A DNA stretch of 64,000 nt. It comes from Eubacteriales bacterium. GTDB lineage: Bacteria > Bacillota > Clostridia > Oscillospirales > JAAYXM01. The notes under the pieces are model-generated. The model worked only from the letters and a program-made list of their open reading frames with translations. It did no database searches and had not been told where the DNA came from. Within the stretch, counting starts at the first letter, position 1. Each line of letters begins with the position of its first letter. The stretch is from positions 4,713-68,712 of the forward strand of contig JAZNAQ010000011.1 of NCBI GenBank assembly GCA_045586595.1. The letters are read 5' to 3'. The translations under genes and the position numbers were made by a program. This document shows, one piece after another, positions 1 through 64,000 of the stretch.

Positions 1-454
1 TAACACCGAGAGCTGCCAAAGCATCTTTCGTTACCAGCGGGTCGCCAAGCTCGTCATTTTTGAAAGTTGTTTCAACATAAGCAGGAAGATCTGCACCCTC
101 TTTAATATACTGACCATAGCGGCGTATGAAACTTCCAACTGCCTTATGGCGGCAGATAACCTCAAGACCTTTACCAAACACCTTTGCCGGAAGAACTTCC
201 ATTGTGGTATCATCAAGGTTAGCTTTTACATAGTGTGTTCTGATGCCTGCAGCATTGATTTTTTCAAAGAAGTATATAGACATGCGAAGATTGACATCAC
301 CAACTCCGTCAATAGTCAACCCAACTGAGTTTTCACCCGGGTCAAACACACCATCTTTACCGGTGCAATCATCCTTAAACTTCAAAAGATAATTTCCGTT
401 ATTTAATGCGTAAACATCTTTTGTCTTTCCTGTGTAGACATGCTTCATTTCCAT
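1..454 (-). CDS. purC: SAICAR synthase (phosphoribosylaminoimidazole-succinocarboxamide synthase); 5' part only, the 3' end runs off the window
   Basis: My own translation of the minus strand from the ATG at 454 gives [44 protein letters not shown]...IRTHYV, the conserved N-terminus of long-form PurC. The frame stays open to position 1, so it is absent from the ORF track. AAAGGAG SD at 464-470 (minus). Confidence 0.8.
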
Positions 455-569
455 AACCAATCGCTCCTTTTTAATTAAAAGCATTAACAATCTTTATCAG
501 TTATTATACCAAACAAATATAAATTTGTCTATGTTTGTCAAGCAATTTTTACATTATTTTTATTTGGAG

Positions 570-3500
570 TTACTTCTGCTCTTTCGCTTGTTTATATGCT
601 CTCACAAAGTTTTGTGCGCTTTCAAGCGGTTCATCGTCACCTTTGAGTTTTAACATAAGATACGGTTCCTGACCTGCATTGAGAAGTATCTTTCCTTTAT
701 ATTCAGCCATCGCGCAAAGCTTTGATATAATATCAAACGTCGGGTCAACCATTGTAATTTTTAGACTTTTGCCTTTCTGTGTTATATCACAGATACCCGC
801 ATCAGCCGCAGCATTGCGCAAAAGAGCAATATCAATTAAGGTCATCGTCTCGCGTGGCGGCTCGCCAAAACGGTCGCACAGCTCGTCAATCACATCGTCT
901 GCATCCTCACGGTCAGCTATCGAAGCTATGCGCCTATATAAATCCATTCTGGTCTCGCTGGATGCCACATATTTTTCGGGTATGTTTGCAGATATTGTAA
1001 GGTCTGCACTGCAAGTTGCAACGCTCTGTGTCTTTTCGCCCTTTTCCTCAGCTATGGCAGTTTCAAGAAGCTTTAAATACATATCATAGCCGACACTCAT
1101 CATATGCCCGCTCTGCTCAGCTCCCAAAACGTTACCTGCTCCCCTGAGCTCTAAGTCACGCATTGCAATCTTGAACCCTGAACCGAACTCAACATATTCG
1201 CGTATTGCCGCAAGGCGTTTTTCCGCAATTTCAGACAATGCCTTCCCTCTGCGATAAGTAAGGTAAGCATATGCATGACGAGTAGAGCGCCCTACCCTTC
1301 CGCGTATCTGATGAAGCTGGGCAAGCCCCATCTTGTCTGCATCCTCAATTATAAGAGTATTTACATTTGGTATGTCAATTCCGGTTTCGATTATAGTCGT
1401 ACAGACAAGTACCTGTATCTCGCCCTCTCCCATTTTCCTCATAACCTCAGACAGCTCGCCCTCGCCCATCTGCCCATGCCCGACAGCCACCGTCACGTCA
1501 GGTACAAGCTTTGAAACACGAGCCGCGCACGCCTCTATTGATGCAACATTGTTGTGCAGATAAAAAACCTGCCCGCCACGCGCAATTTCTTTGCGTATAG
1601 CATCTGATATTATCTCGCGGTCATGCTCAAACACATACGTCAGAACAGGATGGCGGTTTCTTGGAGCCTCCTCCATTATTGACATGTCTCGTATCCCTGA
1701 AAGCGCCATATTAAGCGTTCTCGGAATAGGTGTTGCAGTCAGAGTAAGAACGTCTACCTCCTTAGTCATTTCTTTTAAGCGCTCCTTGTGCGATACACCA
1801 AAGCGCTGTTCTTCATCAACTATAAGCAAACCAAGATTTTTAAATGATACACTCTTTGCAAGAAGCTTGTGTGTGCCGATTATCAAATCTAGTTCGCCCG
1901 ACTTCGCACCGCGGATGGTTTCTCTGTTCTGCTTATCCGAGCAGAATCGCGATGTTAGCCCTATCTTAACAGGATAATTTGAAAATCTGCGGCATGCTGT
2001 CATATAATGCTGCTCAGCAAGAACAGTTGTAGGCACAAGAATAGCAACCTGCTTGCCGCCGAGTATGCACTTCATTGCGGCACGGAAAGCAACTTCGGTT
2101 TTACCAAACCCAACATCTCCGCAGAGCAGTCTGTCCATCGGATAACGCCGTTGCATATCTCCTTTTATTTCAGCACTGCAACGAAGCTGGTCATCTGTTT
2201 CTTCAAACTCAAACGACTCTTCAAACTCTTTCTGCCAGTCGTTATCTGGCGGAAACGCTTCTCTTTCCATAGCTTGGCGAGCCGCATATAGCTTTATAAG
2301 CTCCTCTGCAAGCTCTTTTGCCGCTCCTTTGGCGCGCATTTTCGCCTTTTGCCACTCTCCGCCTCCGAGTTTCGAAAGCCTTATCCCTGAATCTTCTCCT
2401 CCGCCTATATACTTCGATACCATGTCAAGCTGGGTTACCGGAACATACAGCGCATCTGTACCCAGATACATTATTTTAATATAGTCCTTCTCAACCCCGT
2501 CTGTCTTTATCTTTGATATTCCTGCAAACCTTCCTATACCGTGAAGGTCATGAACAACAAGGCATCCAGGAGTGAGGTCTCGGTAGTTATTTATCCTTTT
2601 GCTGTTCTTTTTATCGCGTCTGATTCTACCTTTTTTCGAAGCTGTACGCATGAGCTGACCTTCAGTAAACAGCGCAAAGTCTACCCCGGGGTAAGCAAAC
2701 CCTGCAGACAACACACCCTCGCCTATAACAGCACACGGCTTTTCCGGAAGCTTTGCAAGCATAAGATCAACACTTGCGTTTATTCCGCGCTCACGCAAAA
2801 GGAGTTGCATATTCTCTGCGCTTTTTTTGTTGCCAGCAAGAATCACTACACGGTTTCCGTCTGCAATGTACTCTGCAATTTCTGAGCAGGCGAGCTCTAA
2901 ATTCCCTCCGTAGCTCGGGAGCTGACGTGCTATCATACTAAGTACGGACTTCGGTGCAATGCCGTATTCTGCACGCACAAATGCTTCTAAAAATACACTT
3001 TGGCGCTCAGAAATAAATTTTTGCACAAGCTCAAAGCCCTCACAGAAACAATCGGTATCGGGCAGCAGAATGCCTCCGAATATAAGGCTTTTTACATCTT
3101 CAATTTCGCGTCTTCGCTCACGTCCGGCGGCATCCCGAATTCGGTAATAATCAACAATAAATATTATCGAGTACTCTGATATATAGTCAAGCCCACAGGT
3201 GTGATCTGTATAAATCAAATTAAAATATCTGTCGCGTGCGCGAAGAGGCAACCCCGCCTCAATTAAATCAATATCACCCTCAAGAGTTTTTATAAGTCTT
3301 TCATTCTTTTTCTTTCTCTTATTCTCTCGAGAAAGCTCCGCCTTCAGTTTTTCACAAAGCTCCCCATATTCCCCACTCTCAAGTGTTGTCGCCGGAAGAA
3401 GTTTTGCAACTCTTGTATTTTCAATTCTACGCTGAGATTCAGTCTCAAAGAGCCCCATGGAGTCTATTTCATCTCCAAAAAACTCCACGCGTACCGGATT

Positions 3501-4067
3501 CTCGCTCCCCGGCGAAAATATATCAACTATACCTCCCCGTACGGCGAACTGCCCCTCGCTCTCTACCTGCTCACCCCTGACATAGCCGTATGCCACAAGA
3601 CGTCGACAAAGCCCCTCCTGTGACATTTCGTCCCCAAGCTTCAGCGTTATTGTTTTTCCCGCAACATTCTCCCGTGGAGGAGTTCTCTGCATAAGCGAGA
3701 ATACTGGCGCAAGCGTTATCCCCGCTTCCCCGTCAGCCATAGCCTTGAGCGTAGCTATCCTCTCATGTTCAAATTCATGTGAAACTGAATCAACATCATG
3801 AAACGAGCGTTCAAGTATAGGAAGAATGTGTGGAGTCTCGCCACACATAACTTCGATATCCCGCGCTGCACGCCTTGCATCCAACTCGTCTGCATATATA
3901 CATACAATCTGTTTCTTTGTAATCATACGCACAGCCGCTATTATATGCGCTTTGTGTACGGCAGATAAGCCGGAGAGTGCTATAGGGCATTCTCCGGCAT
4001 CCAATTTTTGCAAAAGCATCGCAAAGTCTTTATTCTGTTTTAGTGCATCACTCAGAGCAAGCATCAA
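570..4067 (-). CDS. mfd: Transcription-repair coupling factor Mfd
   Basis: The 1165-aa ORF has a UvrB-like N-terminus, an RNAP-interaction region, and superfamily-2 helicase motifs (GDVGFGKTEVA, LLIVDEEQRFG, TLTATPIPRT, QLHQIRGRVGRS). It lies in the conserved pth-mfd arrangement. The start is either TTG at 4067 or ATG at 4064. Confidence 0.95.
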   Translation of the reverse strand: MMLALSDALKQNKDFAMLLQKLDAGECPIALSGLSAVHKAHIIAAVRMITKKQIVCIYADELDARRAARDIEVMCGETPHILPILERSFHDVDSVSHEFEHERIATLKAMADGEAGITLAPVFSLMQRTPPRENVAGKTITLKLGDEMSQEGLCRRLVAYGYVRGEQVESEGQFAVRGGIVDIFSPGSENPVRVEFFGDEIDSMGLFETESQRRIENTRVAKLLPATTLESGEYGELCEKLKAELSRENKRKKKNERLIKTLEGDIDLIEAGLPLRARDRYFNLIYTDHTCGLDYISEYSIIFIVDYYRIRDAAGRERRREIEDVKSLIFGGILLPDTDCFCEGFELVQKFISERQSVFLEAFVRAEYGIAPKSVLSMIARQLPSYGGNLELACSEIAEYIADGNRVVILAGNKKSAENMQLLLRERGINASVDLMLAKLPEKPCAVIGEGVLSAGFAYPGVDFALFTEGQLMRTASKKGRIRRDKKNSKRINNYRDLTPGCLVVHDLHGIGRFAGISKIKTDGVEKDYIKIMYLGTDALYVPVTQLDMVSKYIGGGEDSGIRLSKLGGGEWQKAKMRAKGAAKELAEELIKLYAARQAMEREAFPPDNDWQKEFEESFEFEETDDQLRCSAEIKGDMQRRYPMDRLLCGDVGFGKTEVAFRAAMKCILGGKQVAILVPTTVLAEQHYMTACRRFSNYPVKIGLTSRFCSDKQNRETIRGAKSGELDLIIGTHKLLAKSVSFKNLGLLIVDEEQRFGVSHKERLKEMTKEVDVLTLTATPIPRTLNMALSGIRDMSIMEEAPRNRHPVLTYVFEHDREIISDAIRKEIARGGQVFYLHNNVASIEACAARVSKLVPDVTVAVGHGQMGEGELSEVMRKMGEGEIQVLVCTTIIETGIDIPNVNTLIIEDADKMGLAQLHQIRGRVGRSTRHAYAYLTYRRGKALSEIAEKRLAAIREYVEFGSGFKIAMRDLELRGAGNVLGAEQSGHMMSVGYDMYLKLLETAIAEEKGEKTQSVATCSADLTISANIPEKYVASSETRMDLYRRIASIADREDADDVIDELCDRFGEPPRETMTLIDIALLRNAAADAGICDITQKGKSLKITMVDPTFDIISKLCAMAEYKGKILLNAGQEPYLMLKLKGDDEPLESAQNFVRAYKQAKEQK

Positions 4068-4079
4068 ATTTTCCTGCCT

Positions 4080-4700
4080 CTAATTGTATTTTTGCGCCGC
4101 TGACGCACAGCCACTGCTAATTATCTCGACTACCGCCTTACATGAGCGGTCTATCGCATCTGATAATTTTTCTCTTTCTTCGGGCGAAAATGAGCCTAAA
4201 ACCCAACCTATAAGCTCTCCTGAACCGCCCGGAGCACCGACACCGACTTTTATACGAGGGAATATATCTGTACCGGTGCGCTCAATTATATTCTTTATTC
4301 CGTTATGCCCTCCGGCGCTCCCCTTTGCGCGGATTCGTATTTTACCCGCCGGAAGCGATATGTCATCATAAACAACAATAACACGTTCCATCGGGATCTT
4401 ATAAAAAGCCGCAGCTTCCCTTACCGAGTCACCCGAAAGGTTCATAAATGTCTGAGGTTTAAGAAGCAACACACTTTGACCGGCAATTTCGCCTCTGCCG
4501 CAAAGCGCTTTAAACTTCATTTCTCGTACATCAATTTTATTTATCGCAGCAAGCGTGTCAAGTGCAATGAACCCGGTATTATGACGTGATGTTTCGTATT
4601 CCTTACCCGGGTTTCCGAGCCCTGCAACTATCCACTCAGGCTTTCCGGCCGGTGTCTTTCGCTCGCTCTCAATTTTCTTGAAAAGGTCGAATATCGACAC
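4080..4700 (-). CDS. pth: Peptidyl-tRNA hydrolase
   Basis: 206 aa with the motifs IVAGLGNPGKEYETSRHNTGF and GGHNGIKNI. GTG start. Sits immediately upstream of mfd, as in Bacillus. Confidence 0.93.
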   Translation of the reverse strand: MSIFDLFKKIESERKTPAGKPEWIVAGLGNPGKEYETSRHNTGFIALDTLAAINKIDVREMKFKALCGRGEIAGQSVLLLKPQTFMNLSGDSVREAAAFYKIPMERVIVVYDDISLPAGKIRIRAKGSAGGHNGIKNIIERTGTDIFPRIKVGVGAPGGSGELIGWVLGSFSPEEREKLSDAIDRSCKAVVEIISSGCASAAQKYN

Positions 4701-4706
4701 GCAAAA

Positions 4707-5423
4707 TCACCCGTTTTTCTTTTTGCGATTTGCTTCAAAAATTTTAGAAGCCCGCTCTTCTTTTACCGTCTGACGTGCACGCGCAATAGCAAGCGCATCA
4801 GAGGGCACCTCGTCTGTTATTGTAGAACCTGCTGCAAGAAGTGCTCCCGCACCAACCTTTACCGGTGCTATGAGGTTTACATTGCAACCTACAAACGCAT
4901 TGTCTCCGATTTCTGTTCTGTATTTACCAACGCCGTCGTAGTTGACTGTTATTGAGCCGCAACCCATATTTACGCTCTTTCCGAGCGTGGCATCGCCTAT
5001 ATACGAAAGATGAGAAACCTTGCTGCCTGTATCAAGCGTTGCGTTTTTAAACTCTACAAAGTTGCCTACTCTGCACTTTTCGCCAACATCGCAACCGTTA
5101 CGCAAATGTGCAAACGGGCCAACGGTAGTTCCGTCGCCAATCTTACTATCGCTTATCTTTGATGAATTAACTTTAACATCGTTTCCTATAACACTGTCTG
5201 TTATAACGCTGTTCGGACCGATTTCACATCCGCTTCCTATCTTACACCCCTCGCCAATTACAACGCCCGGAAGAATGACGGTATCTGCACCGATTTCAAC
5301 ATCCTCTGCTATGTCGGCACTTAGGTCACTGAAGAGGACGCCGTTTTTAAGGTGTTTCTTTATTATCGCTATTCGCTTTTTCTCATACCTCTTTAAATCT
5401 CCAATATTACCGAATCCTGTCAT
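4707..5423 (-). CDS. Left-handed beta-helix acetyltransferase equivalent to the C-terminal (GlcN-1-P acetyltransferase) half of GlmU; no uridylyltransferase domain
   Basis: 238 aa with hexapeptide repeats. The block VGPFAHLRNG...VGNFVEFKNA...SHLSYIGDA...GCGSITVNYDG...AAGSTITDEVPSDALAIARARQ matches my memory of the C-terminal half of B. subtilis GlmU. It has its own GGAGG SD 8 nt before the ATG and its own promoter. Confidence 0.8.
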   Translation of the reverse strand: MTGFGNIGDLKRYEKKRIAIIKKHLKNGVLFSDLSADIAEDVEIGADTVILPGVVIGEGCKIGSGCEIGPNSVITDSVIGNDVKVNSSKISDSKIGDGTTVGPFAHLRNGCDVGEKCRVGNFVEFKNATLDTGSKVSHLSYIGDATLGKSVNMGCGSITVNYDGVGKYRTEIGDNAFVGCNVNLIAPVKVGAGALLAAGSTITDEVPSDALAIARARQTVKEERASKIFEANRKKKNG

Positions 5424-5505
5424 TTTCTTACCTCCGATTTCTGATATAAAGTAAAATTACCTGTAAGTCCAAACGGATTTACTTGCTAAATTTTCCCACA
5501 TTATT

Positions 5506-5534
5506 ATTTTAATAAAAATTATCTTTTCCGTCAA
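5506..5534 (-). promoter_or_regulatory. Sigma-A-type promoter for the GlmU-C-like gene
   Basis: On the minus strand: TTGACG (5534-5529), a 17-nt spacer, then TAAAAT (5511-5506). Confidence 0.5.
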
Positions 5535-5566
5535 TAGCCCGAATAAAAAAACGTACAAACAAAATA

Positions 5567-6280
5567 CTATTTTCTTTGATATATCCTACGCGTTTCTTCG
5601 CTCTCGCTACCGTCAGCATTTTTCAAAACAAGAGCAGGCATAAGCTTTATCCCGCTCCCTCCGCCTTTGCGTGCCTCAAGCAGCACGAGCGACGGCTCCG
5701 CTAAAACAGTATCCTGAACAAGGCGCATACGCTTTGGCGCAAGATTATGCTTCTCAAGCGCAGAAAACAAATCTGCAAGACGTGAGGGGCGATAAACAAG
5801 AGAAAAACTTCCGCCAAACTTCAGCAGATATGCTGCGGCTGCGCACACATCATCTATTGTACAGCAAATTTCCATCCTCGCGCACAACAGCTCCTCTCGC
5901 TCTGTACGAAGGCCTCCGTCCGCCTGCATAAACGGAGGATTTGACACAACCGAGTCAAAACTTTCGGCACCGAAAACATCTCTCACCCTTTTCAGGTCAA
6001 TATTATATACTGCCATACGGTCTTGGATATTGTTGTGAACTGCATTGCGCTCACACAACTTTGCCGCGCCTTCAACTATTTCAACGCCACATAATGAAAT
6101 ATCCTCATGCCTTGCTGCCAAAAGCACCGATACCGCGCCGCTGCCGCAACCCAGGTCGCATACTCGTGCGTGCTTCGGAACACGCGCAAACTCCGAAAGC
6201 AACATTGCGTCCGTACCGAGCTTTAAGTATTTTTTATCTTGTTCCATCACAAAACCATTTATCCCGAGTTCGTCAAGCAT
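5567..6280 (-). CDS. SAM-dependent N6-adenine methyltransferase, tRNA1(Val) m6A37 TrmN6/YfiC-like
   Basis: 237 aa with the SAM-binding motif VCDLGCGSGAV and the catalytic NPPF motif (VVSNPPFMQ). GGAGGA SD. Confidence 0.75.
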   Translation of the reverse strand: MLDELGINGFVMEQDKKYLKLGTDAMLLSEFARVPKHARVCDLGCGSGAVSVLLAARHEDISLCGVEIVEGAAKLCERNAVHNNIQDRMAVYNIDLKRVRDVFGAESFDSVVSNPPFMQADGGLRTEREELLCARMEICCTIDDVCAAAAYLLKFGGSFSLVYRPSRLADLFSALEKHNLAPKRMRLVQDTVLAEPSLVLLEARKGGGSGIKLMPALVLKNADGSESEETRRIYQRK

Positions 6281-6383
6281 CGTATTTCCTCCGTGATATT
6301 TCTGACCTTAATGTTATCGTGACGGTGAGCAAAAGTCAAGAATTAAAAATTGAATATTTTTTCAAAAATACGACTTCTTGACC

Positions 6384-6412
6384 TTGACATATTGTCGTTT
6401 TACATCTAAAAT
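6384..6412 (+). promoter_or_regulatory. Sigma-A-type promoter upstream of rny
   Basis: TTGACA (6384-6389), a 17-nt spacer, then TAAAAT (6407-6412). Confidence 0.5.
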
Positions 6413-6553
6413 ATATAAGTGGGTAATATCGTTGTTATTGATTGCGCTGTGTGGAATTTTCCGCATTTTACAATAACTTGATTTTATTACATAAAGTATT
6501 AGAATTAAAAAAATTAAAAAGCACTACACAACAAAGGAGGTAATGCAACTAAC

Positions 6554-8119
6554 ATGAATTTTTCCGAAATATCCCCCATCGCATGGCTTATAATAGCGGC
6601 GGTTTGCGTCGTTTTAGCTGTTATTGCATTCGTTCTCGGAATCACATTCCGCAAAAAGATAGCTGAGAAAACGATCTCAAGCGCTGAGAATGAAGCAAAA
6701 AGAATTGTAAATGACTCCATAAAAACCGCAGAGAGTAAAAAACGCGAGCTCCTTATCGAAGCAAAAGAAGAAATTCACAAAAGCAGAACTGAATTCGACC
6801 GCGAGATGAAGGACAGGCGCGCAGAGCTCCAGAAACAAGAGCGCCGTGTTGTTCAGAGAGAAGAATCTCTTGATAAAAAGCACGAAGCGATTGAGCAGAA
6901 GGATGCTACTCTCGCAAAAAAAATCAAAGATAACGAAGCACTCAACGAAGAGCTCAAGCTGATAAAGCGCAGTCAGCTTGAAATGCTCGAAAAGATTTCA
7001 GGATACACCGCAGAAGAAGCGAAACAGTATCTCATTCAGAATCTCGAATCAGAAGTCCGTCATGACTATGCCATCCGCCTTAAGGATTTGGAAGCACAGT
7101 TTAAAGACGAAGCAGATGAAAAAGCTCGCAGATTGATTTCCCTTGCAATTCAGAAGTGTGCTGCAGACCATGTTGCAGAGGCAACTGTTTCGGTTGTTCC
7201 GCTACCTAACGATGAAATGAAAGGCCGCATCATTGGCCGAGAGGGTCGTAACATCCGTACCCTTGAAACACTCACAGGTGTTGACCTCATCATTGATGAT
7301 ACACCCGAGGCAATCACACTCTCAAGCTTTGACCCTGTAAGACGCGAAGTTGCTCGTCTGTCACTTGAGAAACTTATTTCCGACGGCCGCATTCATCCTG
7401 CAAGAATCGAAGAAATGGTTGAAAAGGCCCGCCGTGACGTTGACCACGTCATCAAGCAAGAGGGTGAGCGCGCAACATTTGATACCGGCGTTCACGGACT
7501 AAACCCAGAAATCATAAAGCTTCTCGGCCGTCTTCGCTTCCGTACAAGCTACGGCCAGAACGTACTCAAACATTCAATCGAGGTTGCTCACATCGCAGGT
7601 CTCCTTGCCGCAGAGCTTGGCGTTGACGTTATGCTTGCAAAGCGTGCAGGCCTTCTCCATGACCTTGGCAAAAGCGTTGACCATGAGGTTGAAGGCTCAC
7701 ACGTCTCAATCGGTGTTGACCTCGCAAAGAAGTATAAAGAAAACGAAGACGTTATTCATGCAATTCACGCTCATCATGGCGATGTAGAGCCCAGAACTAT
7801 TATTGCATGTCTTGTCCAGGCTGCCGATGCGATAAGTGCAGCACGCCCCGGCGCAAGGCGAGAAAACCTTGAAAACTACATCAAGCGTCTTGAGAAGCTC
7901 GAGGAGATTGCAACAAGCTTTGACGGAGTTGAGCGTTCATATGCTATCCAGGCAGGCCGCGAGGTCCGCATAATCGTAAAGCCGGATGAAGTAAATGACG
8001 ATGAGCTCATTCTTCTCTCTCGTGAGCTTGCTAAGAAGATAGAAAGTGAGCTTGAATACCCCGGTCAGATTAAAGTTCATCTTATCCGCGAGACTCGCGC
8101 TATCGACTATGCAAAGTAA
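6554..8119 (+). CDS. rny: Ribonuclease Y
   Basis: 521 aa with an N-terminal TM helix, a coiled-coil region, a KH domain ([15 protein letters not shown]) and an HD domain (LLHDLGK...HHGD). AAAGGAGG SD. Confidence 0.95.
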
Positions 8120-8213
8120 ATAAATTTAAAATCTTAGTGGTGTAATTCAGATATTTGTGGTACAATATCAATGGATTACACCACTCATTTATTTTTAGAA
8201 AGAGGTATACTCA

Positions 8214-8993
8214 TTGAAAATTCTTGCAATAGGCGATGTTGTTGGAAAAGGCGGCGTCCATGCCATAGAAACAAACCTTTCCGCACTCAAGCAGAAATAC
8301 AATGCAAAGTTTACTGTCATAAACGGTGAAAACGCCGACATGGTAGGCATTCTCCCAGACCAGGCTGATACTCTCTTTAAGGCTGGCGCAGATGTCATTA
8401 CACTCGGTAACCACACATGGGGCAGACGGCAGATTGCCTCATATATCGAGAACGAGGCATCCCTTCTCCGCCCCTACAACATCCCCGGCGATGCTCCGGG
8501 GTGCGGCTACGGTATATTTGATGCATTCGGAAAACGTGCTCTTGTTATAAGCCTGATGGGGCGTTGTGGAATGCAATTTGGCGCAGACAACCCATTTTTT
8601 GCTGCAGACAACATCCTCAAAAAATGTGAAGGCAAATACGACTTTGCGCTCTGCGACTTTCACGCAGAAGCGACAAGTGAAAAGCAGGCATTCGGTTTTT
8701 ATGTAGACGGCAGAATTTCTGCAGTATGGGGCACGCACACACATGTACAGACAGCAGATGAAAAGATTTTGCCAAACGGAACCGGCTTTATATGTGATCT
8801 CGGCATGACCGGACCTTATAACTCAGTAATAGGATGCACTCCCGAAAAGTCACTTGCTACATTTCTCGGTTCTATTCCCGAACGTTTTACCGAAGCTTCG
8901 GGAGAGGTTATGATAAATGGCGCTTGTTTTGATATTACTGACGACGGAAAGTGTATCTCCGTTGAGAGAATAAACACCGTTTTGAAAGGATAG
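8214..8993 (+). CDS. ymdB: YmdB-family metallophosphoesterase (2',3'-cyclic-nucleotide 2'-phosphodiesterase)
   Basis: 259 aa starting MKILAIGDVVGKGG, with GENA and HTH motifs. Conserved rny-ymdB synteny. TTG start with an AAGAGG SD. Confidence 0.88.
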   Translation: MKILAIGDVVGKGGVHAIETNLSALKQKYNAKFTVINGENADMVGILPDQADTLFKAGADVITLGNHTWGRRQIASYIENEASLLRPYNIPGDAPGCGYGIFDAFGKRALVISLMGRCGMQFGADNPFFAADNILKKCEGKYDFALCDFHAEATSEKQAFGFYVDGRISAVWGTHTHVQTADEKILPNGTGFICDLGMTGPYNSVIGCTPEKSLATFLGSIPERFTEASGEVMINGACFDITDDGKCISVERINTVLKG

Positions 8994-8998
8994 AGTGT

Positions 8999-10069
8999 AT
9001 GGCTAAAATACTTCACACCGGTGACCTTCATCTTGACAGTGCATTCGTAGGGCTTTCTGCTGAGGCTGCAAGGAAGCGGCGTGCAGGGCTCCGTGAGCTG
9101 ATGTCCAAAATCATTGATCTTGCAAACACAGAGGCCGTTGATGCAATAATTCTTGCAGGAGATATTTTTGACTCATACCCCATTCGCCCTGAAACCGCAG
9201 AAAGCTTTTTGCGCGATTTGAAACGGTCAAAGGCACCTGTTTTTATCTCCCCCGGGAATCACGACCCGTATACTGCAGATTCCCCTTACAGAACACTTGA
9301 ATTACCTGATAATGTACATATATTCACGTCACCTGCTCTCACCTCAGTCGAGCTTCCCGAATGTTCTTTGCGCATTTTTGGAGCAGCGTATACAAGCGCA
9401 GTGTTTGATGAGCGCATCCTTAAAGATTTCAAGGTTCCGCAAGATGATTTTATAAACATAATCTCACTTCATTCAAACCTTTATACCGACGGCTACAGCC
9501 CCGTTTCGGCAGAAGAAATCGGTGAAACATGTGCAGACTATATCGCTCTCGCGCATGTGCACAAGCCCACAGAAATACTCAAATCAAAAAATACATATTA
9601 TGCCTACTGCGGATGCCTCGAGGCTCGTGATTTCGGCGAGCAGTATGACACCGGCCTATATTTGGGCGAGGTATCAAAAGGTAATGTGAATTTAAAGCGA
9701 TACAGCTTATCCGATATCAAATATCGTGAGGAAACTATTGATATAGAAGTGCATCCCGATGTCATTTCAGTTCTTCCCGCTCCATCATTCGGTGAACATT
9801 TACGCCTCACCCTTGTCGGAGAATGTGACCCTCCCGATATTGACACGATTTTTGAACAGTTGTCCTCTAAATATCTTGAACTTATAATAAATGACAGAAC
9901 AACTGCCCCGCGGGACTTATGGCAGGGCCTCACAGAAGATAACCTTCGCGGTGCATTTCTCAAGAAAATGAAAGCCGCACTAGATGCGAGTGAGGATGAA
10001 GCTGAAAAAGCGAAAATTCTTCTTGCCGTAAAGTTCGGTATTGACGCAATAGAGAACAGAGATGTATAA
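8999..10069 (+). CDS. Metallophosphoesterase-family DNA repair exonuclease (SbcD/YhaO-like)
   Basis: 356 aa with ILHTGDLHLDS, LAGDIFD, GNHD and AHVH metallophosphatase motifs. Confidence 0.75.
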   Translation: MAKILHTGDLHLDSAFVGLSAEAARKRRAGLRELMSKIIDLANTEAVDAIILAGDIFDSYPIRPETAESFLRDLKRSKAPVFISPGNHDPYTADSPYRTLELPDNVHIFTSPALTSVELPECSLRIFGAAYTSAVFDERILKDFKVPQDDFINIISLHSNLYTDGYSPVSAEEIGETCADYIALAHVHKPTEILKSKNTYYAYCGCLEARDFGEQYDTGLYLGEVSKGNVNLKRYSLSDIKYREETIDIEVHPDVISVLPAPSFGEHLRLTLVGECDPPDIDTIFEQLSSKYLELIINDRTTAPRDLWQGLTEDNLRGAFLKKMKAALDASEDEAEKAKILLAVKFGIDAIENRDV

Positions 10070-10112
10070 AAAAGCGATGAGGTAAAACCTCATCGCTTTA
10101 AACTTTATTCTT

Positions 10113-10964
10113 TTACTTTTCCATAAAGAGAACTCCCAGGGTTCCCGGGCCGCAGTGAGTAGATATAGTGCAGCTTGCACGGCTGATGTATATTTCTTTG
10201 AATATCCCTGTTTCTTCAACCATCTTTTTTACATTGGCAAGTCTTTCTTCCGAAACACCCGAATGTGTGATGTACATACGTTCAGGGTTAATATTATCGT
10301 ATTTTTCAAACTGTTCTTTCACATACTGCGAAAGCACCTTATCCATGTTTCCGCGGTATTTTTTCGCCGCATGAAGCTCACCTGTCTCGTTGTTTACCTC
10401 AATGCAAACCTTAAGACCGAGCATACCTGCCGCAAGTGCTGCAACACCCGAGCATCTTCCGCCCGCTTTCATAAATTCAAGCGTTTCAAGAACAAAGCTG
10501 CAGTGACTCTTTGAGCGAAGTGCCGATACTTCCTCAACTATCTGCTCAGCGCTTATCCCCTTTGCTATGCGCTCACCCGCTTCAATAACAAGCAGAGCTA
10601 TTGCACTGGATACATTTCGTGAATCAATAACGTGTACACCCGGAAGCTCAGCTGCGGCGAGAACGCATGACTGGTAGCTGCTTGTTATAGCTGAAGACAA
10701 CGTAATGTGAATTACCTCATAGCCTTCGTCAACCCACGGTTTGAAGTACTCTATATACTCAGACGGATTTATCGCCGAAGTCTTCGGAAGATTCCCAGTC
10801 CTTCTGAATGATTCATACAAATCGTCGGGCATAATATCAACGCTGTCCATATACTTCTTATCTTCAAGGGTAATAGGATATGAAATAAGGTTTACAGAAT
10901 ATTTTTCACGAAGCTTGTCACCTATATCACAAGTGCGGTCTGCACTCAGAATTATCTTAGACAT
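10113..10964 (-). CDS. DegV family fatty-acid-binding protein
   Basis: 283 aa with a typical DegV N-terminus (KIILSADRTCDI...) and overall DegV length and pattern. GGGAGGGG SD. Confidence 0.85.
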   Translation of the reverse strand: MSKIILSADRTCDIGDKLREKYSVNLISYPITLEDKKYMDSVDIMPDDLYESFRRTGNLPKTSAINPSEYIEYFKPWVDEGYEVIHITLSSAITSSYQSCVLAAAELPGVHVIDSRNVSSAIALLVIEAGERIAKGISAEQIVEEVSALRSKSHCSFVLETLEFMKAGGRCSGVAALAAGMLGLKVCIEVNNETGELHAAKKYRGNMDKVLSQYVKEQFEKYDNINPERMYITHSGVSEERLANVKKMVEETGIFKEIYISRASCTISTHCGPGTLGVLFMEK

Positions 10965-10988
10965 ATTTATTCCCCTCCCTTGTATAAA

Positions 10989-11711
10989 CTATTCTTCCTC
11001 CCAGTTATGATAGACGTTCTGTACGTCATCATTATCCTCGAGCATATCAAGAAGCTTCTGCATATTCTTTATGTCATCTTCGCTCTCAAGCTTAGTATAG
11101 TTCTGCGGAACAAGCTCTGCCTCTGCAGATACAACGGTATATCCGCCATTTGTAAGTGTTTCACTTACCTCAGCAACGCTTGCCGGGTCACAGTATACCT
11201 CAACAACTTCTTCTGATACCTCAACATCGTCAGCTCCCGCCTCGATGCAAGCCATCATAACCTCGTCTTCATCTGTGTCGCCTCGTTCAAGAACAACTAT
11301 GCCTTTGTTGTCAAACTGCCAGCCAACACAACCGGTTGCGCCTAGATTTCCGCCAAATTTATCAAAATAATGACGCATTTCTGATGCAGTACGGTTGCGG
11401 TTATCTGTCATCGTTTCAACGATAACAGCAACGCCACACGGGCCGTAGCCCTCATATACTATTGTTTCGTAGTTCGCTCCGTCAGCGCCCGATGCACGCT
11501 CAATGATACGCTTAATGTTGTCATTAGGCACATTATTTGCCTTAGCTTTTGCAATGCATGCAGCAAGCTTTGAGTTGCAAGTAGGGTCTGGGCCTCCTTC
11601 TTTTACAGCAACCGACATCTCACGGCCGATTTTTGTAAAAATTTTAGCACGCTGCGCGTCTGTCTTTTCTTTTTTGTGAAGTATGTTTTTCCATTTGGAG
11701 TGTCCTGACAT
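10989..11711 (-). CDS. yebC: YebC/PmpR family DNA-binding transcriptional regulator
   Basis: 240 aa starting MSGHSKWKNILHKK...KIFTKIGREM, the hallmark N-terminus of the family. Confidence 0.93.
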   Translation of the reverse strand: MSGHSKWKNILHKKEKTDAQRAKIFTKIGREMSVAVKEGGPDPTCNSKLAACIAKAKANNVPNDNIKRIIERASGADGANYETIVYEGYGPCGVAVIVETMTDNRNRTASEMRHYFDKFGGNLGATGCVGWQFDNKGIVVLERGDTDEDEVMMACIEAGADDVEVSEEVVEVYCDPASVAEVSETLTNGGYTVVSAEAELVPQNYTKLESEDDIKNMQKLLDMLEDNDDVQNVYHNWEEE

Positions 11712-11897
11712 TGTAATTCCTCATTCCTTGAGCCTGATTTTATAATATATAAGTATACAACATTATCGTCTTTTTTTCAAGTTTATTAATTAAATTTTGA
11801 TTTAATGTATAAACCGCAAAAGATATGCACAGAATACAAATACATCATCACGGAATGTTTCGTGTTGATACATTTATTTTTACGAGGTGAATTTAAA

Positions 11898-12050
11898 ATG
11901 TCTAACCAGAACAACCAGAACAATCAGAACAACAACCAGCAGAACCAGAACAATCAGAACAATCAGCAGAACAGACAGAACAACAACCAGCAGAATCAGA
12001 GCAACCAGAACAATCAGCAGAACAGACAGAACAACAACCAGAATTTCTAA
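11898..12050 (+). CDS. 50-aa Asn/Gln-only low-complexity microprotein (hypothetical)
   Basis: GAGGTG SD 8 nt before the ATG at 11898. Product is MSNQNNQNNQNNNQQNQNNQNNQQNRQNNNQQNQSNQNNQQNRQNNNQNF. A strong terminator hairpin follows. The gene contains an exact 36-nt direct repeat (11955-11990 and 12006-12041). Confidence 0.55.
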   Translation: MSNQNNQNNQNNNQQNQNNQNNQQNRQNNNQQNQSNQNNQQNRQNNNQNF

Positions 12051-12060
12051 TTCCTTTAAA

Positions 12061-12105
12061 GAAACCGGCTGTTTCGTAAATATGCGGAACAGCCGGTTTC
12101 TTCTT
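12061..12105 (+). terminator. Rho-independent terminator after the N/Q microprotein gene
   Basis: A 13-bp stem, GAAACCGGCTGTT (12061-12073) pairing with AACAGCCGGTTTC (12088-12100), followed by TTCTT. Confidence 0.7.
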
Positions 12106-12148
12106 GACAACAAAAAAATCAAGCGACATAATCATTATATCATTTCAA

Positions 12149-13390
12149 ATGATAGTTTGTGGGGTGAAGGGCTTGGATAAATTCATATTACACTGCGACC
12201 TAAATGCATTTTATGCATCTGTAGAAGAGGTTCGTAATCCCGAGCTTCGTGCCTGGCCTGTAGCAGTATGCGGAAACCCGAAAAACCGTCACGGCATAAT
12301 ACTTGCAAAGAACGAAAAAGCAAAAGCCTTTGGTGTAAAAACCGCAGAGACGATATGGCAAGCTCAGAGAAAATGCCCCGACCTTATACTCGTCCCGCCC
12401 CATCATAGCGAATATTTAAAATACTCCAAAACAGTCAATGAAATATATCTTAGATATACTGACCTTGTCGAGCCTTTTGGTATTGATGAATCGTGGCTTG
12501 ACATTACAGGTTCGGCTCACCTTTTTGGCACTCCCGAGCAAATAGCAGATGAGCTTCGTGAGGTTGTCAGAAATGAAACCGGCCTTACAATTTCAGTTGG
12601 TGTTTCTTTTACAAAAGCCTTTGCAAAGCTCGGAAGTGACTATAAAAAGCCCGATGCTACAACTGTCATAACGCGCGAAAACTATAAAGATATTGCATGG
12701 CCACTCCCCGTCACCGATTTGCTTTATGTTGGCAAAAGCGCAAAAAAAACCTTTGGGCGCCTGGGAATAACAACTATCGGAGAGCTTGCAAACAGCTCGC
12801 GCGCAACTATCTCCGCTCTTCTCGGCAAAACGGGAGAACTCGTCCACGATTACGCAAATGGAATTGACAACTCTCCTGTTCAGTCAGCTTTTGCCGAAAA
12901 TGACCCAAAATCAATCGGGCGCGGGGTAACCTTTCCTCACGATCTAACTGAATTTTCAGAGATCAAAACCGGCATTTCCGTTCTTGCCGATGATGTTGCC
13001 ACACGCCTGCGCAAGCATAGCCTCAAAGCACACGTTGTCTCTCTCACAGTGCGCGACCCAAGCTTCAGAACAACATCAAAGCAAAAAACACTCCCCTCAC
13101 CGACATATCTCGAAAGCGATATAACACGCACTTGCATTGAGCTTTATAACGAATCATATGCCTCAAAAGGCATCCCTGTGCGTATGCTCACAGTAACAGT
13201 CTCTTCCCTTGTTAATTCATCTGACACGGTCAGCGAACAGCTCTCTTTATTTTCTCACAGTGACGACATTCAAAAACGAGAAAAGATTGAGCTTACAATA
13301 GACAAAATACGCAAAAAATTCGGACGCAGCTCAATGCAGAAGGGTTCTTTTTTAAACCAAGATTTTTCAATAAAAAACAACGACGATTAA
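12149..13390 (+). CDS. dinB: DNA polymerase IV (Y-family translesion polymerase)
   Basis: Motifs ILHCDLNAFYASVE, GIDESWLD and a little-finger region. The ORF-track start at 12104 lies inside the upstream terminator, so I prefer the ATG at 12149. The start remains uncertain; GTG at 12164 is also possible. Confidence 0.88.
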   Translation: MIVCGVKGLDKFILHCDLNAFYASVEEVRNPELRAWPVAVCGNPKNRHGIILAKNEKAKAFGVKTAETIWQAQRKCPDLILVPPHHSEYLKYSKTVNEIYLRYTDLVEPFGIDESWLDITGSAHLFGTPEQIADELREVVRNETGLTISVGVSFTKAFAKLGSDYKKPDATTVITRENYKDIAWPLPVTDLLYVGKSAKKTFGRLGITTIGELANSSRATISALLGKTGELVHDYANGIDNSPVQSAFAENDPKSIGRGVTFPHDLTEFSEIKTGISVLADDVATRLRKHSLKAHVVSLTVRDPSFRTTSKQKTLPSPTYLESDITRTCIELYNESYASKGIPVRMLTVTVSSLVNSSDTVSEQLSLFSHSDDIQKREKIELTIDKIRKKFGRSSMQKGSFLNQDFSIKNNDD

Positions 13391-13413
13391 AGGCGAAAAA
13401 CCATAAATTTTGC

Positions 13414-13443
13414 TTGACAAATACCGCTGTTTTAGTGTATCAT
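13414..13443 (+). promoter_or_regulatory. Sigma-A-type promoter for guaB
   Basis: TTGACA (13414-13419), an 18-nt spacer, then TG-extended TATCAT (13438-13443). Confidence 0.5.
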
Positions 13444-13456
13444 ATTTTTTAAATAA

Positions 13457-14944
<1,488 letters not shown>

Positions 14945-14946
14945 AA

Positions 14947-14984
14947 TAAAAACAGAGTCGTGTCATACACGACTCTGTTTTTTA
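14947..14984. terminator. Bidirectional terminator between guaB and the ABC ATPase gene
   Basis: ACAGAGTCGTG (14952-14962) pairs with CACGACTCTGT (14968-14978), flanked by an A-run and a T-run. Confidence 0.75.
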
Positions 14985-15734
14985 AAACTCATAACAAAAT
15001 CCATTCCCATCTGGTCTTTTAGAAACAGACACTCCAAACATCTCATTTATTATTTTGCTATCACAAACGGCATCTGGCGTATCTGCACGCAAAACTTTTC
15101 CCTCGCAGAGCACAGCCACACTGTCAGAAAAGCTCAGTGCAAGCGGAATATCATGCATAACCGTAACTATTCCCTTCCCCTCTTCCGCTAAAGAACGCAG
15201 AGTTTTCAAGAGCGAGAGCTGGTTTGAAATATCAAGATATGTAGTTGGCTCATCCAGCAGGATATAGTCAGCATCCTGCGCGAGAGCCATTGCAATGTAT
15301 GCATTTTGTCTCATCCCACCCGACAGACAAGATAGCTTGCTGTCAGAAAGTGATTTAATCCCCATACGCGCAAGCGTACCTTGCACCATCTCATTGTCCT
15401 CTTTGCTGTACCGTCGAGGATAATCAAGATACGGGAATCTCCCATGCAACACCATCTGCCCAACTGTCATGTCAGGGACATTTTTGCCCTGAGATAGATA
15501 TGCAATGTTTTGCGCAACTTCTTTGCGCGACATTGCATTTTTTTCTTTACCGTTAATTATTATACTTCCGCTTGTGAACGGTATAATGCCCGCCATAGTT
15601 TTAAGGAGAGTGCTTTTTCCCGAGCCGTTAGGCCCGATGACAGACATAATCTTTCCTCTTTCCACGTTAAGTGATACGCCACAGAGCACATTACACTTTG
15701 CGTAGCCTGAATATATTTCTTTAAGCTCAATCAC
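14982..15734 (-). CDS. ABC transporter ATP-binding protein (FecE/BtuD-type iron-siderophore/cobalamin importer)
   Basis: Walker A GPNGSGKST, signature LSGGMRQ, Walker B ILLDEPT. I prefer the GTG at 15734, which has a GAGGAGG SD 8 nt upstream, over the TTG at 15761. Confidence 0.88.
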   Translation of the reverse strand: MIELKEIYSGYAKCNVLCGVSLNVERGKIMSVIGPNGSGKSTLLKTMAGIIPFTSGSIIINGKEKNAMSRKEVAQNIAYLSQGKNVPDMTVGQMVLHGRFPYLDYPRRYSKEDNEMVQGTLARMGIKSLSDSKLSCLSGGMRQNAYIAMALAQDADYILLDEPTTYLDISNQLSLLKTLRSLAEEGKGIVTVMHDIPLALSFSDSVAVLCEGKVLRADTPDAVCDSKIINEMFGVSVSKRPDGNGFCYEF

Positions 15735-16752
15735 TCTTATGCCCTCCTCTGCCCCGAACAAGAATAAAAATAAAGAATGGTGCTCCGAGGAAAGCCATAA
15801 TTATACCTACAGGAATTTCATAAGGCGAAAATGCACATCTGGCAACAGTATCACACAAACACACAAACGCGCCCCCGAATAATGCACAGAGACTAATTAA
15901 ATGAAATGCCCTATTACCTGCAAGCCTTCTCACCGTATGCGGAACAAGTAACCCCACAAACGAAAGTAGCCCCGCAAGGCTTACTGCACACCCCGCAAGC
16001 AGTGCTGCAAGTAGTAAAAAAAACATATTCATAAGCTCAGTATTCATACCGAGCCCCTTTGCGTTTTCTTCTCCGAGAGAAAGTACATCAAGCTCGTTTG
16101 CCAGAGTAAGAAGTAGCGCTGTTGTAATCAAAATCAGAACCGTCGCAGGAACAAGCTTCTGATACGTCACCGCCGAAAACTCTCCAACTTTAAAGTCGTT
16201 ACTCATCATCCCCACATCCGGAATAAAAGTAACCACCGTATCAGAGACCGCGCCGAGCAAGCTATTCATGGCGACACCAATAAGTATTACTTTTCCGCGC
16301 GATGCGCTCCATCTCCGCGCTCCCAGACTAACAATCATAACTGCCGCAAATGCGCCAAGAAATGCAAATAGCGAAAGTCTCCACCCTCCGTAAATACCAA
16401 ATGCTGTACACAATGTAACAGCAAGCCCCGCTCCGGAGTTAACCCCTATTACGCTCGGAGATGCCAACCGATTTGACAGAACTCCCTGTATCAGCGCGCC
16501 GGAAACAGCAAGAGCCGCTCCGCACACAAGCGAAGCAATAGTTCTCGGAAGCCTTACATAATAAATAATACGCCATGCCGGTAATGTATAAAGCCCTTCA
16601 CAAATCGCGTGGTAGAGCTCCGAGAATGAAACCGAAGTACTTCCAAGCCCTATTCCCGAAACTATGGCAACAAGCAAGAGCAAAACACCTGTAAGATAGA
16701 GTAATTTTATTCTGTTTTTATTCTTCAAGCAAAATTCTGCCGAGCTCCTCAT
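15727..16752 (-). CDS. FecCD-family ABC transporter permease
   Basis: 341 aa and polytopic, with a typical FecCD/BtuC pattern (RLPRTIA..., GAALAVSGALIQ). Overlaps both neighbouring genes. Confidence 0.88.
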   Translation of the reverse strand: MRSSAEFCLKNKNRIKLLYLTGVLLLLVAIVSGIGLGSTSVSFSELYHAICEGLYTLPAWRIIYYVRLPRTIASLVCGAALAVSGALIQGVLSNRLASPSVIGVNSGAGLAVTLCTAFGIYGGWRLSLFAFLGAFAAVMIVSLGARRWSASRGKVILIGVAMNSLLGAVSDTVVTFIPDVGMMSNDFKVGEFSAVTYQKLVPATVLILITTALLLTLANELDVLSLGEENAKGLGMNTELMNMFFLLLAALLAGCAVSLAGLLSFVGLLVPHTVRRLAGNRAFHLISLCALFGGAFVCLCDTVARCAFSPYEIPVGIIMAFLGAPFFIFILVRGRGGHKSD

Positions 16753-17656
16753 ACGCCTCTGCCCATCTCACATTCGGTTTTATATTAAACAGCCTTCTGT
16801 CCATAAAATGCAGCCTGTTCTCACGAACAGCTAAAAGAGTTTTCCATGCCGGATTTTCGCTCATCGTTTCTGCAAGATTTTTCATTGCCTTATCAATATC
16901 GTCACCCATTGTGACAACAAAAATCCTGTACGGCTCGTTCTTAATAACAGACTCTACGCTTAAGTTCTCAAGCAGGCTCTTGTCGCTGTCTGCAATGTTT
17001 TTGCACCCCAGCTCAAAAAGCATCTCACCCAGCACGGTCCCACGGCTACCCTTTGCCTTTACAGTGCCGGAAGACGCCCGAAGTAATAATATCGTCTTTG
17101 CCTCAGCAGGTATTTTCGCATCTGCACAGCGTTTTTTTACAGCATCTATCTGTGCCCTTATATGTAGCCCGTTTTTCTCATAGAGGTCTTTTCTGCCTGT
17201 AATATCAGTGCAGATATCAAGCATCCGGAGATAGTCCTCAAAACAGTCAACATCAAAATATGCTACTGTAATTCCCGCATTTTCAAGTGCATCTTTCATT
17301 TCCACATTCGATGCTGTGGATGCACTTGCAATTACAAAATCGGGGTTTGCTTTAAAAAGAGACTCAAGCGACGGTGAATGTGCTCCACCGAGATTTATGC
17401 AATCATCACGAAGATTAAGACCTAAATCTTCCCATGCATCATCACAGGTTGCCGCAACCTCCCCACCGGCAAGCATCCATATTTCAGCAAAGCTTCCGAG
17501 GATAGGCGCAACTCTGTTACATGTACTGACCGTAACCTCGAGTCCAAGGTCGTCTGTAAAGGTATATCCCTCTGTCTTTTCTTGTTCTCCGCAACCGTAC
17601 AACACAAGAAGCATACAAAAAAAGCTCGCCAATATCACGCTTATGCTTCTCTGCAT
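16718..17656 (-). CDS. ABC transporter substrate-binding lipoprotein (BtuF/FhuD-type periplasmic binding protein)
   Basis: Signal peptide with lipobox LVLYGC. Class III PBP size. GAGGTGA SD overlaps the end of recG. Confidence 0.8.
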   Translation of the reverse strand: MQRSISVILASFFCMLLVLYGCGEQEKTEGYTFTDDLGLEVTVSTCNRVAPILGSFAEIWMLAGGEVAATCDDAWEDLGLNLRDDCINLGGAHSPSLESLFKANPDFVIASASTASNVEMKDALENAGITVAYFDVDCFEDYLRMLDICTDITGRKDLYEKNGLHIRAQIDAVKKRCADAKIPAEAKTILLLRASSGTVKAKGSRGTVLGEMLFELGCKNIADSDKSLLENLSVESVIKNEPYRIFVVTMGDDIDKAMKNLAETMSENPAWKTLLAVRENRLHFMDRRLFNIKPNVRWAEAYEELGRILLEE

Positions 17657-17665
17657 TTTTTCACC

Positions 17666-19732
17666 TCAATTAAACGAATTTTTACCAACACTCAAATCAA
17701 ACATCCTGCGTATACGCTCACGAAGAAGCTTATACTCAGGGTTTTTAAGCGTACGGTCTATCTCGGCAATCTTTGCTGCCTCGCGCTTGGCCAAATCAAG
17801 CACACGCATATCTGACATAAAACTTGCAATTTTGAGTATGGGCAAACCATGCTGGCGTGTACCGAAAAAGTCGCCCGGTCCGCGAAGTTTCAGGTCCTCC
17901 TCAGATATTTTAAATCCATCTGCGTTTTTGCGAAGTGCCTGCAAACGCTCTGCCGCAGGGCTCCACTTGCTCACATTTGAAAACAGTATGCAATAAGACT
18001 TGTCCTTTCCTCGTCCTACACGTCCGCGAAGCTGATGAAGCTGCGAAAGACCAAACCTTTCAGAATTTTCTATTGCCATAACAGTAGCGTTCGGGACGTT
18101 CACCCCAACCTCTATTACCGTTGTTGAAACGATTGCCGCTGTCTCACCAGAAACAAACCGACGCATAACGGCGTCCTTCTCTTTTTGCTTCATCTTGCCG
18201 TGTAAGAACTCAATCTGCTTACCTTTAAATACTGTATCAGAAAGCTCCTCGGCAAACTTTTCAACAGAGCGCATTTCACCCTCTTCATCCTCATCTATAA
18301 GAGGACATACTATGTATGCCTGATGACCTTCATCAAGCTGTTTTTTTATAAAGCCATATGCATCATTGCGCTTTGTGTCATTCACAATCAGCGTATCTAC
18401 TGGCAATCTCCCCGGCGGAAGTTCATCTATGACCGATATATCAAGATCACCGTACATAATAAGTGCAAGCGAGCGCGGTATAGGTGTTGCAGACATAACA
18501 AGCTGATGAGGGTTATTTCCCTTCGAGGCGAGAGCCGCTCTTTGGCGAACACCGAAGCGATGTTGCTCGTCAACTATCATAAGCCCCAGACTTGAAAAAG
18601 CTACATCCTCACTTATTATCGCATGAGTGCCTATAAGAAAATCAACTTCTCCTGTTAGGCACATCTCCTTTACAGCTCTTTTTTCTGATGCCTTCATGCT
18701 TCCGCACAAAAGCATGCATTTCATACCAAGCTCTGAAAGCCCTGCCGAAAGTGACATAAAATGCTGTTCGGCAAGTATTTCTGTCGGCACCATCAGCGCT
18801 GTCTGCAACCCGTTTTTATACGCAATATATGCAGCACCGGCAGCAACAGCTGTCTTGCCCGAGCCGACATCACCCTGAACTATACGGTTCATCGGACGGG
18901 GTGACTTCATATCTCCGGCAATCTCGTCCATCACGCGAAGTTGGGCAGCTGTTGGCTTAAACGGCAGAGCCGATATATATTTTGAGTAATCCGCATCTTC
19001 TATGGCTATGCCAGACTCATACTCACGTCTGTCGCGAAGATGCATAAGCCCCAACGTAAGGACAAAAAGCTCCTCAAAGACAAGCCTCCGTTTTGCAATT
19101 TCAAGCTCCTCTTCGCTTGTTGGAAAATGAATTTCGCGATAAGAATATCCGACGTGTGCAAGCCTTAGTCGTCTTCGGATTTCCTCTGGTATAACCTCTG
19201 GAATAACCTCTGAAAACTCCGATAATGCTGTTTTGACCGCAGTTCGAATCATATCTGCCGAAAGCCCTGCCGTCAAACCATATATCGGGAGGATAGCCCC
19301 GGTCTTGTTGCCGGAGCTATCCTCTCGCTCAAACGTCGGATTTGTCATAGAAAGCTTGCCGCCGCGCTCCTCTATCTTACCAAAGAATATGTAGCGCTCA
19401 CCGGCCTGAAGCTTTCCTACACTGTATTTTTGATTAAAGAAAACTATATTTATTCCGCCTGTCTCATCAACTGCACGAAACTCTGTCACCGAAAAACCAC
19501 GGCGTGGGGTTCTGGTCTTTATATTAGAGGACACATATGCATTTATGCATGCCTTGTCCCCCGCTCGGACATCGGATATATTGAGAGTCTTTCGCCTGTC
19601 CTCATAGTCACGCGGAAAATAGTTTAAAAGGTCATACACGGTAAATATACCAAGCCTCGAAAAAGCCTCGGCACGTTTTTCACCAACACCCTTTAAATAC
19701 CGTATTCCCGTGTTTAAATCAGACTTCACCAT
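17666..19732 (-). CDS. recG: ATP-dependent DNA helicase RecG
   Basis: 688 aa with a wedge/OB N-terminus and helicase motifs GDVGSGKT, MIVDEQHRFG, MSATPIPRS and QLHQLRGRVGRG. Confidence 0.95.
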   Translation of the reverse strand: MVKSDLNTGIRYLKGVGEKRAEAFSRLGIFTVYDLLNYFPRDYEDRRKTLNISDVRAGDKACINAYVSSNIKTRTPRRGFSVTEFRAVDETGGINIVFFNQKYSVGKLQAGERYIFFGKIEERGGKLSMTNPTFEREDSSGNKTGAILPIYGLTAGLSADMIRTAVKTALSEFSEVIPEVIPEEIRRRLRLAHVGYSYREIHFPTSEEELEIAKRRLVFEELFVLTLGLMHLRDRREYESGIAIEDADYSKYISALPFKPTAAQLRVMDEIAGDMKSPRPMNRIVQGDVGSGKTAVAAGAAYIAYKNGLQTALMVPTEILAEQHFMSLSAGLSELGMKCMLLCGSMKASEKRAVKEMCLTGEVDFLIGTHAIISEDVAFSSLGLMIVDEQHRFGVRQRAALASKGNNPHQLVMSATPIPRSLALIMYGDLDISVIDELPPGRLPVDTLIVNDTKRNDAYGFIKKQLDEGHQAYIVCPLIDEDEEGEMRSVEKFAEELSDTVFKGKQIEFLHGKMKQKEKDAVMRRFVSGETAAIVSTTVIEVGVNVPNATVMAIENSERFGLSQLHQLRGRVGRGKDKSYCILFSNVSKWSPAAERLQALRKNADGFKISEEDLKLRGPGDFFGTRQHGLPILKIASFMSDMRVLDLAKREAAKIAEIDRTLKNPEYKLLRERIRRMFDLSVGKNSFN

Positions 19733-19738
19733 ACGAAA

Positions 19739-21391
19739 TTACTCCGCAGAAATCAAATAGTAATATACCGGCTGACCGCCGTCAAGAATCATAACCTCGG
19801 CATCCTGTGCCTTATCCTTGCAGATTGACTCAATAACAGATGCATCATCAGCCTTTACACCGTCGCCGTAAAACACGGTTATAAAGCCCTTATCCTCAAC
19901 ACCCATGTCAGAGATAAGCTTGTCTGCCACTTCCTTTAAGTCCTTGCCCGATGCAGAGAGCTTACCTTCGTTAAGTGCAAGGTATTCGCCCTCTTTGATA
20001 GAGTGGCCGTCAAACTCACTGTCGCGTGCAGCATATGTGATAGAGCCTGTGGAAACATTCCCCGCCGCCTCCATCATTGCCGCAATATTCTGCTCAACAT
20101 CAGCGTCCGGGTCAAACGCAAGCATCGCAGATATTCCCTGCGGTATGGTTTTTGTCTCAAGCACAACAACCTGCTTTGGTGTAAGCTCTGCTGTCTGCTG
20201 AGCCGCCATAATAATGTTCTTATTGTTCGGGAGAACAAAGACAATCTCCGATGGAGTTGCATTTATCGCATCGAGAATATCGTCTGTTGACGGGTTCATC
20301 GTCTGTCCGCCCTCGACCATTGTGTTTGCACCTAGGTCGCGGAACACGTTCATAATGCCCTCGCCTGCTCCAACTACAGCAAACCCATACTTTGTCTCCG
20401 GCTCGGCAATCTTCGGTTTTTCATCAGACTTAGGGGTAGAGCTCTGCTCTGCAATAACCTTTTCGGTATGCTGATAACGCATGTTGTCAATCTTTATATT
20501 AGTAAGCTCACCGTAGGTAAGCGCACGCCCAAGAGCCTTATCAGGCTCATTTGTATGAACATGAACCTTTATAATATCGTCATCATCTACAACAACAACG
20601 CAATCGCCGATAGACTCAAGATATGCGCGAAGCTTTGCAACATCAAGCTTTTTACCCTCTTTGCTGATGTTTACAATAAACTCTGTGCAGTATGCAAAAG
20701 TAATTTCCTCGTCAACCTCTGCAAAAAAAGCCGCGCCGCCTGCTGTAATCTCATCACCCGAAAGCGGCTTTACATCGTTCCCGAGAAGAGAGTCGCGCAT
20801 TGCCTCAAGCACTAATACCCAACCGCAACCACCGGCATCAACAACTCCTGCCTTTTTAAGGACAGGGTTAAGCTCCATGGTCTCGTCTAAGGCTGCCTTT
20901 GCCGCAGTGATTGCCTCTTCAAAAAGCTCTGTAACATCGGACTGAGACCCTGCCAGCTCGCTCACACGCTCTGCCGCCTTGCGGGAAACAGAAAGAATTG
21001 TGCCCTCTGCAGGCTTCATAACGGCGCGGTACGCCGCCTCAACGCCTGCAGTAAGTGCTTTGCCAAGCGATTTTGCATTCATCTCATGCTCTTCTGCACA
21101 CGATTTTGCAAAGCCGCGGAAAAGAAGCGAAAGAATAACACCCGAGTTTCCGCGTGCGCCGCGAAGAAGAGCTGATGCCGCAATGTTTGCCGCCTCACCG
21201 ATTGTTTCGGGAGCTGCACCTGCAAGAGCAGATGCAGCAGCGCGCGCAGTAAGCGACATGTTTGTGCCCGTGTCACCGTCAGGAACGGGGAATACGTTGA
21301 GCTCATTAAGTTTTTGTTTGTTGTTATCTATTGCCGCGGATGCGGAAATCACCATTCGTTTAAATTCCGCGGCGGTAATCTGTTCTTTCAA
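19739..21391 (-). CDS. yloV: DAK2 domain-containing protein YloV
   Basis: DAK2 motif PVPDGDTGTNM. Conserved asp23-yloV-recG synteny. I prefer the TTG at 21391 (GGAGGTG SD 6 nt upstream) over the GTG at 21400, which abuts the SD. Confidence 0.85.
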   Translation of the reverse strand: MKEQITAAEFKRMVISASAAIDNNKQKLNELNVFPVPDGDTGTNMSLTARAAASALAGAAPETIGEAANIAASALLRGARGNSGVILSLLFRGFAKSCAEEHEMNAKSLGKALTAGVEAAYRAVMKPAEGTILSVSRKAAERVSELAGSQSDVTELFEEAITAAKAALDETMELNPVLKKAGVVDAGGCGWVLVLEAMRDSLLGNDVKPLSGDEITAGGAAFFAEVDEEITFAYCTEFIVNISKEGKKLDVAKLRAYLESIGDCVVVVDDDDIIKVHVHTNEPDKALGRALTYGELTNIKIDNMRYQHTEKVIAEQSSTPKSDEKPKIAEPETKYGFAVVGAGEGIMNVFRDLGANTMVEGGQTMNPSTDDILDAINATPSEIVFVLPNNKNIIMAAQQTAELTPKQVVVLETKTIPQGISAMLAFDPDADVEQNIAAMMEAAGNVSTGSITYAARDSEFDGHSIKEGEYLALNEGKLSASGKDLKEVADKLISDMGVEDKGFITVFYGDGVKADDASVIESICKDKAQDAEVMILDGGQPVYYYLISAE

Positions 21392-21405
21392 GACCGGCAC
21401 CTCCG

Positions 21406-21753
21406 TTACTCTGCCATTATTGAATCGACATTTACGTTTACGTTGCCGACCTTAACGCGTGTTACGCGCTCAACATTATAGCGTACCTCGTTTATTATTG
21501 ATTCACAAATCGCAGTGATGTTTACACCGTGCTCGACGATAATGTGAACGTCTATATTCACTTTATCGTTTTCAAACTTAACCTTTACGCCCTTGGACAT
21601 GTTTTCACGCTTGAGAAGCCTTACAATGCCGTCCTTAACGCTACGGTCAGCCATACCGCGTACACCAAAGCAATTCGTTGCCGCATCACCTGCAACAACC
21701 GTAAAAACATCATTTGTTATCTCTATTGAACCTTTGTCGTTATTTATTATCAT
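21406..21753 (-). CDS. Asp23/Gls24 family envelope stress protein (YloU-like)
   Basis: 115 aa of Asp23 pattern (IAGDAATNCFGVRGMA...). AAGGAGGG SD. Confidence 0.85.
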   Translation of the reverse strand: MIINNDKGSIEITNDVFTVVAGDAATNCFGVRGMADRSVKDGIVRLLKRENMSKGVKVKFENDKVNIDVHIIVEHGVNITAICESIINEVRYNVERVTRVKVGNVNVNVDSIMAE

Positions 21754-21844
21754 ATACGTCCCTCCTTAGCGACTGTTATACATAGTTATATTATATTCTA
21801 TTTTTGCCAATAACTCAATAGAAATTTTTTTAATACGCTCTTTT

Positions 21845-21880
21845 TTACAAAAAGCTTTCTCAAAACGAGAAAGCTTTTTG
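21845..21880 (-). terminator. Terminator downstream of the GtrA-family gene
   Basis: AAAAGCTTTCTC pairs with GAGAAAGCTTTT, with a T-run on the minus strand. Confidence 0.65.
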
Positions 21881-21881
21881 A

Positions 21882-22292
21882 TTACTTGCTTGTATCTATA
21901 CTCTTACCAAAAACAAAATAACGCTGATAAAGAAATTCTGTTATAAAGTTTACGAGCATATTAAGTATAGTGACTATATACTCATTCCACATAAGCGTTT
22001 CTGCAAGATAGTCCCCGGCTATTGTAGATACAGGGGTGAAAACCGCATAATATGCGAGAGTTTTCATCATAGCTATCGGAACATTATTCGCCGATTTAAA
22101 TGTAAATTTACGGTTAAGGGTAAAGTTCCAGACAACCGAAAGGACAAGAGCAATAAGATAACACGCCCAATAGTTCCACCCCAAAAATTCATTGAGTATT
22201 GCAAAACTTATTATCTGGATAAAGCCTGCACTGAGAGAAAATGCGGCAAATTTTATAAATCTGAAAAACTCTTTTGTTGAATTTTTTGTCAT
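21882..22292 (-). CDS. GtrA family membrane protein
   Basis: Four-TM small protein with FIKFAAFSLSAGFIQ and LNRKFTF motifs. The ATG at 22292 follows a GGAG SD; the longer ORF-track start at 22349 lacks one. Confidence 0.75.
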   Translation of the reverse strand: MTKNSTKEFFRFIKFAAFSLSAGFIQIISFAILNEFLGWNYWACYLIALVLSVVWNFTLNRKFTFKSANNVPIAMMKTLAYYAVFTPVSTIAGDYLAETLMWNEYIVTILNMLVNFITEFLYQRYFVFGKSIDTSK

Positions 22293-22362
22293 CTCCACTC
22301 CGCCTTTATATTTTTTCTTTATAATATCACAACTTCTGATTTTTTTCAATCTAATGCTTACC

Positions 22363-22391
22363 TTGACTAAATTTTATGGATTTGGTATAAT
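22363..22391 (+). promoter_or_regulatory. Sigma-A-type promoter for mntP-pyrR
   Basis: TTGACT (22363-22368), a 17-nt spacer, then TATAAT (22386-22391). Confidence 0.6.
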
Positions 22392-22427
22392 TAAACGATT
22401 TTATTTTGTTAGCAAAGAGGTTTAAAA

Positions 22428-23015
22428 ATGAATTTAGGACTGATGTTCTTTTTTTCAAGCGCGCTCTTGGGTATCGGGCTTGCAATGGATGCCTTTTCAA
22501 TTTCTCTCGCAAACGGGCTCGCAGAGCCGAAAATGAGGTTTCCTAAAATGCTCCTTATCGCAGGAGTATTTGCAACAGCGCAGTTTCTTATGCCGTTCAT
22601 CGGTTGGACTTGTGTACATACCATCGCAGAACACTTTTTAGCATTTCAGAAGCTTATACCGTGGATTGCCCTTATTCTTCTCTGTTACATCGGCGGGAAT
22701 ATGCTTTTTGACGGCATCAAAAAATGCGAAGACGATGCTCCTTCAAAAACAACGCTTGTCGCTATTCTCGTTCAGGGCATTGCAACGTCTATCGACGCGC
22801 TTTCGGTCGGCTTTACAATTTCACAATACAACCTTACGATGGCGATATTCGCCTCGCTGATAATCGGTGCTGTCACATTTGTAATATGCCTCTCAGGTGT
22901 TTTTCTCGGCAAAAGGTTTGGAACTCACTTTTCAAACAAGGCAAGCATCATAGGCGGTGCAATCCTTATATTTATCGGTCTTGAAATCTTTATAAGTTCA
23001 TTCTTAAGGGGTTAA
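22428..23015 (+). CDS. mntP: Manganese efflux pump MntP
   Basis: 195 aa and 6 TM, with the duplicated DAFSVS-type motif (MDAFSISLANG and IDALSVGFT). Confidence 0.85.
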   Translation: MNLGLMFFFSSALLGIGLAMDAFSISLANGLAEPKMRFPKMLLIAGVFATAQFLMPFIGWTCVHTIAEHFLAFQKLIPWIALILLCYIGGNMLFDGIKKCEDDAPSKTTLVAILVQGIATSIDALSVGFTISQYNLTMAIFASLIIGAVTFVICLSGVFLGKRFGTHFSNKASIIGGAILIFIGLEIFISSFLRG

Positions 23016-23019
23016 TCTC

Positions 23020-23556
23020 ATGGAACTGAAAGCAAAAATCATGGATGAATCGGCAATTCATCGCTCCATGGCACGTATTACGCATGAAATAATAGAAAAG
23101 AACCGCGGCGCTGAAGGAATTTGCCTTGTAGGTATAAAGCGCCGGGGTATCCCCCTCGCCAAAATGCTCCGCGACAACATAAAAAAATTTGAGGGCGCTG
23201 ATGTCCCCATGGGGCACATCGACATAACCCTCTACCGTGATGACATTGCAGAACAGGTTGCCGTGCCGTCAACAGACGGCTGTGAAATACCCTGCGATGT
23301 TCGTGAGTACAACATAATAATCGTCGATGACGTTCTCTATACAGGGCGCACGGTAAGAGCCGCGATTGACTCAATCTTCCGCTTCGGAAGGCCGAAATCA
23401 ATCCAGCTTGCGGTACTCATAGACCGCGGTCATAGAGAACTTCCCATCCGTCCCGATTTTGTGGGCAAGAACATCCCCACCTCAAAAACAGAGCTTGTTT
23501 CAGTTATGCTCGATGAGGTCGACGGTGAAACAGGCGTATGCCTCTACAGTATGTAA
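23020..23556 (+). CDS. pyrR: Bifunctional pyrimidine operon regulator / uracil phosphoribosyltransferase PyrR
   Basis: 178 aa with the PRPP-binding motif IIIVDDVLYTGRT and the typical PyrR N-terminus (IMDESAIHRSMARITHEIIE). Confidence 0.92.
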   Translation: MELKAKIMDESAIHRSMARITHEIIEKNRGAEGICLVGIKRRGIPLAKMLRDNIKKFEGADVPMGHIDITLYRDDIAEQVAVPSTDGCEIPCDVREYNIIIVDDVLYTGRTVRAAIDSIFRFGRPKSIQLAVLIDRGHRELPIRPDFVGKNIPTSKTELVSVMLDEVDGETGVCLYSM

Positions 23557-23561
23557 AAGCA

Positions 23562-23609
23562 AAAACACCCGGCTGTTATCAAAATTGATAACAGCCGGGT
23601 TTGTTTTTA
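23562..23609. terminator. Bidirectional terminator between pyrR and thrS
   Basis: A 14-bp stem, ACCCGGCTGTTATC (23567-23580) pairing with GATAACAGCCGGGT (23587-23600), flanked by an A-run and a T-run. Confidence 0.8.
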
Positions 23610-23610
23610 T

Positions 23611-25374
23611 TTATACACGCTCTTTTATTTCGGTTGTAATTTTTGCTATAAACTCATCAAGCGTCATTGTTTCGTTCTGAGCAGTATCGCGATAACGGAC
23701 GGAAACCGTTCCGTTCTCAACCTCCTGCTGGCCAATAATTACCATGTACGGAACACGGCCTACAGTCTGAGCCTCACGAATCATATAGCCGATTTTCTCG
23801 TTTCGGTTATCCATCTCAACGCGAACACCCGCTTTTCTGAGAGCTTCGTATACTTCCTTACCGTACTCTGCGCTCTTTTCAGAAACAAGAAGTACCTTTG
23901 CCTGAGTCGGAGCAAGCCATACCGGGAATTTACCTGCAAAGTGCTCTGTGAGCATACCGATAAATCTCTCAATAGAGCCGAAGCATACGCGGTGAATCAT
24001 AATCGGGCGCTGCTTTTCGCCATTCTCATCAATATACTCAAGGTTAAAGTTGAGCGGCATCTGGAAGTCAAGCTGGATAGTTCCGCACTGCCATGTTCTT
24101 CCGAGAGAATCTTCAAGGTGGAAGTCAATCTTCGGGCCGTAGAAAGCGCCGTCGCCTTCGTTAATCGTGTACGGAAGACCGAGCTTTTCAAGGGCGCCTT
24201 TGAGGCCGTTTGTAGCTGCCTCCCAGTCCTCGTCACTGCCCATGCTGTCCTCAGGGCGTGTAGAAAGTTCTACGTTATACTTAAAACCAAGTTTTGAGTA
24301 AACCTCATTGATAAGGTCAACAACACCAACAATTTCGTCGGTTATCTGCTCACGGCGCATAAAGATATGCGCATCGTCCTGAGTAAAGCAGCGAACACGG
24401 AAAAGACCGTGAAGCGCACCGCGAAGCTCGTGGCGGTGAACAACACCAAGCTCGCCCATGCGAATCGGAAGGTCGCGGTAGCTGTGCGGCTGTGAACGGT
24501 AAACCATGACACCGCCCGGACAGTTCATCGGCTTTACACAGAATGTTTCCTCGTCAATCGTGGTCGTGTACATATTATCCTTATAGTGGTCCCAATGTCC
24601 GCTTGTTTCCCAGAGCTTACGGTTCATAATAAGCGGTGTTGCAACTTCAACGTAGTCATTGCGTGTATGAAGCTCACGCCAATACTCTATAAGTGCGTTT
24701 TTAAGAAGCATACCCTTCGGCAGGAAGAACGGGAATCCCGGAGCCTCGTCTGCAAACATAAAGAGCCCCATCTCTTTGCCAATTCGGCGATGGTCGCGCT
24801 TTTCTGCCTCTTCAAGAAGCTTTAAGTAATCCTCAAGCTCCTGCTGTGATGAGAAAGCTATACCCTTTACGCGGGTGAGCATTTTGTTGTTCTTATCATT
24901 CTTCCAGTATGCACCGGACTGATCTGTGACCTTAAACGCCTTGAGCGCCTTTGTATAGCAAAGGTGCGGGCCGACACACATGTCTATATAATCGCCCTGC
25001 TGATAGAAGCTTATCTCGGCATCCTCGGGCAGGTCGCCTATATGCTCTACCTTATACTTCTCACCACGGCTTTCCATAAGGGCAATAGCCTCATCACGCG
25101 GGAGAATATACGGCTTAATCGGGAGATTTTCTTTTACGATTTTTCGCATCTCCTGCTCTATTTTCTGCAAATCCTCGTCAGTAAGCTTTTCATCGCCAAG
25201 GTCAACATCATAATAGAAGCCCTTGTCTGTAGCAGGGCCGTATGCGAAATGTGCATTCGGATAAAGCCTGCTTATTGCCTGAGCCATGATGTGAGCAGCA
25301 GAGTGGCGAAGAACGTGGAGTTCTTCTTCCTTCGGGCACTCACCCACAGTTCCGTTGTTGTAAATTACTTTCAT
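23611..25374 (-). CDS. thrS: Threonine--tRNA ligase (short form lacking the N-terminal TGS domain)
   Basis: 587 aa with an editing/SAD domain (LRHSAAHIMAQA), a class II core (FRVRCFTQDDAHIF) and an anticodon-binding C-terminus. The protein begins about 55-60 aa later than the B. subtilis ThrS I recall. Confidence 0.93.
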   Translation of the reverse strand: MKVIYNNGTVGECPKEEELHVLRHSAAHIMAQAISRLYPNAHFAYGPATDKGFYYDVDLGDEKLTDEDLQKIEQEMRKIVKENLPIKPYILPRDEAIALMESRGEKYKVEHIGDLPEDAEISFYQQGDYIDMCVGPHLCYTKALKAFKVTDQSGAYWKNDKNNKMLTRVKGIAFSSQQELEDYLKLLEEAEKRDHRRIGKEMGLFMFADEAPGFPFFLPKGMLLKNALIEYWRELHTRNDYVEVATPLIMNRKLWETSGHWDHYKDNMYTTTIDEETFCVKPMNCPGGVMVYRSQPHSYRDLPIRMGELGVVHRHELRGALHGLFRVRCFTQDDAHIFMRREQITDEIVGVVDLINEVYSKLGFKYNVELSTRPEDSMGSDEDWEAATNGLKGALEKLGLPYTINEGDGAFYGPKIDFHLEDSLGRTWQCGTIQLDFQMPLNFNLEYIDENGEKQRPIMIHRVCFGSIERFIGMLTEHFAGKFPVWLAPTQAKVLLVSEKSAEYGKEVYEALRKAGVRVEMDNRNEKIGYMIREAQTVGRVPYMVIIGQQEVENGTVSVRYRDTAQNETMTLDEFIAKITTEIKERV

Positions 25375-25423
25375 ATCTTATACCCTCTTTTCGGATAAAA
25401 AATCTTTTGCAAACTATTTTTAT

Positions 25424-25453
25424 ATTATATTGTATACAGGTGCAAATTGTCAA
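25424..25453 (-). promoter_or_regulatory. Sigma-A-type promoter for thrS
   Basis: On the minus strand: TTGACA (25453-25448), an 18-nt spacer, then TATAAT (25429-25424). The leader is only about 50 nt. Confidence 0.55.
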
Positions 25454-25502
25454 TGCTTTTCGGCGTAAATATTTGTATTTCGCGCATATTGTGAAGAAAA
25501 TA

Positions 25503-25535
25503 AAAAAGACGTCCTTCTCTTACGAAAAGGACGTC
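25503..25535 (-). terminator. Terminator immediately downstream of tRNA-Arg
   Basis: On the minus strand, AGACGTCCTT pairs with AAGGACGTCT, followed by TTTTTT. Confidence 0.75.
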
Positions 25536-25612
25536 TGGCGCGCTGTGGAGAATTCGAATCCCCGACCTTGTGGTCCGTAGCCACACGCTCTATCCAGCTG
25601 AGCTAACAGCGC
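25536..25612 (-). tRNA. tRNA-Arg (anticodon ACG), CCA encoded
   Basis: Hand-folded cloverleaf. Acceptor GCGCTGT/ACAGCGC. D-arm GCTC-AGCTGGATA-GAGC. Anticodon arm TGTGG-CTACGGA-CCACA. T-arm GGGGA-TTCGAAT-TCTCC. Ends in GCCA. Confidence 0.93.
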
Positions 25613-25777
25613 ATATTGCCTTAAACAGCTTAACTATAATAACATAACAAAAAAGAAAAATCAAGCCTTTTTTTATCTTTTTTTCAAAATTTTTTCTCCC
25701 AAATTTTACGGTTATATGTTATACTATAAACATAAATGAGTTTTATGTATCAGGCGGAGATATTCCCCGCCCAACGC

Positions 25778-25951
25778 TTACAGGATTGACTGCAAACTGT
25801 CTATGACGCTTCCTGCGCTTTTGAGTATCTTACCGGTATTGTGTTTAATGCATTTGCATGATTTGCTTTTTTTCGGCATAAGCGTTACCGCAAGCGTCGT
25901 TCCGACTATCAACCCTGCCGTCATGCCTTTGCAAAACGGACTCATTGTCAT
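25778..25951 (-). CDS. 57-aa hypothetical small membrane protein
   Basis: Not in the ORF track because it is under 60 aa. My own translation gives MTMSPFCKGMTAGLIVGTTLAVTLMPKKSKSCKCIKHNTGKILKSAGSVIDSLQSIL. GGGGAAG SD-like purine run upstream, one hydrophobic helix, and a weak hairpin downstream (25753-25771). Confidence 0.35.
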   Translation of the reverse strand: MTMSPFCKGMTAGLIVGTTLAVTLMPKKSKSCKCIKHNTGKILKSAGSVIDSLQSIL

Positions 25952-26044
25952 AATACCACTTCCCCTTCAGTAATATTATCTCCAAATTGCCGCATTATTT
26001 CGCGGTAGTTTGTGGAAAAATAAAAAAACAACAGGAGAACTAAA

Positions 26045-26626
26045 ATGAAAAAATTTACATCAATTCTGCTGACACTTGCTATAATTCTCACACTGTCAGC
26101 ATGCCTTCCGTCTGACTACAAAAACGTAAACGACACACCCGACGAAACGTTGCCTGCCCCGCAAACCCGCAACGAGCTCTATTCGCTGTATGCCGCGATA
26201 GAGCGCGACATGGCAAGGGCACAGATTGAAGCGATGTTCGGCATCGGAACCCCGTCATATGACGACTATGGCGATGTGAAATATATAAATTACTATAACT
26301 CAACAAAGTCAGCAGGCGTATCAATAATTTATGACTCCGAAGATGTGGTTGAAACAAAAATGCTCTATTTCAACAAAAAAGCAAACCTCGTCCCCTTCTC
26401 CGGCCGTTATGATGACTCAAAGGTTTCATATGTAAAATCAGGCATGACCGTAGAAGAGGCCTTAAAGCTTATGGGCTCAACACCGCTTGAATTATCATGT
26501 ACCTATAATGACGGCGGCCCGCTGAACATGTCTAAGATATACTGCTGGTATAACGAAGACACATCAAACTTTATGCTTCACACAGAAAACGGAATCATAA
26601 ACAACGTGGCGCTCTACCGCGAATAA
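26045..26626 (+). CDS. Hypothetical lipoprotein
   Basis: 193 aa with a signal peptide and lipobox (LTLSAC). AGGAG SD. Confidence 0.6.
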   Translation: MKKFTSILLTLAIILTLSACLPSDYKNVNDTPDETLPAPQTRNELYSLYAAIERDMARAQIEAMFGIGTPSYDDYGDVKYINYYNSTKSAGVSIIYDSEDVVETKMLYFNKKANLVPFSGRYDDSKVSYVKSGMTVEEALKLMGSTPLELSCTYNDGGPLNMSKIYCWYNEDTSNFMLHTENGIINNVALYRE

Positions 26627-26681
26627 CTTTATATTGACCTGAATATAAATCTTCGATATACTTATTTCAGAGGTGATTAAC

Positions 26682-27113
26682 ATGACAGATGTATATTTAT
26701 GGCTTGCCGCCACTGTTGTATTCGGCGCAATAGAGGCACTTACCGTCGGCATAGTATCTATATGGTTTGCTCTCGGTTCACTTGCAGCACTCATCGCTGC
26801 GGCGCTTCATGCCGAAACGTGGCTTCAAGTCACTGTATTTCTTGCAGTGTCGGTAATCGCGCTCATCCTCACCCGCCCGCTTATCAAGAAAAAAATTCTG
26901 CTTAACACGACACCCACAAACGCTGATATGCTCATTGGTGCGGCAGGTGTTGTAGAAGATAGCATTGATAATCTCTCAGGTGCGGGTTCAGTAAAAATCC
27001 AGGGCAAGGTATGGAGCGCAAGAAGCATAAGCGGTGATACCATTGCCTCGGGCAGCATCGTTACCATCGTAAAAATTGAGGGTGTAAAGCTCATTGTTGA
27101 GCTTTCAAAATAA
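26682..27113 (+). CDS. NfeD family membrane protein
   Basis: Two to three N-terminal TM helices plus a C-terminal OB-like domain (GSVKIQGKVWSARS). Precedes an SPFH gene, the classic NfeD-SPFH pairing. ATG at 26682 follows a GAGGTGA SD. Confidence 0.82.
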   Translation: MTDVYLWLAATVVFGAIEALTVGIVSIWFALGSLAALIAAALHAETWLQVTVFLAVSVIALILTRPLIKKKILLNTTPTNADMLIGAAGVVEDSIDNLSGAGSVKIQGKVWSARSISGDTIASGSIVTIVKIEGVKLIVELSK

Positions 27114-27137
27114 AATATATAAGAAAGGAAAAACGTT

Positions 27138-28052
27138 ATGATAATAGCAATCCTTATTATTCTCGCGCTCGTTGTTGTCATTTCAAACATCGTAATTGTC
27201 CAGCAGGCATCAGCCCGAGTTGTTGAACGACTCGGCGCATACCGCGCTACATGGAATGTCGGCATGCACTTTAAAATTCCGTTCATTGAGCGCGTACGGC
27301 GTCCCATTTCTCTCAAGGAGCAAGTCGCAGACTTCCCTCCCCAGCCGGTTATCACAAAAGATAACGTAACAATGCAGATTGACACCGTTGTCTACTTCCA
27401 GATAACTGACCCGAAGCTTTACACCTACGGTGTTGAGCGCCCGATTTCAGCTATAGAGAATCTCACGGCAACAACCCTGCGTAACATTATCGGTGATCTC
27501 GAGCTTGACCAGACTCTAACCTCACGCGATACCATAAACACAAAAATGCGTACAATACTCGACGAGGCTACCGACCCGTGGGGCATTAAGGTAAATCGTG
27601 TTGAGCTTAAGAACATCATTCCCCCTCGCGAAATCCAGGATGCGATGGAAAAGCAGATGAAAGCAGAGCGTGAACGCCGTCAGGCAATCCTTAAGGCAGA
27701 AGGCGTTAAGCAGTCGCAGATCCTTGAAGCTGAGGGCGAAAAGCAAGCACTCATCCTCCGCGCAGATGCGGCGAAGCAGTCCAAAATACTTGATGCTGAG
27801 GGTGAAAAAGAAAAGCAGATACTCGAGGCAGAAGGTCAGGCAGCGGCTATTATGAAAACTCAGGAGGCTCTTGCAAAGGCCATCACACTTATTAACGATG
27901 CAAACCCAAGCGATTCGGTAATAAAGCTCAAAGCTCTGGAGGCATTCCAGGCAGCAGCAGACGGCAAAGCTACAAAGCTTATTATCCCGTCCGAAATACA
28001 GGGGCTTGCAGGGCTTGCGGGTTCTCTCAAAGAAACAATAACAGATAAATAA
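27138..28052 (+). CDS. SPFH/Band 7 (stomatin/prohibitin-like) membrane protein
   Basis: 304 aa with an N-terminal TM helix, an SPFH core (VITKDNVTMQIDTVVYFQITDP) and an Ala/Glu-rich coiled coil. Confidence 0.88.
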   Translation: MIIAILIILALVVVISNIVIVQQASARVVERLGAYRATWNVGMHFKIPFIERVRRPISLKEQVADFPPQPVITKDNVTMQIDTVVYFQITDPKLYTYGVERPISAIENLTATTLRNIIGDLELDQTLTSRDTINTKMRTILDEATDPWGIKVNRVELKNIIPPREIQDAMEKQMKAERERRQAILKAEGVKQSQILEAEGEKQALILRADAAKQSKILDAEGEKEKQILEAEGQAAAIMKTQEALAKAITLINDANPSDSVIKLKALEAFQAAADGKATKLIIPSEIQGLAGLAGSLKETITDK

Positions 28053-28074
28053 AAAAATTCAGGTAGGTTGACAA

Positions 28075-28500
28075 ATGAAAAAGTTTTTTGGGGAATTTAA
28101 AGAATTTATATCACGCGGAAACGTAATTGACATGGCAGTCGGTGTCGTAGTCGGTGCTGCTTTCAAATCAATCATTGACTCTTTAGTTAACGACATTATT
28201 ATGCCGGTTGTAGGCTGGCGCCTCGGCGGTCTTGACTTTTCAAGCTATGCCATTAAGCTTTCCGAAACAGTTACCACAGACGGCTCCGTTGTTGTAAACG
28301 CCATTCTCTACGGAAAGTTTATAAACAGCATTATAAGCTTCCTCATAATTGCGTTCTGCTTGTTTGTTGTCATTAAGATGATAAATTCGCTCCGCAGAAA
28401 GAAAGAGGAAGAACCGGCGCCCGCACCTGCCCCCGAACCGTCAGCAGAGGAAAAGCTCCTCTCAGAAATCCGCGACCTTATAAAGGCAAAGAACGAATAG
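28075..28500 (+). CDS. mscL: Large-conductance mechanosensitive channel
   Basis: 141 aa starting FKEFISRGNVIDMAVGVVVGAAF, the hallmark N-terminus of MscL. Confidence 0.93.
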   Translation: MKKFFGEFKEFISRGNVIDMAVGVVVGAAFKSIIDSLVNDIIMPVVGWRLGGLDFSSYAIKLSETVTTDGSVVVNAILYGKFINSIISFLIIAFCLFVVIKMINSLRRKKEEEPAPAPAPEPSAEEKLLSEIRDLIKAKNE

Positions 28501-28504
28501 TTTA

Positions 28505-28545
28505 AAAAACTCTGTATGCGCCAAAAGCCATACAGAGTTTTTATT
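28505..28545. terminator. Bidirectional terminator after mscL and the DUF421 gene
   Basis: CTCTGTATG (28510-28518) pairs with CATACAGAG (28529-28537), flanked by an A-run and a T-run. Confidence 0.7.
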
Positions 28546-28552
28546 ATATACT

Positions 28553-29227
28553 CTAATCCATCCCGAACAGCGAAAGCTTTTTCTCCACATCACACATACC
28601 GAAATAAACCTCTTTTGCGCTTCTGTATCCTTGAAGCTTCAGTTCTCTTTCAAGCCAATCCTCACTTAATCCCATACGTTCCAAATTCTCGCCCAAAATC
28701 CGTCCGTCAATAATAACCTCAGTGCATATATGCTCAGGTTCAGGAACGAGTTTCATATCCTCCGGTGTCAGCGGCCTTTTTGTACTTAACGGCAATATCG
28801 TCAAATGACCGTTGTGTTCAAAAACCGCAGTTTTTATGTCATTTATATTAAAATATCCGGCCTGTCTGCACAAAACCATAAATTCGCTCAAATCAATTCT
28901 TGCCTTTTTCATATTACGGCGATAAAACTTACCGTTATCCATAATAATTGTAGGCGTTCCGTTAATGAATTTACGGCTTTTAGGAAACTTGTTTGACATA
29001 ATGCTCAGAGAAACTGCTATTAAGCCATAAATTATCATAGCAATCAGCGGTTTCATCGGCTCTTCGAGTTCTGTAGCAAGCTCTGCCGCTATTGAACCAA
29101 TCGTAATACCTGTAATATAATCAAAAAAATCGAGCTGGGCAAGCTGTTTATGCCCCATAATTTTCGCTAATATGAACAAAGCCCCCGCCGATAACAGCGA
29201 TGTTAAAATAACCTTTAACATTTCCAT
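28553..29227 (-). CDS. DUF421 (YetF-like) membrane protein
   Basis: N-terminal TM helices with a QLDFFDYITGITIGSIA motif and a YetF-type C-terminal soluble domain. The start at 29227 (after AAGGGA) or 29245 is uncertain. Confidence 0.72.
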   Translation of the reverse strand: MEMLKVILTSLLSAGALFILAKIMGHKQLAQLDFFDYITGITIGSIAAELATELEEPMKPLIAMIIYGLIAVSLSIMSNKFPKSRKFINGTPTIIMDNGKFYRRNMKKARIDLSEFMVLCRQAGYFNINDIKTAVFEHNGHLTILPLSTKRPLTPEDMKLVPEPEHICTEVIIDGRILGENLERMGLSEDWLERELKLQGYRSAKEVYFGMCDVEKKLSLFGMD

Positions 29228-29305
29228 ATTTATACGTCCCTTCATGCTTTATAAGTAAGTATATCCATCACACTGTATTATAAACAATTTTACCTACGTC
29301 AGATA

Positions 29306-29334
29306 TTGCCATAATTTTTATATTGTGGTATACT
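29306..29334 (+). promoter_or_regulatory. Sigma-A-type promoter driving the THF riboswitch and folT
   Basis: TTGCCA (29306-29311), a 17-nt spacer, then TG-extended TATACT (29329-29334). Confidence 0.55.
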
Positions 29335-29350
29335 GTTTTTATCACAAAAA

Positions 29351-29452
29351 GGCAGAGTAGAAAATATCGGGTCAAGTGCTGTGTGAACGGGGAGTTGTCT
29401 CACAGACGAAAATGCATATATGCATTGCCGTGATATTTTCGCATCCCGCTGC
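29351..29452 (+). promoter_or_regulatory. THF (tetrahydrofolate) class I riboswitch
   Basis: GGCAGAGTAG-AAAATATC-GGGTCAAGTG-CTGTGTGAACGGGGAGTTGTCTCACAGACGAA-(hairpin AATGCATATATGCATT)-GCCGTGATATTTTC-GCATCCCGCTGC aligns block for block with the Eubacterium siraeum THF aptamer as I remember it (AGAGUAG, GUUAAGUG, GUGUGAAUGGGAUGUCGUCACACAACGAA, GCAUCCGCUCC). Pairings P1 GCAG/CTGC and P2 AAAATATC/GATATTTT are present. It lies upstream of a folT-type gene. Confidence 0.85.
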
Positions 29453-29518
29453 GAGAAGACTGTCCTCTTTGTGTCAGGTTTTGTTGCCCCAAAATTTTCA
29501 CAAAGGAGGACTAAATTT

Positions 29519-30058
29519 ATGCAAAACCGTATCAAATCCTCGGCGGGCGAGATACGCAACATCCACTCACTCGCTATGTGCGCCGTGCTTGTTGCGCTGT
29601 ATGTTGCCATAAACTCAGCGTCAATCTACATCACACCTTCTCTGAAGCTCACATTTTCCTACCTCGTTCTGGGTATTCTGGGCTACCGTTTCGGTGCCGT
29701 TGCAGGAACTCTCTCAGGGCTTGCGTGTGACCTTATCGCATATATCGTACGCCCGGCAGGGCCTCTGCACTTAGGCTTTACCCTATCCACAATGCTGACC
29801 GTTCTTGTGTTTGCTCTGTTCTTATACGGACGCGAGCTCAGAATATGGCGGGTTATACTCTCACGAACAATCATAAACCTTGCAATAAACATCGCACTCA
29901 ACACATACTGGCTCTCAAATCTCTACGGCAAAGCATATATAGTTCTGCTTTTTGAGCGCATTATCAAGAACATAGCTCTGCTTCCTATAGAAATTGCTCT
30001 GTTGTGGTTTGTTCTAAAAGCATTTCGGCAGATAATGATGCGCATTGGTAATAGATAA
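29519..30058 (+). CDS. folT: ECF transporter S component, folate family (FolT-like)
   Basis: About 180 aa and 5-6 TM. AAAGGAGG SD before the ATG at 29519. Lies downstream of a THF riboswitch. The ORF-track start at 29420 lies inside the riboswitch. Confidence 0.78.
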   Translation: MQNRIKSSAGEIRNIHSLAMCAVLVALYVAINSASIYITPSLKLTFSYLVLGILGYRFGAVAGTLSGLACDLIAYIVRPAGPLHLGFTLSTMLTVLVFALFLYGRELRIWRVILSRTIINLAINIALNTYWLSNLYGKAYIVLLFERIIKNIALLPIEIALLWFVLKAFRQIMMRIGNR

Positions 30059-30098
30059 CATAATATGTGAATACATTTTTATAACGGAGTTGATTTTT

Positions 30099-30908
30099 TT
30101 GGATATTATAAAAGCAATAATTATAGGTATTGTAGAGGGCATTACAGAGTGGTTGCCGATAAGCAGTACAGGGCATATGATTCTTGTAAACGAGTTTATG
30201 GGCATACGCGAGGGCGACTTTCTTGCTGAACAAATTTTCTTGTATGTAATTCAGCTCGGCGCGATTCTTGCCATAGCGACATTGTATTTCAAAAGGCTAA
30301 ACCCTTTTTCGCCGAGTAAAACTCCGCTTGAGAAAAAAGCTACTTGGCAGATGTGGTTTAAGGTTATCGTTGCTTGCCTTCCCGCAGCGATTTTAGGGCT
30401 TTTGTTTAATGATGCGATGGATGCAATATCCACGCCTCTTATCGTAAGCATTATGCTCATCGTGTATGGTATTGCCTTTATCCTTATAGAGCGAAATAAC
30501 AAAACCGCCTCTATTACAGATATGAAGGATATGACATACAAAACAGCTCTTTTTATAGGCTTGTTTCAGGTTCTTTCAATCATTCCCGGCACATCCCGCT
30601 CAGGTTCCACCATTCTTGGTGCGATACTCCTCGGCACATCCCGTTCGGTCGCGGCAGAATTCTCGTTCTTCCTCGCAATTCCGGTTATGTTCGGAGTAAG
30701 CTTTCTTAAAATAATCACAAACGACTATATCATGACCGCACAGAGCTGGACGCTTCTTGCTGTTGCAATGGCTGTCGCGTATGTCGTTTCACTGGCTTCT
30801 GTTAAATTCCTTACAAATTACGTTCGTCGACACGACTTCAGGGCATTCGGTGTCTACCGCATTGTTCTTGGCATTCTGGTTATCACATACTTCCTTATAT
30901 TCAAATAA
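30099..30908 (+). CDS. uppP: Undecaprenyl-diphosphate phosphatase
   Basis: Motifs GIVEGITEWLPISSTGH and PGTSRSGSTI. Likely TTG start at 30099, 9 nt after GGAG. Confidence 0.9.
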   Translation: MDIIKAIIIGIVEGITEWLPISSTGHMILVNEFMGIREGDFLAEQIFLYVIQLGAILAIATLYFKRLNPFSPSKTPLEKKATWQMWFKVIVACLPAAILGLLFNDAMDAISTPLIVSIMLIVYGIAFILIERNNKTASITDMKDMTYKTALFIGLFQVLSIIPGTSRSGSTILGAILLGTSRSVAAEFSFFLAIPVMFGVSFLKIITNDYIMTAQSWTLLAVAMAVAYVVSLASVKFLTNYVRRHDFRAFGVYRIVLGILVITYFLIFK

Positions 30909-30911
30909 GAT

Positions 30912-30940
30912 AAAGCACCGCCTACGGCGGTGCTTTCACA
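30912..30940 (+). terminator. Terminator after uppP
   Basis: AAAGCACCGCC (30912-30922) pairs with GGCGGTGCTTT (30926-30936). The T-tract is weak. Confidence 0.55.
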
Positions 30941-31024
30941 TTTTATAAAGCCCTTTAATATACTGTATCAGAAAGAGAAAACTGCGGAGCAGATTACCTC
31001 CGTCGACAGAAAGGAAGATTCATT

Positions 31025-31900
31025 ATGTCAAAAAAGCTTAAGTTTGCTGTGGTCGGCGGTGATGCGCGGCAAATACAACTTGCAGCACTTCTCTCAGAGG
31101 GAGGTCACGACGTATACGCCTTTGCACTTGACCGAGCCGAGCCGCTCGGCGATGTCATCTGCGGCGGCGACATATCACGCCTTTCTGAAAAGTTTGACTG
31201 TGTTGTGCTTCCTATCCCTCTAAGGGCGGACGAAGAACACCTTAATGCCCCGCTCTCGTCTTATCAATATCTTATAGACGATATTTTTTCTGTTCTGCCG
31301 ACAGGTCAGACTGTTATTGCAGGCAAAGTAGACAACTCACTTTTTGCCAAAGCAGGCAGAAGCGGAATTCGCCTTTATGACTATCTGGAGCGTGAGGATT
31401 TTACCGTTATGAACTCAATCCCCACCGCCGAGGGCGCAATAGAGGTTGCCATGCGCGAGCTTAACGAAACACTCAACCGCAAGAAGTGCCTTGTCATTGG
31501 CTTTGGCCATATCGGAAAGCTTCTATGCCACTACCTTACGGGGCTGGGGGTTCGAGTAACTGCATCTGCCCGTAAATTCGGCGACCTTGCATGGATTTCG
31601 GCATACGGTTATAACGCACTTGAAACCGCCTCCATAAAAAATTCTCTTTCTGACTTCGACATAATTTTCAACACCGTTCCGGCACTTGTGCTTGACGAGG
31701 ATGCGCTTAAACGCATAAAGCCGACAGCGCTTGTATGCGACCTCGCATCTAAGCCGGGCGGAGTAGACTTTAATGTTGCAAAGCAGCTTGGCATACACAC
31801 TGTGTGGGCATTATCGCTGCCTGGAAAGTGTGCGCCCATGTCAGCTGCTGCAGCCATGCGCGATACTATCTATAATATTTTAGACGAATGGGGGAATTAA
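31025..31900 (+). CDS. dpaA: Dipicolinate synthase subunit A
   Basis: 291 aa with Rossmann motifs (VVGGDARQ, VIGFGHIGK). Followed by dpaB, the spoVFA/spoVFB pairing. Confidence 0.85.
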   Translation: MSKKLKFAVVGGDARQIQLAALLSEGGHDVYAFALDRAEPLGDVICGGDISRLSEKFDCVVLPIPLRADEEHLNAPLSSYQYLIDDIFSVLPTGQTVIAGKVDNSLFAKAGRSGIRLYDYLEREDFTVMNSIPTAEGAIEVAMRELNETLNRKKCLVIGFGHIGKLLCHYLTGLGVRVTASARKFGDLAWISAYGYNALETASIKNSLSDFDIIFNTVPALVLDEDALKRIKPTALVCDLASKPGGVDFNVAKQLGIHTVWALSLPGKCAPMSAAAAMRDTIYNILDEWGN

Positions 31901-31903
31901 GCG

Positions 31904-32476
31904 TTGGGAAATACTGCAGTCGGCTTTGCGATGTGCGGCTCTTTCTGTACATTCGCAAAGGTAATCCCTGAAATCCAAAGTCTTGTTAATGACGGCTACG
32001 ACGTTTTCCCGATAATGTCATATACAGCATACTCAACCGACACACGGTTTGGAAAGGCCACAGACTTCATTTCTGAAATAGAGACGATTTGCAAAAAGAA
32101 GATAATCAAAACCATTTCAGAAGCTGAGCCCATAGGCCCCAAAAAGCTTCTCGATGCGCTGATTATTGCACCGTGTACGGGAAATACCGCGGCGAAACTC
32201 GCCTGCGGGATATGTGATACGTCAGTAACTATGGCAGCAAAAGCACATCTCAGAAACGGGCGTCCTTTGATTATTGCCATATCAACAAACGACGGTTTGG
32301 GCATGAACATGAAAAACATAGGTATACTCTCCTCATCAAAAAATGTTTTTTTCGTCCCCTACGGACAGGATGACAGTTCAGGCAAACCAAACTCTCTTGT
32401 TTCAGATATGACAAAAATCTCAGATACACTAAAAAATGCCCTTTCTAAAAGCCAGGTGCAACCTGTATTAATATAG
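31904..32476 (+). CDS. dpaB: Dipicolinate synthase subunit B (flavoprotein-like)
   Basis: 190 aa with GFAMCGSFCTF and APCTGNTAAKLA motifs typical of SpoVFB. Confidence 0.88.
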   Translation: MGNTAVGFAMCGSFCTFAKVIPEIQSLVNDGYDVFPIMSYTAYSTDTRFGKATDFISEIETICKKKIIKTISEAEPIGPKKLLDALIIAPCTGNTAAKLACGICDTSVTMAAKAHLRNGRPLIIAISTNDGLGMNMKNIGILSSSKNVFFVPYGQDDSSGKPNSLVSDMTKISDTLKNALSKSQVQPVLI

Positions 32477-32511
32477 AAACACATCCCTCGAAATTTCGAG
32501 GGATGTGTTTC
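32477..32511. terminator. Bidirectional terminator between dpaB and ypeB
   Basis: A 17-bp stem, GAAACACATCCCTCGAA pairing with TTCGAGGGATGTGTTTC. Confidence 0.8.
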
Positions 32512-32513
32512 TT

Positions 32514-33836
32514 CTACATTGCCAACGTCCCGTTCTCATCCTCTATTAAAATCAGAATTCTCTCTTCATGCATACTGTCTGCATTTATATAAACTATACA
32601 ATGTTCTCCCGATGCGGTTTCACACTTAAACTCATGCGTGAGTATCTCCCCTGTTCCGTCTGTGGGAATTATTGCAGGCGAATACGAGAGTATTTTTAAA
32701 TCACCCGAAACCTTGCTTTGTGCAAGTTCTCGCTGTACCGAAACATCTTTGATATTGCGCGTCTTTTTATTTTTAATATACCCTGCTGCATCAAAATTCA
32801 CAATACTTCCATCATAAAGCGAAACCGTAACTTTCACAAGGTCAGGATATATTACTGTATCACCTTGTTTCGCTGCAAAATTTACACTAAGCGTATTCCC
32901 GTAGCGCATATAGTAAGTCTCTTCCATAGAGCCAAACCCGTTATCAGCGAGAATTTTCGTTGCGCTCTTTATAGCTTCTTTAACAGTCACCCTAGCCGTT
33001 CCCGGGTTCTGTGATGTTATCGCCCTGAACACCACTCCTCCCATACGCGTTATATCTGCATAACGCTCACCGTCTGTTACTGAGATGAGCTCAATACCAT
33101 CCTCGGCCCGAGTTCCGTCCACTGAAAAAGCCTGAGGTGACAGACCAAAAAGCTCTGCAGCGCGCAGACACGCTGTCTCTTCGTCTGTTTCCGGAAGCTC
33201 TGCGAGCAGTTCACGTTCTCCCTCTGTCTCATCAGCAAACGGCCCGTCGTAAATAAGAACGGGGTATTCAGAAAACTCACGCTCAAGTTCTTTAATATCT
33301 CCAAGCGTTTCATCGGCGCTGTCCATAATGTCAGCATTCATAAAATCCCATGACTCATCGTTAATCCACTCCGAGAGGCTTCGCAATTCATCCATAAGCG
33401 ATCCCGCTCCCCCCGCAAGATTGCGAAGCGCCTTGCGCTCACCTTCACTTATTCCCTCGCCACGAGAGGCTTTTTTTGCCAGATAATATGCATAGTCGCC
33501 CGTCTGCGTTATAAACTTCGTTGTGTTCTCAAGCGACAACTCTGATACAGGAAGACGCGACAGAGCGCGTGAAGATATTTCAGCCTCGCGAAAAGCCTCT
33601 GTGCAAAGCAGGGCGAGCATTGAGTCGTCACCTGAATAGGCACATTTTTCAAGTGCATAATCAAGCTTTGTCACTCCCGCCAGAAGCTCTGAAAAGGCAT
33701 AATAGTAGTTATCTGATATTACCTGCTCATAGCGCGTTGCTCTCTGCATATTCTGTACTGTCATAGCAAACAGAATCAAGAACGCAAAAGCAAGAAAGGA
33801 AATAGCACGAATAAGCACTCTGCGACTCATAAACAT
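32514..33836 (-). CDS. ypeB: Germination protein YpeB-like (membrane anchor plus PepSY repeats)
   Basis: 440 aa with an N-terminal TM helix. The N-domain pattern NYYYAFSEL...LSRLPV...TKFITQTGDYAYY parallels B. subtilis YpeB (NYQRAFHEL...QLPL...SKIGDFSY). The C-terminus has PepSY-like repeats. Confidence 0.72.
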   Translation of the reverse strand: MFMSRRVLIRAISFLAFAFLILFAMTVQNMQRATRYEQVISDNYYYAFSELLAGVTKLDYALEKCAYSGDDSMLALLCTEAFREAEISSRALSRLPVSELSLENTTKFITQTGDYAYYLAKKASRGEGISEGERKALRNLAGGAGSLMDELRSLSEWINDESWDFMNADIMDSADETLGDIKELEREFSEYPVLIYDGPFADETEGERELLAELPETDEETACLRAAELFGLSPQAFSVDGTRAEDGIELISVTDGERYADITRMGGVVFRAITSQNPGTARVTVKEAIKSATKILADNGFGSMEETYYMRYGNTLSVNFAAKQGDTVIYPDLVKVTVSLYDGSIVNFDAAGYIKNKKTRNIKDVSVQRELAQSKVSGDLKILSYSPAIIPTDGTGEILTHEFKCETASGEHCIVYINADSMHEERILILIEDENGTLAM

Positions 33837-33979
33837 TTCACCTCAATTTTTCATTAGTTTCTTCCTGTATTGCCCAAAATATACAAAAAATTCATAAGAT
33901 TATTTCTTGCAATCATCCTCATTTGGCATTATAATATATATGTGTATTTTGGGCTCGAATTTTGTTATGAGGTATCATT

Positions 33980-34921
33980 GTGAGTAATTTTCTTTTTTCA
34001 GTAAACGCGGTTTTACCGCTGTTTATTCTTACAGCACTTGGCTGGTGTCTTACAAAACTAAAGGTCTGGGATGGAGAGTTTCTTAAAACAGCTAATGGGA
34101 TTTCATTCAATATACTCATCCCGTCAATGCTTTTTTACAACATTTATACGTCTGACTTTAAAACTGTTTTTGATGCAAGGCTTCTCGCATTTGTCTTAAT
34201 TGCCGTAGCCATTGTATGCTCGATTGGCTTTATTCTCGTCCCCATGTTGTCTCATGACCGCGCACGTCAGGGTGTTATTCTGCAGGCATTATTCCGCGGA
34301 AACTTTGCCCTGCTGGGCGTACCGCTCTGTCAGGCACTTGCCGGTGATGCAGGTGCGCAGACCGCATCTGTTTTCCTTGCATTTCTCATCCCTGCATTCA
34401 ACGTCCTTGCAACGATAATTTTAAGCGTATACAGCAACGAAAAAACAGATTCACCCATTGAAATAGTAAAGAAGATTCTCAAAAACCCTCTTATTATAGG
34501 TTGTATTCTCGGGCTTGTTTTCTCTCTTGCAAAAATCCCCTTGCCCGAAATAATTCTCAAGCCTGTACGCGACCTCAAGGGTGTTGCAACCCCGTTTGCA
34601 CTCCTCGTTCTCGGCGGTGACTTTAAGTTTAAAAGCTTTATCAGCAATCTGCGTTGTGTTGTTGCAACAGGCCTTACTCGCCTTGTACTCATTCCGTCCG
34701 TTGCTATTTTTGCGGCATACCTTCTCGGTTTTCGCGGTATACATATAGCACTTGTCATCAGTACGTTTGGAACACCTGTAGCGGTTTCAAGCACAGCAAT
34801 GACATATAAAATGAACGGCGACTATGACCTTGCATGCCAGGTTGTTGTTTTTACAACAATTTTTTCAGCATTTACAATCACACTTCTCGCTTTTGTAACC
34901 AAAACCCTCGGCATCCTATAA
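33980..34921 (+). CDS. AEC (auxin efflux carrier) family transporter
   Basis: 313 aa and 10 TM, with typical AEC N- and C-terminal repeats. GTG start. Confidence 0.8.
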   Translation: MSNFLFSVNAVLPLFILTALGWCLTKLKVWDGEFLKTANGISFNILIPSMLFYNIYTSDFKTVFDARLLAFVLIAVAIVCSIGFILVPMLSHDRARQGVILQALFRGNFALLGVPLCQALAGDAGAQTASVFLAFLIPAFNVLATIILSVYSNEKTDSPIEIVKKILKNPLIIGCILGLVFSLAKIPLPEIILKPVRDLKGVATPFALLVLGGDFKFKSFISNLRCVVATGLTRLVLIPSVAIFAAYLLGFRGIHIALVISTFGTPVAVSSTAMTYKMNGDYDLACQVVVFTTIFSAFTITLLAFVTKTLGIL

Positions 34922-34945
34922 ATTTCATTTTGGAGGTCCACTGTA

Positions 34946-35776
34946 ATGATTCGCAGAATTTCAGCAGTATTTTGCGCTGCCACACTGATACTCTCACTCT
35001 CTGCCTGTACATTCAACCAAGAACCGGAAGCTCTTTCAGGCGTTGCCCCTGCAACAGTAGACGTGCAACCAACCCCCATAACCTCAGACAGCGGCTTTGT
35101 ATACGACAGCCAATTGTCTCTTGCAGACTCATTCAGCCAGATGAACTCTCTGCGCATTGCTATATGCGACGATATGTATGGAGCTGTAAGAAGTTTTAAA
35201 AATGATTCGATATGGGTACCTACTTACGCAGGTATGTATACACTTGGCAGTGACGAATTCCTCGCTGCATCGTATGTTATGGAGATGGAGCCGAGTATTA
35301 CGGCGAAAAAGCTCTTCCGCGAAAACGGATTTACAAATGTTGAAATCTCCGCACTTGACCTCGATAACACATGGAAAATCACAGCAAAAAAAGACGAAAA
35401 CGGCGTAAAGAATGACTACGAATATACGATTATGTACGGTTCTCAATCAGACTCATACCGATTTACTCTTACAATAAACGGTGAACCCACAATGTTGCTC
35501 GCTTCTCGCCGTATTACTGGCGGATATGCTGTGCAGGTATGGACACCCGAAGGAGAATATCACATTCTCGCACAGGACGTAAGAGAAGGCCGCTTCGGCT
35601 TTATCCCCAAACAACGTGATGCTGAGAATGAGTTCCCCAAAAATGACATCTACTATGACGATTCTCTCATAACAAGCTCTTTTACAACGTCAGGTGCTGA
35701 GTACACATTCCTCCTCGCTAATAATATTCTTTACATCCAAAGGGATGGAAGCAACTACGCAGTCCCACTTGACTAA
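34946..35776 (+). CDS. Hypothetical lipoprotein
   Basis: 276 aa with a signal peptide and lipobox (LSLSAC). GGAGG SD. Confidence 0.6.
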   Translation: MIRRISAVFCAATLILSLSACTFNQEPEALSGVAPATVDVQPTPITSDSGFVYDSQLSLADSFSQMNSLRIAICDDMYGAVRSFKNDSIWVPTYAGMYTLGSDEFLAASYVMEMEPSITAKKLFRENGFTNVEISALDLDNTWKITAKKDENGVKNDYEYTIMYGSQSDSYRFTLTINGEPTMLLASRRITGGYAVQVWTPEGEYHILAQDVREGRFGFIPKQRDAENEFPKNDIYYDDSLITSSFTTSGAEYTFLLANNILYIQRDGSNYAVPLD

Positions 35777-35779
35777 CAA

Positions 35780-35818
35780 AAAACTGAGCAGGAAAACAAT
35801 TCCTTGCTCAGTTTTTTA
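35780..35818 (+). terminator. Terminator after the lipoprotein gene
   Basis: AACTGAGCAGG pairs with CCTTGCTCAGTT (one bulge), followed by TTTTT. Confidence 0.7.
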
Positions 35819-35872
35819 TTATGTGGTATACTCTTTTTATAGCTAATACCGTATACAAAGGTGGTTTTAAAT

Positions 35873-36706
35873 ATGCTCAGAATAGGCTGTCATCTATCAT
35901 CTTCAAAAGGATACCTCGCGATGGCTGAAACAGCAAAAAAAATCGACGCAAATACGTTTCAGTTTTTTACCAGAAACCCTCGCGGCGGTGCAGCAAAAGC
36001 ACTTGACCCTGATGATATTTCAGCATTTTTGAAATACAGCAAAGAAAACGATATTGCCCCCATTCTTGCCCACGCCCCTTATACACTTAACGCCGCAGCC
36101 AAAGACCCACGAATACGCGAATTTGCTCTTATGACGATGCGTGATGATGTCTCGCGCCTTGAACACACCCCCGGAAATATGTATAATTTTCATCCCGGCT
36201 CGCACGTCGGTCAGGGCACAGAACACGGCATAACACTTATCGCCGAAATTCTAAACGACATTATTACCTCCGAGCAAACAACAACCATACTACTCGAAAC
36301 AATGGCGGGTAAAGGAAGCGAAATCGGCGGTAAATTCGAAGAAATAAGTGAAATAATCTCACGCGTTGAACATTGCGAAAAGCTTGGTGTGTGCCTTGAT
36401 ACATGCCATATTTTTGACGGCGGATATAATATAAAAGAAAACATCGAATCGGTGCTTTCTGAATTTGACCGCATTATCGGCATATCAAAACTACGCGCAA
36501 TTCACTTAAACGACAGCCTTCACGGCTTTGAGAGCCATAAAGACAGACACGCAAAGATAGGCGAAGGGCACCTTGGGCTTGATTCCTTTGCAGAGATTAT
36601 AAATCATCCGATGCTCAGAAATCTCCCATTTTATCTTGAGACCCCTAATGAACTTGATGGGTACGCCCGCGAAATTGCACTTTTAAGAAGTTTATACAAC
36701 GATTAA
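35873..36706 (+). CDS. nfo: Deoxyribonuclease IV (endonuclease IV)
   Basis: [14 protein letters not shown]..., [27 protein letters not shown] and HLNDS motifs. ATG at 35873 follows AAGGTGG. Confidence 0.92.
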
Positions 36707-36729
36707 CCAACAAAAAGGAGAATGACACA

Positions 36730-37275
36730 ATGAAATGGGTAATAGCTTCTGATATACACGGCTCAGCAAAATACTGCCGCAAACTTCTGGATGCATATAA
36801 GTCAGAAGAAGCAGACCGTCTGCTTCTTCTCGGCGATATTCTTTATCACGGTCCGAGAAACAACCTCCCCGGCGAATACGAGCCGAAAGAAGTAATTGCA
36901 ATGCTGAATGCAATAAAGAAAGACATTTTATGTGTAAGAGGCAACTGCGATACAGAGGTTGACCAGATGGTGCTCGACTTTTCAATCATGGCAGACTATG
37001 CGATACTAACCGTTGGAGAGCGTATGATTTATGTAACACATGGTCACAAATACAATATGTCCAACATTCCGTCAATGCACAAAGGCGATATACTTCTTCA
37101 CGGTCATACACACATACCGAAATGTGTAGAATTCGGTGACGGCTTGCTCTACTGCAACCCAGGCTCGGTATCAATACCAAAGGAGAATTCCGAAAACAGC
37201 TACATGACACTTGAGGATAACATACTCAAGTGGAAAAACCTTGACGGAAAAGAATATATGACTTATACACTATAA
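36730..37275 (+). CDS. yfcE: YfcE/MJ0936-family phosphodiesterase
   Basis: 181 aa with SDIHGS, LGDILYHGPRN, GNCD and HGH metallophosphatase motifs. Confidence 0.85.
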   Translation: MKWVIASDIHGSAKYCRKLLDAYKSEEADRLLLLGDILYHGPRNNLPGEYEPKEVIAMLNAIKKDILCVRGNCDTEVDQMVLDFSIMADYAILTVGERMIYVTHGHKYNMSNIPSMHKGDILLHGHTHIPKCVEFGDGLLYCNPGSVSIPKENSENSYMTLEDNILKWKNLDGKEYMTYTL

Positions 37276-37310
37276 CAAAAAACATCCACCGCGAGGTGGA
37301 TGTTTTTTGT
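37276..37310. terminator. Bidirectional terminator between yfcE and femAB
   Basis: AACATCCACC (37281-37290) pairs with GGTGGATGTT (37295-37304), flanked by A- and T-runs. Confidence 0.75.
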
Positions 37311-38392
37311 TATTTATTATTGCTTATCTTGCTGTCTATGCGCTCACGCATTACCCCTATTCTTCTTATTATCGCACGGTAGTTTGACTGCAAACTTTCA
37401 ATCAGCTTTGCCGTCTTGGGCTTAAACATCATATCAAGCTTGCCGACAAAGTCACACCTCTCACCGGCAAAACCCGCCTTAAACCTTATAAGCCCGTCAA
37501 GGGTAGTCTTCTCCATATCCCCCGTTATGCCACGGAAGTCATAGATGTTGCAGTTGTTTTCAATAGTCCATTTTATCATTTCCCACTGCATCATGTAGTT
37601 TGGCATTCTGTTTCGCTCGCGGTTACTGCTTGCGCCGTAAAGGTACCATACTTTATCCCCGTAAAGAATAGCTATAGCGCCGGAGATCACCTGTCCCTCA
37701 TACTCCATAAGATAAAGGCGAAGGTTATCCGGTGCCAAGGCGTCATACATATCCTCAAAATACTTCAGGCTTCTCGCTATAAAGCCATCACGCGCAGCAG
37801 TCTCTTTCATTATTTCAACAAAGGCAGGCAGGTCTTCCTTAGTGCCTATTCTGCTAGTAACTCCTTTTTTGACTGAGAGACGTACATTATAGCGTGTTTT
37901 TGAGTGAAATGCGGCAAAGACCTCTTCTTCGTTTCTGCCGTTTATCGGAAGGCGGAAAACATACCGTGCCTGTAAGTATTCAGGGCGGTGTTTGGTATTA
38001 TTAACCGAAAAGCCTGCCTGACACAGTTCTGAGAGATATGGGTCTTCTTCAGTTATATCAGGGTCTATCGAAAGCTCGTATGCGTTATACTTATCGCCAA
38101 GCTTTCTGCTTTCTGCAAGGAGTTCGAGAAGAGTTGCAGTGTCCCCGTCGTTTGTTACGGGGCCACGCGGGCAATACATATGGGTATACTTGGTTTTTGG
38201 TACACGGCTTGTCATGATAAGCATACTGCCGAGAACGTTACCAGCCTCATCAACCGCCATAAAAGCATCATACTTCCACGGTTTTTTAAACTCAGCCCAC
38301 TTGAGCGACTTTACAAAATGGCCTCTGGGGTGTGAGGACACAAACTCCTCATATTTTTCAGCACTCTTTTCATCGATTACATATTCTATCAT
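37310..38392 (-). CDS. FemAB-family aminoacyl-tRNA-dependent peptidoglycan bridge-forming transferase (paralogue 1)
   Basis: 360 aa with GHFVKSLKWAEFK and YCPRGPV motifs and a GNAT-duplicated fold length. Confidence 0.82.
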   Translation of the reverse strand: MIEYVIDEKSAEKYEEFVSSHPRGHFVKSLKWAEFKKPWKYDAFMAVDEAGNVLGSMLIMTSRVPKTKYTHMYCPRGPVTNDGDTATLLELLAESRKLGDKYNAYELSIDPDITEEDPYLSELCQAGFSVNNTKHRPEYLQARYVFRLPINGRNEEEVFAAFHSKTRYNVRLSVKKGVTSRIGTKEDLPAFVEIMKETAARDGFIARSLKYFEDMYDALAPDNLRLYLMEYEGQVISGAIAILYGDKVWYLYGASSNRERNRMPNYMMQWEMIKWTIENNCNIYDFRGITGDMEKTTLDGLIRFKAGFAGERCDFVGKLDMMFKPKTAKLIESLQSNYRAIIRRIGVMRERIDSKISNNK

Positions 38393-38397
38393 AATCT

Positions 38398-39444
38398 CTA
38401 CTTCCTCCCCATTATTTTTCTCAAAAGTTGCGCTGCGTCCTTAGCTGTATTTATTGCAAAATCGGTAAAGCGGTCATACACAATGTCTATACGCCCGACA
38501 AAAGAGCAAAGCTCGCCGCCAAAACGTTTTTTAAAGCGCATAAGACCGTCTATGGGTTTTAGCTTATCTCCCTCTCCTGCAATACCACGCATATCATATA
38601 ATGTGCATGAATTATCACGCGACCAGCGCATCATCTCCCACTGCATAAGAAAGTTAGGGAGTGTTTCTTTATGTTCATCATTACTCCCGGCATACATATG
38701 CCAGGTCTTTTTGCCGCAACGAATGAGCACCGAGCCCGCTATAGGTCTCCCCTCACACTCAACAATAAAGAGTTTTACCATATCATCGCCCAGAGAATCG
38801 TACATATCAAAGAAGTAGTCCTCACCCCGCGCTGTAAAGCCATCACGCTTTGCAGTATCTGCAAGCAGGGCGCAGAATATCGGTATGTCGTCTCTCGTAC
38901 CCAGCCTGCACACAGCATCGCTTTTGATTGATGTACGCACGCTGTAACGAGCTTTTGAATGATACGATGACATCAATTCATCATCTGTTTTATCAACATT
39001 AATCCGATATACAGCAAATGGCTGTAGTATACCGTTATCACGCGAATTGTCACCAATACGTGCTCCGTGTTCTTTAAAGCAATCTATCCAGGCCGCATTG
39101 TTTTCGCCTATATCAGGGTCAAGCGTCAGCTTATATGCTCCCACCTCACAGGCAAGCTCACCCGCACCGTAAAGAAGCTCGCCAAGCGTTTCTGCATCAT
39201 CTCTTGAACACACCGGCCCGCGCGGACAGTACAGAAACTTCTTTTTTGTACGCCGCACATCCTGAACAAGCATAAGCATTACGCCGCGAACATTGCCTTC
39301 ACCGTCAAGTGACATCAGCGCAAAGCTCTTTTGCTTCTTTTTAAACTCTGCCCACCGAAGGGACTGCATAAAATGCCCCGCTTCGTGAGTTTCGAGAAAA
39401 CGGCTGTATTTTTCATAATCATCGGTTGTAACGCGTTTTATCAT
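38398..39444 (-). CDS. FemAB-family aminoacyl-tRNA-dependent peptidoglycan bridge-forming transferase (paralogue 2)
   Basis: 348 aa with the same motifs (GHFMQSLRWAEFK, YCPRGPV). Sits 5 nt upstream of paralogue 1. Confidence 0.82.
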   Translation of the reverse strand: MIKRVTTDDYEKYSRFLETHEAGHFMQSLRWAEFKKKQKSFALMSLDGEGNVRGVMLMLVQDVRRTKKKFLYCPRGPVCSRDDAETLGELLYGAGELACEVGAYKLTLDPDIGENNAAWIDCFKEHGARIGDNSRDNGILQPFAVYRINVDKTDDELMSSYHSKARYSVRTSIKSDAVCRLGTRDDIPIFCALLADTAKRDGFTARGEDYFFDMYDSLGDDMVKLFIVECEGRPIAGSVLIRCGKKTWHMYAGSNDEHKETLPNFLMQWEMMRWSRDNSCTLYDMRGIAGEGDKLKPIDGLMRFKKRFGGELCSFVGRIDIVYDRFTDFAINTAKDAAQLLRKIMGRK

Positions 39445-39511
39445 AACTATGCCTCAAACACAATATTTATATATTCATTTTATTTTATCATATATATATG
39501 GTAAAATGCAA

Positions 39512-39545
39512 CAAGCACCGCTTGTTTTTTCAAAAGCGGTGCTTG
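39512..39545 (-). terminator. Hairpin/terminator downstream of the Cys-rich gene
   Basis: A 12-bp stem, CAAGCACCGCTT pairing with AAGCGGTGCTTG. The flanking T-tract is weak. Confidence 0.5.
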
Positions 39546-39559
39546 CTTATTAAGACCTA

Positions 39560-39760
39560 TTAGTTGCAGGAGCGATTTCTTCTGTAGGGGCAATCATCGC
39601 AATCGCAGTGATTGCAGCAGTTATCCCTATAATCATCCTGTCGTTCACAGCTATCAGCGCCGCCTGCATCTACATATCTCATTCTTACATTCTGGCAGAG
39701 AGAGTTTCTTCTGTTATTGTTGCATCTGTTGCAGCAAAAAAAATTTGAAAAAAGGCACAT
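39560..39760 (-). CDS. 66-aa cysteine-rich small protein (hypothetical)
   Basis: The ATG at 39760 follows a GAGGAGG SD. Product is MCLFSNFFCCNRCNNNRRNSLCQNVRMRYVDAGGADSCERQDDYRDNCCNHCDCDDCPYRRNRSCN, with 12 Cys. A hairpin follows downstream. Confidence 0.5.
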   Translation of the reverse strand: MCLFSNFFCCNRCNNNRRNSLCQNVRMRYVDAGGADSCERQDDYRDNCCNHCDCDDCPYRRNRSCN

Positions 39761-39915
39761 GGGTGCTTCCTCCTCACAAAACTTTGCGGACAACTTTTCT
39801 TGTCCGCCCCATTATATGCAAAGAGTTTTAATAGTGTTAACATATCGCGAATTGCCATATTGTTTGAAATGTGTTATAATCTGCGTGTTAAAAGTTTATG
39901 ATTGGATGGAAATTT

Positions 39916-41082
39916 ATGAAAGTAAAATGGACAGAAGAAACCACATCACGGGTTGTAGCATATTCAGCAGTACTTATCATTGCTATAGCATTTTATTTTT
40001 TAATCGAAAACATTGGCGGAATATTTAATACTCTAAAGGACTTTTGGAGTATTCTTTCACCCTTTATTATCGGTTTTGTCATAGCGTACCTCCTCACCCG
40101 ACCGGTAAATTCTCTGCAAAAATTTTTAAACCGCCTTTTTTTCAAAAAAACAAAAAAGCAGCATTCGATAAACCGCGGAATCTCTATCGCAGCGGTAATT
40201 ATACTTGTTCTTATAATCCTCGCTCTCGTTGTGTATTCGATTGTCCCTCAGCTTGTTGACAGCGTTACGACACTTGCAAAAAACGCAGATGGGTATATCA
40301 AATCAATCAACACTCTGTTGGATAAAACTTTTTCTCATTTTAATATAGACGCAAGCTTCTTAAACGATTTTCTCGGCTCGTCTCAGGAGCTCTTCAAAAA
40401 GCTTACCGAATACATTGCCGCAGGGCTGCCGAAACTCCTCGATTTCTCGGTTTCAATCGGCTCGGGTATTTCAAACTTTTTTATCGGTTTCATCATTTCA
40501 ATATATATGCTCAGTGGAAAGGAGCGTTTTTCCGCTCAGATAAAAAAATTGCTTTTCGCGCTGTTTCCTAAAAAGTTTGTCGACGAAACGGTTTCTGCCT
40601 TTAGATATATGCACGAAACATTCGGAAAGTATTTTTCCGGTCAAATTCTTGACAGCTTAATTCTCGGAATAATATGCTTTATCCTCATGTCTATATTCAA
40701 AATGGAATATGCACTTCTCATTAGCATGATTATTATGATAACTAATTTCATACCGTTTGTCGGCCCGTTTATAGGAGCTATTCCAAGTGCATTTATCCTG
40801 CTTATGGTTAATCCCGCAAAAGCAATCTGGTTCATTGTTATGATTATAGTCCTGCAACAGCTTGACGGAAATGTACTCGCGCCTAAAATAGTGGGCAAAA
40901 CCACGGGTTTGTCCTCTTTCTGGGTTGTATTCTCAATTCTTGTAGGCGGCGGGCTTTTCGGTGTAGCAGGAGTTATTCTCGCAGTCCCCGCATTTTCTGT
41001 TGTATATACATTCACCAAGCGGTATATCGAATCCCGGCTCAAGACAAAAGGATTATCCTCAAACACAAGAGATTATTACTAA
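39916..41082 (+). CDS. AI-2E family transporter (PerM/YtvI-like)
   Basis: About 390 aa and 7-8 TM, with a conserved C-terminal block (IPFVGPFIGAIP...LQQLDGNVLAPKIVG). Confidence 0.85.
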   Translation: MKVKWTEETTSRVVAYSAVLIIAIAFYFLIENIGGIFNTLKDFWSILSPFIIGFVIAYLLTRPVNSLQKFLNRLFFKKTKKQHSINRGISIAAVIILVLIILALVVYSIVPQLVDSVTTLAKNADGYIKSINTLLDKTFSHFNIDASFLNDFLGSSQELFKKLTEYIAAGLPKLLDFSVSIGSGISNFFIGFIISIYMLSGKERFSAQIKKLLFALFPKKFVDETVSAFRYMHETFGKYFSGQILDSLILGIICFILMSIFKMEYALLISMIIMITNFIPFVGPFIGAIPSAFILLMVNPAKAIWFIVMIIVLQQLDGNVLAPKIVGKTTGLSSFWVVFSILVGGGLFGVAGVILAVPAFSVVYTFTKRYIESRLKTKGLSSNTRDYY

Positions 41083-41084
41083 AA

Positions 41085-41123
41085 GAAAAGAAGCTTCGCG
41101 TTTTGTTGCGAAGCTTCTTTTTA
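41085..41123. terminator. Bidirectional terminator between the AI-2E transporter and pseudouridine synthase genes
   Basis: AAGAAGCTTCGC (41088-41099) pairs with GCGAAGCTTCTT (41108-41119), flanked by A- and T-runs. Confidence 0.75.
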
Positions 41124-41822
41124 TAATGATTTTAAATATTTTACCTCACGCTCTGTAAGGTGACGCCACCTTCCCGCAGGCATTTTCTCAAGGGCAAGGT
41201 CTCCGATTGTTACACGCTTTAAGCGAATCACCTGAAGGTTTGCCGCTTCACACATACGCCGTATCTGGCGGTTTCTACCCTCTCGAATTACTATGTGCAA
41301 AAGCCCGCCGTCAGAGTTTTCGCGAAGCACTGTTACATCTGCCGGCCGCGTTTCTTTTCCGTCAATCATTATTGGAGATTTAAGTGTTGTCAGCGAGTCC
41401 TCGAGGTGTCCGCGTACTGTTACAATATATCCCTTTGGAATATCATGCGACGGGTGAGTAAGGCGATATGTCAGTTCACCGTCATTTGTCATAAGCAACA
41501 AACCCTCTGAATTATAATCAAGCCTGCCGACCGGGTGCACTCGCGTACCAACATCAACAAGCTCACTCACAGTTTTTCTGTCATGCTCGTCGTCAAGTGT
41601 TGTTATATAACCTCTAGGCTTGTTAAGCATTATATAATACTTGGTTGCCCCCGAAATTACCTTTCCGCAAACTTCAATAACATCACTTGAAGCATCTGCC
41701 TTATCGCCCAAAGACGCAACAGCTCCGTTAACCCTAACCTTACCGTCAATTATAAGTTTTTCAGCGTTGCGTCTTGAACACTCTCCGCACGCTGCTATTA
41801 TCTTCTGCAATCTTTCAAGCAT
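41121..41822 (-). CDS. RsuA/RluB-family rRNA pseudouridine synthase with an S4 domain
   Basis: 233 aa with an S4 N-terminus (RLQKIIAACGECSRRNAEKLI), the catalytic motif VGRLDYNSEGLLL, and GRNRQIRRM. Confidence 0.88.
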   Translation of the reverse strand: MLERLQKIIAACGECSRRNAEKLIIDGKVRVNGAVASLGDKADASSDVIEVCGKVISGATKYYIMLNKPRGYITTLDDEHDRKTVSELVDVGTRVHPVGRLDYNSEGLLLMTNDGELTYRLTHPSHDIPKGYIVTVRGHLEDSLTTLKSPIMIDGKETRPADVTVLRENSDGGLLHIVIREGRNRQIRRMCEAANLQVIRLKRVTIGDLALEKMPAGRWRHLTEREVKYLKSL

Positions 41823-41861
41823 TTATATCTCTCCGTCTGAATTTGTTGTTTATAAAAATTA

Positions 41862-42596
41862 TTACCAATCACCCAACTCATACATCACAGCAGTACACGC
41901 CGCGAGCGGTGCGGTTTCCGTTCTGAGTATTCTTGGGCCGAGCGTGACTGTGCTTATGCCATTTTCCCGTGCTGTCATCGCCTCTGAATCATCAAAGCCG
42001 CCCTCAGGGCCAACAATTATGTTGATTCTCTTTTTTGAAGATGCTGTTAAGACATCTCGAAGTTTTATATTTTCTTCGCACTCATACGGCATTATGTTAA
42101 GCGCGTCTTCACACCCTACCATACTCGCAACAGCCTCATTAAAGCTAATCATACTGCAAACCTCAGGGATAACCCCTCGCCCGCTCTGCTTGGCTGCCTC
42201 GGCTGCAATCTTTTGCCACCTTATGATTTTTTTATCGCCGTCAGATGGCCGGCTCACCGCGCGCTTTGTTATAACGGGAACAATTTTAGAAACGCCGAGC
42301 TCAACACATTTTTGTACTATATAATCCATCTTGTCGCTCTTTGGCATTCCTTGATACAGAGTAATCTCCAAATCAGCCTCTGCACGGTTTTGTTCGCTTT
42401 CTACTATATCTGCAACAACCCGGTCAGCAGAAATTTCAATTATTTTACATTCATAGTCAGTTTTGCACTTGTCGCACACGGTCAAAGTATCGTCAATTCG
42501 GAGCCGAAGCACCTTTGCAATATGCTTTACGTCATCGCCCGTAATATAAACTTTATTGTCTGTAATCTGACTTTTGTCAACGAAAAACCTCGGCAA
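41862..42596 (-). CDS. rsmE: 16S rRNA (uracil1498-N3)-methyltransferase
   Basis: 244 aa starting MPRFFV, with a PUA-like N-terminus and a SPOUT C-terminus (IIVGPEGGF...LGPRILRTETA). Confidence 0.9.
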   Translation of the reverse strand: MPRFFVDKSQITDNKVYITGDDVKHIAKVLRLRIDDTLTVCDKCKTDYECKIIEISADRVVADIVESEQNRAEADLEITLYQGMPKSDKMDYIVQKCVELGVSKIVPVITKRAVSRPSDGDKKIIRWQKIAAEAAKQSGRGVIPEVCSMISFNEAVASMVGCEDALNIMPYECEENIKLRDVLTASSKKRINIIVGPEGGFDDSEAMTARENGISTVTLGPRILRTETAPLAACTAVMYELGDW

Positions 42597-42736
42597 TTAA
42601 AAGCACCCTTTCGGCCATGAGTATTTTTTACAATTATACCAAACTTCATAAGGTTTTACAAGAAATCTTTTAAGCATTTGACTATTTACAATAAAACAGA
42701 ACTCTGATATTATTTTCAAAAAAGGAGGATGCTTAT

Positions 42737-43039
42737 ATGTCAGAATTATTGGAAATTGCAATGATAGTAAGTTTCGGTGCTTCCTGGCCGATGGGGGTAA
42801 TAAAATCCTATAAGGCGAGAACAGCAAAGGGCAAGAGCCTTGCATTTCTGTGCCTGATTCTTTTCGGCTATGTTGCAGGTATTGCTTCAAAGTTTATGAA
42901 CCCTTCATATATGGCAGAATTCAGCTCAAAGTGGTATGTACTTTTCTTCTATATATTAAACTTTGTTATGGTTGCTGCAGACCTCGGCATATACTTCAGA
43001 AACAGGCGACTTGATAAGACAAACGGCGTGATTGCATAG
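42737..43039 (+). CDS. 100-aa 3-TM membrane protein, PQ-loop/SemiSWEET-like (tentative)
   Basis: AAGGAGG SD. Three hydrophobic helices. The first loop, SWPMGVIKSYKARTAKGKS, resembles the PQ-loop motif (PQ..K.yk.ks..G.S) with PM in place of PQ. Confidence 0.4.
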   Translation: MSELLEIAMIVSFGASWPMGVIKSYKARTAKGKSLAFLCLILFGYVAGIASKFMNPSYMAEFSSKWYVLFFYILNFVMVAADLGIYFRNRRLDKTNGVIA

Positions 43040-43058
43040 CTCATTTTCATATTTTCTA

Positions 43059-43087
43059 TTGACAAGCAAAAAACAAAATGATATAAT
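43059..43087 (+). promoter_or_regulatory. Sigma-A-type promoter for the T-box leader and trpB
   Basis: TTGACA (43059-43064), a 17-nt spacer, then TATAAT (43082-43087). Confidence 0.65.
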
Positions 43088-43094
43088 GCTTTAC

Positions 43095-43385
43095 AAGTTA
43101 ATACACTAAACCGTTGAAGCGGAGATAAAGGTGATTATGCTTCCACAGAGAGCCCGCGGCGCTGAGAGTCGGGTGAAAAACAAGTCATCAAATGGACCGC
43201 TGAGGGTGCAGTCAAATGCGGTTTTCCGCAGAGTATTCTGCAACGTGCAGGCATACGTCAGTTGCCGGGGATATATTGGTATCCTGCCAAGCGCACGGCA
43301 AGTTGCCGTGAATCAAGGTGGCACCGCGGATAAGTTTTTATTCGTCCTTGACAGATAATACACTTCTGTCAAGGGCGTTTTTGTT
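43095..43385 (+). promoter_or_regulatory. T-box riboswitch leader, probably tRNA-Trp specific
   Basis: Stem I elements AGAGAG and GCTGAGAG. Candidate specifier UGG at 43193-43195, followed by A. Conserved T-box sequence AATCAAGGTGGCACCGCGG (43311-43329). Terminator CGTCCTTGACAG/CTGTCAAGGGCG plus TTTTT (43343-43383). Confidence 0.85.
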
Positions 43386-43434
43386 TCTCTTCTAAAATAT
43401 CTGAATACTTTTAAAATTCATGGAGGAAATTGCT

Positions 43435-44652
43435 ATGACACACAACAACATAAACTTTGACACATACTTCAAAAACTATCCCGACAAAGACGGTTTCTTC
43501 GGCAAATACGGCGGAGCATATATCCCCAACGATTTAAAAAAAGCAATGGAAGAAATCACCGAGGCATACTTTACAATCTGCAAATCAAGCAAATTCATAA
43601 GCGAGCTTCGCAGAATCCGCAAGGAGTTCCAAGGCCGCCCTACCCCTGTTTCTTATCTTGAACGCCTTTCCTCAACGCTCGGCAATGTCCAGCTGTATGT
43701 AAAACGAGAAGACTTAAACCACACCGGTGCTCACAAGCTCAATCACTGTATGGGCGAAGCACTGCTTGCCAAATACATGGGCAAGAAAAAGGTCATTGCA
43801 GAAACAGGCGCAGGCCAGCACGGCGTTGCTCTTGCCACTGCCGCGGCATACTTCGGCCTTGAGTGTGATATTTACATGGGCGCCGTTGACATCAAGAAGC
43901 AGGCTCCCAATGTCGCAAGAATGAAAATTCTCGGTGCAAACGTAATTGAAGTAACCCACGGCCTTGCAACGCTTAAAGAAGCAGTAGACGCGGCATTTGA
44001 GGCATATGCGAAGGATTATAAAAACAGCATCTACTGCATAGGCTCAGTTGTCGGCCCGCATCCGTTCCCGATGATGGTGCGCGACTTCCAGAGCGTTGTC
44101 GGCATTGAGGCAAGAGAACAATTTGTATCAATGACAGGTGAACTTCCCGACGCCATTGTTGCATGTGTCGGAGGAGGCTCAAATGCGGCGGGCTTCTTCG
44201 CGGGCTTCTTAAATGACCCTGTTGATATTTACGGCGTCGAGCCGCTTGGTAAGGGGCCGAAGCTCGGTGACCACGCAGCAAGCCTTCAGTACGGAACAGA
44301 AGGCGTTATGCATGGTTTTAACAGTATAATGCTCAAAGATGAAAACGGCGAGCCCGCACCGGTTTACTCCGTAGCAAGCGGTCTTGACTATCCCTCCTCC
44401 GGCCCTGAGCACGCATTCCTCCACGACATTGGAAGAGTAAAGTACGATGTTGCGTCTGACGATGAAACAATAGACGCGTTCTTTACACTTTCAAGGCTTG
44501 AGGGTATAATCCCTGCCATAGAGAGCTCTCACGCTGTTGCTTATGCAATGAGGCTTGCAAAGGAAATGGGAAAGGGCTCAATCCTCATCAACCTCTCCGG
44601 TCGCGGCGACAAGGACATGGACTATATCATAGAAAACTACGGCATAAGATAA
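43435..44652 (+). CDS. trpB: Tryptophan synthase beta chain (standalone; no trpA adjacent)
   Basis: Motifs [23 protein letters not shown] (PLP lysine), [10 protein letters not shown] and [11 protein letters not shown] at 43435 lies 8 nt after GGAGG. Confidence 0.9.
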
Positions 44653-44656
44653 TTAT

Positions 44657-44697
44657 AAAAAATCACACAACCGTTTTTACGGTTGTGTGATTTTTCT
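44657..44697. terminator. Bidirectional terminator between trpB and the PAP2-like gene
   Basis: AAATCACACAACCG (44660-44673) pairs with CGGTTGTGTGATTT (44680-44693). Confidence 0.8.
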
Positions 44698-45168
44698 TTA
44701 AAAGAGTATGTGATACATCAGAAAGGCATTGGCTACACCAAGAAGAATACCCGATGCCACCTGCACAGGGGTATGCCCAACAAACTCCTTGAGCTTAACC
44801 TCGGGTAGCTCCTTCGCGGCAAGCACATTAAACGAATCTATTATTTCATTTAAAAGCACCGCCTGCTTACCGGTTTCAAGCCTTACTCCCATTGCATCAT
44901 GGCAAACGATAATTGCAAGAATTATGCTTAAAGCAAATTCAAAGCAATGAGTGCCGTATACAATCCCACATATTGTTGCAAGCGACGACACCGTGGCAGA
45001 ATGTCCACTCGGCATACCGCCGTCGCCAAACAGGCGAGCAATATCAAACTTTTTATATATTATGGCATGTATTATCACCTTGAGCACCTGAGCGAGAAGC
45101 CACGAGGTTACACCCGTAACAAGAAAAGGGTTGGTGATTAAATCAACGAGCCATTTCATACTATTCAT
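44698..45168 (-). CDS. Divergent PAP2 family membrane protein (YuiD-like)
   Basis: 156 aa with the motifs GGMPSGHSATV and HDAMGVR. Confidence 0.82.
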   Translation of the reverse strand: MNSMKWLVDLITNPFLVTGVTSWLLAQVLKVIIHAIIYKKFDIARLFGDGGMPSGHSATVSSLATICGIVYGTHCFEFALSIILAIIVCHDAMGVRLETGKQAVLLNEIIDSFNVLAAKELPEVKLKEFVGHTPVQVASGILLGVANAFLMYHILF

Positions 45169-45185
45169 CTCCCGAATGTTTTATT

Positions 45186-47321
45186 CTATATGTCTTTCAT
45201 TGTAAGGCTGATACGCTTTTTGTCAACATCAACACCAAGTACCTTGACTGTAACAACGTCTCCAACCTTCAATACCTCTGATGGGTGTCGGATAAACTTA
45301 TTGCTGATTTGAGATATGTGAACAAGGCCGTCCTGATGCACTCCTATATCAACAAACGCACCAAAATCAATAACGTTGCGAACTGTGCCCTTAAGCGTCA
45401 TGCCCTCTTTCAGGTCCTTCATATCAAGCACATCCTCACGCAGAAGCGGAGGCGGAAGCTCGTCACGCGGGTCACGCCCCGGCTTTGAAAGCTCGCGCAG
45501 AATGTCCTGAAGGGTCGGAACACCCACACCAATACGCTCTGCCAATGACTGCAAGTCAATGTTGTGAGCAGCTTGCGCCGCTTGTGCCGCGTTCTTCGCA
45601 TCGGCGCCGAGATGTGAAAGGAGCTCCTGGGCCGCCTTATACGACTCGGGGTGAACCCCCGTGTTGTCCAAAAAGTTTTTACTTTCCGGAACGCGCAAAA
45701 ATCCTGCACACTGCTCAAACGCCTTTGCTCCGAGCTTTGGTACTTTCTTAAGCTCAGCGCGAGATTTAAAACTACCGTTTTCTTCACGGTATGCTACTAT
45801 ATTCTTACAGACCGCCGATGACAGGCCGGAAATGTGGCTAAGCAGCGCAGCAGAGGCTGTGTTAACATCAGCGCCGACACTGTTTACACAATCCTCAACA
45901 ACGCCGCCAAGAGCGGCTTCAAGGCGTTTCTGCGGCATATCGTGCTGATACTGCCCAACACCTATTGCTTTGGGCTCAATTTTTACAAGCTCTGCGAGCG
46001 GGTCCTGCAAACGGCGTGCGATTGATACTGCAGAGCGTAGCGTTAGGTCAAAGTCAGGCATTTCTTCTGCGGCAAGCTTTGACGCAGAATATACCGATGC
46101 GCCCGCCTCGGACACAACCATATAAGCAACCTTTTGTGGAATTTCGCGCAATACCTTTGCACAAAAAAGCTCGGTTTCTTTTGAAGCAGTGCCGTTTCCG
46201 ATTGCTATAATCTCAACGCCCCAGCGTGAAATTTTTTCTTTAAGTATATCTGCCGAGCGTTTTTCCTGCGCATCGCCGTGGGTAGGGTATATAACAGATG
46301 TATCGAGCACCTTGCCTGTACGGTCTACAACAGCGAGCTTGCACCCTGTTCTATAGCCGGGGTCAAGCCCTATCGCAACCTTGTCCTTTACGGGAGGCGC
46401 CATAAGAAGCTGGCGGAGGTTTACACCAAAGAGTTTAATAGCGTCCTCGGATGCCTGCTCAGTAAGCTCTGCTCGTATTTCCCTCTCAATCGACGGGTAA
46501 ATAAGGCGCGAGTATGCATCGTCACACGCCGCCTTGACAAGCTCGGCACAGGCTGAACTGCCGTGAACATAAAGAGAGTGAATTGAGTTGAGCGGCCTTA
46601 TCGGATCAGTATCAACCGACACCTTCAAAAATCCCTCTTTCTCACCGCGGTTGAGAGCAAGAACTCTGTGTCCTGCAAGCTTTTCAACGCCCTGAGCAAA
46701 CTCGTAATAGGTAGCATAAACGCTGTCTTCGTCGTCCTTTGCGGCGGATGAGGTAACAATTCCGTGAAAGCGAACAAGGTTACGCACACGCTTGCGTACC
46801 TCAGCATTGTCTGAGACATCCTCGGCGATAATATCCTGTGCACCGCAGATTGCGGACTCTATATCGTCTACTCCCTTTTCAGAATCGACGAAAGGCCCCG
46901 CAAGGTCATCAGGCTTTACACCAGTCGTCTGATTTTCCAGAATGGCCTGTGCCAAGGGCTCAAGCCCTTTCTCGCGTGCGACCGATGCGCGCGTTTTGCG
47001 CTTCGGTCGGAACGGACGGTATATATCGTCAATTTCAGAAAGTGTTTTAGCATTATCAAGCGCGGTTGAAATCTCATCGGTAAGGTTTCCCTGCGCCTCT
47101 ATCAGCCCACGCACTTCTTCTCTGCGGGCATCAAGGTTTCTGAGATATTCGAGCTTGTCCGCAATTTGGCGGATAAGCTGGTCATCCATAGTTCCGTGCT
47201 GTTCCTTACGGTATCGCGCAATAAACGGAATAGTGTTACCCTCATCAAGTAGTGCGATAATATTTTCAACATAGTCCTCACGGACTGAAAATTCTTCCGC
47301 AATGACGGCGGCATAAGACAT
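45186..47321 (-). CDS. tex: Tex-like transcription accessory protein (YqgF/HhH/S1 domains)
   Basis: 711 aa with the N-terminus IPFIARYRKE, a YqgF-like core (GLDPGYRTGCKLAVVD), an HhH region, and a C-terminal S1 domain (GTVRNVIDFGAFVDIG). Confidence 0.93.
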   Translation of the reverse strand: MSYAAVIAEEFSVREDYVENIIALLDEGNTIPFIARYRKEQHGTMDDQLIRQIADKLEYLRNLDARREEVRGLIEAQGNLTDEISTALDNAKTLSEIDDIYRPFRPKRKTRASVAREKGLEPLAQAILENQTTGVKPDDLAGPFVDSEKGVDDIESAICGAQDIIAEDVSDNAEVRKRVRNLVRFHGIVTSSAAKDDEDSVYATYYEFAQGVEKLAGHRVLALNRGEKEGFLKVSVDTDPIRPLNSIHSLYVHGSSACAELVKAACDDAYSRLIYPSIEREIRAELTEQASEDAIKLFGVNLRQLLMAPPVKDKVAIGLDPGYRTGCKLAVVDRTGKVLDTSVIYPTHGDAQEKRSADILKEKISRWGVEIIAIGNGTASKETELFCAKVLREIPQKVAYMVVSEAGASVYSASKLAAEEMPDFDLTLRSAVSIARRLQDPLAELVKIEPKAIGVGQYQHDMPQKRLEAALGGVVEDCVNSVGADVNTASAALLSHISGLSSAVCKNIVAYREENGSFKSRAELKKVPKLGAKAFEQCAGFLRVPESKNFLDNTGVHPESYKAAQELLSHLGADAKNAAQAAQAAHNIDLQSLAERIGVGVPTLQDILRELSKPGRDPRDELPPPLLREDVLDMKDLKEGMTLKGTVRNVIDFGAFVDIGVHQDGLVHISQISNKFIRHPSEVLKVGDVVTVKVLGVDVDKKRISLTMKDI

Positions 47322-47529
47322 AGATATTTTTCTCCTTTCGAAAGGTCATTCTTCAATAGTTTAAGTATAACATCTTACGGAGTTTAATTCAAGTTTCCAT
47401 TATGGTTGACACTCCTCAGTTATAATTGTATTATATATCAAGAGAAGCTTTCTCGGATATGTTTAACAACAGAGGTCTATTGCGGTAACACAATATCCGC
47501 ACAGTACAAAAAAGAGAGTGTGACAGTTA

Positions 47530-47844
47530 ATGAAAAAATGTAAAATTACCGTGATGAGAATGGCACGGTACGACGATTTAATCAAGAAATATGAAAACCC
47601 GATTGAGCATGCTTGCAACATGAAAGAAGGCCAGGTTTTTATCTCAAATGGCTGGCAAAAGCCCGACGGAATGTGCGACAGTGCGTGGGAGAGTATGTCC
47701 CCGTTTGTTATGACACTTTCCCACGGCGGCGAAAGCCTTTATGACGGTTGGATGAAGAATAAGCGGTCTGCAATGATTTCCTGCAATGATGGATTCAGAC
47801 CCGTTAGTTTTTATATTGAAGCTCTTGATGAAGATGTAGACTGA
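47530..47844 (+). CDS. TIGR04076 family protein
   Basis: 104 aa. CKITV...C...G...DGMC..AW...SCNDGFRPVSF is the pattern I associate with TIGR04076. Confidence 0.7.
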   Translation: MKKCKITVMRMARYDDLIKKYENPIEHACNMKEGQVFISNGWQKPDGMCDSAWESMSPFVMTLSHGGESLYDGWMKNKRSAMISCNDGFRPVSFYIEALDEDVD

Positions 47845-47857
47845 TATCACAGATAAA

Positions 47858-47900
47858 TAATAAAGGTGCCGAAACATAATGTTTCGGCACCTTTATTATT
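47858..47900. terminator. Bidirectional terminator between the TIGR04076 gene and the cotJC remnant
   Basis: An approximately 20-bp stem, AATAATAAAGGTGCCGAAAC pairing with GTTTCGGCACCTTTATTATT. Confidence 0.8.
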
Positions 47901-47907
47901 GTATTGT

Positions 47908-48372
47908 TTAACAACTCTCACACTTCGAACCATTCGAGCGGCGATTTGAGTTCTTTTTCATATCAAACGCAGGGTTGAATGCATAGAAGTTTTTGTAGTT
48001 CAGGTTCTCCTGAACATGACGCAACGCCTCACCGAAACGCTGGAAGTGAACTATCTCACGCTGACGAAGAAATTTTATTGGGTCGCATATATCAGGGTCG
48101 TCTATAAGGCGAAGAATATTATCATATGTCGTTCTCGCCTTCTGTTCTGCTGCAAGGTCCTCCATAAGGTCTGTTATTGGGTCACCTTTAACCTGGAAAT
48201 TTGCCGCGGTCTGCGGGAATCCTGCCGCCGCCTGCGGATACGTTCCCACTGTGTGGTCAACAAAATACACATCAAATCCTGCAGCCTTAATCTGCTCAGG
48301 CGTCAAGTTGCGCGTAAGCTGGTGGACAATAGTCGCGATCATCTCCATATGCGCAAGTTCTTCTGTACCTAC
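47908..48372 (-). pseudogene. cotJC: 5'-truncated Mn-catalase-family spore coat gene cotJC (C-terminal ~154 codons only)
   Basis: From VGTEELAHMEMIATIVHQLT onward, through KGDPITDLMEDLAAEQKARTTY and FLRQREIVHFQRF, the ORF parallels B. subtilis CotJC from DIGTEEFAHLEMIATMVYKLT onward. The roughly 65 N-terminal residues, including the first metal-binding helix, are missing. The 39 upstream codons of the ORF (48373-48489) are unrelated and have no SD. Confidence 0.75.
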
Positions 48373-48572
48373 CTTGTGAAATCTCAAGTACCCAAGTCGA
48401 AAAATGTAGTAATTCCAAGACTTTCGGGCTACTCGGCAAAGTGCCGTTACTTGAAATTCAAGGAATTCGGACAAATTCAAAACGCACATGCAATGTGAAA
48501 ATTAAAGTAAATATTTAACGGACAAGCACTACCGAAAGGTGGTGCTTTTTCTGTTTCAGGAGGTACGGAAGA

Positions 48573-49007
48573 ATGAAATTAAATTATTTTTATAAATGCG
48601 AGGCAGACCAATTTACCTTTTACCGCCTGCCGAAGATTTTAGTGGTAAATGAGATGTTTTCACACATTTCCTACGGTGCGAAGATTCTCTACGGACTACT
48701 TCTTGACAGAATGGGTCTTTCCCTTTCAAATCACTGGCACGATGAATTCGGCAGAGCATATATTATCTACAGCATTGTCGAGATTATGGAAGATATGAAC
48801 TGCTCCAAAGCAACGGCGATTAAGATGATGACCGAGCTTGAAGATGCAGGACTGCTTGAGAAAAAGCGACGAGGTCTGGGACTTGCGAATATTATTTATC
48901 TTAAAAAGTTCATTGCGATCGAAAATCAAGAAGTTCAAACTTTAGACTTCAGAAGTCAAGAAAGAAACATTCCAAGAAGTACAGAATTTGAACTTCAAGA
49001 AGTTTAA
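48573..49007 (+). CDS. RepA_N-type replication initiator protein A-like
   Basis: 144 aa. FYRLPKILV......ISYGAKILYGLLLDRMGLSLSN.W.DE.GR.YIIYSI.EIME is typical of Firmicute RepA_N domains. GGAGGT SD. Confidence 0.75.
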   Translation: MKLNYFYKCEADQFTFYRLPKILVVNEMFSHISYGAKILYGLLLDRMGLSLSNHWHDEFGRAYIIYSIVEIMEDMNCSKATAIKMMTELEDAGLLEKKRRGLGLANIIYLKKFIAIENQEVQTLDFRSQERNIPRSTEFELQEV

Positions 49008-49105
49008 GTTTTAAACCCTAATAATACTAAACCAAATAATAATTACTGTAAAAATACTTATTCAATCATATCGTATCATGATGTGATGAGAAACGAGGTG
49101 CAAAA

Positions 49106-50020
49106 ATGAACATAGGGCTAAAAAGCTATGAAGATTTATTTAAGGACGAGAAAGGCAGAAAGACCGAAGAAATTGTGCCTGTTGATATTAAGGACTTAAA
49201 ACCATATACCGAGCAACCGTTTAAGGTTCTTCTTGATAACAGCATGGACGAGCTTTGTGCAAGTATTGAGCAATACGGAATACTCTCTCCCGTAATTGTG
49301 AGATCGCATAAGGACGGTGGATATGAAATCCTGTCGGGACACCGCCGAGTAAAGGCGTGTGAACTTTTGGGCATCGAGGAAGTCCCCGTTGTAGTAAAAG
49401 AACTCGATGACGACACAGCGGCAATACTGCTTGTTGACAGCAACCTGCAAAGAGAAAACATCCTACCCAGCGAAAAAGCCTTTGCTTATAAATTAAAGCT
49501 TGAATCCGTTAAAAGAAAAGCAGGTAGACCGCCAAAAGAAAATTTGGGACAAATTGTCCCAGATTTATCTGGCAAACGTTCGACAGAAATTGTGGGTGAG
49601 CAATATGGAGACAGTTACAAACAAGTCCAACGCTATATACGTTTAACAAATCTTATTGATCCGCTTTTGAATCTTGTGGACAAAAACGAAATGGCAATGA
49701 GTGCAGGGGTTGAGCTTTCATATCTTGGATCAAAGCTTCAGTCGGAGATTTATAAAATCGTCGAGCGTGAACAAACGCCGCCGTCAATCGCCCAAGCAGC
49801 AAAGCTCCGCAAAACCGCCGAGGAAGGAAACCTTGATGAATCTACTCTTGAATTTATCTTGACCGCACAAAAAGAACCGGGGATTAAACTTGTCATCTAT
49901 GAGGACAAGCTCCGTCGCTACTTCCCCAAGAGCTACACCAAGGAGCAAATCGAAGATACTGTTATGAAACTAATTCAGAAGTGGCATAAGAATCGGGGAA
50001 AAGAAAATTCCCGAGGATAA
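49106..50020 (+). CDS. ParB/Sulfiredoxin-domain (ParB-like nuclease/partition) protein
   Basis: 304 aa with the ParB N-terminal motif (QPFKV...GILSPVIVR...GYEILSGHRRVKACELLG). Confidence 0.85.
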   Translation: MNIGLKSYEDLFKDEKGRKTEEIVPVDIKDLKPYTEQPFKVLLDNSMDELCASIEQYGILSPVIVRSHKDGGYEILSGHRRVKACELLGIEEVPVVVKELDDDTAAILLVDSNLQRENILPSEKAFAYKLKLESVKRKAGRPPKENLGQIVPDLSGKRSTEIVGEQYGDSYKQVQRYIRLTNLIDPLLNLVDKNEMAMSAGVELSYLGSKLQSEIYKIVEREQTPPSIAQAAKLRKTAEEGNLDESTLEFILTAQKEPGIKLVIYEDKLRRYFPKSYTKEQIEDTVMKLIQKWHKNRGKENSRG

Positions 50021-50073
50021 AATTTTGAAGAATAGTGGGTATCCAAACTAAAATTAAGACGAAAGGAGCGATG

Positions 50074-50439
50074 AAAATGATTACATACTCAAAGTCAGGC
50101 AACATCTTGCTGCCGAACCTTAAAATCCCGAACTCACCCAAAGAACCCATTGGCATCTACGGCAGAATGAGGCGTGATTATCTCAAAAAGAACCGCCGCA
50201 GCATTTACTCTGCCATGATGCTTAAAGGAACGCTTTTAGACCATCTTGCGGAACTTGATAAAACCTGCCGTGAGGAAGCTAAGCTTCGCATAAAGGCAGA
50301 GGCAGAAAAACAAGGCATTACGGAAGAACTAAAGGCGCAGGATATGCTCAAATGGACAGGACTTATGAACAACATCCAAAACGCGGTTCGGGAGCAAATA
50401 ACGCACGAGTTTGTGTATGCCGAGGAGGGACTGATGTGA
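50074..50439 (+). CDS. tnpV: TnpV-family transposon-associated protein
   Basis: IGIYGRMRRDYLKKNRR...LLDHLAELDKTC...EELKAQDMLKWTGLMNNI matches the TnpV pattern of Tn4451-like elements as I recall it. The start is ATG at 50074 or 50080, after AAAGGAG. Confidence 0.75.
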   Translation, partial: KMITYSKSGNILLPNLKIPNSPKEPIGIYGRMRRDYLKKNRRSIYSAMMLKGTLLDHLAELDKTCREEAKLRIKAEAEKQGITEELKAQDMLKWTGLMNNIQNAVREQITHEFVYAEEGLM

Positions 50440-50996
50440 AAAAACTCTTTGCGTTGATTATTGCATTAACCTTTTCAACAACGACATATGCCGCCGGCAT
50501 TCCTCACGAATCGCTACCATCTAACGCCACCTTTGAGTGTATGAAATATACCGAAACACTCATTGGCGATATTTTAGATCGAGTACAAAACGGGCTCGGG
50601 TATTCCGATGCACTTGTGGAATCACGACGGAGATTCTTTCCGCTTGTAATAAGCGGTCGGTCAAGAGGATACAGTTTTTCTAACTTGAGCGAAGTTGCAA
50701 GCAACGCAATATTTCAATATCGGGATATGCATCTGCGACCGGAGTTTTATGCGACAAACGAGCCTAAAGTGCGACAGATAATATCGGATGTGCTGGATGC
50801 GGTAAGGTGCGGTAAAATAAGTTATGCCGAGGCTGAAAAGAGAGCCTATGAAAAGATATACCAATCGGTCGATGCAAGCTTTAACTACGACCGAGAGTTT
50901 GCAAAGGATACCTGCTATCGCAATATACCCTCGGTGGATAACAGTTTGTTCACCATCGCGCGAAGGTTAATATTAGAGGTAACGCCTGTCAGATGA
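50436..50996 (+). CDS. Hypothetical secreted protein
   Basis: The GTG at 50436 overlaps the tnpV stop (ATGTGA) and follows a GAGGAGGG SD. Signal peptide KKLFALIIALTFSTTTYAAG. Confidence 0.5.
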   Translation: MKKLFALIIALTFSTTTYAAGIPHESLPSNATFECMKYTETLIGDILDRVQNGLGYSDALVESRRRFFPLVISGRSRGYSFSNLSEVASNAIFQYRDMHLRPEFYATNEPKVRQIISDVLDAVRCGKISYAEAEKRAYEKIYQSVDASFNYDREFAKDTCYRNIPSVDNSLFTIARRLILEVTPVR

Positions 50997-51016
50997 CGGG
51001 CGTTATTGTTATATGT

Positions 51017-51121
51017 GGCAAGCATAGCATTTGTACAGACAAATGCATTAGCAAGCACGGCATTTTGACAACCAAAAAGCCAATAATGAAAATTTGTTTT
51101 AGCAAGCACGGAAATTTGACA
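51017..51121 (+). repeat. Three iteron-like direct repeats (consensus about TTAGCAAGCACGGnAnTTTGACA)
   Basis: The copies are GGCAAGCATAGCATTTGTACA (51017-51037), TTAGCAAGCACGGCATTTTGACA (51048-51070) and TTAGCAAGCACGGAAATTTGACA (51099-51121). Confidence 0.7.
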
Positions 51122-51136
51122 TCAAATTTTCCATTC

Positions 51137-51154
51137 TTAGGGGCAAGCCCCTAA
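51137..51154. repeat. Perfect 8-bp inverted repeat (TTAGGGGC-AA-GCCCCTAA); candidate oriT or operator hairpin
   Basis: Read directly from the sequence. Lies 30 nt upstream of the first MobC-like gene. Confidence 0.6.
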
Positions 51155-51185
51155 TACCCCAATTAAATTTTAAGGAGACGATATT

Positions 51186-51518
51186 ATGAGAACAAGAAAA
51201 CATCAATTCACATTACGCTTAAACGAGAAAGAAGACAAGGCTCTGATTCGCCTTGTCAAAAAGGCAGGGACAAACCGAAGCGCAGTGATTCGACAGCTAA
51301 TTATGGACTGCAGAGTCAAGCAAAGGCCCGAGGAAATCTTTGAAGAAATGACAGAGCGAATAAAGGTACATCGTTTGGAGATGGATGAGATTGCAAAGGA
51401 GTGCACTCTCACTCGAACGATAACGGAAGAACAACTCAACCGCATAGGCGAGCTGCAACTGAAAGTTAAAGCCATTATCGAAGAATACGAGGATTGCTTT
51501 GTGGACGACGAGCAATAG
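51186..51518 (+). CDS. MobC-like ribbon-helix-helix relaxosome accessory protein
   Basis: 110 aa. RKHQFTLRLNEKEDKALIRLVKKAGTNRSAVIRQLI is an RHH/MobC signature. AAGGAG SD. Confidence 0.7.
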   Translation: MRTRKHQFTLRLNEKEDKALIRLVKKAGTNRSAVIRQLIMDCRVKQRPEEIFEEMTERIKVHRLEMDEIAKECTLTRTITEEQLNRIGELQLKVKAIIEEYEDCFVDDEQ

Positions 51519-51529
51519 CAGGTGATTCT

Positions 51530-51832
51530 ATGAGTAACAGAAAATTTATAGTCAGATTAAACGACGAGGAACGGGCAAAACTCAATAGCCTCACCGAGAA
51601 AACATTACTCACTCAAAAAGGAATCATCCGCAATATCCTTTTGGGTTATAAATTGCCCACCAAAGTGCCGGATTCCTATACCAACTTTATGCGCCATATC
51701 AACAGCCTGTCTTATTACATATTCAAACTCAAAGTCCAAGCTGATAAAAACGACTCACGCCAACTTGCCAAAATCGAAGAACTCGACCGCAATATAGAAG
51801 AAATAATGAAACTGGCACTATCGTTTATCTAA
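51530..51832 (+). CDS. Second MobC-like ribbon-helix-helix protein
   Basis: RKFIVRLNDEERAKLNSLTEKTLLTQKGIIRNIL parallels the preceding gene. ATG at 51530 follows AGGTGA. Confidence 0.6.
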   Translation: MSNRKFIVRLNDEERAKLNSLTEKTLLTQKGIIRNILLGYKLPTKVPDSYTNFMRHINSLSYYIFKLKVQADKNDSRQLAKIEELDRNIEEIMKLALSFI

Positions 51833-51838
51833 CACACA

Positions 51839-51876
51839 GGGAGAGGAGTTATCCAAACGCCTCTCCCTACTTTTTT
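51839..51876 (+). terminator. Terminator after the MobC-like genes
   Basis: GGGAGAGG (51839-51846) pairs with CCTCTCCC (51860-51867), followed by TAC-TTTTTT. Confidence 0.7.
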
Positions 51877-51920
51877 GTATTTATATATACGATAAAAATG
51901 TCGATACACCGACAATTTTA

Positions 51921-51950
51921 TTGACTTTTCGACATCAGAAGTGGTATAAT
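51921..51950 (+). promoter_or_regulatory. Sigma-A-type promoter for the XRE gene and probably the downstream operon
   Basis: TTGACT (51921-51926), an 18-nt spacer, then TG-extended TATAAT (51945-51950). The inverted repeat ATGTCGA (51898-51904) / TCGACAT (51929-51935) brackets the -35. Confidence 0.6.
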
Positions 51951-52000
51951 TCATAGTAAGTTATTGTTTAAATTTTACCGTTTTGAAAGGATGAAACAAA

Positions 52001-52204
52001 ATGGCAGTTACTTATAATAAACTCTGGCATTTGCTGATCGACAGAGGTATGAAAAAGAAAGACCTGCAAGAGGCTGCAGGTCTCACAAACCACACAATGC
52101 TCAAACTCCGCAAAGACCAGGATATCACCACCGAAACCATCGGCAAGATATGCAAAGCTCTCGGTTGCACAATGGACGATATCATGGAGTTTTATGAAAG
52201 ATGA
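52001..52204 (+). CDS. XRE-family helix-turn-helix transcriptional regulator
   Basis: 67 aa. LIDRGMKKKDLQEAAGLTNHTMLKLRKDQDITTETIGKICKALGCTMDDIMEF is a Cro/CI-type HTH. AAAGGA SD. Confidence 0.88.
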   Translation: MAVTYNKLWHLLIDRGMKKKDLQEAAGLTNHTMLKLRKDQDITTETIGKICKALGCTMDDIMEFYER

Positions 52205-52261
52205 ATCACTGTACGGTTTATTGTGCAGTTATTATGAGATAATCATGCTGGAGATGTGCAC

Positions 52262-55200
52262 ATGGAAATAATTGATAATATAAATAAAAAGCTTAAAGAT
52301 GATTTGAAAATTGAAATAAAAGATGGAAGTAAGTTGGCGATTGCCGCTGCTTGCTTTTCTATCTATGCCTTTCAAGAGTTAAAAGAAGAACTCAAGAGCA
52401 TCGATGAATTACGTTTCATATTCACCTCCCCTACTTTCACAACGGAAAAAGCTAAAAAAGAAAAACGCGAATTTTATATACCTCGCCTTAACAGAGAACG
52501 TAGCCTTTATGGAACGGAATTTGAAGTAAAGCTTCGCAATGAGCTTACACAGAAAGCTATAGCCAAAGAGTGTGCTGAGTGGATTCGCGATAAGGTTACA
52601 TTCAAATCAAACATCACTAACGAAAATATGATGGGATTCATCAATGTTAATGATAAAAACTATATGCCGGTCACTGGCTTTACTACCGTTGACTTAGGTT
52701 GCGAACGAGGAAACAATGCATACAACTTTGTGCAGAAAACCGAATCTCCTTTTTCGACCACCTACATAGAGTTGTTTGAAAGCCTTTGGAATGATAAAAC
52801 GAAGCTTCAGGAAGTCACTGACGAAGTTATCGAAAACATCACGACGGCATATAACGAAAATTCTCCTGATTTCATTTACTTCGTTACTCTCTATAACATC
52901 TTCAATGAATTTCTTGAGGATATATCCGAAGACGTACTCCCCAACGAAGGAACAGGTTTCAAAGACAGCAAAATCTGGAATATGCTTTATAACTTCCAGA
53001 AGGATGCAGTTCTTGCAATTATAAATAAGCTTGAGAAATTCAACGGGTGCATTCTTGCTGATTCCGTTGGTCTCGGTAAGACATTTACAGCCCTTGCAGT
53101 AATCAAATATTACGAGTCCAGAAACAAGAGCGTTCTCGTACTTTGTCCGAAGAAACTCGCTAATAACTGGAATACATATAGGGACAACTATGTCAATAAC
53201 CCGATAGCAGAAGACCGCTTAAACTATAAAGTTCTCTACCATACTGACCTCGGTCGTGATCACGGCGAATCTAACGGAACGGATTTATCTCGTCTTCGTT
53301 GGGATACATACGATCTTGTTGTAATAGACGAATCGCACAATTTCCGTAATGGTGGAAAGCTTTCAGGTGAAGATAACGAAAAAGAAAACCGTTACCTGCG
53401 CCTTCTTAATCAAGTTATCAAAAAAGGCGTTAAGACGAAAGTTCTTATGCTTTCGGCAACACCTGTAAACAACCGTTTTAACGACCTTAAAAACCAGATA
53501 GCTCTTGCTTACGAAGGTAATTCTGATCTTATTGATGATAAATTGAATACATCTCGCTCCATAAATGAAATTTTCAGAAATGCACAGCGTGCATTCAATA
53601 TGTGGAGCGAGTGGAAACCTCAGGAGCGAACAACTGAGAAACTTCTCAAGATGCTTGATTTTGACTTCTTTGAGGTTCTCGATTCTGTTACGATTGCTCG
53701 TTCGAGAAAGCATATCAAGAAATATTATGACACCACAGATATCGGCACTTTCCCGACTCGTCTAACTCCGATTTCAAAACGGCCGCAGTTGACTGACCTT
53801 TCGGATGCAATTACTTACAACGAAATCTTCGAACATCTGATGATGCTTACATTGTCAATTTATACTCCGACGCATTATATTCTTTCAAGCAAGATTAAAA
53901 AATACGAAGAATTATACGATGATAAAAAAGTAAGCGTCGGCCTTACCCAGGCGAACCGTGAGCAAGGTATTCGACGTCTTACTGCAATCAATTTGATGAA
54001 GCGAATGGAAAGCTCTGTCTATTCGTTTAATCTCACAATGACAAGAATCAAGGACTTCATCAGCAAGACTATTGATAAAATAGATGCTTATGACCGCCAT
54101 GCTTCTGAGGTTCTTGAGTTAACAGACATTACCGATATTGAAGAATTCGACAGCGAAGACCAGAATGATGATCTTTTCTCGTTCGGTAAAAAAGTCAAAA
54201 TCGACCTTGCGGATATGGACTATGTCTCCTGGCGTGAATCACTTGTTAAGGATAAAGAAGTTCTCGAGCTTCTCACACTAATGGTTAACGATATCACTGC
54301 CGAGCATGATAGCAAGCTCCAGGAACTGTTATATATCCTCGCAAATAAGGTTAACAACCCCATCAACGAAGACAATAAGAAAATCATTATCTTCACCGCA
54401 TTCGCGGATACTGCACGCTATCTCTACGATAACGTAAGCGACTACATGAAGAAAAACTTCGGCTTGAATACAGCTATGATAACCGGCACGGTAGATGGTA
54501 AATCAACCGTAGCGGGACTTCGTAATGACCTTAATACAGTTCTTACCTGTTTCTCGCCAAAGTCGAAGGAGAGAGATTTGTTTGACTCTATTCCTAAGGT
54601 GGATATCGATATCCTCATTGCAACTGACTGTATTTCCGAAGGTCAGAACTTGCAGGACTGCGATTATCTCATCAACTATGATATCCACTGGAACCCCGTG
54701 CGCATCATTCAGCGTTTCGGGCGAATCGACCGTATTGGAAGCACGAACAGCGTTATCCAGCTTGTAAACTTCTGGCCGAATATTACGCTCGATGAGTACA
54801 TCGACCTCAAGGCGAAAGTCGAAACACGAATGAAGATTGTCGATATGACGGCTACGGGCGACGACAACATCATCAGTGAAGAGGAAAAGACTGACCTCGA
54901 ATACCGTAAAGCACAACTCAAGAAATTGCAGGAAGAAGTCGTCGATATTGAAGAAATGTCAACCGGAATTTCGATTATGGATTTAGGACTAAACGAATTC
55001 CGCCTGGACCTTCTTGATTATATAAAGACGCATCCGCACATCGAAAAAACGCCGTTCGGCTTGCACACAGTCACCGCCGCAACGGACGATATGCCGGCAG
55101 GTGTTATCTACGTGCTTAAAAATCGTACAAACAGCGTGAATATAGACAGTCAGAACAGACTTCACCCGTTCTACATGGTCTATATCAGCAATGACGGAGA

Positions 55201-55873
55201 GGTTGTATGTGACCATCTCTCGCCTAAAGCGTTGCTTGATAAGGTTCGCTTCTTGTGCAAGGGTAAAACAGAACCAATTCCGGAATTATACAAAGAATTT
55301 AACAAAGAGACCAACGACGGAAAGAACATGACGGGGCTGTCAAAACTTCTTGGTGATGCCATTGCATCTATTATCGAAGTTAAGGAAGAAAGCGATATCA
55401 ACAGCTTCCTTTCTGGTGGTCAGGTAAGCTTCTTATCGAATGAAACAAAGGGACTGGACGACTTCGAGCTCATTTGCTTTATCGTTGTAAGAGATACAGA
55501 GTTGAAGCCTGCTACAGCGCGAGATTTCCGTGTAGTTGTTGCCGGAAGTAGAAACTTTAACGATTATAACCGCTTGTCAGATGCCCTTGATAAATACCTT
55601 GCCGATAAGGACAATGTAACAATAGTCAGCGGCACTGCACGCGGCGCCGACAGAATGGGAGAGCGCTATGCCGCAGAGCATGGACTCAAAATTGAGCAAT
55701 TCCCTGCAGAATGGGGTAAGTATCATAAAGGCGCAGGACCGATAAGGAATATGCAGATGGTACAAAGCGCCGATGCAGTAGTTGCATTCTGGGATAATGA
55801 ATCAACCGGAACAAAGCACATCATTGACTGCGCAAGACAAGAAAATATTCCCTGTAAGGTAATCAGTATTTAA
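52262..55873 (+). CDS. SNF2-family helicase with an unassigned ~250-aa N-terminal region and a C-terminal SLOG (DUF2493/YspA-like) domain
   Basis: SNF2 motifs LADSVGLGKTFTA, DLVVIDESHNFRN, LMLSATPVNN and GQNLQDCDYLINYDIHWNPVRIIQRFGRIDRIGS. The last 118 aa (nt 55517-55870) read FRVVVAGSRNF...VSGTARGADRMGERYA...GAGPIRNMQMV..ADAVVAFWDNESTGTKHII, a DUF2493-type SLOG pattern. ATG at 52262 lies 9 nt after GGAG. Confidence 0.85.
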   Translation: MEIIDNINKKLKDDLKIEIKDGSKLAIAAACFSIYAFQELKEELKSIDELRFIFTSPTFTTEKAKKEKREFYIPRLNRERSLYGTEFEVKLRNELTQKAIAKECAEWIRDKVTFKSNITNENMMGFINVNDKNYMPVTGFTTVDLGCERGNNAYNFVQKTESPFSTTYIELFESLWNDKTKLQEVTDEVIENITTAYNENSPDFIYFVTLYNIFNEFLEDISEDVLPNEGTGFKDSKIWNMLYNFQKDAVLAIINKLEKFNGCILADSVGLGKTFTALAVIKYYESRNKSVLVLCPKKLANNWNTYRDNYVNNPIAEDRLNYKVLYHTDLGRDHGESNGTDLSRLRWDTYDLVVIDESHNFRNGGKLSGEDNEKENRYLRLLNQVIKKGVKTKVLMLSATPVNNRFNDLKNQIALAYEGNSDLIDDKLNTSRSINEIFRNAQRAFNMWSEWKPQERTTEKLLKMLDFDFFEVLDSVTIARSRKHIKKYYDTTDIGTFPTRLTPISKRPQLTDLSDAITYNEIFEHLMMLTLSIYTPTHYILSSKIKKYEELYDDKKVSVGLTQANREQGIRRLTAINLMKRMESSVYSFNLTMTRIKDFISKTIDKIDAYDRHASEVLELTDITDIEEFDSEDQNDDLFSFGKKVKIDLADMDYVSWRESLVKDKEVLELLTLMVNDITAEHDSKLQELLYILANKVNNPINEDNKKIIIFTAFADTARYLYDNVSDYMKKNFGLNTAMITGTVDGKSTVAGLRNDLNTVLTCFSPKSKERDLFDSIPKVDIDILIATDCISEGQNLQDCDYLINYDIHWNPVRIIQRFGRIDRIGSTNSVIQLVNFWPNITLDEYIDLKAKVETRMKIVDMTATGDDNIISEEEKTDLEYRKAQLKKLQEEVVDIEEMSTGISIMDLGLNEFRLDLLDYIKTHPHIEKTPFGLHTVTAATDDMPAGVIYVLKNRTNSVNIDSQNRLHPFYMVYISNDGEVVCDHLSPKALLDKVRFLCKGKTEPIPELYKEFNKETNDGKNMTGLSKLLGDAIASIIEVKEESDINSFLSGGQVSFLSNETKGLDDFELICFIVVRDTELKPATARDFRVVVAGSRNFNDYNRLSDALDKYLADKDNVTIVSGTARGADRMGERYAAEHGLKIEQFPAEWGKYHKGAGPIRNMQMVQSADAVVAFWDNESTGTKHIIDCARQENIPCKVISI

Positions 55874-55891
55874 GAATGAGGAGGTGATATT

Positions 55892-56497
55892 TTGCTAAGT
55901 TTACCGAAATCCACAGAACTTAAAAAGCAACTTCCTAAAAATGCGATATATGCAAAGTTTAATATGAACAACGCACAAAAGGAAAGGTTCGATGCAGATA
56001 TTTCAAGGATAAATATCATAGCAGAAATATCACCATCCACTACTAACATCGCAAAGGGCGAAACTGTATCGTCTATTTACATCGTTCAGGTTATGCTCAA
56101 GCGCAAAGAATTTGATGAAAGAACCATAATTCAGCTTTCAAAGCTAATTGACCAGAATATGATTCTCGCTTTAGAGTTTGAGAATATGACAAAACTTGCC
56201 ATATATCACACCAAACTACTTCAAAGTGAATGGTGCGACAAGGAAGATGCAAAGATAGAACTCAAAGGTCTCAACCTCGACAAAGTATGGGAGAGCATCA
56301 TAAAACAAATCGGTGATATCGAAGTTTCGGAAGGTCTATCGCTTGATGAACAGATTTCACAAAACGAAGAAAGAGCAAAACTCGAAAAAGAAATAGCACG
56401 GCTTGAAAAACAAGCTCGTGCAGAAAAGCAGCCAAAGAAGAAATTCGAACTGGTGCAAAAGATAAATGAGTTGCGAAATATACAACGTGAGGGATAG
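55892..56497 (+). CDS. DUF4391 domain protein
   Basis: 201 aa. The N-terminus LPKSTELKKQLPKNAIYAKF..., followed by ISPSTTNIAKGETV, matches my recollection of DUF4391 proteins encoded next to SNF2 helicases and methyltransferases. TTG start after GAGGAGGTGA. Confidence 0.65.
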   Translation: MLSLPKSTELKKQLPKNAIYAKFNMNNAQKERFDADISRINIIAEISPSTTNIAKGETVSSIYIVQVMLKRKEFDERTIIQLSKLIDQNMILALEFENMTKLAIYHTKLLQSEWCDKEDAKIELKGLNLDKVWESIIKQIGDIEVSEGLSLDEQISQNEERAKLEKEIARLEKQARAEKQPKKKFELVQKINELRNIQREG

Positions 56498-56502
56498 TTT
56501 AA

Positions 56503-57357
56503 ATGGCAAGAAAAAATATTTTTCAGTTAGTAGAAGAAAATTACGATATACAAGATGAAATAAGGAAAATAAATAAACTTTTCGCTGAAGAGGATTATTT
56601 TGAGAACAATGACAATTATTATACTTTACAAAGATTAATGCGATACTACTTATTTCCGAATTGGAAATATCGCGGAACATGTCTTACCATAGAAGAATTT
56701 TTCGAACGTGTTGATGCAACTATACCAAATATGAATCGCATAAGAGAAGCCCAAATCATTAATAACTTGGAAGTTATGGAAAACTTCGTTAAATTATATT
56801 TTGATAACAGCGAAAAGTTATACGAACAAAATAAAATTCAATATTATCGAGATTTTAAATCGGTATTCTGTGAATTGATCAATACTCTCGAAAAAAGAAT
56901 GGGGCTTACCACTCGCGAATACAAAGATAAAGTCATTCTGTATCCTAAAAATGCACCGCTCGAAAAAGTTATCGATTTATGTGATGATGAGGATGTTCAG
57001 TGGGAACTTATACGATATGTAAGAGAAGATTTATCGCTAACTGAAAAAAGAAAATCTCTTGCCTTTCTTGCCACTAATCTCTACATTGAGGAAGATCGAA
57101 CCGAGAAAAATGAACACATTAAAGAGCTTGTAAAAAAAGCAGGCAACATTCTCAACAACCTACATATCCGTCATAATAATAAGACAGGAAAATGGGAAAA
57201 CAAGGCACTTGACGCACTTGATAAAAAAGATGCTATTTCTTTATGCAACATGGTATACAACGAAATGCTCACAATTGTCTTATTGAGAGAACACAAGGAA
57301 TATGAGAAGGTATACAAAGAGTTTAATAAAAAACAAAAGGAAGCACGAGCTAAATAG
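56503..57357 (+). CDS. Hypothetical protein (284 aa, predicted all-alpha, no recognisable family)
   Basis: Long ORF on the operon strand, 5 nt after the DUF4391 stop. GAGGGA SD. Rich in K/E/N/Y. Confidence 0.6.
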   Translation: MARKNIFQLVEENYDIQDEIRKINKLFAEEDYFENNDNYYTLQRLMRYYLFPNWKYRGTCLTIEEFFERVDATIPNMNRIREAQIINNLEVMENFVKLYFDNSEKLYEQNKIQYYRDFKSVFCELINTLEKRMGLTTREYKDKVILYPKNAPLEKVIDLCDDEDVQWELIRYVREDLSLTEKRKSLAFLATNLYIEEDRTEKNEHIKELVKKAGNILNNLHIRHNNKTGKWENKALDALDKKDAISLCNMVYNEMLTIVLLREHKEYEKVYKEFNKKQKEARAK

Positions 57358-57368
57358 TAGGAGACCAC

Positions 57369-58574
57369 ATGAAAACTCTTGATTTTTTTGACCCTATACC
57401 GGAATCACTGCGAAAAAGCTTGGAATTACAAAATAAAATTCAAGATAGTATGCAACCTATCCTTGAACAAGAAGAAAAAATAAAAAAGATAAGTGAAATT
57501 ACTGAAGGTGTTAAACTCGATTTGCCAAAAGCCATGTTTTCATCGCCGACTGTTGATGCTATTGCGCAGATAGAAGAAATGAACCCATATAAAGTTATAG
57601 ATGAATTAACTTCAGATGCGACCATAGCCGAAGTGGGATTAGGCAACTACGCAACGCCTATAGATATTATCGGGAATTCTGTAATGAAATTCGCAAATTA
57701 CTTTTCTGATTACCAGATAAGTTCCGGAATGTATGATGCAATTAGTACCTTTGAGAAAAGTGCTTCAATCTTCGGAAACGCAATACAAACATTTATTGAA
57801 AACGCGAGTTCCGCATTAACATCAGTAATTGAATCGCCCATGATGCAATGGTTGCAATCGTTTGACTTCACTCCTATATGGTCTTTTTTTGATAACTTTG
57901 ATCTTGAATGTGATTTTTCAGATAGATACAAAGAATTAAATGGAGCTTATCTTACCGCAATGTATGAATGTAAGTGGTTTCCGTATGCCGGATGGTCTAT
58001 TGATATACGAATGTTTTCAACCATCAGTGAAATTATATCGGCAAGTCGCGGTGCAAGTAAACGCAGAGAAAAAAGAATTGATGATGTAATTTTTGCTTAT
58101 TACACTAAAAGTGAAATAAAAAACATTAAAAGAACTTGGAAAAACTCAGACTTAGATCCGCATATAAAGAAAATATTAGGACAGGCCATAGAAGCTCATT
58201 TGCGAGGAGAATATGTGTTGACAACAACCTGTTTAGCAACTATGTGGGAAGGTTTGATACATAAAAAACTAAATGTAAAAGAAAGACTCGGCTCAAAGAA
58301 AACCAGAGAGGCATTCAAAGACCTTATAGGTGATAATGATTTCGATCCAATCTTTGCGGAGTTTTATGAAAATTTTATTGTATGTGATTGTAATTCCCCA
58401 GACGAAGTCATTGAAGGAATCCCTAATCGAAACGGTATTTCACACAGTAAGTATAAGAAGTATCCTAACAAAAAGGCTTCTCTCAATGCAATTTTGCTCA
58501 CAGATTTTATAATCGGACTTAAGCCAAAAGAAATGGTGGTAAAGAACAAAGAAGAAACGGAGATCAATATATGA
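57369..58574 (+). CDS. Hypothetical protein (401 aa) with a C-terminal HEPN-like domain (Rx4H motif)
   Basis: TAGGAG SD. The C-terminal ~170 aa is helical, with ILGQAIEAHLRGEYVLTTTCLATMWEGLI and later IPNRNGISHS (R-N-G-I-S-H at nt 58428-58445). This is the spacing and context typical of HEPN RNase domains. Confidence 0.6.
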   Translation: MKTLDFFDPIPESLRKSLELQNKIQDSMQPILEQEEKIKKISEITEGVKLDLPKAMFSSPTVDAIAQIEEMNPYKVIDELTSDATIAEVGLGNYATPIDIIGNSVMKFANYFSDYQISSGMYDAISTFEKSASIFGNAIQTFIENASSALTSVIESPMMQWLQSFDFTPIWSFFDNFDLECDFSDRYKELNGAYLTAMYECKWFPYAGWSIDIRMFSTISEIISASRGASKRREKRIDDVIFAYYTKSEIKNIKRTWKNSDLDPHIKKILGQAIEAHLRGEYVLTTTCLATMWEGLIHKKLNVKERLGSKKTREAFKDLIGDNDFDPIFAEFYENFIVCDCNSPDEVIEGIPNRNGISHSKYKKYPNKKASLNAILLTDFIIGLKPKEMVVKNKEETEINI

Positions 58575-59086
58575 AAGAGTGGAGTGCATTTTTTACTAAT
58601 CTAATTGACAAATTTGATTTCAAGGAACTTATGATTTGTCTTTTTGTTGTTTTATCTTTGATGTTAGTTCCTCGGATTAATGTTTTAAGTTTTTTAATGC
58701 CGCTTGATAGCGCGAAAAAATGGATTGTCTTTGTTTTTGTTTTAATTGCTGTATACCTTGTTTTGACTCTAATTATCCTAATATGGAAAAGTGCAAAAAA
58801 ATATAATGATCACAAACCAAAGCAACTTGCAAAAATGATGAAAAAATACGGCAAATATCTCGAGGTTTTTTATTCAAAAAACCTCGGTGAGTATTCTAAA
58901 TGTGCTTTCGATTTGTATACTGTTCCAGATGCAGTTGTCGGCAAATTGCAAGAAAATAAGATAATCTACATTGCTAATTATACTCATTCAGAGTTTGCTT
59001 TAACAGATCAAGCGAGAAAAAAACTAACGCAAAGAAGAAAGATGCTTAAGTTAATTGATAAGATTATTGTCAAGAAAAGTAAGTAG
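58571..59086 (+). CDS. Hypothetical 2-TM membrane protein (171 aa)
   Basis: The start overlaps the previous stop (ATGA), implying translational coupling. Two hydrophobic helices (LMICLFVVLSLMLVP and WIVFVFVLIAVYLVLTLIILIW) precede a basic soluble tail. Confidence 0.6.
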   Translation: MKEWSAFFTNLIDKFDFKELMICLFVVLSLMLVPRINVLSFLMPLDSAKKWIVFVFVLIAVYLVLTLIILIWKSAKKYNDHKPKQLAKMMKKYGKYLEVFYSKNLGEYSKCAFDLYTVPDAVVGKLQENKIIYIANYTHSEFALTDQARKKLTQRRKMLKLIDKIIVKKSK

Positions 59087-59098
59087 GAGGAATAAATA

Positions 59099-61105
59099 AT
59101 GGATAAACTTAAGATGCATACGCCGAACAAGGCGGATGAGAATTATAAAAAGCTTGCGGAGTTGTTTCCGAATGCGGTGACGGAGACTATTGACCCTGTT
59201 ACCGATGAGGTCGTGCGCGCTATTGATAAAGATGTTCTGATGCAGGAAATCTCTACTACTGTTGTTGAGGGCAAGGATGAGCGCTATCAGTTTACCTGGC
59301 CGGATAAGAAAAAGTCTGTTCTCCTCGCTAATGCACCTATCAATAAAACTCTCCGCCCCTGCAGAGAAGAAAGTGTAAACTTCGATACAACAGAAAACCT
59401 CTATATTGAAGGCGACAACCTTGAAGTGTTAAAGCTCTTGCAGGAAACATATCTCGGCAAGATTAAAATGATTTACATAGACCCTCCGTATAATACAGGT
59501 AATGATTTCGTGTACGAGGATGACTTTGCACAGAGTACAGATAAATACATGGCAAATAGTGGTCAGTTTGATGAAGAAGGAAATCGTCTCGTGCATAACA
59601 CAGAGAGTAATGGACGTTTTCATACGGATTGGTTAAATATGATGTATCCTCGTCTTAGAATTGCAAAAGATTTATTGACGGAGGATGGGGTTATATTTAT
59701 TTCTATTGACGATAACGAAATAGAAAACACACTGAAAATTTGCGATGATATATTCGGAGAATATAATCGCATCGCAGTACTCCTTAGAGAAGCAATTAAA
59801 GGAGGTTCGCTATCTAAAAACATCAGGAATGTACATGATTACGTTGTATGCTATGCGAAGTTTTTAGATAAAATTAATTTTGGTGGCGTAGAAACAGATG
59901 GAATTACACTTGATTTAGAAGACGAACACGGGAAATATGCTAAAGGCAGAGAGTTGAACAAATGGGGAGCTGGTTCTAGACGAGAAGATTCCCCTACAAT
60001 GTTTTACCCGATACCTGGACCTAATGGAGAAGATGTATATCCTATTAGAAATGACGGAAGCGAAGGCAGGTGGAGATTGGGAAAACAAAAGATGTTTGAA
60101 TTACTAAATGCCGACAATGCAATATTTGAACAAAGGGACGATGGTACATATATAGTCTATGAAAAACTAAGAGACGATTCACCTAAAACAAAACAGTTTA
60201 CTACATGGTTTTCTCAAGAATATATTAATGCAAAAGGAACTGAAGAATTAAAGGCGTTATTCGAAAAAGAAAGAGCAATTTTTGATTTTTCAAAACCAAC
60301 AAAGTTAATCAATGATTTATTAGTTATGAATAACGATAATGAGTGCGTGGTGCTTGACTTCTTCTCAGGCTCAGCTACAACCGCGCATGCAGTTATGCAG
60401 TTAAATGCAGAAGATGGCGGACATCGCAAGTTTATTATGGTGCAGTTGCCGGAAGAAACAGACGAAAAATCCGAAGCATATAAAGCCGGATATAAGAACA
60501 TCTGCGAAATAGGTAAAGAACGCATTCGCAGAGCCGGAAAGAAGATTCAAGATTTTTTGAGAGAAGCCGGATTGCCGTATAGAAAAGTTGTTACAGAAGG
60601 TGTGCCGTACGAAGTAAATGGAAATACGCATAAGCGAGCTGAATGGGATTCCCCGGAGTTTCCGGAAGTTGAAAATGCTTGCATTGCAAATTCGTTAGAT
60701 ATAGGTTTCCGTGTTCTCAAGTGTGATTCTTCCAACATGAAAGATGTTTATTATAATCCGCAGGATGTTGAGCTTTCTTTGTTTGGAAGCTCGGTAGATA
60801 ATATTAAAGAAGACAGAACTCCTGAAGATTTGTTGTTCCAGGTTATGCTTGATTTGGGTGTACTTCTTTCAAGCAAGATTGAAGAAACAACTATCAGCGG
60901 AAAGAAAGTATTTAATATTGCAGATAACTTCCTTATCGCTTGCTTTGATGAGAATGTAACAGAAGATGTTATAACAGAAATTGCAAAGCAAAAGCCATAT
61001 TACTTCGTAATGCGCGATAGCTCCATGGCAGATGACAACGTCGCCACTAACTTCGAGCAGATTTTTGCAACCTACAGCCCCGACACAGTAAGGAAGGTGC
61101 TGTAA
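59099..61105 (+). CDS. mod: Type III restriction-modification Mod subunit (beta-class N6-adenine/N4-cytosine DNA methyltransferase)
   Basis: 668 aa. Catalytic motif IV IYIDPPYNTGNDF comes before SAM motif I VLDFFSGSATTAHA, which is the beta-class order. The central region is variable (TRD-like). TAGGAGG SD. Confidence 0.88.
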   Translation: MDKLKMHTPNKADENYKKLAELFPNAVTETIDPVTDEVVRAIDKDVLMQEISTTVVEGKDERYQFTWPDKKKSVLLANAPINKTLRPCREESVNFDTTENLYIEGDNLEVLKLLQETYLGKIKMIYIDPPYNTGNDFVYEDDFAQSTDKYMANSGQFDEEGNRLVHNTESNGRFHTDWLNMMYPRLRIAKDLLTEDGVIFISIDDNEIENTLKICDDIFGEYNRIAVLLREAIKGGSLSKNIRNVHDYVVCYAKFLDKINFGGVETDGITLDLEDEHGKYAKGRELNKWGAGSRREDSPTMFYPIPGPNGEDVYPIRNDGSEGRWRLGKQKMFELLNADNAIFEQRDDGTYIVYEKLRDDSPKTKQFTTWFSQEYINAKGTEELKALFEKERAIFDFSKPTKLINDLLVMNNDNECVVLDFFSGSATTAHAVMQLNAEDGGHRKFIMVQLPEETDEKSEAYKAGYKNICEIGKERIRRAGKKIQDFLREAGLPYRKVVTEGVPYEVNGNTHKRAEWDSPEFPEVENACIANSLDIGFRVLKCDSSNMKDVYYNPQDVELSLFGSSVDNIKEDRTPEDLLFQVMLDLGVLLSSKIEETTISGKKVFNIADNFLIACFDENVTEDVITEIAKQKPYYFVMRDSSMADDNVATNFEQIFATYSPDTVRKVL

Positions 61106-62082
61106 TGAGTAACTATGGAACATGTCCTTACTGCCATTCGAATATAATATATTCGCAATTTGGAACCAATCAAGTCCATGAATTGATTGAGTGTCCAAGT
61201 TGTGGAAGATTTGAAATCAGGAAATTACCTTTTCAGACAGGAAAAGATATTAAAGATGAAACTGCTTCATATTTGTATTATCACTCTGAGGATAGGTTCT
61301 TAAATTTTCTTGGAGATAAGGATTTATATGAAAGTGATTATAGTCATTCAGAAGATATTTCGTATGTGTCCAGAGAAGAGATACTTGCTTTTCAACCAAA
61401 AAGTTTTGCCGAAAGAATCGACATGATATTATTAGAATTTGCCAAAAAATCTGATTTTATTGGTGAAGAAATAGTACTTTCAAAAGAGCAAACATATAGT
61501 TTGCTATTCATAAAAAGACATGATGCAGAAGGAAATCTTTTGAAAAAAGAGATAGTTTCCTCGCAATTGCGTGAAATAACTGACTATTTAGAAGAAAATA
61601 AATATACAGAAGGTTACTATCAAGATGGTGCCGTGTTTGTTTTGAAGCCTGAAGGGTGGAAAAGAGTGGACGAGTTGCAGAAAAATGCAACTGCAAACTC
61701 AAAAACTGCTTTTGTAGCAATGTCTTTTGATAAGGAAATGAAACCTATTGAAGATGCTATTAGAGCAGCAATCACAAAGTGTAAATTCGTACCGATGATT
61801 ATTAAGGACAAGGAATATAATAGGCAGATTGTTCCAGAGATACTTCATGAAATAAGACAATCAAGATTTGTTGTTGCAGAATTTACTAATCACAATAATG
61901 GTGCTTATTATGAGGCTGGATATGCTTTTGCTTTAGGAAAAGAAGTGATTCATCTTTGTAACGATGATAGTTTTGAACAAGATGCACATTTTGACGTAAA
62001 GCAAGTTAACACAATTCGCTGGAAAACTACAGAAGATTTAGAGCAAAAACTTATTAAAAGAATAAACGCAACCATATCATGA
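61105..62082 (+). CDS. Zn-ribbon protein with a C-terminal nucleoside 2-deoxyribosyltransferase-like / TIR-like Rossmannoid domain
   Basis: The ATG overlaps the mod stop (TAATG). N-terminus carries CPYC...CPSC. The C-terminus reads KTAFVAMSF...SRFVVAEFTNHNNGAYYEAGYAFALGKEVIHLC...HFDVKQVNTIRW, resembling the D/N-x-G-T/A-x-(F/Y)-E-x-G-x-A-x-A-x-G-K-x-V block of NDT-fold proteins. Confidence 0.6.
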   Translation: MSNYGTCPYCHSNIIYSQFGTNQVHELIECPSCGRFEIRKLPFQTGKDIKDETASYLYYHSEDRFLNFLGDKDLYESDYSHSEDISYVSREEILAFQPKSFAERIDMILLEFAKKSDFIGEEIVLSKEQTYSLLFIKRHDAEGNLLKKEIVSSQLREITDYLEENKYTEGYYQDGAVFVLKPEGWKRVDELQKNATANSKTAFVAMSFDKEMKPIEDAIRAAITKCKFVPMIIKDKEYNRQIVPEILHEIRQSRFVVAEFTNHNNGAYYEAGYAFALGKEVIHLCNDDSFEQDAHFDVKQVNTIRWKTTEDLEQKLIKRINATIS

Positions 62083-62099
62083 TTCGGTTAGGTGATAAC

Positions 62100-64000
62100 A
62101 TGAAATTTAACTTTAAAATACAACAATATCAAAGCGATGCTGTTGAGGCGGTCTGCAGTGTATTTGCAGGGCAAGGCTTCAATAGCGGTATAGGATATCG
62201 CAGGGACTTGGGTAATGTTAAGCCGAACAACAACGAGCAAATCAAGCTTTCTTCTGCTGATGAGTATGGCGAGGAGCTTGACCTTGCAAATGATTCGGGA
62301 TTTAAGAATGATGAGGTTTATCTTTCTAATGATACTCTTCTTCAGAACATCCACGAATTGCAGAATGCCAATAACATTAAGCTTTCCCCTTCCCTTGTCA
62401 AGGATTTAGGCAGATGCTCTCTTGATGTTGAAATGGAAACAGGTACAGGAAAGACGTATGTTTACATAAAGACTATGTTTGAGCTTAACAAGAGATATGG
62501 CTGGAGTAAGTTTATCGTTGTTGTTCCGTCTATTGCTATCCGTGAGGGCGTTGCCAAAACTTTCGAGATTACGGCTGACCACTTCATGGAGCATTACGGA
62601 AAGAAAGCGAGATTCTTTGTCTATGACAGCTCTAACCTTAATGCGATTGATAACTTCTCCGCAAGCTCGGGCATCAATGTTATGATAATCAACACCCAGG
62701 CTTTTGCATCTTCCCTTAAAGAGGATGGCAAGAGCAAGGAAGCGAGAATTATCTATTCAAAGCGCGATGAATTCCAGTCGCGCAGACCGATTGATGTTAT
62801 CAAGGCGAACAGACCCATTATCATCCTCGACGAGCCTCAGAAGATGGGCGGCGATGTAACACAGAAGGCGCTCAAGAACTTTAATCCGTTATTTACGCTC
62901 AATTATTCAGCTACACACAAGACACAACATAATCTTGTGTATGTTCTTGATGCGCTTGATGCTTACAACAAGCGTCTTGTAAAGAAAATTGAGGTTAAGG
63001 GCTTTGAAGTTAAGAACTTCCGTGGAACGGACAAGTATTTGTTCTTAGAAAGTATAGTTCTTTCTCCAAAGAAGCCACCTATGGCTAAAATCGAGCTTGA
63101 AATTGGTTACAACAAATCCATCAACCGCGAAACTCGCATCCTCGGTGTTGGTGATAATCTATTTTATGTTTCGCAGGAGATGGAGCAATACAGAGGTTAT
63201 TCTATTTCCGAGATTGACCCGATTCGCGGATGCGTAACCTTCACTAACGGTGAGGTTATAAGTACAGGCGATGTTGTTGGCGATGTTTCGGAAAAGGATA
63301 TGCGCAGAATTCAGATTCGAGAAACTATTCTTTCGCACTTTGAGAAAGAGGAAAAACTCTTCAATCGCGGAATTAAAACGCTTTCGCTTTTCTTCATAGA
63401 CGAGGTTGCGAAGTACCGTCAGTATGATGAAAATGGCGATGAAGTGCTTGGGGAATATGGTCGCATATTTGAAGAAGAGTATCTGAGCATCCTTAACGAG
63501 AATATAACGATATACGGAACAGAGTACCAGGAATACCTCAAAAAGACCGGTTCGGATATCCCGAAAACGCATAAGGGATATTTCAGTATTGATAAGAAAA
63601 CCGGAAGAAGTGTTGATAGTGCCTTAAAACGTGGAAGTGAGTTCTCCGATGATATTTCTGCGTATGACCTTATCCTGAAGAATAAGGAGAGACTTCTTTC
63701 TTTTGATGAGCCGACGAGGTTTATCTTCTCTCACTCTGCGCTTCGCGAAGGCTGGGACAACCCGAACGTATTCCAGATATGCACATTAAGGCACTCCGAC
63801 AGTAACACTGCAAAGCGGCAAGAGGTTGGTCGTGGGCTTCGTCTTTGCGTCAATCAGCAAGGTAACCGTATGGATGCGGAAACCTGCGGCGAATTGGTAC
63901 ATGAGATCAATGTGCTCACAGTTATTGCAAACGAGAGTTATAAAACTTTCGTTTCGGATTTGCAGTCTGATATCAAAGCAGTTCTTTATGACAGACCGCT
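62100..64000 (+). CDS. res: Type III restriction enzyme Res subunit (SF2 helicase-nuclease); N-terminal ~633 codons, continues beyond the window
   Basis: My own translation from the ATG at 62100 (after AGGTGA) gives MKFNFKIQQYQSDAVEAV...LDVEMETGTGKTYVY (Walker A)...IIILDEPQKMGG (DEPQ box)...NYSATH...EGWDNPNVFQI... The frame is open to 64000, so it is absent from the ORF track. Confidence 0.88.
   Translation, partial: MKFNFKIQQYQSDAVEAVCSVFAGQGFNSGIGYRRDLGNVKPNNNEQIKLSSADEYGEELDLANDSGFKNDEVYLSNDTLLQNIHELQNANNIKLSPSLVKDLGRCSLDVEMETGTGKTYVYIKTMFELNKRYGWSKFIVVVPSIAIREGVAKTFEITADHFMEHYGKKARFFVYDSSNLNAIDNFSASSGINVMIINTQAFASSLKEDGKSKEARIIYSKRDEFQSRRPIDVIKANRPIIILDEPQKMGGDVTQKALKNFNPLFTLNYSATHKTQHNLVYVLDALDAYNKRLVKKIEVKGFEVKNFRGTDKYLFLESIVLSPKKPPMAKIELEIGYNKSINRETRILGVGDNLFYVSQEMEQYRGYSISEIDPIRGCVTFTNGEVISTGDVVGDVSEKDMRRIQIRETILSHFEKEEKLFNRGIKTLSLFFIDEVAKYRQYDENGDEVLGEYGRIFEEEYLSILNENITIYGTEYQEYLKKTGSDIPKTHKGYFSIDKKTGRSVDSALKRGSEFSDDISAYDLILKNKERLLSFDEPTRFIFSHSALREGWDNPNVFQICTLRHSDSNTAKRQEVGRGLRLCVNQQGNRMDAETCGELVHEINVLTVIANESYKTFVSDLQSDIKAVLYDRP

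Follow-up and report, generated by a model that had tools for sequence, protein, structure and literature searches.

A canonical type III restriction-modification (R-M) system needs only two genes, Mod and Res. In the window analyzed here, a stretch of 64,000 nucleotides from a Eubacteriales bacterium, such a pair lies within a block of nine genes, which raises the question of whether all nine encode a single composite anti-phage system, as a preliminary description had proposed, or a restriction core with additional genes inserted into it. The block was compared with a set of 68 related loci; gut Firmicutes are overrepresented in this sample, as the DUF4391 peptides used for scanning were very conserved.

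Inspection of open reading frames at 52001-64000 revealed nine tightly packed genes, all on the plus strand: an XRE/HTH_26 regulator of 67 aa (52001-52204; Pfam HTH_26, 4e-20), an SNF2-family ATPase (52256-55873, with ATG 52262 a likelier start than 52256), a DUF4391 protein (55892-56497), three genes for proteins of 284 aa (56503-57357), 401 aa (57369-58574) and 171 aa (58571-59086), Mod (59099-61105), a gene for a 325-aa protein (61105-62082) and Res (62100 to beyond 64000). Recomputed gaps from SNF2 to Res were +18, +5, +11, -4, +12, -1 and +17 nt, and a purine-rich SD precedes each of the nine start codons. The best-scoring promoter of the region in a promoter scan was a sigma-70-type element with an extended -10 TG (TTGACT-18-TGgTATAAT, 51921-51950, plus strand, 11/12 matches); the total of promoter-like matches is not above shuffled background, and the argument for this one is its position and quality rather than count. 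Beside it lies an operator-like inverted repeat, TGTCGATACACCGACA (51899-51914), with an extra TCGACA half-site at 51929 within the promoter spacer. This repeat is a putative binding site for the XRE protein, analogous to R-M controller C-boxes. Further upstream, a hairpin (GGAGAGG...CCTCTCC) followed by a T-run was spotted by direct reading at about 51840-51876 on the plus strand, having been missed by the terminator scan because its loop exceeds 8 nt; it likely terminates the upstream gene, setting the operon's own promoter apart. Inside the block, the best plus-strand candidate in the terminator scan was a weak 5-pair match. The block sits on a mobile element, with RepA_N, ParB-like and RHH/NikA genes at 48.5-51.8 kb, beyond the chromosomal tex gene. 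The preliminary description was thus borne out in gene order and all seven spacings, SD sequences, the single good promoter with its inverted repeat, the lack of a convincing internal terminator and the mobile setting. Judging from spacing and promoter, the nine genes look co-transcribed.

The two type III genes proved straightforward to assign. Mod matched PADLOC MTase_III (2.7e-216) and EcoP15I Mod (4zcf_A, 1.2e-62), and is an N6-adenine-type methyltransferase by its DPPY and FSGSATT motifs; in a conservation profile, its N-terminal (1-200) and C-terminal (440-668) regions were conserved and the target-recognition region (~205-400) was hypervariable. The first 633 aa of Res, which fall inside the window, contain the SF2 ATPase motifs TGTGKT and DEPQ and matched PADLOC REase_III (6e-211) and NCBIfam PRK15483 (3e-96), and the orthologous Res of locus L021 matched EcoP15I Res (4zcf_C, 4e-76). 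The window ends before the C-terminal endonuclease domain, which was found in Res orthologs (RE_endonuc, PF19778). Judged by their sequences, Mod and Res are a genuine type III pair, homologous to those of EcoP15I. Mod precedes Res, the central target-recognition region of Mod is variable and Res has an SF2 ATPase, as in EcoP15I and EcoP1I; unlike in those systems, the pair always follows genes for an HTH protein, an SNF2 ATPase of 1080-1215 aa and DUF4391, and Mod and Res are usually parted by a foreign gene.

As for the genes that precede the pair, the XRE protein is likely a C-protein-like operon controller and the conserved first core gene; many Firmicute loci, and Mycolicibacterium and Methylotuvimicrobium loci as well, had an HTH gene ahead of SNF2. 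The SNF2 protein (PADLOC 'HKD+Snf2' profile, 1e-127) has a PLD-like N-terminal domain without the HxK catalytic motif, SNF2-rel_dom and Helicase_C domains with motor motifs GLGKT and DESH, and a C-terminal YAcAr SLOG domain (PF10686; 55529-55723, plus strand; 70.5 bits, cut-off 28.2, 1e-19). It is 73-82% identical within Clostridia and 54-57% identical to its E. coli, Mycolicibacterium and Methylotuvimicrobium orthologs. Its SLOG tail, starting at about residue 1085, is an optional add-on; homologs of the tail occurred in 12 non-redundant loci, and the Pfam match was also obtained in L028 and L029. The best-scoring relative of the motor was DISARM DrmD (NCBIfam, 157 bits), and BrxH and HmaA profiles matched as well, all far below family cut-offs. 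An N-terminal HKD/PLD domain with a small standalone partner, there DUF3780, is also seen in type-2 BR helicases (PMC12839542). In contrast to the systems of DISARM DrmD, BREX type 3 BrxHII and Hma HmaA, DrmA/B/C, BrxC/PglZ and the DUF499 ATPase are missing here, the PLD-like domain is without its catalytic His, and a type III Res serves as the nuclease. The DUF4391 protein (Pfam 1.3e-32; 5811 matches in the family) has an alpha/beta N-terminal domain followed by a long charged C-terminal helical hairpin. Its position between SNF2 and Mod is constant, and its AF2 model (pLDDT 71) gave no significant structural match in PDB.

SNF2, DUF4391, Mod and Res were present in every complete locus among the 68. 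The core was free of inserts in L021 and in E. coli, Mycolicibacterium, Methylotuvimicrobium and Photobacterium plasmids, and 10 of 5426 complete E. coli genomes carried it. Pairwise identities are correlated among SNF2, DUF4391, Res and the conserved regions of Mod (Spearman 0.67-0.86, Mantel p<=0.001); identity of the Mod target-recognition region was uncorrelated with any of these. Since SNF2 and DUF4391 are conserved with Mod and Res, this half of the composite-system claim stands. That this four-gene skeleton recurs, as the preliminary description had stated, was also supported, and we found no functional study of it in the literature. SNF2 and DUF4391 are missing from L035, a locus whose Res falls in the same clade (70-72% identity); the pair may thus be dispensable or itself an accessory module.

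By contrast, the other four genes, here referred to as cargo, are hypervariable and sometimes absent. Cargo was found at the DUF4391/Mod junction (slot B, filled in 44/58 loci) and the Mod/Res junction (slot C, filled in 33/44 loci), and rarely between SNF2 and DUF4391. Slots of other loci hold known defense systems (AbiLi/AbiLii, SIR2+HerA+nuclease) and members of defense-associated families (PDC-S06/PrrC-like, PDC-S20 KAP NTPase, TIR, RhuM, Fic, AbiJ_NTD3 and Abi_C), as well as AAA_13 and DUF4145 genes. Relative to six loci, the breakpoints in the window coincide with the DUF4391 3′ end, Mod SD, Mod stop and Res ATG, and slot C holds different genes in L002 and L022 despite 89% identity of these two loci up to Mod. 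The three slot-B genes, previously regarded as a cassette, are not a conserved unit across loci. Because the 124 cargo genes of the 68 loci fall into 73 families, the combination in the window is absent from all other loci of the set, and insert-free loci exist, the reading of all nine genes as one composite system is not supported. The preliminary description had itself held that such a claim fails if accessory genes are not conserved neighbors of Mod and Res, and this was observed for the four cargo genes and not for SNF2 and DUF4391. A single integrated, multi-layered machine, in which the effectors co-evolved with the restriction core as obligate parts, would fit the tight gene coupling behind one promoter, the co-transcription of cargo in principle and the faithfulness of cargo families to their slots. 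However, slots are often empty or hold unrelated genes, each cargo family occurs with other partners or alone, the codon composition of cargo is unlike that of the core (GC3 of 0.23-0.30 versus 0.45-0.53), and autonomous systems (AbiL, SIR2-HerA) share the slots. These comparative data already largely refute the single machine, which appears highly improbable.

What the cargo proteins might do was assessed individually. The 284-aa protein (cargo 1 of slot B; GC3 0.30) had no match in Pfam, PADLOC, NCBIfam, PHROG or PDB. Its family comprises 269 clusters at 50% identity, with invariant residues E90, Y172, K182, N218, R223 and H224, and a member is the only slot-B gene of L050; it is a candidate embedded defense gene. 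The 401-aa protein (cargo 2) has a variable N-terminal half of poorly predicted structure and a C-terminal domain (183-390) confidently predicted as all-alpha, whose N-R-x4-H motif (R354, H359) is invariant. Its homologs sit beside other neighbors in slot B of further loci, and are also found outside any type III locus, in other defense islands. All other domain calls of the preliminary description were confirmed; the HEPN-like call for this protein is only suggestive, being significant neither by fold nor by profile, and it is possibly a HEPN-type RNase, with R-x4-H the only hint. The 171-aa protein (cargo 3), whose start overlaps the 401-aa stop by 4 nt, is hydrophobic by hydropathy analysis in two stretches near its N-terminus (~14-45 and ~50-76) and ends in a basic tail; its one family match was a sub-threshold hit to SieB (E 0.0097), and no homolog was detected among the 68 loci. 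The 325-aa protein of slot C (GC3 0.23) contains, from N- to C-terminus, a four-cysteine, Lar-like Zn ribbon, a middle domain and a nucleoside 2-deoxyribosyltransferase-like (NDT) domain with invariant E270 in NGAYYEAGYA..GK. Its score against Nuc_deoxyrib_tr, 28.8 bits, is exactly the Pfam cut-off, and a PADLOC TIR-effector profile matched weakly. Homologs occur standalone, beside Thoeris, or between Mod and Res of L035, and the protein is a candidate single-gene nucleotide-targeting effector.

Slot fidelity was strict, with none of 21 multi-member families in two slot types (0/100000 shuffles), a statistic that is inflated by shared descent. Together with translational coupling, it could mean that cargo is functionally coupled to its neighbors. 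In the strictest form of such coupling, the R-M subunits on either side would physically keep cargo inactive, in the way that EcoprrI restrains PrrC, until Mod and Res are disabled by SAM depletion or by a phage anti-restriction factor; cargo function would then depend on the core. The literature precedent, the exact and family-specific slot positions, the PrrC-like ABC ATPases (PDC-S06, AAA_13) in slot B of L012 and the Zn-ribbon/NDT protein between Mod and Res in L035 too all agree with strict guarding. We nevertheless consider it unlikely: the same families occur without an R-M neighbor (L005, L033) or near unrelated systems (L030, L037), and cassette exchange via flanking homology would likewise give slot fidelity. 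It might also be argued that cargo genes have no anti-phage role and stabilize the R-M operon or the mobile element as toxin-type addiction or competition modules, or simply as hitch-hiking selfish genes. Among the cargo types, Fic/DOC, RhuM and HEPN-type proteins count as classic toxins, the element is mobile, and a selfish benefit of embedding was proposed by Payne et al. (bioRxiv 10.1101/2024.01.29.577857). This seems improbable, as no antitoxin-sized cognate partner is evident for the genes of the window, validated anti-phage systems occupy the same slots, and relatives of the cargo in defense islands adjoin Thoeris, type I/II R-M and PLD-helicases.

We therefore favor, with a probability of roughly 0.72, a two-layered locus: a type III R-M core augmented by SNF2 and DUF4391, and embedded, probably autonomous back-up defense genes. 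The variable target-recognition region of Mod would define an asymmetric site at which host DNA is marked, Res together with Mod would cut unmarked DNA, and XRE, acting via the promoter inverted repeat, may time expression after transfer. Purely by analogy with DrmD, BrxHII, HmaA and MANTIS MtsA/B, SNF2 and DUF4391 might constitute an extra ATP-driven module that works on DNA or on the Mod-Res complex, by loading, clearing or activating it. In MANTIS/Gao_RL, an extra ATPase and a small co-regulator are needed for methyltransferase loading, and restriction, at inverted unmodified sites, is the task of a helicase-nuclease (bioRxiv 10.64898/2026.09.23.753747). The four-gene logic is alike, but the proteins are non-homologous (an AAA+ ATPase in the case of MtsA, a SauUSI-like PLD nuclease in that of MtsD), and the parallel may serve as a working hypothesis only.

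Embedded defense genes have been reported in Hma, BREX, DISARM and type I R-M (Payne et al.), and HEPN, RhuM and DOC genes in R-M operons by Anantharaman et al. 2013 (PMC3710099). Like those embedded genes and PrrC-EcoprrI, the present loci nest variable defense genes within a conserved methylation-based system, and cargo includes known systems that are also found elsewhere, with ABC-ATPase/PrrC-like, TIR and HEPN types typical. Here the host is a type III-like R-M system with SNF2 and DUF4391, outside the analysis of Payne et al., and it has two fixed slots with family-to-slot fidelity. Cargo types of sister loci (Abi_C/Abi2, AbiJ, DUF4145, RhuM, Fic/DOC, PrrC/RloC-like) recur in the neighborhoods of PMC3710099, whereas the four cargo proteins of the window lie outside all those named families, R-x4-H alone hinting at HEPN. 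Cassettes would be swapped by homologous recombination in conserved flanking gene ends, and the 284-aa, 401-aa, 171-aa and Zn-ribbon/NDT proteins, which we infer not to be subunits of one machine, may act as independent abortive-infection-type or back-up effectors, co-transcribed with R-M and firing once restriction fails or is inhibited, following the PrrC-EcoprrI logic. The core itself, XRE/HTH-SNF2-DUF4391-Mod-Res, is best read as a widespread, uncharacterized variant of type III R-M that is both ancient and horizontally mobile.

The nine plus-strand genes of this block fall into two parts: a core whose Mod and Res are type III homologues and which is inherited as a unit, and cargo genes lodged in hypervariable slots. 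ORF listing and translation reproduced XRE (52001-52204, assigned to HTH_26 in Pfam), SNF2 (52256-55873, with ATG 52262 favoured by orthologue alignment), DUF4391 (55892-56497), genes for proteins of 284 aa (56503-57357), 401 aa (57369-58574) and 171 aa (58571-59086), Mod (59099-61105), a 325-aa protein gene (61105-62082) and Res (62100->64000, the window ending inside the gene). The layout agrees with the preliminary description: gaps from SNF2 onward are exactly +18, +5, +11, -4, +12, -1 and +17 nt, a purine-rich SD precedes each start, and a plus-strand scan of the block detected no terminator-like site of any quality. The region's best promoter match, TTGACT-18-TGgTATAAT (51921-51950, plus strand), lies just 5' of XRE, next to the inverted repeat TGTCGATACACCGACA (51899-51914), both as claimed; a hairpin with a T-run (~51840-51876) precedes them. 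The XRE protein probably works like an R-M controller protein via the repeat at this promoter.

Type III R-M systems hemimethylate an asymmetric site, and their ATP-dependent cleavage requires two inversely oriented unmodified sites. The assignment of Mod and Res to this type was upheld by sequence criteria, for Res in its visible part. Mod matched Pfam N6_N4_Mtase (2e-26), PADLOC MTase_III (2.7e-216) and EcoP15I Mod in PDB (1.2e-62). Its translation contains IDPPYNTG and FFSGSATT, and residues 201-400 are variable, corresponding to the central target-recognition region (about 205-400); it thus has the DPPY/FxGxG motifs and variable central region of an N6-adenine beta-class methyltransferase of type III. 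The ATPase part of Res matched Pfam ResIII (5.6e-15) and PADLOC REase_III (6e-211), and a full-length orthologous Res matched EcoP15I Res in PDB (4e-76). The endonuclease part lies beyond base 64000, and PF19778 was found in orthologues 71-83% identical. By definition two genes, mod and res, suffice for a type III system, and the block exceeds this. In an isolate of Holdemania massiliensis, Mod (L001:11114-12969) has lost 1 nt of an A-run (A6->A5) and is thereby split, and its metagenomic twin (L002:11114-12970) is intact; a sequencing error is the likely cause, and phase variation may be another. Mod is also split in locus L004 (109+503 aa).

The two further core proteins were called an SNF2-SLOG helicase and DUF4391, and Pfam, PADLOC and NCBIfam confirmed both. 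SNF2 (1205 aa) matched PADLOC model C3a139, 'HKD+Snf2', along its whole length (1e-127) and carries a YAcAr SLOG domain at its C-terminus (PF10686, residues 1092-1156, 70.5 bits against a cut-off of 28.2). Its PLD-like N-domain has TFKSN in place of HxK in all eight orthologues aligned, proteobacterial and actinobacterial ones included. An active HKD nuclease was rejected because the HxK histidine is missing in 8/8, and we treat the N-domain as catalytically inactive on this motif reading alone. DUF4391 belongs to a family of 5811 proteins in the protein search; a fold search with its model gave no significant match, and no functional study of the family or of its SNF2-bearing type III-like R-M was found in the searchable literature.

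Related loci were collected from the genomic contexts of 401-aa homologues, from species genomes by a scan anchored on DUF4391, from a metagenome scan and by tblastn against plasmids, yielding 68 non-redundant loci. Every complete locus contained SNF2, DUF4391, Mod and Res in this order, bearing out the recurring skeleton proposed earlier. The accessory genes had been expected to be conserved beside Mod/Res; this was the case for SNF2 and DUF4391, present there in all loci anchored on DUF4391, and not for the 284-, 401-, 171- and 325-aa genes. In Clostridia and Erysipelotrichia, identities to the window proteins were 73-82% for SNF2, 53-64% for DUF4391, 51-63% for Mod and 71-83% for Res. Insert-free HTH-SNF2-DUF4391-Mod-Res arrangements were detected on plasmids of E. 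coli, Mycolicibacterium vanbaalenii, Methylotuvimicrobium and Photobacterium, the last with a RelB-type gene where HTH stands elsewhere; SNF2 was 54-57% identical to the window protein in the first three, the ones aligned. Among complete E. coli genomes, 10 of 5426 carried the core, and one insert-free copy lies on E. coli plasmid pRHB17-C02_4 (CP057716.1, 3234-12562).

Identity between pairs of loci varies closely in step for SNF2, DUF4391, Res and the conserved regions of Mod (Spearman 0.67-0.86, Mantel p<=0.001), and the Mod target-recognition region is uncorrelated with all other core parts. It follows that these four genes are co-inherited, and that specificity is exchanged independently of the core. 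The same comparison led us to reject that DUF4391 tracks Mod specificity by co-evolving, as a specificity subunit or reader, with the target-recognition region (rho -0.09). Mod and Res of the window clade can also persist without the SNF2 pair: locus L035 (7161-13185) has Mod-Zn-ribbon/NDT-Res and neither SNF2 nor DUF4391, and its Res is 70-72% identical to the window clade, suggesting that basic R-M may not need the pair. Upstream, this locus is bordered by a Fic gene and housekeeping genes. IS elements (IS256, ISApl1) break the core in some plasmids, including that of Sulfitobacter (L041, 9280-13607) and E. coli match H19. On the plasmids of Mycolicibacterium (L025:14683-17274) and Methylotuvimicrobium (L026:14914-17022), Res is immediately followed by a large 'AAA family ATPase' gene, perhaps an additional associated component or part of a neighbouring system.

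Three junctions of the core were compared across the 68 loci. Slot B, between DUF4391 and Mod (56498-59098 in the window), was empty in 14 loci and held 1-4 genes in 44; slot C, between Mod and Res (61106-62099), was empty in 11 and filled in 33; slot A, between SNF2 and DUF4391, was filled in 4. The 124 cargo genes formed 73 blastp families, 52 of them singletons, and the majority of representatives scanned had no family assignment. No other of the 68 loci had the window's four-cargo combination, and among these loci the 171-aa and Zn-ribbon/NDT genes occurred in the window only. With slots this variable and a combination unique to the window, the view of all nine genes as one composite system was largely refuted.

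DNA comparison with six loci placed homology breakpoints at the 3' end of DUF4391 (~56463-56478), the Mod SD (59086-59092), the Mod stop (61105-61108) and the Res ATG (62100). XRE, SNF2, Res and the ends of Mod have a third-position GC of 0.45-0.53; the value is lower in the target-recognition region of Mod (0.31) and in the four cargo genes (0.23-0.30). Loci L002 (the metagenomic twin mentioned earlier) and L022 share 89% identity as far as the N-terminus of Mod and differ in their slot-C genes. Slot fidelity was complete: each of the 21 multi-member families kept to a single one of the three junctions, and 0/100000 label shuffles were as slot-faithful, a statistic inflated by shared descent. 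Such fidelity could come from exchange through flanking homology or from a functional tie of cargo to the neighbouring subunit. Both this fidelity and the sharpness of the breakpoints would follow if cassettes were exchanged by way of the conserved gene ends on either side, which is the route that we propose.

Slots of sister loci hold AbiLi/AbiLii, SIR2+HerA+nuclease, PDC-S06 (PrrC-like), PDC-S20 (KAP NTPase), TIR proteins, AAA_13, DUF4145, DUF6680, RhuM, Fic+Bro-N, AbiJ_NTD3 and Abi_C. Slot-C cargo is not limited to Firmicutes, since Mod and Res of the Sulfitobacter locus enclose a gene for a 551-aa 'RNA-binding domain' protein. Effectors of these types have long been noted inside R-M operons (PMC3710099), and embedded defence genes have been described in Hma, BREX, DISARM and type I R-M (bioRxiv 10.1101/2024.01.29.577857), with which the sister-locus cargo agrees: it varies between system genes and includes known defence systems, and the 401-aa and NDT families also occur outside the host system. 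That methylation-based systems can carry embedded defence genes is already known; the host system here is a type III-like R-M with SNF2/DUF4391, and neither this host nor its two slot-specific hot spots appear in the searchable literature.

Among the window's own cargo, the 284-, 401- and 171-aa proteins matched no family in Pfam, NCBIfam, PADLOC or PHROGs, except for a sub-threshold match of the 171-aa protein, which has two hydrophobic segments, to SieB (E 0.0097). The 284-aa family comprises 269 unannotated clusters at 50% identity, and its profile searches against PDB and Pfam were empty. These three genes had been considered a cassette, which did not hold: the 284-aa family is the only slot-B gene in one locus (L050), and the 401-aa family has other neighbours, its closest homologue (73% identical) adjoining WapI, 451-aa membrane and 223-aa proteins.

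The 401-aa protein had been described as HEPN-like. Its C-terminal half is confidently predicted as an all-alpha domain with invariant N353-R354-x4-H359, and this R-x4-H stands in favour of the description. Against it, Foldseek returned nothing at E<0.5 (HEPN entries 1wol, 1o3u and 2q00 reached TMt 0.44-0.51 only), hhalign against DUF4145 and Abi_C was negative and no Pfam model matched; since even the top structural matches to HEPN fall short of significance, HEPN is kept as a hypothesis. In three of the contexts examined, the gene next after a member of this family encodes a protein that has hydrophobic segments and is not homologous between contexts (window 58571-59086, L027:5250-6605, L030:9095-9409), which hints at a recurrent pairing of an RNase-like with a membrane protein whose sequence is not conserved. 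Relatives without a type III locus have an ATPase_2/DUF234 gene as neighbour or belong to an island of PLD-helicase and type I R-M genes. In loci L031/L032 (9763-16180), type I R-M (HsdM, HsdS, HsdR) has DUF2971 and SEFIR/TIR genes between its subunits and adjoins a 401-aa homologue, NUDIX, Fic and PLD-helicase genes, an instance of embedding in the same gut communities.

The Zn-ribbon/NDT-like call for the 325-aa protein was confirmed. Its Nuc_deoxyrib_tr (PF05014) score of 28.8 bits equals the gathering cut-off, and among the matches listed PF05014 was found on most of 120 homologues. The family has 612 matches with four invariant cysteines; E270, G272, A274 and K279 (E-x-G-x-A...GK, the Glu being of catalytic type) are invariant in 36 sequences. 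Gathering-level score and conserved Glu together mark a putative nucleoside 2-deoxyribosyltransferase-like enzyme. Family members occur alone, beside Thoeris and type II R-M, and, in the locus that lacks SNF2/DUF4391, between Mod and Res; a PHROG family also includes them.

The earlier statement that the block does not match BREX or DISARM was borne out, and Hma/BR can be added, because defining genes are absent and scores are far under cut-offs. DISARM class 1 consists of DrmA helicase, DrmB (DUF1998), DrmC (PLD), DrmD (SNF2) and DrmMI; the window SNF2 scores 156.8 bits against a cut-off of 610 for NF038317, DrmA gave a weak partial match of the SNF2 motor only (73.9 bits), and no protein in the block matched DrmB or DrmC. 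Hma/BR combines a DUF499 (BrxC-like) ATPase, an N6-MTase and an SNF2 helicase, whereas this operon has no DUF499/AAA+ gene; the HmaA profile covers only the helicase C-lobe of SNF2 (90.6 bits), and HmaB is not among the PADLOC models listed for Mod, all MTase_III or MTase_II. PglZ and BrxC of BREX were absent from the nine proteins in Pfam, PADLOC and NCBIfam. MANTIS, the four-gene system of bioRxiv 10.64898/2026.09.23.753747, was rejected as the identity of the block because it is not homologous. Guarded anticodon nucleases of the PrrC type are ABC-ATPases fused to a HEPN nuclease and kept latent through physical association with R-M; the window cargo has no ABC ATPase in Pfam or PADLOC, and a PrrC-like protein was found in sister locus L012 only.

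The mobile-element setting is plausible, as claimed, since RepA_N (48573-49007), ParB-like (49106-50020) and RHH/NikA-like (51186-51518) genes, the left part of the element, lie 5' of the block and beyond chromosomal tex (45186-47321, minus strand). Several small unannotated ORFs also occur in 47400-51900. No integrase was found inside the window, and comparing the block with plasmid and phage sequences by megablast returned nothing useful.

We propose that the core acts as a type III-like R-M to which the SNF2 motor and DUF4391 would add an ATP-driven step (loading, clearing or activation), DUF4391 not being a specificity reader. The proposal draws on analogy with SNF2 helicases in DISARM, BREX and Hma, and with the MANTIS pair of ATPase and co-regulator. 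The cargo (RNase-like protein, membrane protein and nucleotide-targeting enzyme) would most likely be autonomous or R-M-guarded back-up effectors co-expressed with restriction. The fullest reading, to which we give about three chances in ten, is a distinct cross-phylum class of methylation-based immunity whose type III-like restriction or methylation needs DUF4391 and the SNF2 motor of chromatin-remodeller type, two junctions serving as an integrase-free platform for slot-specific cassettes, and four new anti-phage effectors (the 284-, 401-, 171-aa and Zn-ribbon/NDT proteins). If it is true, some of these effectors would be triggered when the surrounding R-M fails.

The SNF2/DUF4391 core and the four candidate embedded defence genes remain worthwhile leads, and attention shifts from one exotic nine-gene system to two testable things, the core and the slots. 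The very common DUF4391 family marks a type III-like R-M that always bears an SNF2 motor, and natural plasmid copies in E. coli allow an easy test of what a remodeller-type ATPase adds to restriction. The two slots provide a rich, well-delimited source of candidate defence genes and a clean case for defence cassette exchange and for back-up of a disabled R-M.

Follow-up and report, generated by a model that had tools for sequence, protein, structure and literature searches.

Among the closest described counterparts of the locus presented here is the anticodon nuclease PrrC with EcoprrI (and RloC), where a gene with a C-terminal Rx4H HEPN-type motif lies inside a type Ic restriction operon. The link between HEPN proteins and restriction-modification (R-M) has been generalised to at least 16 clades, the HEPN consensus being Rx4-6H with a polar N, D or H directly after the R (PMC3710099). 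The HEPN family DUF4209 (C6orf70), for which catalytic activity is predicted, is found in R-M-related operons (PMC3710099). A later 'guilt-by-embedding' survey dealt with type I R-M and with Hma, BREX and DISARM systems, not with type III (Payne et al. 2024, bioRxiv 10.1101/2024.01.29.577857). It is in Hma systems that HEC-08 (DUF3644) is found, a HEPN system of one gene that lies within a defence system of several, and experimental validation showed that its defence is lost on mutation of the motif histidine (bioRxiv 10.1101/2024.01.29.577857). The abortive-infection proteins AbiJ and Abi_C, embedded in R-M operons, are likewise single-gene modules with a variable N-terminal part and a C-terminal HEPN domain. 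Finally, the DARNA / PD-T7-3 tRNase is a single HEPN protein with a large non-catalytic helical sensor domain, activated by SSB-bound ssDNA, for which embedding in R-M operons is not reported.

The window, i.e. the whole stretch of 64,000 nucleotides that was analysed, contains three open reading frames, here called genes A, B and C, between a DUF4391 gene and a type III mod gene (Table 1), with the lengths that the first-pass annotation had given, and all on the plus strand. An 11-nt gap lies between genes A and B; genes B and C overlap by 4 nt. The ATGA noted earlier as joining the stop of B to the start of C is seen in the junction sequence, with a GGAG 8 nt upstream of the gene C ATG. The host operon comprises a Mod methyltransferase and a Res helicase-nuclease, as a type III R-M system does, and is atypical of this type in having an additional SNF2/HKD helicase and a DUF4391 gene. 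The helicase gene product carries the Pfam domains SNF2-rel_dom, Helicase_C and YAcAr and has a C-terminal YspA/SLOG domain; the DUF4391 gene is kept next to it in related loci. Res shares 62-84% identity (less where the match is short and partial) with the ResIII+RE_endonuc proteins encoded at related loci. A second embedded gene, at the mod-res junction, encodes a Zn-ribbon and TIR-like protein (Pfam PF05014 at its cutoff; PADLOC TIR effector, E 6.7e-6; phrog_16139, E 1.6e-37). All these genes are located on an integrated mobile element that begins near 48.5 kb with RepA_N, ParB, TnpV and NikA-like genes. The plan of the operon would be HTH - SNF2/HKD helicase - DUF4391 - slot 1 - Mod - slot 2 - Res, slot 2 being occupied in sister operons by Abi_C, AbiJ_NTD3/4, RhuM or the Zn-TIR-like gene. 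On balance, and with modest confidence, we lean to the view that the segment from 56503 to 59086 is a variable cargo slot of this type III-like operon with three independent occupants, one of which, B, is HEPN-like.

Table 1. Features of the operon, of the three slot genes and of the gene B product
Feature	Positions	Strand	Description and support
Strong promoter-like site	51921-51950		TTGACT-18-TATAAT, extended TG
HTH_26 (Cro/C1-type) regulator	52001-52204	+	Operon head; Pfam PF13443, E 4e-20
SNF2-type helicase	52256-55873	+	Core gene; PADLOC 'HKD+Snf2' PDLC01075, E 1.1e-127
DUF4391 gene	55892-56497	+	Core gene, left slot edge; Pfam PF14335, E 1.3e-32
Gene A	56503-57357	+	284 aa
Gene B	57369-58574	+	401 aa
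B N-terminal region	57369-57818	+	Residues 1-150; helical, poorly conserved, low-confidence model
B conserved helical region	57819-58157	+	Residues 151-263; family-specific, WFPY and SRGxSKRRxxRID motifs
B HEPN-like core	58158-58523	+	Residues 264-385; DSSP of predicted models
B predicted catalytic motif	58428-58445	+	R354-N-G-I-S-H359; family conservation
Gene C	58571-59086	+	171 aa
mod, type III methyltransferase	59099-61105	+	Core gene, right slot edge; PADLOC MTase_III, E 2.7e-216; Pfam N6_N4_Mtase
Zn-ribbon + nucleoside-2-deoxyribosyltransferase/TIR-like gene	61105-62082	+	Second embedded AT-rich gene, mod-res junction
Type III Res	62100-64000	+	Core gene; frame open to window end, gene cut off there

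The B family comprises 292 clusters at 90% identity and at least 625 at 50%. Members with taxonomic labels are mostly from gut Clostridia and Erysipelotrichia, and distant relatives are found on Bacillus plasmids and in SPbeta-like phages. With a dN/dS of about 0.12-0.13, gene B evolves under purifying selection. It has no match in Pfam (E up to 0.1), NCBIfam, PHROG or PADLOC profiles, and neither B nor its relatives are matched by a PADLOC 2.0 model (HEC or PDC). The protein may be described as a single-gene module made of a fast-evolving helical N-terminus of about 150 aa, a conserved helical region and a HEPN-like four-helix core. Mean pairwise identity is 22% in the N-terminal region versus 60% in the C-terminal domain. 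The model has pLDDT below 50 over residues 44-180 (54-65 for residues 151-180 in another model), and from about residue 181 its helices are predicted at pLDDT 73-95. In the conserved helical region W203 and P205 are invariant and D238, Y245 and W257 near-invariant. The C-terminal domain is modelled by AF2 as all-helical (pLDDT 81, pTM 0.77). Its core consists of a hairpin (264-278/282-301) with E294, an insert that is also helical (309-337), the loop bearing the near-invariant R354-[N/H]-x3-H359, and a last helix (368-383). This predicted secondary structure fits the HEPN plan of two alpha-hairpins in an up-down four-helix core, with an insert separating helices 2 and 3 and the motif where helix 3 ends or in the loop to helix 4. 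AbiJ and Abi_C, also single-gene modules with a variable N-terminal part, are found in the same operon family, but they occupy slot 2, between Mod and Res, whereas B is in slot 1.

About 15 distinct SNF2-DUF4391-Mod-Res operons carry B, and roughly nine of these have it immediately before mod. In other related loci (designated here by L and a number) it lies between hsdMS and hsdR (L023), ahead of an HsdM_N gene (L019), ahead of a McrB-like AAA_5+EVE gene (L024), or downstream of HsdR and GmrSD (L030, L034). Embedding of the PrrC kind is found in the window, in the type III operons and in L023, L019 and L024; unlike PrrC, B is associated with type III and type IV systems besides type I. Other neighbours are DUF4365, PIN_12, HipA_C, AbiEii, TOTE and AbiH genes, and no restriction gene adjoins B in the sequence examined around it at L014, L017, L029, L033 and L040. 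This recurrence in or beside type III, I and IV restriction loci is the known pattern of R-M-embedded HEPN RNases, which makes the ideas of a HEPN protein and of a nested defence plausible.

The same contexts could mean that B serves the restriction complexes as a subunit without catalysis, accessory or regulatory, and not as a suicide RNase; it might for example be an adaptor of Mod/Res or HsdM/R or a modulator that binds nucleic acid. In many loci the B stop abuts or overlaps the mod start, which suggests translational coupling; B accompanies enzymes of the three types, and some HEPN domains, e.g. MtlR, are non-catalytic binders (PMC3710099). However, non-catalytic HEPN families typically are without Rx4-6H, and in B the R and the H are essentially invariant. 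Moreover, B also occurs at a distance from any methyltransferase (L017, L029, L040), and many orthologous operons work without it. We thus consider an accessory role improbable.

The case for a HEPN-type domain begins with the motif. The sequence IPNRNGISHS, pointed out in the initial reading, is present in B, with the R354 codon at 58428-58430 and the H359 codon at 58443-58445, and so is the helix said to precede it, AIEAHLRGEYVLTTTCLATMWEGLI, which corresponds to residues 273-297. In the family the motif is R-[N/H]-x3-H[S/G], i.e. of the HEPN type, Rx4-6H with a polar residue after the R. Among 265 complete C-terminal domains the R is kept in about 264, with K in its place in one; the H is found in all 219 aligned, and position 355 is only N (108) or H (112). 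The R-[N/H]-x3-H motif is kept even in members that are 22-36% identical to B. E294 is conserved as well (204 E and 14 Q of 220), and its position in hairpin helix 2 (282-301) is where HEPN domains have an acidic residue, which counts for the HEPN reading. As in HEPN domains, the motif (352-359) is placed in the loop ahead of the last helix. When the model was compared with BFVD using Foldseek, the best match was a phage DUF4209 domain-containing protein (A0A8S5MX66, E 1.8e-4, probability 1.00, 237 aligned columns), followed by a second significant match, an uncharacterised Siphoviridae protein (E 7.3e-4). Two Foldseek searches of the PDB gave no significant match (all E > 0.5), so that the structural case stands on these two predicted viral structures. 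In both PDB searches Csm6 (6tug) was on top, the best E being 0.55, with the small HEPN proteins 1ufb, 1o3u and 1wol lower in the lists (TM about 0.47-0.50 over the target, small HEPN proteins in general about 0.47-0.57); Las1, 2hsb and a toxin of the HEPN class also stood in the first list.

None of the curated HEPN sequence profiles (Pfam HEPN_*, Abi_C, DUF4145, DUF4209, DUF3644 and others) matches B; for 40 divergent relatives, the one HEPN match listed is that of a single member to HEPN_RiboL-PSP (E 0.027). Sequence searches of the PDB, whether started from B itself or from the A1 and A2 profiles, gave nothing relevant. With DUF4209 (also C6orf70, ERMARD), the best significant structural match, identity to the phage protein is 18%. 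Pfam PF13910 (DUF4209) does not match B and is absent among the matches listed for the 40 relatives (25 of 53 families), so that B is at most a distant sister family of DUF4209. The DUF4209 motif is of the RNxxxHG type, versus R[N/H]xxxH[S/G] in B. B has no Pfam match to AbiJ_NTD or Abi_C, nor did hhalign detect profile-profile similarity to the Abi_C and AbiJ alignments, the templates being small and very thin. Sequence similarity to PrrC is not detectable. PrrC and RloC have a regulatory N-terminal ABC-ATPase domain; Pfam, NCBIfam and PADLOC find neither an ABC nor a P-loop domain in B, where a variable helical N-terminus takes its place. Like B, the DARNA / PD-T7-3 protein has Csm6 6TUG as its closest PDB match; unlike B, it has the HEPN domain at its N-terminus, and PADLOC reveals no sequence similarity between the two. 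HEC-08, with an N-terminal HEPN domain and zinc fingers, differs from B too; the logic by which it was discovered applies to B as well. The HEPN-like layout proposed at first stands as far as the motif, E294, the all-helical fold and the DUF4209 match are concerned; a curated profile and a significant PDB fold do not back it.

From these negative results one could argue for a C-terminal domain that is not a HEPN RNase, with the R and H serving another chemistry or the structure, and with the fold match being that of a generic helical bundle. Such bundles attract spurious matches, and the lists for B include metavinculin, ApoA-IV and influenza M1. Nevertheless, the exact HEPN consensus (R, N/H, x3, H, small residue) is retained down to about 22% identity at the place expected for it, the only significant fold matches include a DUF4209/HEPN-family protein, and in both PDB searches the top-ranked matches are HEPN proteins. 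A non-HEPN domain is thus quite improbable, and a HEPN-type C-terminal domain in B is plausible.

We can propose how a HEPN-type B would act. It would be a metal-independent RNase, latent in healthy cells, that cuts host or phage RNA (tRNA or mRNA) once an infection evades restriction, as it might through a phage anti-restriction factor that puts the restriction enzyme out of action. This cleavage would abort the infection, as for PrrC with EcoprrI and for the AbiJ and Abi_C genes of slot 2, and the variable N-terminus is a candidate sensor or docking part. The logic proposed for B is that of PrrC, a latent RNase freed once restriction is neutralised (PMC3710099). Nucleases of the PrrC/RloC type are masked by the restriction enzyme and set free by a phage anti-restriction factor, and B may be controlled likewise. 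The RNase activity, toxicity, trigger and restriction coupling of B are what we infer, and so are roles for A or C. A back-up for the case that restriction fails is the established PrrC paradigm and hence not new.

B, with or without C, could instead be a module of the addiction or toxin type, one that keeps the mobile element or the operon stable after segregation and does not act as a phage-triggered defence. Its location on an integrated element with RepA_N, ParB, TnpV and NikA-like genes would fit, HEPN toxins are frequent in toxin-antitoxin systems (PMC3710099), toxin genes of the HipA_C and AbiEii types adjoin B in L029, L033 and L040, and a WapI-like immunity-type gene is located ahead of B in L007 and L036. 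However, no cognate antitoxin or inhibitor recurs beside B in the related loci examined, no MNT gene is found, C is unique to the window, and B is mostly inside restriction operons, not plasmid or ICE maintenance loci. This makes stabilisation decidedly improbable as the function of B.

If B is an active RNase effector, a large family that is absent from the current profile collections would be added to the HEPN defence proteins, and 'guilt-by-embedding' would come to include restriction systems of types III and IV. With its two exchangeable slots, the SNF2-DUF4391-Mod-Res operon offers a compact natural test bed, which could show in what way abortive-infection effectors are stacked on restriction and if their role is to guard it. 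The arrangement is of the expected kind and brings no new principle: since the principle has been known from PrrC onwards and was given general form in 2013 and again in 2024, what is gained is a candidate family together with a tidy model locus. A wider proposal, unlikely in our view, is that members of the B family are general "restriction guards" whose hypervariable N-terminus docks on or monitors the host restriction machine, be it of type I, III or IV, or senses phage anti-restriction proteins, with recruitment of membrane proteins and with the DUF4391-Mod and Mod-Res junctions of this ICE-borne operon as dedicated exchange slots. In the lineage of the window, B may have recruited unrelated membrane proteins, namely C here and, in its closest relatives, a 451-aa seven-TM protein that follows B and moves together with it. 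L007 and L008, for example, are 97% identical except for a 2.66-kb indel with B and the 451-aa TM gene. Such a two-component effector, an RNase plus a membrane protein, would be comparable to Cas13b with Csx28.

That A, B and C are one co-acquired abortive-infection cassette, in which a sensor and a HEPN RNase work as a unit with a suicide effector in the membrane, is very improbable and is largely refuted by the context survey, for although the three genes are contiguous on one strand with an 11-nt gap and a 4-nt overlap, are all AT-rich relative to the core genes, and have a parallel in the membrane protein behind the closest B relatives, about 50 related loci include no second case of the trio. 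A is found without B in L008, L009, L011 and L043-L049, and more than 20 contexts (among them L036-L039) have B but no A. The two are together only in L007/L013, where they stand in reverse order with three other genes in between, and C is without any detectable homologue. The operon of L049 is as in the window, minus B and C. The first-pass annotation had seen in the three genes a nested abortive-infection module within the R-M operon and asked for homologous trios elsewhere; B is indeed repeatedly embedded in restriction loci, and the three-gene unit did not survive the survey.

Gene C encodes a small protein with two hydrophobic segments according to its hydropathy, residues 20-38 (58628-58684) and 52-70 (58724-58780); its C-terminal tail, about 96 aa long, is basic (net charge +14). 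Among 5.8 billion proteins it matches itself only, and tblastn found no match in phages or plasmids, nor in any related locus examined. From base composition, the chance of an open frame of 171 codons at 30% GC is estimated at about 1e-6. Like SieB, C is small, with two N-terminal membrane helices and a cytoplasmic tail; its residues 25-135 align with positions 6-118 of the 147 of the Pfam SieB profile (PF14163). With 16 bits versus a gathering cutoff of 26 (E 0.0097), this match in a membrane-biased region is below threshold, and C is no demonstrable member of that family. Since C is without detectable homologue, the earlier suggestion of a transmembrane suicide effector is a guess. C is an orphan membrane protein whose translation would be coupled to that of B, and it may be a lineage-specific partner.

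The segment 56503-59086 has a GC content of 33.0% (A 31.9, B 34.7, C 30.0), versus 41.3% for the SNF2 gene, 39.0% for mod, 42.5% for res and 43.2% for the whole window, which bears out the higher A+T content estimated by eye relative to the flanking helicase and mod genes. It is at the 0.16 percentile among all 2584-bp windows, essentially the lowest GC in the 64 kb; the Zn-TIR-like gene of slot 2 is at 32.6%. The low GC of the slot genes fits cargo acquired separately. The richness in K, N, I, F and E claimed for the three proteins is found (A 0.437, B 0.392, C 0.368, versus 0.356 for SNF2 and 0.349 for Mod), but it does not set them apart from the DUF4391 protein, which reaches 0.443.

Gene A belongs to a conserved family without annotation, with 220 clusters at 65-79% identity and an invariant motif, NNLHIRHNNxTGKWE, in the family alignment. 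It has no family match in the Pfam, NCBIfam, PADLOC and PHROG profiles and no PDB match. The order DUF4391-A-Mod is found in L044, L045, L046 and L049, the sequence of L048 ends after A, and A precedes MmeI in L009. This highly conserved gene normally sits immediately before a methyltransferase gene, and it is a common occupant of the DUF4391-Mod slot in its own right, mostly without B. With pN of 0.13-0.27 versus pS of 0.62-0.81 (dS being saturated in two of three comparisons), gene A evolves under purifying selection.

The three genes between the DUF4391 gene and mod, here called A, B and C, are listed in the table below. The first-pass annotation was right about these open reading frames, about the IPNRNGISHS motif in B and about the overlap of B and C, as seen from the ORF listing, the codon positions and the junction. 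The ATG of C overlaps the TGA of B, and a GGAG lies 8 nt upstream. The cassette formed by the three genes (56503-59086) had also been described as AT-rich, with GC content left to be computed. We found a GC content of 33.0%, versus 41.3% for the SNF2 helicase gene, 39.0% for mod, 42.5% for res and 43.2% for the whole window, and a rank at the 0.16 percentile among all equal-size windows of the 64-kb stretch. The amino-acid bias noted at the same time is present, but it is modest and DUF4391 has the same bias. Around the cassette and around the B-C insertion, a repeat search gave short chance matches only. A and B are under purifying selection (dN/dS of about 0.12 for B; pN far below pS for A).

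Positions in the window of the genes and sites discussed
Feature	Position	Strand	Description	Best match
Mn-catalase ORF	47908-48600	-	193 aa versus a 284-position profile	
RepA_N gene	begins at 48573			
Promoter-like site	51921-51950		strong	
SNF2 helicase	52256-55873		C-terminal YspA/SLOG (YAcAr) domain, residues 1092-1156	PADLOC candidate 'HKD+Snf2', E 1e-127
DUF4391 gene	55892-56497		left neighbour of A	Pfam, E 1.3e-32
Gene A	56503-57357	+	ORF, 284 aa	
Gene B	57369-58574	+	ORF, 401 aa	
R354 codon of B	58428-58430			
H359 codon of B	58443-58445			
Gene C	58571-59086	+	ORF, 171 aa	
mod (type III)	59099-61105		right neighbour of C	PADLOC MTase_III, E 2.7e-216
Mod-to-Res gene	61105-62082		325 aa; Zn-ribbon and nucleoside-2-deoxyribosyltransferase/TIR-like domain	PADLOC TIR effector, E 6.7e-6; phrog_16139, E 1.6e-37

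The family of B is large, with 292 clusters at 90% identity and 625 at 50% (E up to 1e-3). Scans of B against Pfam, NCBIfam, PHROG and PADLOC gave nothing above threshold, and no consistent family emerged when 40 relatives (22-36% identity) were scanned against Pfam and PADLOC. Searches of PDB sequences with B alone and with two profiles of its family (A1 and A2) returned only coiled-coil or chance matches. Comparison of the C-terminal domain with alignments of Abi_C and AbiJ by hhalign (three locus proteins each) gave no signal, which says little with templates this thin (Neff of about 1.5). Residues 1-150 form a helical region of low model confidence and weak conservation, the mean pairwise identity in the family being 22% there versus 60% for residues 151-390. 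The conserved part comprises W203-F-P-Y with a basic SRGxSKRRxxRID stretch, QAxEAxxRGEY, WEG (E294), P-x-R354-[N/H]-x3-H359-[S/G] and YP-x-x-K-x-x-LNA. R354 is found in about 264 of 265 complete sequences (K in one) and H359 in 219 of 219, while the residue after the arginine is only N or H. Anantharaman et al. 2013 (PMC3710099) defined the signatures of HEPN domains: an Rx4-6H motif with a polar residue immediately following its arginine, an acidic residue in helix 2, and a motif that lies in the loop leading to the last helix. B carries the motif, the polar residue, the acidic residue and, in its model, the loop placement.

In the full-length model of B, 157 low-confidence residues hampered the fold search. 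The AF2 model of the C-terminal domain alone was better (pLDDT 81, pTM 0.77), and is all-helical with a HEPN layout. Foldseek against the PDB with either model gave nothing significant, the top match being Csm6 (6tug, E 0.55). Small HEPN proteins (1ufb, 1o3u and 1wol, TM of about 0.47-0.50 over the target) stood lower in both lists, and 2hsb (0.57), Las1 and a HEPN toxin appeared in the first search only, all of them non-significant. Against BFVD, two matches were significant, the best being a 'DUF4209 domain-containing protein' (E 1.8e-4, probability 1.00, 237 columns). DUF4209 (C6orf70) is among the HEPN families of the 2013 survey, where it was noted in R-M-related operons (PMC3710099). The proposal that B is a HEPN protein is plausible in view of its motif, its layout and the DUF4209 fold match, but B matches no curated HEPN profile. 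We consider it quite likely that B is HEPN-like, and probably catalytic.

The host operon has the gene order HTH, SNF2 helicase, DUF4391, A, B, C, Mod, a 325-aa Zn-ribbon/TIR-like protein and Res. The absence of convincing internal + strand terminators or strong promoters between 52.4 and 64 kb is consistent with one long operon. Upstream genes encode RepA_N, ParB_N, TnpV, an RHH/NikA-like protein and an HTH_26 regulator. The Mn-catalase ORF at the left end of this mobile element looks truncated, and its boundary with RepA_N may be the integration site. The HTH-SNF2-DUF4391-Mod-Res operon is found widely on mobile elements of Firmicutes (positions 52001-64000 of the window; L001-L049, loci fetched for comparison). 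Many contigs carry the same backbone, in assemblies of Clostridia and Erysipelotrichia and in some of Bacteroides. The extra helicase and DUF4391 set the operon apart from a plain type III R-M system. As DUF4391 is scarcely mentioned in the literature searched, the SNF2-DUF4391-Mod-Res system looks uncharacterised. The YspA/SLOG domain of the helicase is absent from the 1077-aa Holdemania orthologue and is thus a variable nucleotide-sensor-like appendage. The NCBI assembly of Holdemania massiliensis (L001 9114-10969) has mod broken into two parts, of 342 and 302 aa, but a Logan assembly (L002 9114-10970) has it intact, with 618 aa. Either a frameshift or phase variation of this type III methyltransferase could account for the split.

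The operon backbone has two variable slots, DUF4391-to-Mod and Mod-to-Res. Across the loci, the first is occupied by A, B, a WapI-like protein, a KAP NTPase, a seven-TM protein, several proteins of no assigned function and a weakly DUF4365-like protein, just under the Pfam cutoff. The second holds Abi_C, AbiJ_NTD3/4, RhuM or a Zn-TIR-like gene. In the window, the gene in the second slot equals the cassette in AT-richness (GC 32.6%, GC3 23%) and is probably a second embedded effector. A, B and C had been taken for a three-gene abortive-infection unit, which the comparisons do not support. Locus L049 is exactly the window's operon minus B and C, more than 20 contexts have B but no A, and C was found nowhere else in the collections and loci searched. 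In operons that lack B, such as L049, A directly neighbours mod; here B and C stand between the two, so that B and C read as an insertion. L007 and L013 hold both A and B, in the order B, three genes, A-Mod. Downstream of the slot L007 and L008 share 97% identity, and upstream of it about 90%; a clean 2.66-kb indel (L007 3185-5841) distinguishes them and carries a B homologue and a 451-aa seven-TM protein whose tail is Cys/His-rich. In L007 and L036-L039, the gene before B is of the WapI-like (PF24716) immunity type.

Gene A is a semi-regular resident of the first slot. Its family consists of 220 clusters at 65-79% identity, and its commonest place is DUF4391-A-Mod (e.g. L044, L045, L046 and L049; L048 stops after A). 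The stop codon of A adjoins or overlaps the methyltransferase start, and this tight coupling suggests that A could be an accessory or regulator of modification and restriction. In L009 (8001-13296) the end of the A homologue overlaps the beginning of an MmeI-family (type IIL) enzyme gene, and the next protein has a weak HNH match, so that A is not specifically tied to type III Mod. A gave nothing above threshold in Pfam, NCBIfam, PHROG and PADLOC, and 22 relatives showed no consistent family in Pfam. A PDB sequence search with the family profile (A4) returned only coiled-coil or chance matches, tblastn against phages and plasmids gave no match, and a metagenome scan gave 8 loci only. A relation of A to B was rejected after hhalign comparison.

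C has hydrophobic segments at residues 20-38 and 52-70, followed by a basic tail, and is an orphan in the sequence searches. Only the self-match was found among 5.8 billion proteins, and tblastn against phage and plasmid collections gave no match. Relaxed blastp against all ORFs of loci L001-L041 gave itself and one chance match (E 5.8), and Pfam, NCBIfam, PHROG and PADLOC scans gave nothing above threshold. The role of membrane effector attributed to it in the first-pass annotation is not supported. Neither is a small membrane gene a general follower of B, since mod or another gene lies directly downstream in most relatives. C could be a lineage-specific membrane partner of B, as suggested by the translational coupling seen here and the B/seven-TM indel in relatives.

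B was found in about 15 distinct type III-like operons, including two IMG/VR contigs. In about nine of these operons mod directly follows B, and the stop of B often overlaps the start of mod. Elsewhere it is located between hsdMS and hsdR (L023), before an HsdM_N gene (L019), overlapping a McrB-like AAA_5+EVE gene (L024), after HsdR and GmrSD (L030, L034) or before weakly DUF4365-like genes just under the Pfam cutoff (L005, L018). Other neighbours are PIN_12 (L017), HipA_C (L029, L040), TOTE/AbiEii (L033) and, on a B. cereus plasmid, AbiH. These contexts are the established pattern of R-M-linked HEPN genes, which have been read as a second, suicidal line of defence by analogy with PrrC-EcoprrI (PMC3710099). 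Single-gene HEPN systems embedded in other defence systems, such as HEC-08, have since been validated in a survey whose scope did not include type III systems (bioRxiv 10.1101/2024.01.29.577857). The idea of a nested second line matches this known paradigm, but without the three-gene unit and the membrane effector originally attached to it. Beyond the domain layout, motif invariance, purifying selection, fold similarity and embedding observed for B, we propose that it would be a metal-independent RNase, latent until infection bypasses or disables restriction. It would then cleave tRNA or mRNA and abort the infection, and its variable N-terminus may be the sensing or docking part. The B family is uncatalogued; it is of a kind already known and brings no new principle. 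B is a good candidate for experiments and the locus a tidy model. A distant relative, phi3T_86 (L050 3860-4573), is encoded by Bacillus phage phi3T and SPbeta-like phages (24.7% identity to the C-terminal domain, E 2e-3). It has no Pfam match, and its gene precedes the arbitrium aimR-aimP-aimX locus by a few genes. On a contig binned as Bacteroides (L020 4277-5395), the B homologue is split into ORFs of 94 and 254 aa, likely a pseudogene or an assembly frameshift.

Follow-up and report, generated by a model that had tools for sequence, protein, structure and literature searches.

[quoted passage not shown] Comparison with related loci shifts the interpretation of X from third subunit to slot cargo: it is one of many interchangeable genes carried at this position, rather than a fixed subunit. 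We lean, if only slightly, towards the view that X is an autonomous, horizontally exchanged sensor-plus-N-glycosidase defence cassette at the mod–res junction of an SNF2/DUF4391-associated Type III R-M operon.

Reading frame and coupling were re-derived from the sequence. At the mod–X junction (61090–61107, plus strand), a Shine-Dalgarno-like AAGGAAGGTG (61090–61099) is followed by the mod stop codon (TAA, 61103–61105) and the X start codon (ATG, 61105–61107), which overlap by 1 nt (TAATG). X ends with TGA at 62080–62082, and the 17 nt that separate it from the res ATG at 62100 contain AGGTGA (62090–62095). The coordinates agree with the first-pass annotation, which had placed X between Type III mod and res and coupled by TAATG, and the peptides quoted there (CPYC...CPSC, LKPEGWKRVDELQK, FVAMSFDKEM and NNGAYYEAGYAFALGKEVIH) were all found in X. 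Overlap of mod and X by 1 or 4 nt was seen again in other loci (L006–L009, L012, L013, L015, L016, L032, L052 and L173). Most of the X homologues (n = 612) were full length (~330 aa), and cluster representatives numbered 7443 at E≤1e-3 and at least 313 at E≤1e-30 (50%-identity clusters). Given these homologues, together with conserved Cys residues and a conserved C-terminal motif block, it is clear that X is a real gene and not a chance ORF.

The C-terminal Rossmannoid domain (residues 199–325; 61699–62079, plus strand), defined from Pfam, alignment and Foldseek, has in its predicted structure the fold of the NDT/DNPH1/BcmB type. Foldseek comparison of the AF2 model (pLDDT 90) gave TM scores of 0.73–0.77 to DNPH1/Rcl, 0.72 to BcmB, 0.57–0.59 to NDTs and 0.55–0.6 to TIRs; the best viral structural match was annotated ‘CMP/hydroxymethyl-CMP hydrolase’ (E 4.7e-5), and viral NDT models matched too. 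Pfam PF05014 (Nuc_deoxyrib_tr) aligned with residues 234–289 of the window protein (28.8 bits, E 1.5e-6), a match that is marginal because its score equals the cut-off of 28.8, and it matched 77/77 X homologues at E≤0.01; this set of 77 aligned homologues underlies the conservation and family-wide HMM counts given throughout. Sequence matches to the PDB were weak (E 0.01–0.1). The profile match and the TM scores of 0.72–0.77 to DNPH1 and BcmB, obtained with a predicted model, bear out the NDT-type fold that the first-pass annotation had proposed.

About twelve C-terminal residues, mostly polar, are invariant (N239, Q241, P244, E245, N264, G266, E270, K279, H295, D297, Q300 and W306). Among them, Glu270 of the YYEAGYA motif, earlier singled out as a conserved residue worth mutating, is invariant in 77 sequences and lines up with the Glu that rat Rcl uses for catalysis (‘GVGYELG’). 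The second catalytic acid is Asp72 in NDT and Asp69/80 in DNPH1; in the HMM alignment D69 of Rcl falls on I246 of X, with the invariant E245 one position off. The phosphate-binding Ser that precedes the catalytic Glu in DNPH1 (rat S87) is replaced in X by the invariant Asn264, and the window protein has Y238/R240 where over 90% of the family has His-Asn-His. Kinship of the domain with TIR-like families, likewise anticipated, is visible in matches of DUF4062 to 51/77 family members and of the PADLOC ‘Effector, TIR’ model PDLC00733 to 76/77 (best E 5.4e-9), as well as in the TM scores to TIRs. Pfam TIR/TIR_2 matched only 2–3/77 members, weakly (E 0.004–0.008), and did not match the window protein; the βA-strand motif FVAMSF resembles the TIR ‘F-I-S-Y/F’ motif.

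N-terminal to this domain, the family alignment contains the four-Cys ribbon claimed for X (residues 1–45; 61105–61239, plus strand): no variation is seen at C30 or C33, conservation at C7 and C10 is at least 90%, and the predicted model has a β-ribbon in this region. The zinc ribbon is weakly Lar-like. Pfam Lar_restr_allev (PF14354) matched 24/77 family members (best E 1.2e-6) and did not match the window protein at E≤0.1; a PHROG Lar-like model did match it (E 3.9e-4). CxxC...CxxC ribbons as short as this one are generic. Residues 100–198 (61402–61698, plus strand) are predicted, from secondary structure and Foldseek, to form a winged-helix-like domain and a conserved connecting helix, with the motifs YPKTFSEKID and GWKRxDELQK and the modelled order H-E-H-H-E-E; Foldseek matched winged helices of MarR, PadR, MukE, TubR and eS10 with probability up to 0.99, at E values of only 0.05–0.2. 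Mean net charge across the family is −1.9 for the zinc ribbon, −1.4 for the winged helix and −4.2 for the NDT domain, and the putative recognition helix has no basic residues conserved across the family.

Profile matches identify the flanking genes, both on the plus strand, as Type III mod (59099–61105; PADLOC, 2.7e-216), a beta-class N6/N4 methyltransferase with a variable target-recognition segment at ~59760–60350, seen as a gap in homology to relatives, and Type III res (62100–64000; PADLOC, 6.1e-211), of which 633 aa are visible before it extends past the window end. Upstream on the same strand lie a PLD(HKD)-SNF2 helicase gene (52256–55873, from profile matches) and a DUF4391 gene (55892–56497), which domain match and co-occurrence identify as a gene that constantly accompanies the helicase in this Type III lineage. 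Between DUF4391 and mod is a first variable cargo slot (56503–59086, plus strand) with three ORFs of 284, 401 and 171 aa, none of which matched a Pfam, NCBIfam, PHROG or PADLOC family significantly; the segment has no DNA homology to the compared relatives, and homologues of the 401- and 284-aa ORFs occupy the same slot in other loci. The operon head (51921–52204, plus strand) comprises a promoter-like site, TTGACT-18-TG-TATAAT (51921–51950), and a 67-aa Xre/VanU-like HTH gene (52001–52204). This was the best promoter-like site, but the overall number of such sites was at chance level, so it fits, without establishing, a single long operon; on the plus strand no terminator-like site was found from 52350 to 64000. 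The helicase ends in a YAcAr/SLOG domain (PF10686, E 1.1e-19, residues 1092–1156; nt ~55529–55723), and the SLOG domain that had been remarked upon is real. The pairing of two Rossmannoid domains in one locus is not conserved, as the SLOG fusion was seen only in this window, against 0/11 and 0/44 related helicases (55 in all), and DNA homology to related helicases stops at ~55480–55492, just ahead of the SLOG domain.

Among the 80 closest Res relatives (59–84% identity, 69 with Mod upstream), X was in the slot in 0/80. The mod and res genes abutted in 34/69 and were at least 400 nt apart in at least 30/69; other cargo was present in ~45% and nothing in about half. Cargo included RhuM (13), DUF2971 (6), Schlafen AlbA_2+HATPase_c_4, SMC/AAA_21, AbiJ_NTD3/4, Abi_C (HEPN), a YhcG PDDEXK nuclease and Shedu SduA_C, genes that are probably anti-phage, and in X-bearing loci Abi_C, DUF4238, DUF2971 or Schlafen genes can share the slot with X. 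The cassette has sharp edges: DNA homology to two loci with other slot genes (L093 and L097) breaks off at 61107/61112 and picks up again at 62091/62095, which are the boundaries of X. Mantel correlations were low between X and Res (rho 0.14, p 0.10) and between X and Mod (rho 0.19, p 0.05), compared with 0.50 between Mod and Res (p<0.0005), and mean identity was 40% among X proteins versus 63% among Res. The idea of X as a regular third component of the restriction complex is weakened by its absence from these relatives, the many unrelated Abi-type genes that use the slot, its lack of co-variation with Res and the frequency of its solo copies.

Homologues were surveyed for their position, as the first-pass annotation had proposed, and the outcome was mixed: some 40–50% of those in the zinc-ribbon clade are arranged mod–X–res, and about half are solo: they lack a constant partner and lie in mobile or defence surroundings. 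In species-representative genomes, mod–X–res was found in 19/46 zinc-ribbon-clade loci (19/~39 assessable). The other 27/46, seven of them cut by contig ends, had no Mod/Res and no constant neighbour, which, with the solo copies on plasmids, argues against obligate linkage to R-M. Solo copies were found on Bacillus mycoides megaplasmids, adjoining IS6; beside a SEFIR protein on a Leptospira plasmid whose other genes include one for a phage baseplate protein; beside Thoeris; and, in a homologue 65% identical to the window protein, near DUF5906. Gut and rumen Clostridia are the main hosts of the family, which extends to Bacillus, Leptospira and Fibrobacterota-like lineages.

In the cassette reading, the zinc ribbon and acidic winged-helix-like domain would form a sensing or regulatory module, for which bulk DNA is a less likely trigger than a protein or a ligand. 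The NDT/DNPH1-like domain would be the effector, with Glu270 as nucleophile in N-glycosidic cleavage of a nucleotide-type substrate, possibly dNMP/NMP or NAD+, thereby depleting a pool that phage need or arresting the infected cell. From the company that X keeps in its gene neighbourhoods, by guilt by association, we infer a role in defence. Residence in the R-M operon would let X be transcribed, translationally coupled and transferred together with a first-line defence, and X would therefore be a second layer. Against this reading stand the marginal PF05014 score, the weak PDB sequence matches, the imperfectly aligned second acid, the replacement of Ser by Asn264, and Y238/R240. Moreover, the 40–50% of zinc-ribbon-clade copies that lie exactly at the mod–res junction, their codons overlapping or abutting those of the neighbours, are far above chance, and such precise placement might reflect functional dependence of X on Type III R-M, beyond a handy integration site.

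Dependence of that kind would make X a second-line effector mechanistically wired to Type III restriction, either latched until phage anti-restriction proteins free it to act as a hydrolase of NAD+ or nucleotides, or selectively destroying the hyper-modified dNMPs of phage; we regard such wiring as unlikely. Its guard form, on the pattern of PrrC and Ronin, would have X bound to Mod2Res or the SNF2 helicase and held inactive until an Ocr-like anti-restriction protein releases it, with nucleotide or NAD+ hydrolysis and cell death or arrest to follow. The position of X inside the operon, the overlapping codons, the conservation of the arrangement in many loci (the 19/46, or 19/~39, above) and a zinc ribbon weakly like Lar, itself a modulator of a restriction enzyme, all speak for a guard, as do the precedents of PrrC, Ronin and EcoR22I, an SNF2-associated Type III system in which Ocr triggers cell death (bioRxiv 10.1101/2023.04.06.535777). 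EcoR22I, however, works without an X-like gene, around half of X homologues have no R-M neighbour, X co-varies with neither Res nor Mod, and many unrelated genes use a slot from which X is missing in all of the closest Res relatives, so that a guard seems doubtful. The metabolic form, in which X is a non-abortive DNPH1/MilB-like hydrolase of phage 5-hm-dUMP/5-hm-dCMP that starves restriction-escaping phages or renders them restrictable, appears quite improbable. Such a function would logically complement R-M, the nearest solved folds belong to DNPH1, which hydrolyses 5-hm-dUMP, and to the CMP N-glycosidase BcmB, and the top viral structural match carries a CMP/hydroxymethyl-CMP hydrolase annotation; yet the phosphate-binding Ser of DNPH1 is Asn264 in X, the second catalytic Asp has only an uncertain counterpart, solo copies are unlinked to R-M, and a big N-terminal sensor-like module is unexpected in a constitutive metabolic enzyme.

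Less probable again is a DNA glycosylase whose zinc ribbon and winged helix bind phage DNA while the NDT-like domain excises bases, modified or not, so that abasic sites form and either halt replication or feed restriction. The architecture would suit it, and for NDT domains joined to the N-terminal domains of Abi proteins an action on DNA has been predicted (PMC3710099). All three domains of X are, however, net acidic on family average, and conserved basic residues are lacking from the putative recognition helix. Furthermore, we know of no characterised NDT-superfamily member that acts on polymeric DNA. SLOG and some TIR-like Rossmannoid domains serve as ligand sensors, and X could by analogy be a Lar/Ral-like modulator that tunes methylation against restriction while the system becomes established in a new host, its Rossmannoid domain sensing nucleotides with no enzymatic activity. 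The mod–res position and the Lar_restr_allev matches in 24/77 members suit this role; the invariance of the catalytic-type Glu and many polar residues, the solo copies with no R-M nearby, the functioning of most relatives of this R-M lineage without X, and a Lar likeness limited to a generic 30-residue zinc ribbon leave it very improbable. Least credible of all is ordinary nucleoside salvage, the function implied by the RefSeq (PGAP) name ‘nucleoside 2-deoxyribosyltransferase’ given to plasmid homologues and by PF05014 matches across the family, since three domains, mobile or defence neighbourhoods and a place within an R-M operon on a mobile element are at odds with it, and in sequence X resembles bona fide NDTs only marginally.

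DNPH1/Rcl, BcmB/MilB and classical NDTs share with X the predicted fold, the G-x-x-x-E-x-G-Y-A motif and the aligned Glu, but DNPH1, BcmB and NDTs are single-domain metabolic enzymes of ~130–160 residues, whereas X adds the zinc ribbon and winged-helix-like module, occurs in defence or mobile rather than salvage contexts, and resembles them in sequence only at threshold. The anti-phage effectors of type II-A retrons (Ec86/Eco1, Sen2) combine an NDT-like N-glycosidase with a winged helix, as predicted for X, and work by draining a nucleotide-derived pool; that of Ec86 depletes adenine derivatives (bioRxiv 10.1101/2023.08.16.553469). They differ from X in having the opposite domain order and no zinc ribbon, and in needing a reverse transcriptase and msDNA; profile searches found no reverse-transcriptase domain in any ORF of the X operon, and no PADLOC retron-effector model matched X, for which only a weak WH_III-A match was seen. 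The TIR and DUF4062 effectors, among them the TIR NADases of CBASS, Pycsar and Thoeris, belong to the same Rossmannoid assemblage, although X is structurally closer to DNPH1 than to TIRs (TM 0.73–0.77 versus 0.55–0.6) and its locus has no cyclase, SAVED or conserved SLOG signalling partner. Like X, as a putative effector, PrrC (EcoprrI) and RonA (Ronin) reside inside R-M operons; theirs are Type I loci with obligate hsd linkage, in which anti-restriction proteins unleash an anticodon-nuclease or membrane-peptide effector, whereas X has another effector fold and a Type III setting, and about half of its occurrences are solo. The BspHIV/Eco86II group (Murray 2021) and EcoR22I (Silas 2023) resemble the window operon in having an SNF2-like helicase 5′ of mod/res; the window operon also has a PLD/HKD domain, DUF4391 and the unique helicase SLOG fusion, and the available portions of these two papers describe no gene between mod and res.

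Were X wired to restriction in either of the versions considered, PrrC would for the first time have a counterpart in a Type III system, one that uses an NDT-fold enzyme. If X is instead an autonomous defence cassette, its large family (313 or more clusters at 50% identity, E≤1e-30), so far annotated only as ‘nucleoside 2-deoxyribosyltransferase’ and with its sensor-effector architecture undescribed, would be a candidate single-gene anti-phage system, and NDT-fold N-glycosidases would act as immune effectors outside retrons. The mod–res junction and the DUF4391–mod slot would then be precise hot spots of cassette exchange in the SNF2/DUF4391-associated Type III lineage, and, since they carry RhuM, AbiJ, HEPN, Shedu, Schlafen-like, DUF2971, DUF4238 and YhcG genes, a practical place for mining new defence genes, like hsd loci and BREX, as well as a system for the direct testing of layered R-M and Abi defence.

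The gene between mod and res, here called X, is an open reading frame on the forward strand (61105–62082) encoding 325 amino acids. Its ATG (61105–61107) overlaps the mod stop codon TAA (61103–61105) by one base, a Shine-Dalgarno-like AAGGAAGGTG lies ahead of the start at 61090–61099, and its TGA (62080–62082) is followed by a 17-nt gap, containing AGGTGA at 62090–62095, and then by the res ATG at 62100. The flanking genes, on the same strand, encode a Type III methyltransferase (mod, 59099–61105; PADLOC MTase_III, 2.7e-216) and a Type III restriction subunit (res, 62100 to the window end; REase_III, 6.1e-211); the coordinates, codon overlap and gap are as the first-pass annotation had described them. 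A search of 5.8 billion proteins recovered 612 homologues, the majority full length (~330 aa), and an HMMER scan, exhaustive over 1.84 billion cluster representatives, returned 7443 at E≤1e-3, 4331 at E≤1e-10 and 313 at E≤1e-30. X is clearly a genuine gene. NCBIfam holds no model for it, RefSeq names its homologues ‘nucleoside 2-deoxyribosyltransferase’ (NDT), and PADLOC gives only a distant TIR-effector match.

Three modules were seen in the predicted structure (AlphaFold2 on a 77-member alignment, mean pLDDT 90; residues 1–198 modelled separately, pLDDT 92). Residues 1–45 are modelled as a beta zinc ribbon, bearing out the N-terminal four-cysteine ribbon originally proposed: C30 and C33 are invariant in the alignment, and C7 and C10 are present in at least 90% of members. 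Pfam Lar_restr_allev matches 24/77 members (best E 1.2e-6) and a PHROG ‘Lar-like’ model matches the window protein at 3.9e-4, a resemblance to which we attach little weight because the ribbon is short and generic. Residues ~100–181 are predicted to have their secondary structure in winged-helix order, H-E-H-H-E-E, with a conserved helix, GWKRxDELQK, after it; Foldseek matched MarR, PadR, MukE, TubR and eS10-type winged helices with probability ≤0.99 but E values of only 0.05–0.2. Across the family this domain, like every domain of X, carries a net negative charge, and its putative recognition helix lacks conserved basic residues, so that charge gives no support to a DNA-binding role or to nucleic-acid binding generally; that the domain senses a protein or a ligand is no less likely.

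The third module (residues 199–325) is predicted to be a Rossmannoid domain, and the C-terminal region holds a near-invariant block, FVAMSF...HNHQIVPEM...NNGAYYEAGYAxGxGKxVI...HFDVKQ...W. Pfam Nuc_deoxyrib_tr matches all 77 members, the window protein scoring 28.8 bits, exactly the gathering cut-off. TIR-like matches were also found (DUF4062 in 51/77 members, the PADLOC ‘Effector, TIR’ model in 76/77). Comparison of the model with PDB structures by Foldseek gave TM scores of 0.73–0.77 for human and rat DNPH1/Rcl, 0.72 for the CMP N-glycosidase BcmB, 0.57–0.59 for classical NDTs and 0.55–0.6 for TIR domains (RPP1, SARM1, SpbK, SPARTA). The fold had been read from sequence as ‘NDT/TIR-like Rossmannoid’, which is correct, NDT/DNPH1 being the closer relative. 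The top viral structural model is annotated as a CMP/hydroxymethyl-CMP hydrolase (E 4.7e-5). In weak profile-to-PDB alignments (E 0.01–0.1) the invariant E270 pairs with the catalytic Glu of rat Rcl and N264 with its phosphate-binding Ser, while the second catalytic Asp of Rcl falls on I246, beside the invariant E245. At residues 238–240 (61816–61824), part of the HNHQIVPEM motif, H-N-H is found in more than 90% of the family, but the window protein reads Y-N-R, as do its closest relatives; this Y238/R240 change is subclade-specific and adjoins the predicted active site.

Eighty X loci were drawn from species-representative genomes, their ORFs labelled with HMMs of the window operon proteins. 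In a neighbour-joining tree the family divided into a zinc-ribbon clade (46 loci) and a second clade (34 loci) sharing only the C-terminal two-thirds of the protein. The placement between mod and res to which the first-pass annotation had drawn attention recurs in part of the family: it was found in 19/46 zinc-ribbon loci, and not in the other 27 (7 of them cut by contig ends) nor in the second clade, where X adjoins Mod or Res in 0/34. Some 40–50% of zinc-ribbon-clade copies lie exactly in the junction with codons coupled, and on the X tree loci with and without this arrangement are intermingled. The arrangement also occurs in unrelated metagenomic contigs, with X homologues at 41–46% identity and one at 84%.

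Solo copies showed no constant neighbour: neighbour clustering, together with a Pfam census covering 113 proteins from the flanks, showed no family at more than five loci. Recurrent in their vicinity were Type I HsdR/HsdS, DNA methylases, integrases, transposases, AAA_21/AbiEii-like ATPases, KilA-N and DUF4143, and a homologue at 65% identity is solo with a DUF5906 gene nearby. Among cultured examples, X is found on Bacillus mycoides megaplasmids beside an IS6 transposase, and on a Leptospira plasmid, which also encodes a phage baseplate protein, it adjoins a SEFIR protein. In one comparison locus (L003, 11046–12475) a solo homologue directly adjoins a Thoeris-type pair (ThsA_Macro and ThsB_TIR); the same locus carries a Type II R-M system (Eco57I-like methylase and BsuBI/PstI endonuclease fragment), making it a typical defence island. 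In the near-identical contigs L006–L009 (~14.4–17.9 kb in L006), mod-X-res has a tyrosine integrase on one side and a 1139-aa protein-primed-type family-B DNA polymerase (PF03175) on the other, which suggests that a self-replicating element resembling a pipolin or casposon carries the unit. A phage origin of X was considered and rejected: tblastn against 50,697 GenBank phage records gave no match, and IMG/VR gave only 3 matches, all confined to the C-terminal domain. Occasional prophage carriage is possible, since a PHROG of unknown function matches X.

X shows no co-variation with the genes beside it. Over 17 non-redundant mod-X-res loci, Mantel tests gave rho 0.14 (p 0.10) for X against Res and 0.19 (p 0.05) for X against Mod, compared with 0.50 (p<0.0005) for Mod against Res; X is also far more divergent, mean identities being 40% for X, 63% for Res and 57% for Mod. 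Neither HMM nor tblastn searches detected X at any of the loci of the 80 closest Res relatives (59–84% identity, from metagenomes). On the lack of co-variation and this 0/80, the reading of X as a fixed third subunit of the enzyme is rejected.

What those loci carry instead was varied. In the 69 with Mod upstream, mod and res overlapped or lay ≤70 nt apart in 34, and at least 30 had 400–3400 nt between them. Genes in this interval belonged to the RhuM family (13 loci), DUF2971 (6 loci), Schlafen AlbA_2+HATPase_c_4, SMC/AAA_21 ATPase, AbiJ_NTD3/NTD4, Abi_C (HEPN), YhcG PDDEXK/DUF1016 and Shedu SduA_C, together with several ORFs without family; in all, ~45% of mod-res junctions in this Type III lineage (L093–L172) hold inserted genes. 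Junction cargo was also present in L012, L032, L036, L041, L053 and L056, and X-bearing loci may have a second gene beside X in the slot (Abi_C, DUF4238, DUF2971 or Schlafen-like). DNA homology between the window and L093 and L097, which have different cargo, extends to 61107/61112 and resumes from 62091/62095, the breaks coinciding exactly with the two ends of the X gene. The junction between mod and res is, in this lineage, a precise hot spot for cassettes.

The remainder of the operon, all on the forward strand, comprises a 67-aa Xre/VanU-like HTH gene at its head (52001–52204), a PLD/HKD-SNF2 helicase with a C-terminal YAcAr/SLOG domain (52256–55873), DUF4391 (55892–56497) and three ORFs without family (56503–59086), followed by mod, X and res. 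The HTH protein may be a controller of the R-M/defence operon. The top promoter-like site, at 51921–51950 ahead of the HTH gene, is strong and sigma-70-like, with an extended -10 (TTGACT-18-TG-TATAAT), and no forward-strand terminator-like site was found downstream of it in the window; because such sites are no more numerous than chance would give, these observations do no more than fit transcription as a single operon. Directly upstream (48573–50439) lie RepA_N, ParB_N(-like) and TnpV genes, preceded by housekeeping genes (Tex, Mn-catalase), and the whole operon is therefore probably carried as cargo by a mobile element that has integrated here. Homology is lost again from ~56.0 to 59.08 kb, between DUF4391 and mod, defining a second variable slot whose ORFs (284, 401 and 171 aa) have no family assignment; the 171-aa product, with a weak SieB-like match, is probably membrane-associated. 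Homologues of the 401-aa ORF occupy the same slot in 7 loci (L006, L007 and L009 being near-identical copies) and those of the 284-aa ORF in 3, and these ORFs too are candidate defence genes. Within mod, the central segment (59760–60350) has no DNA homology to close relatives while both flanks do, consistent with a swapped target-recognition domain and a different recognition sequence.

The SLOG region (55480–55873, helicase residues ~1076–1205; PF10686, 1.1e-19) shows a similar discontinuity, homology ending at ~55.49 kb, just before the domain, and being lost through the helicase stop. The fusion was absent from all 55 helicases sampled (0/11 at other X loci, 0/44 beside close Res relatives) and, on this sequence comparison, looks like a rare, recent acquisition of a nucleotide-sensor-type domain by a Type III-associated helicase. 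The co-presence of SLOG and NDT-like domains highlighted in the first-pass annotation is real in the window but is not a conserved pairing, and a Thoeris-like circuit, in which X makes a nucleotide signal sensed by the helicase, finds no comparative support in these counts.

X best fits an autonomous defence cassette, in which the zinc ribbon and winged-helix-like domain would form a sensing or regulatory module controlling a putative NDT-fold N-glycosidase effector. This reading draws on the superfamily of the effector fold, which cleaves nucleotide N-glycosidic bonds, with the catalytic Glu invariant in X; on slot-mates that are recognised Abi or defence genes; on the movement of X independently of Mod and Res; and on the anti-phage precedent of retron Ec86, whose effector depletes adenine derivatives (bioRxiv 10.1101/2023.08.16.553469) and, like X as predicted, has an NDT-like domain alongside a winged helix. 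[quoted passage not shown] A further attractive reading, in which X would be a DNPH1/MilB-like enzyme destroying phage hm-dUMP or hm-dCMP, fits the structural neighbours, although the phosphate-binding Ser of DNPH1 is not conserved in X. The share of zinc-ribbon copies found in the junction is nonetheless striking, and could reflect functional synergy or mere cassette exchange through conserved flanks.

Defence genes embedded in R-M loci are already known, as are NDT/TIR-type N-glycosidase effectors. Murray et al. 2021 (PMC8259958) and Silas et al. 2023 (bioRxiv 10.1101/2023.04.06.535777) describe only a helicase 5′ of mod, and full-text literature searches, which did not cover Burroughs et al. 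2015, where related architectures may be treated, returned no description of the X family or of a gene between Type III mod and res. The X architecture, the X family and the Type III cassette slot therefore appear to be new variants of known concepts. On present evidence they introduce no new principle; X is a well-defined, testable candidate defence gene, and the mod-res slot a useful site for mining.
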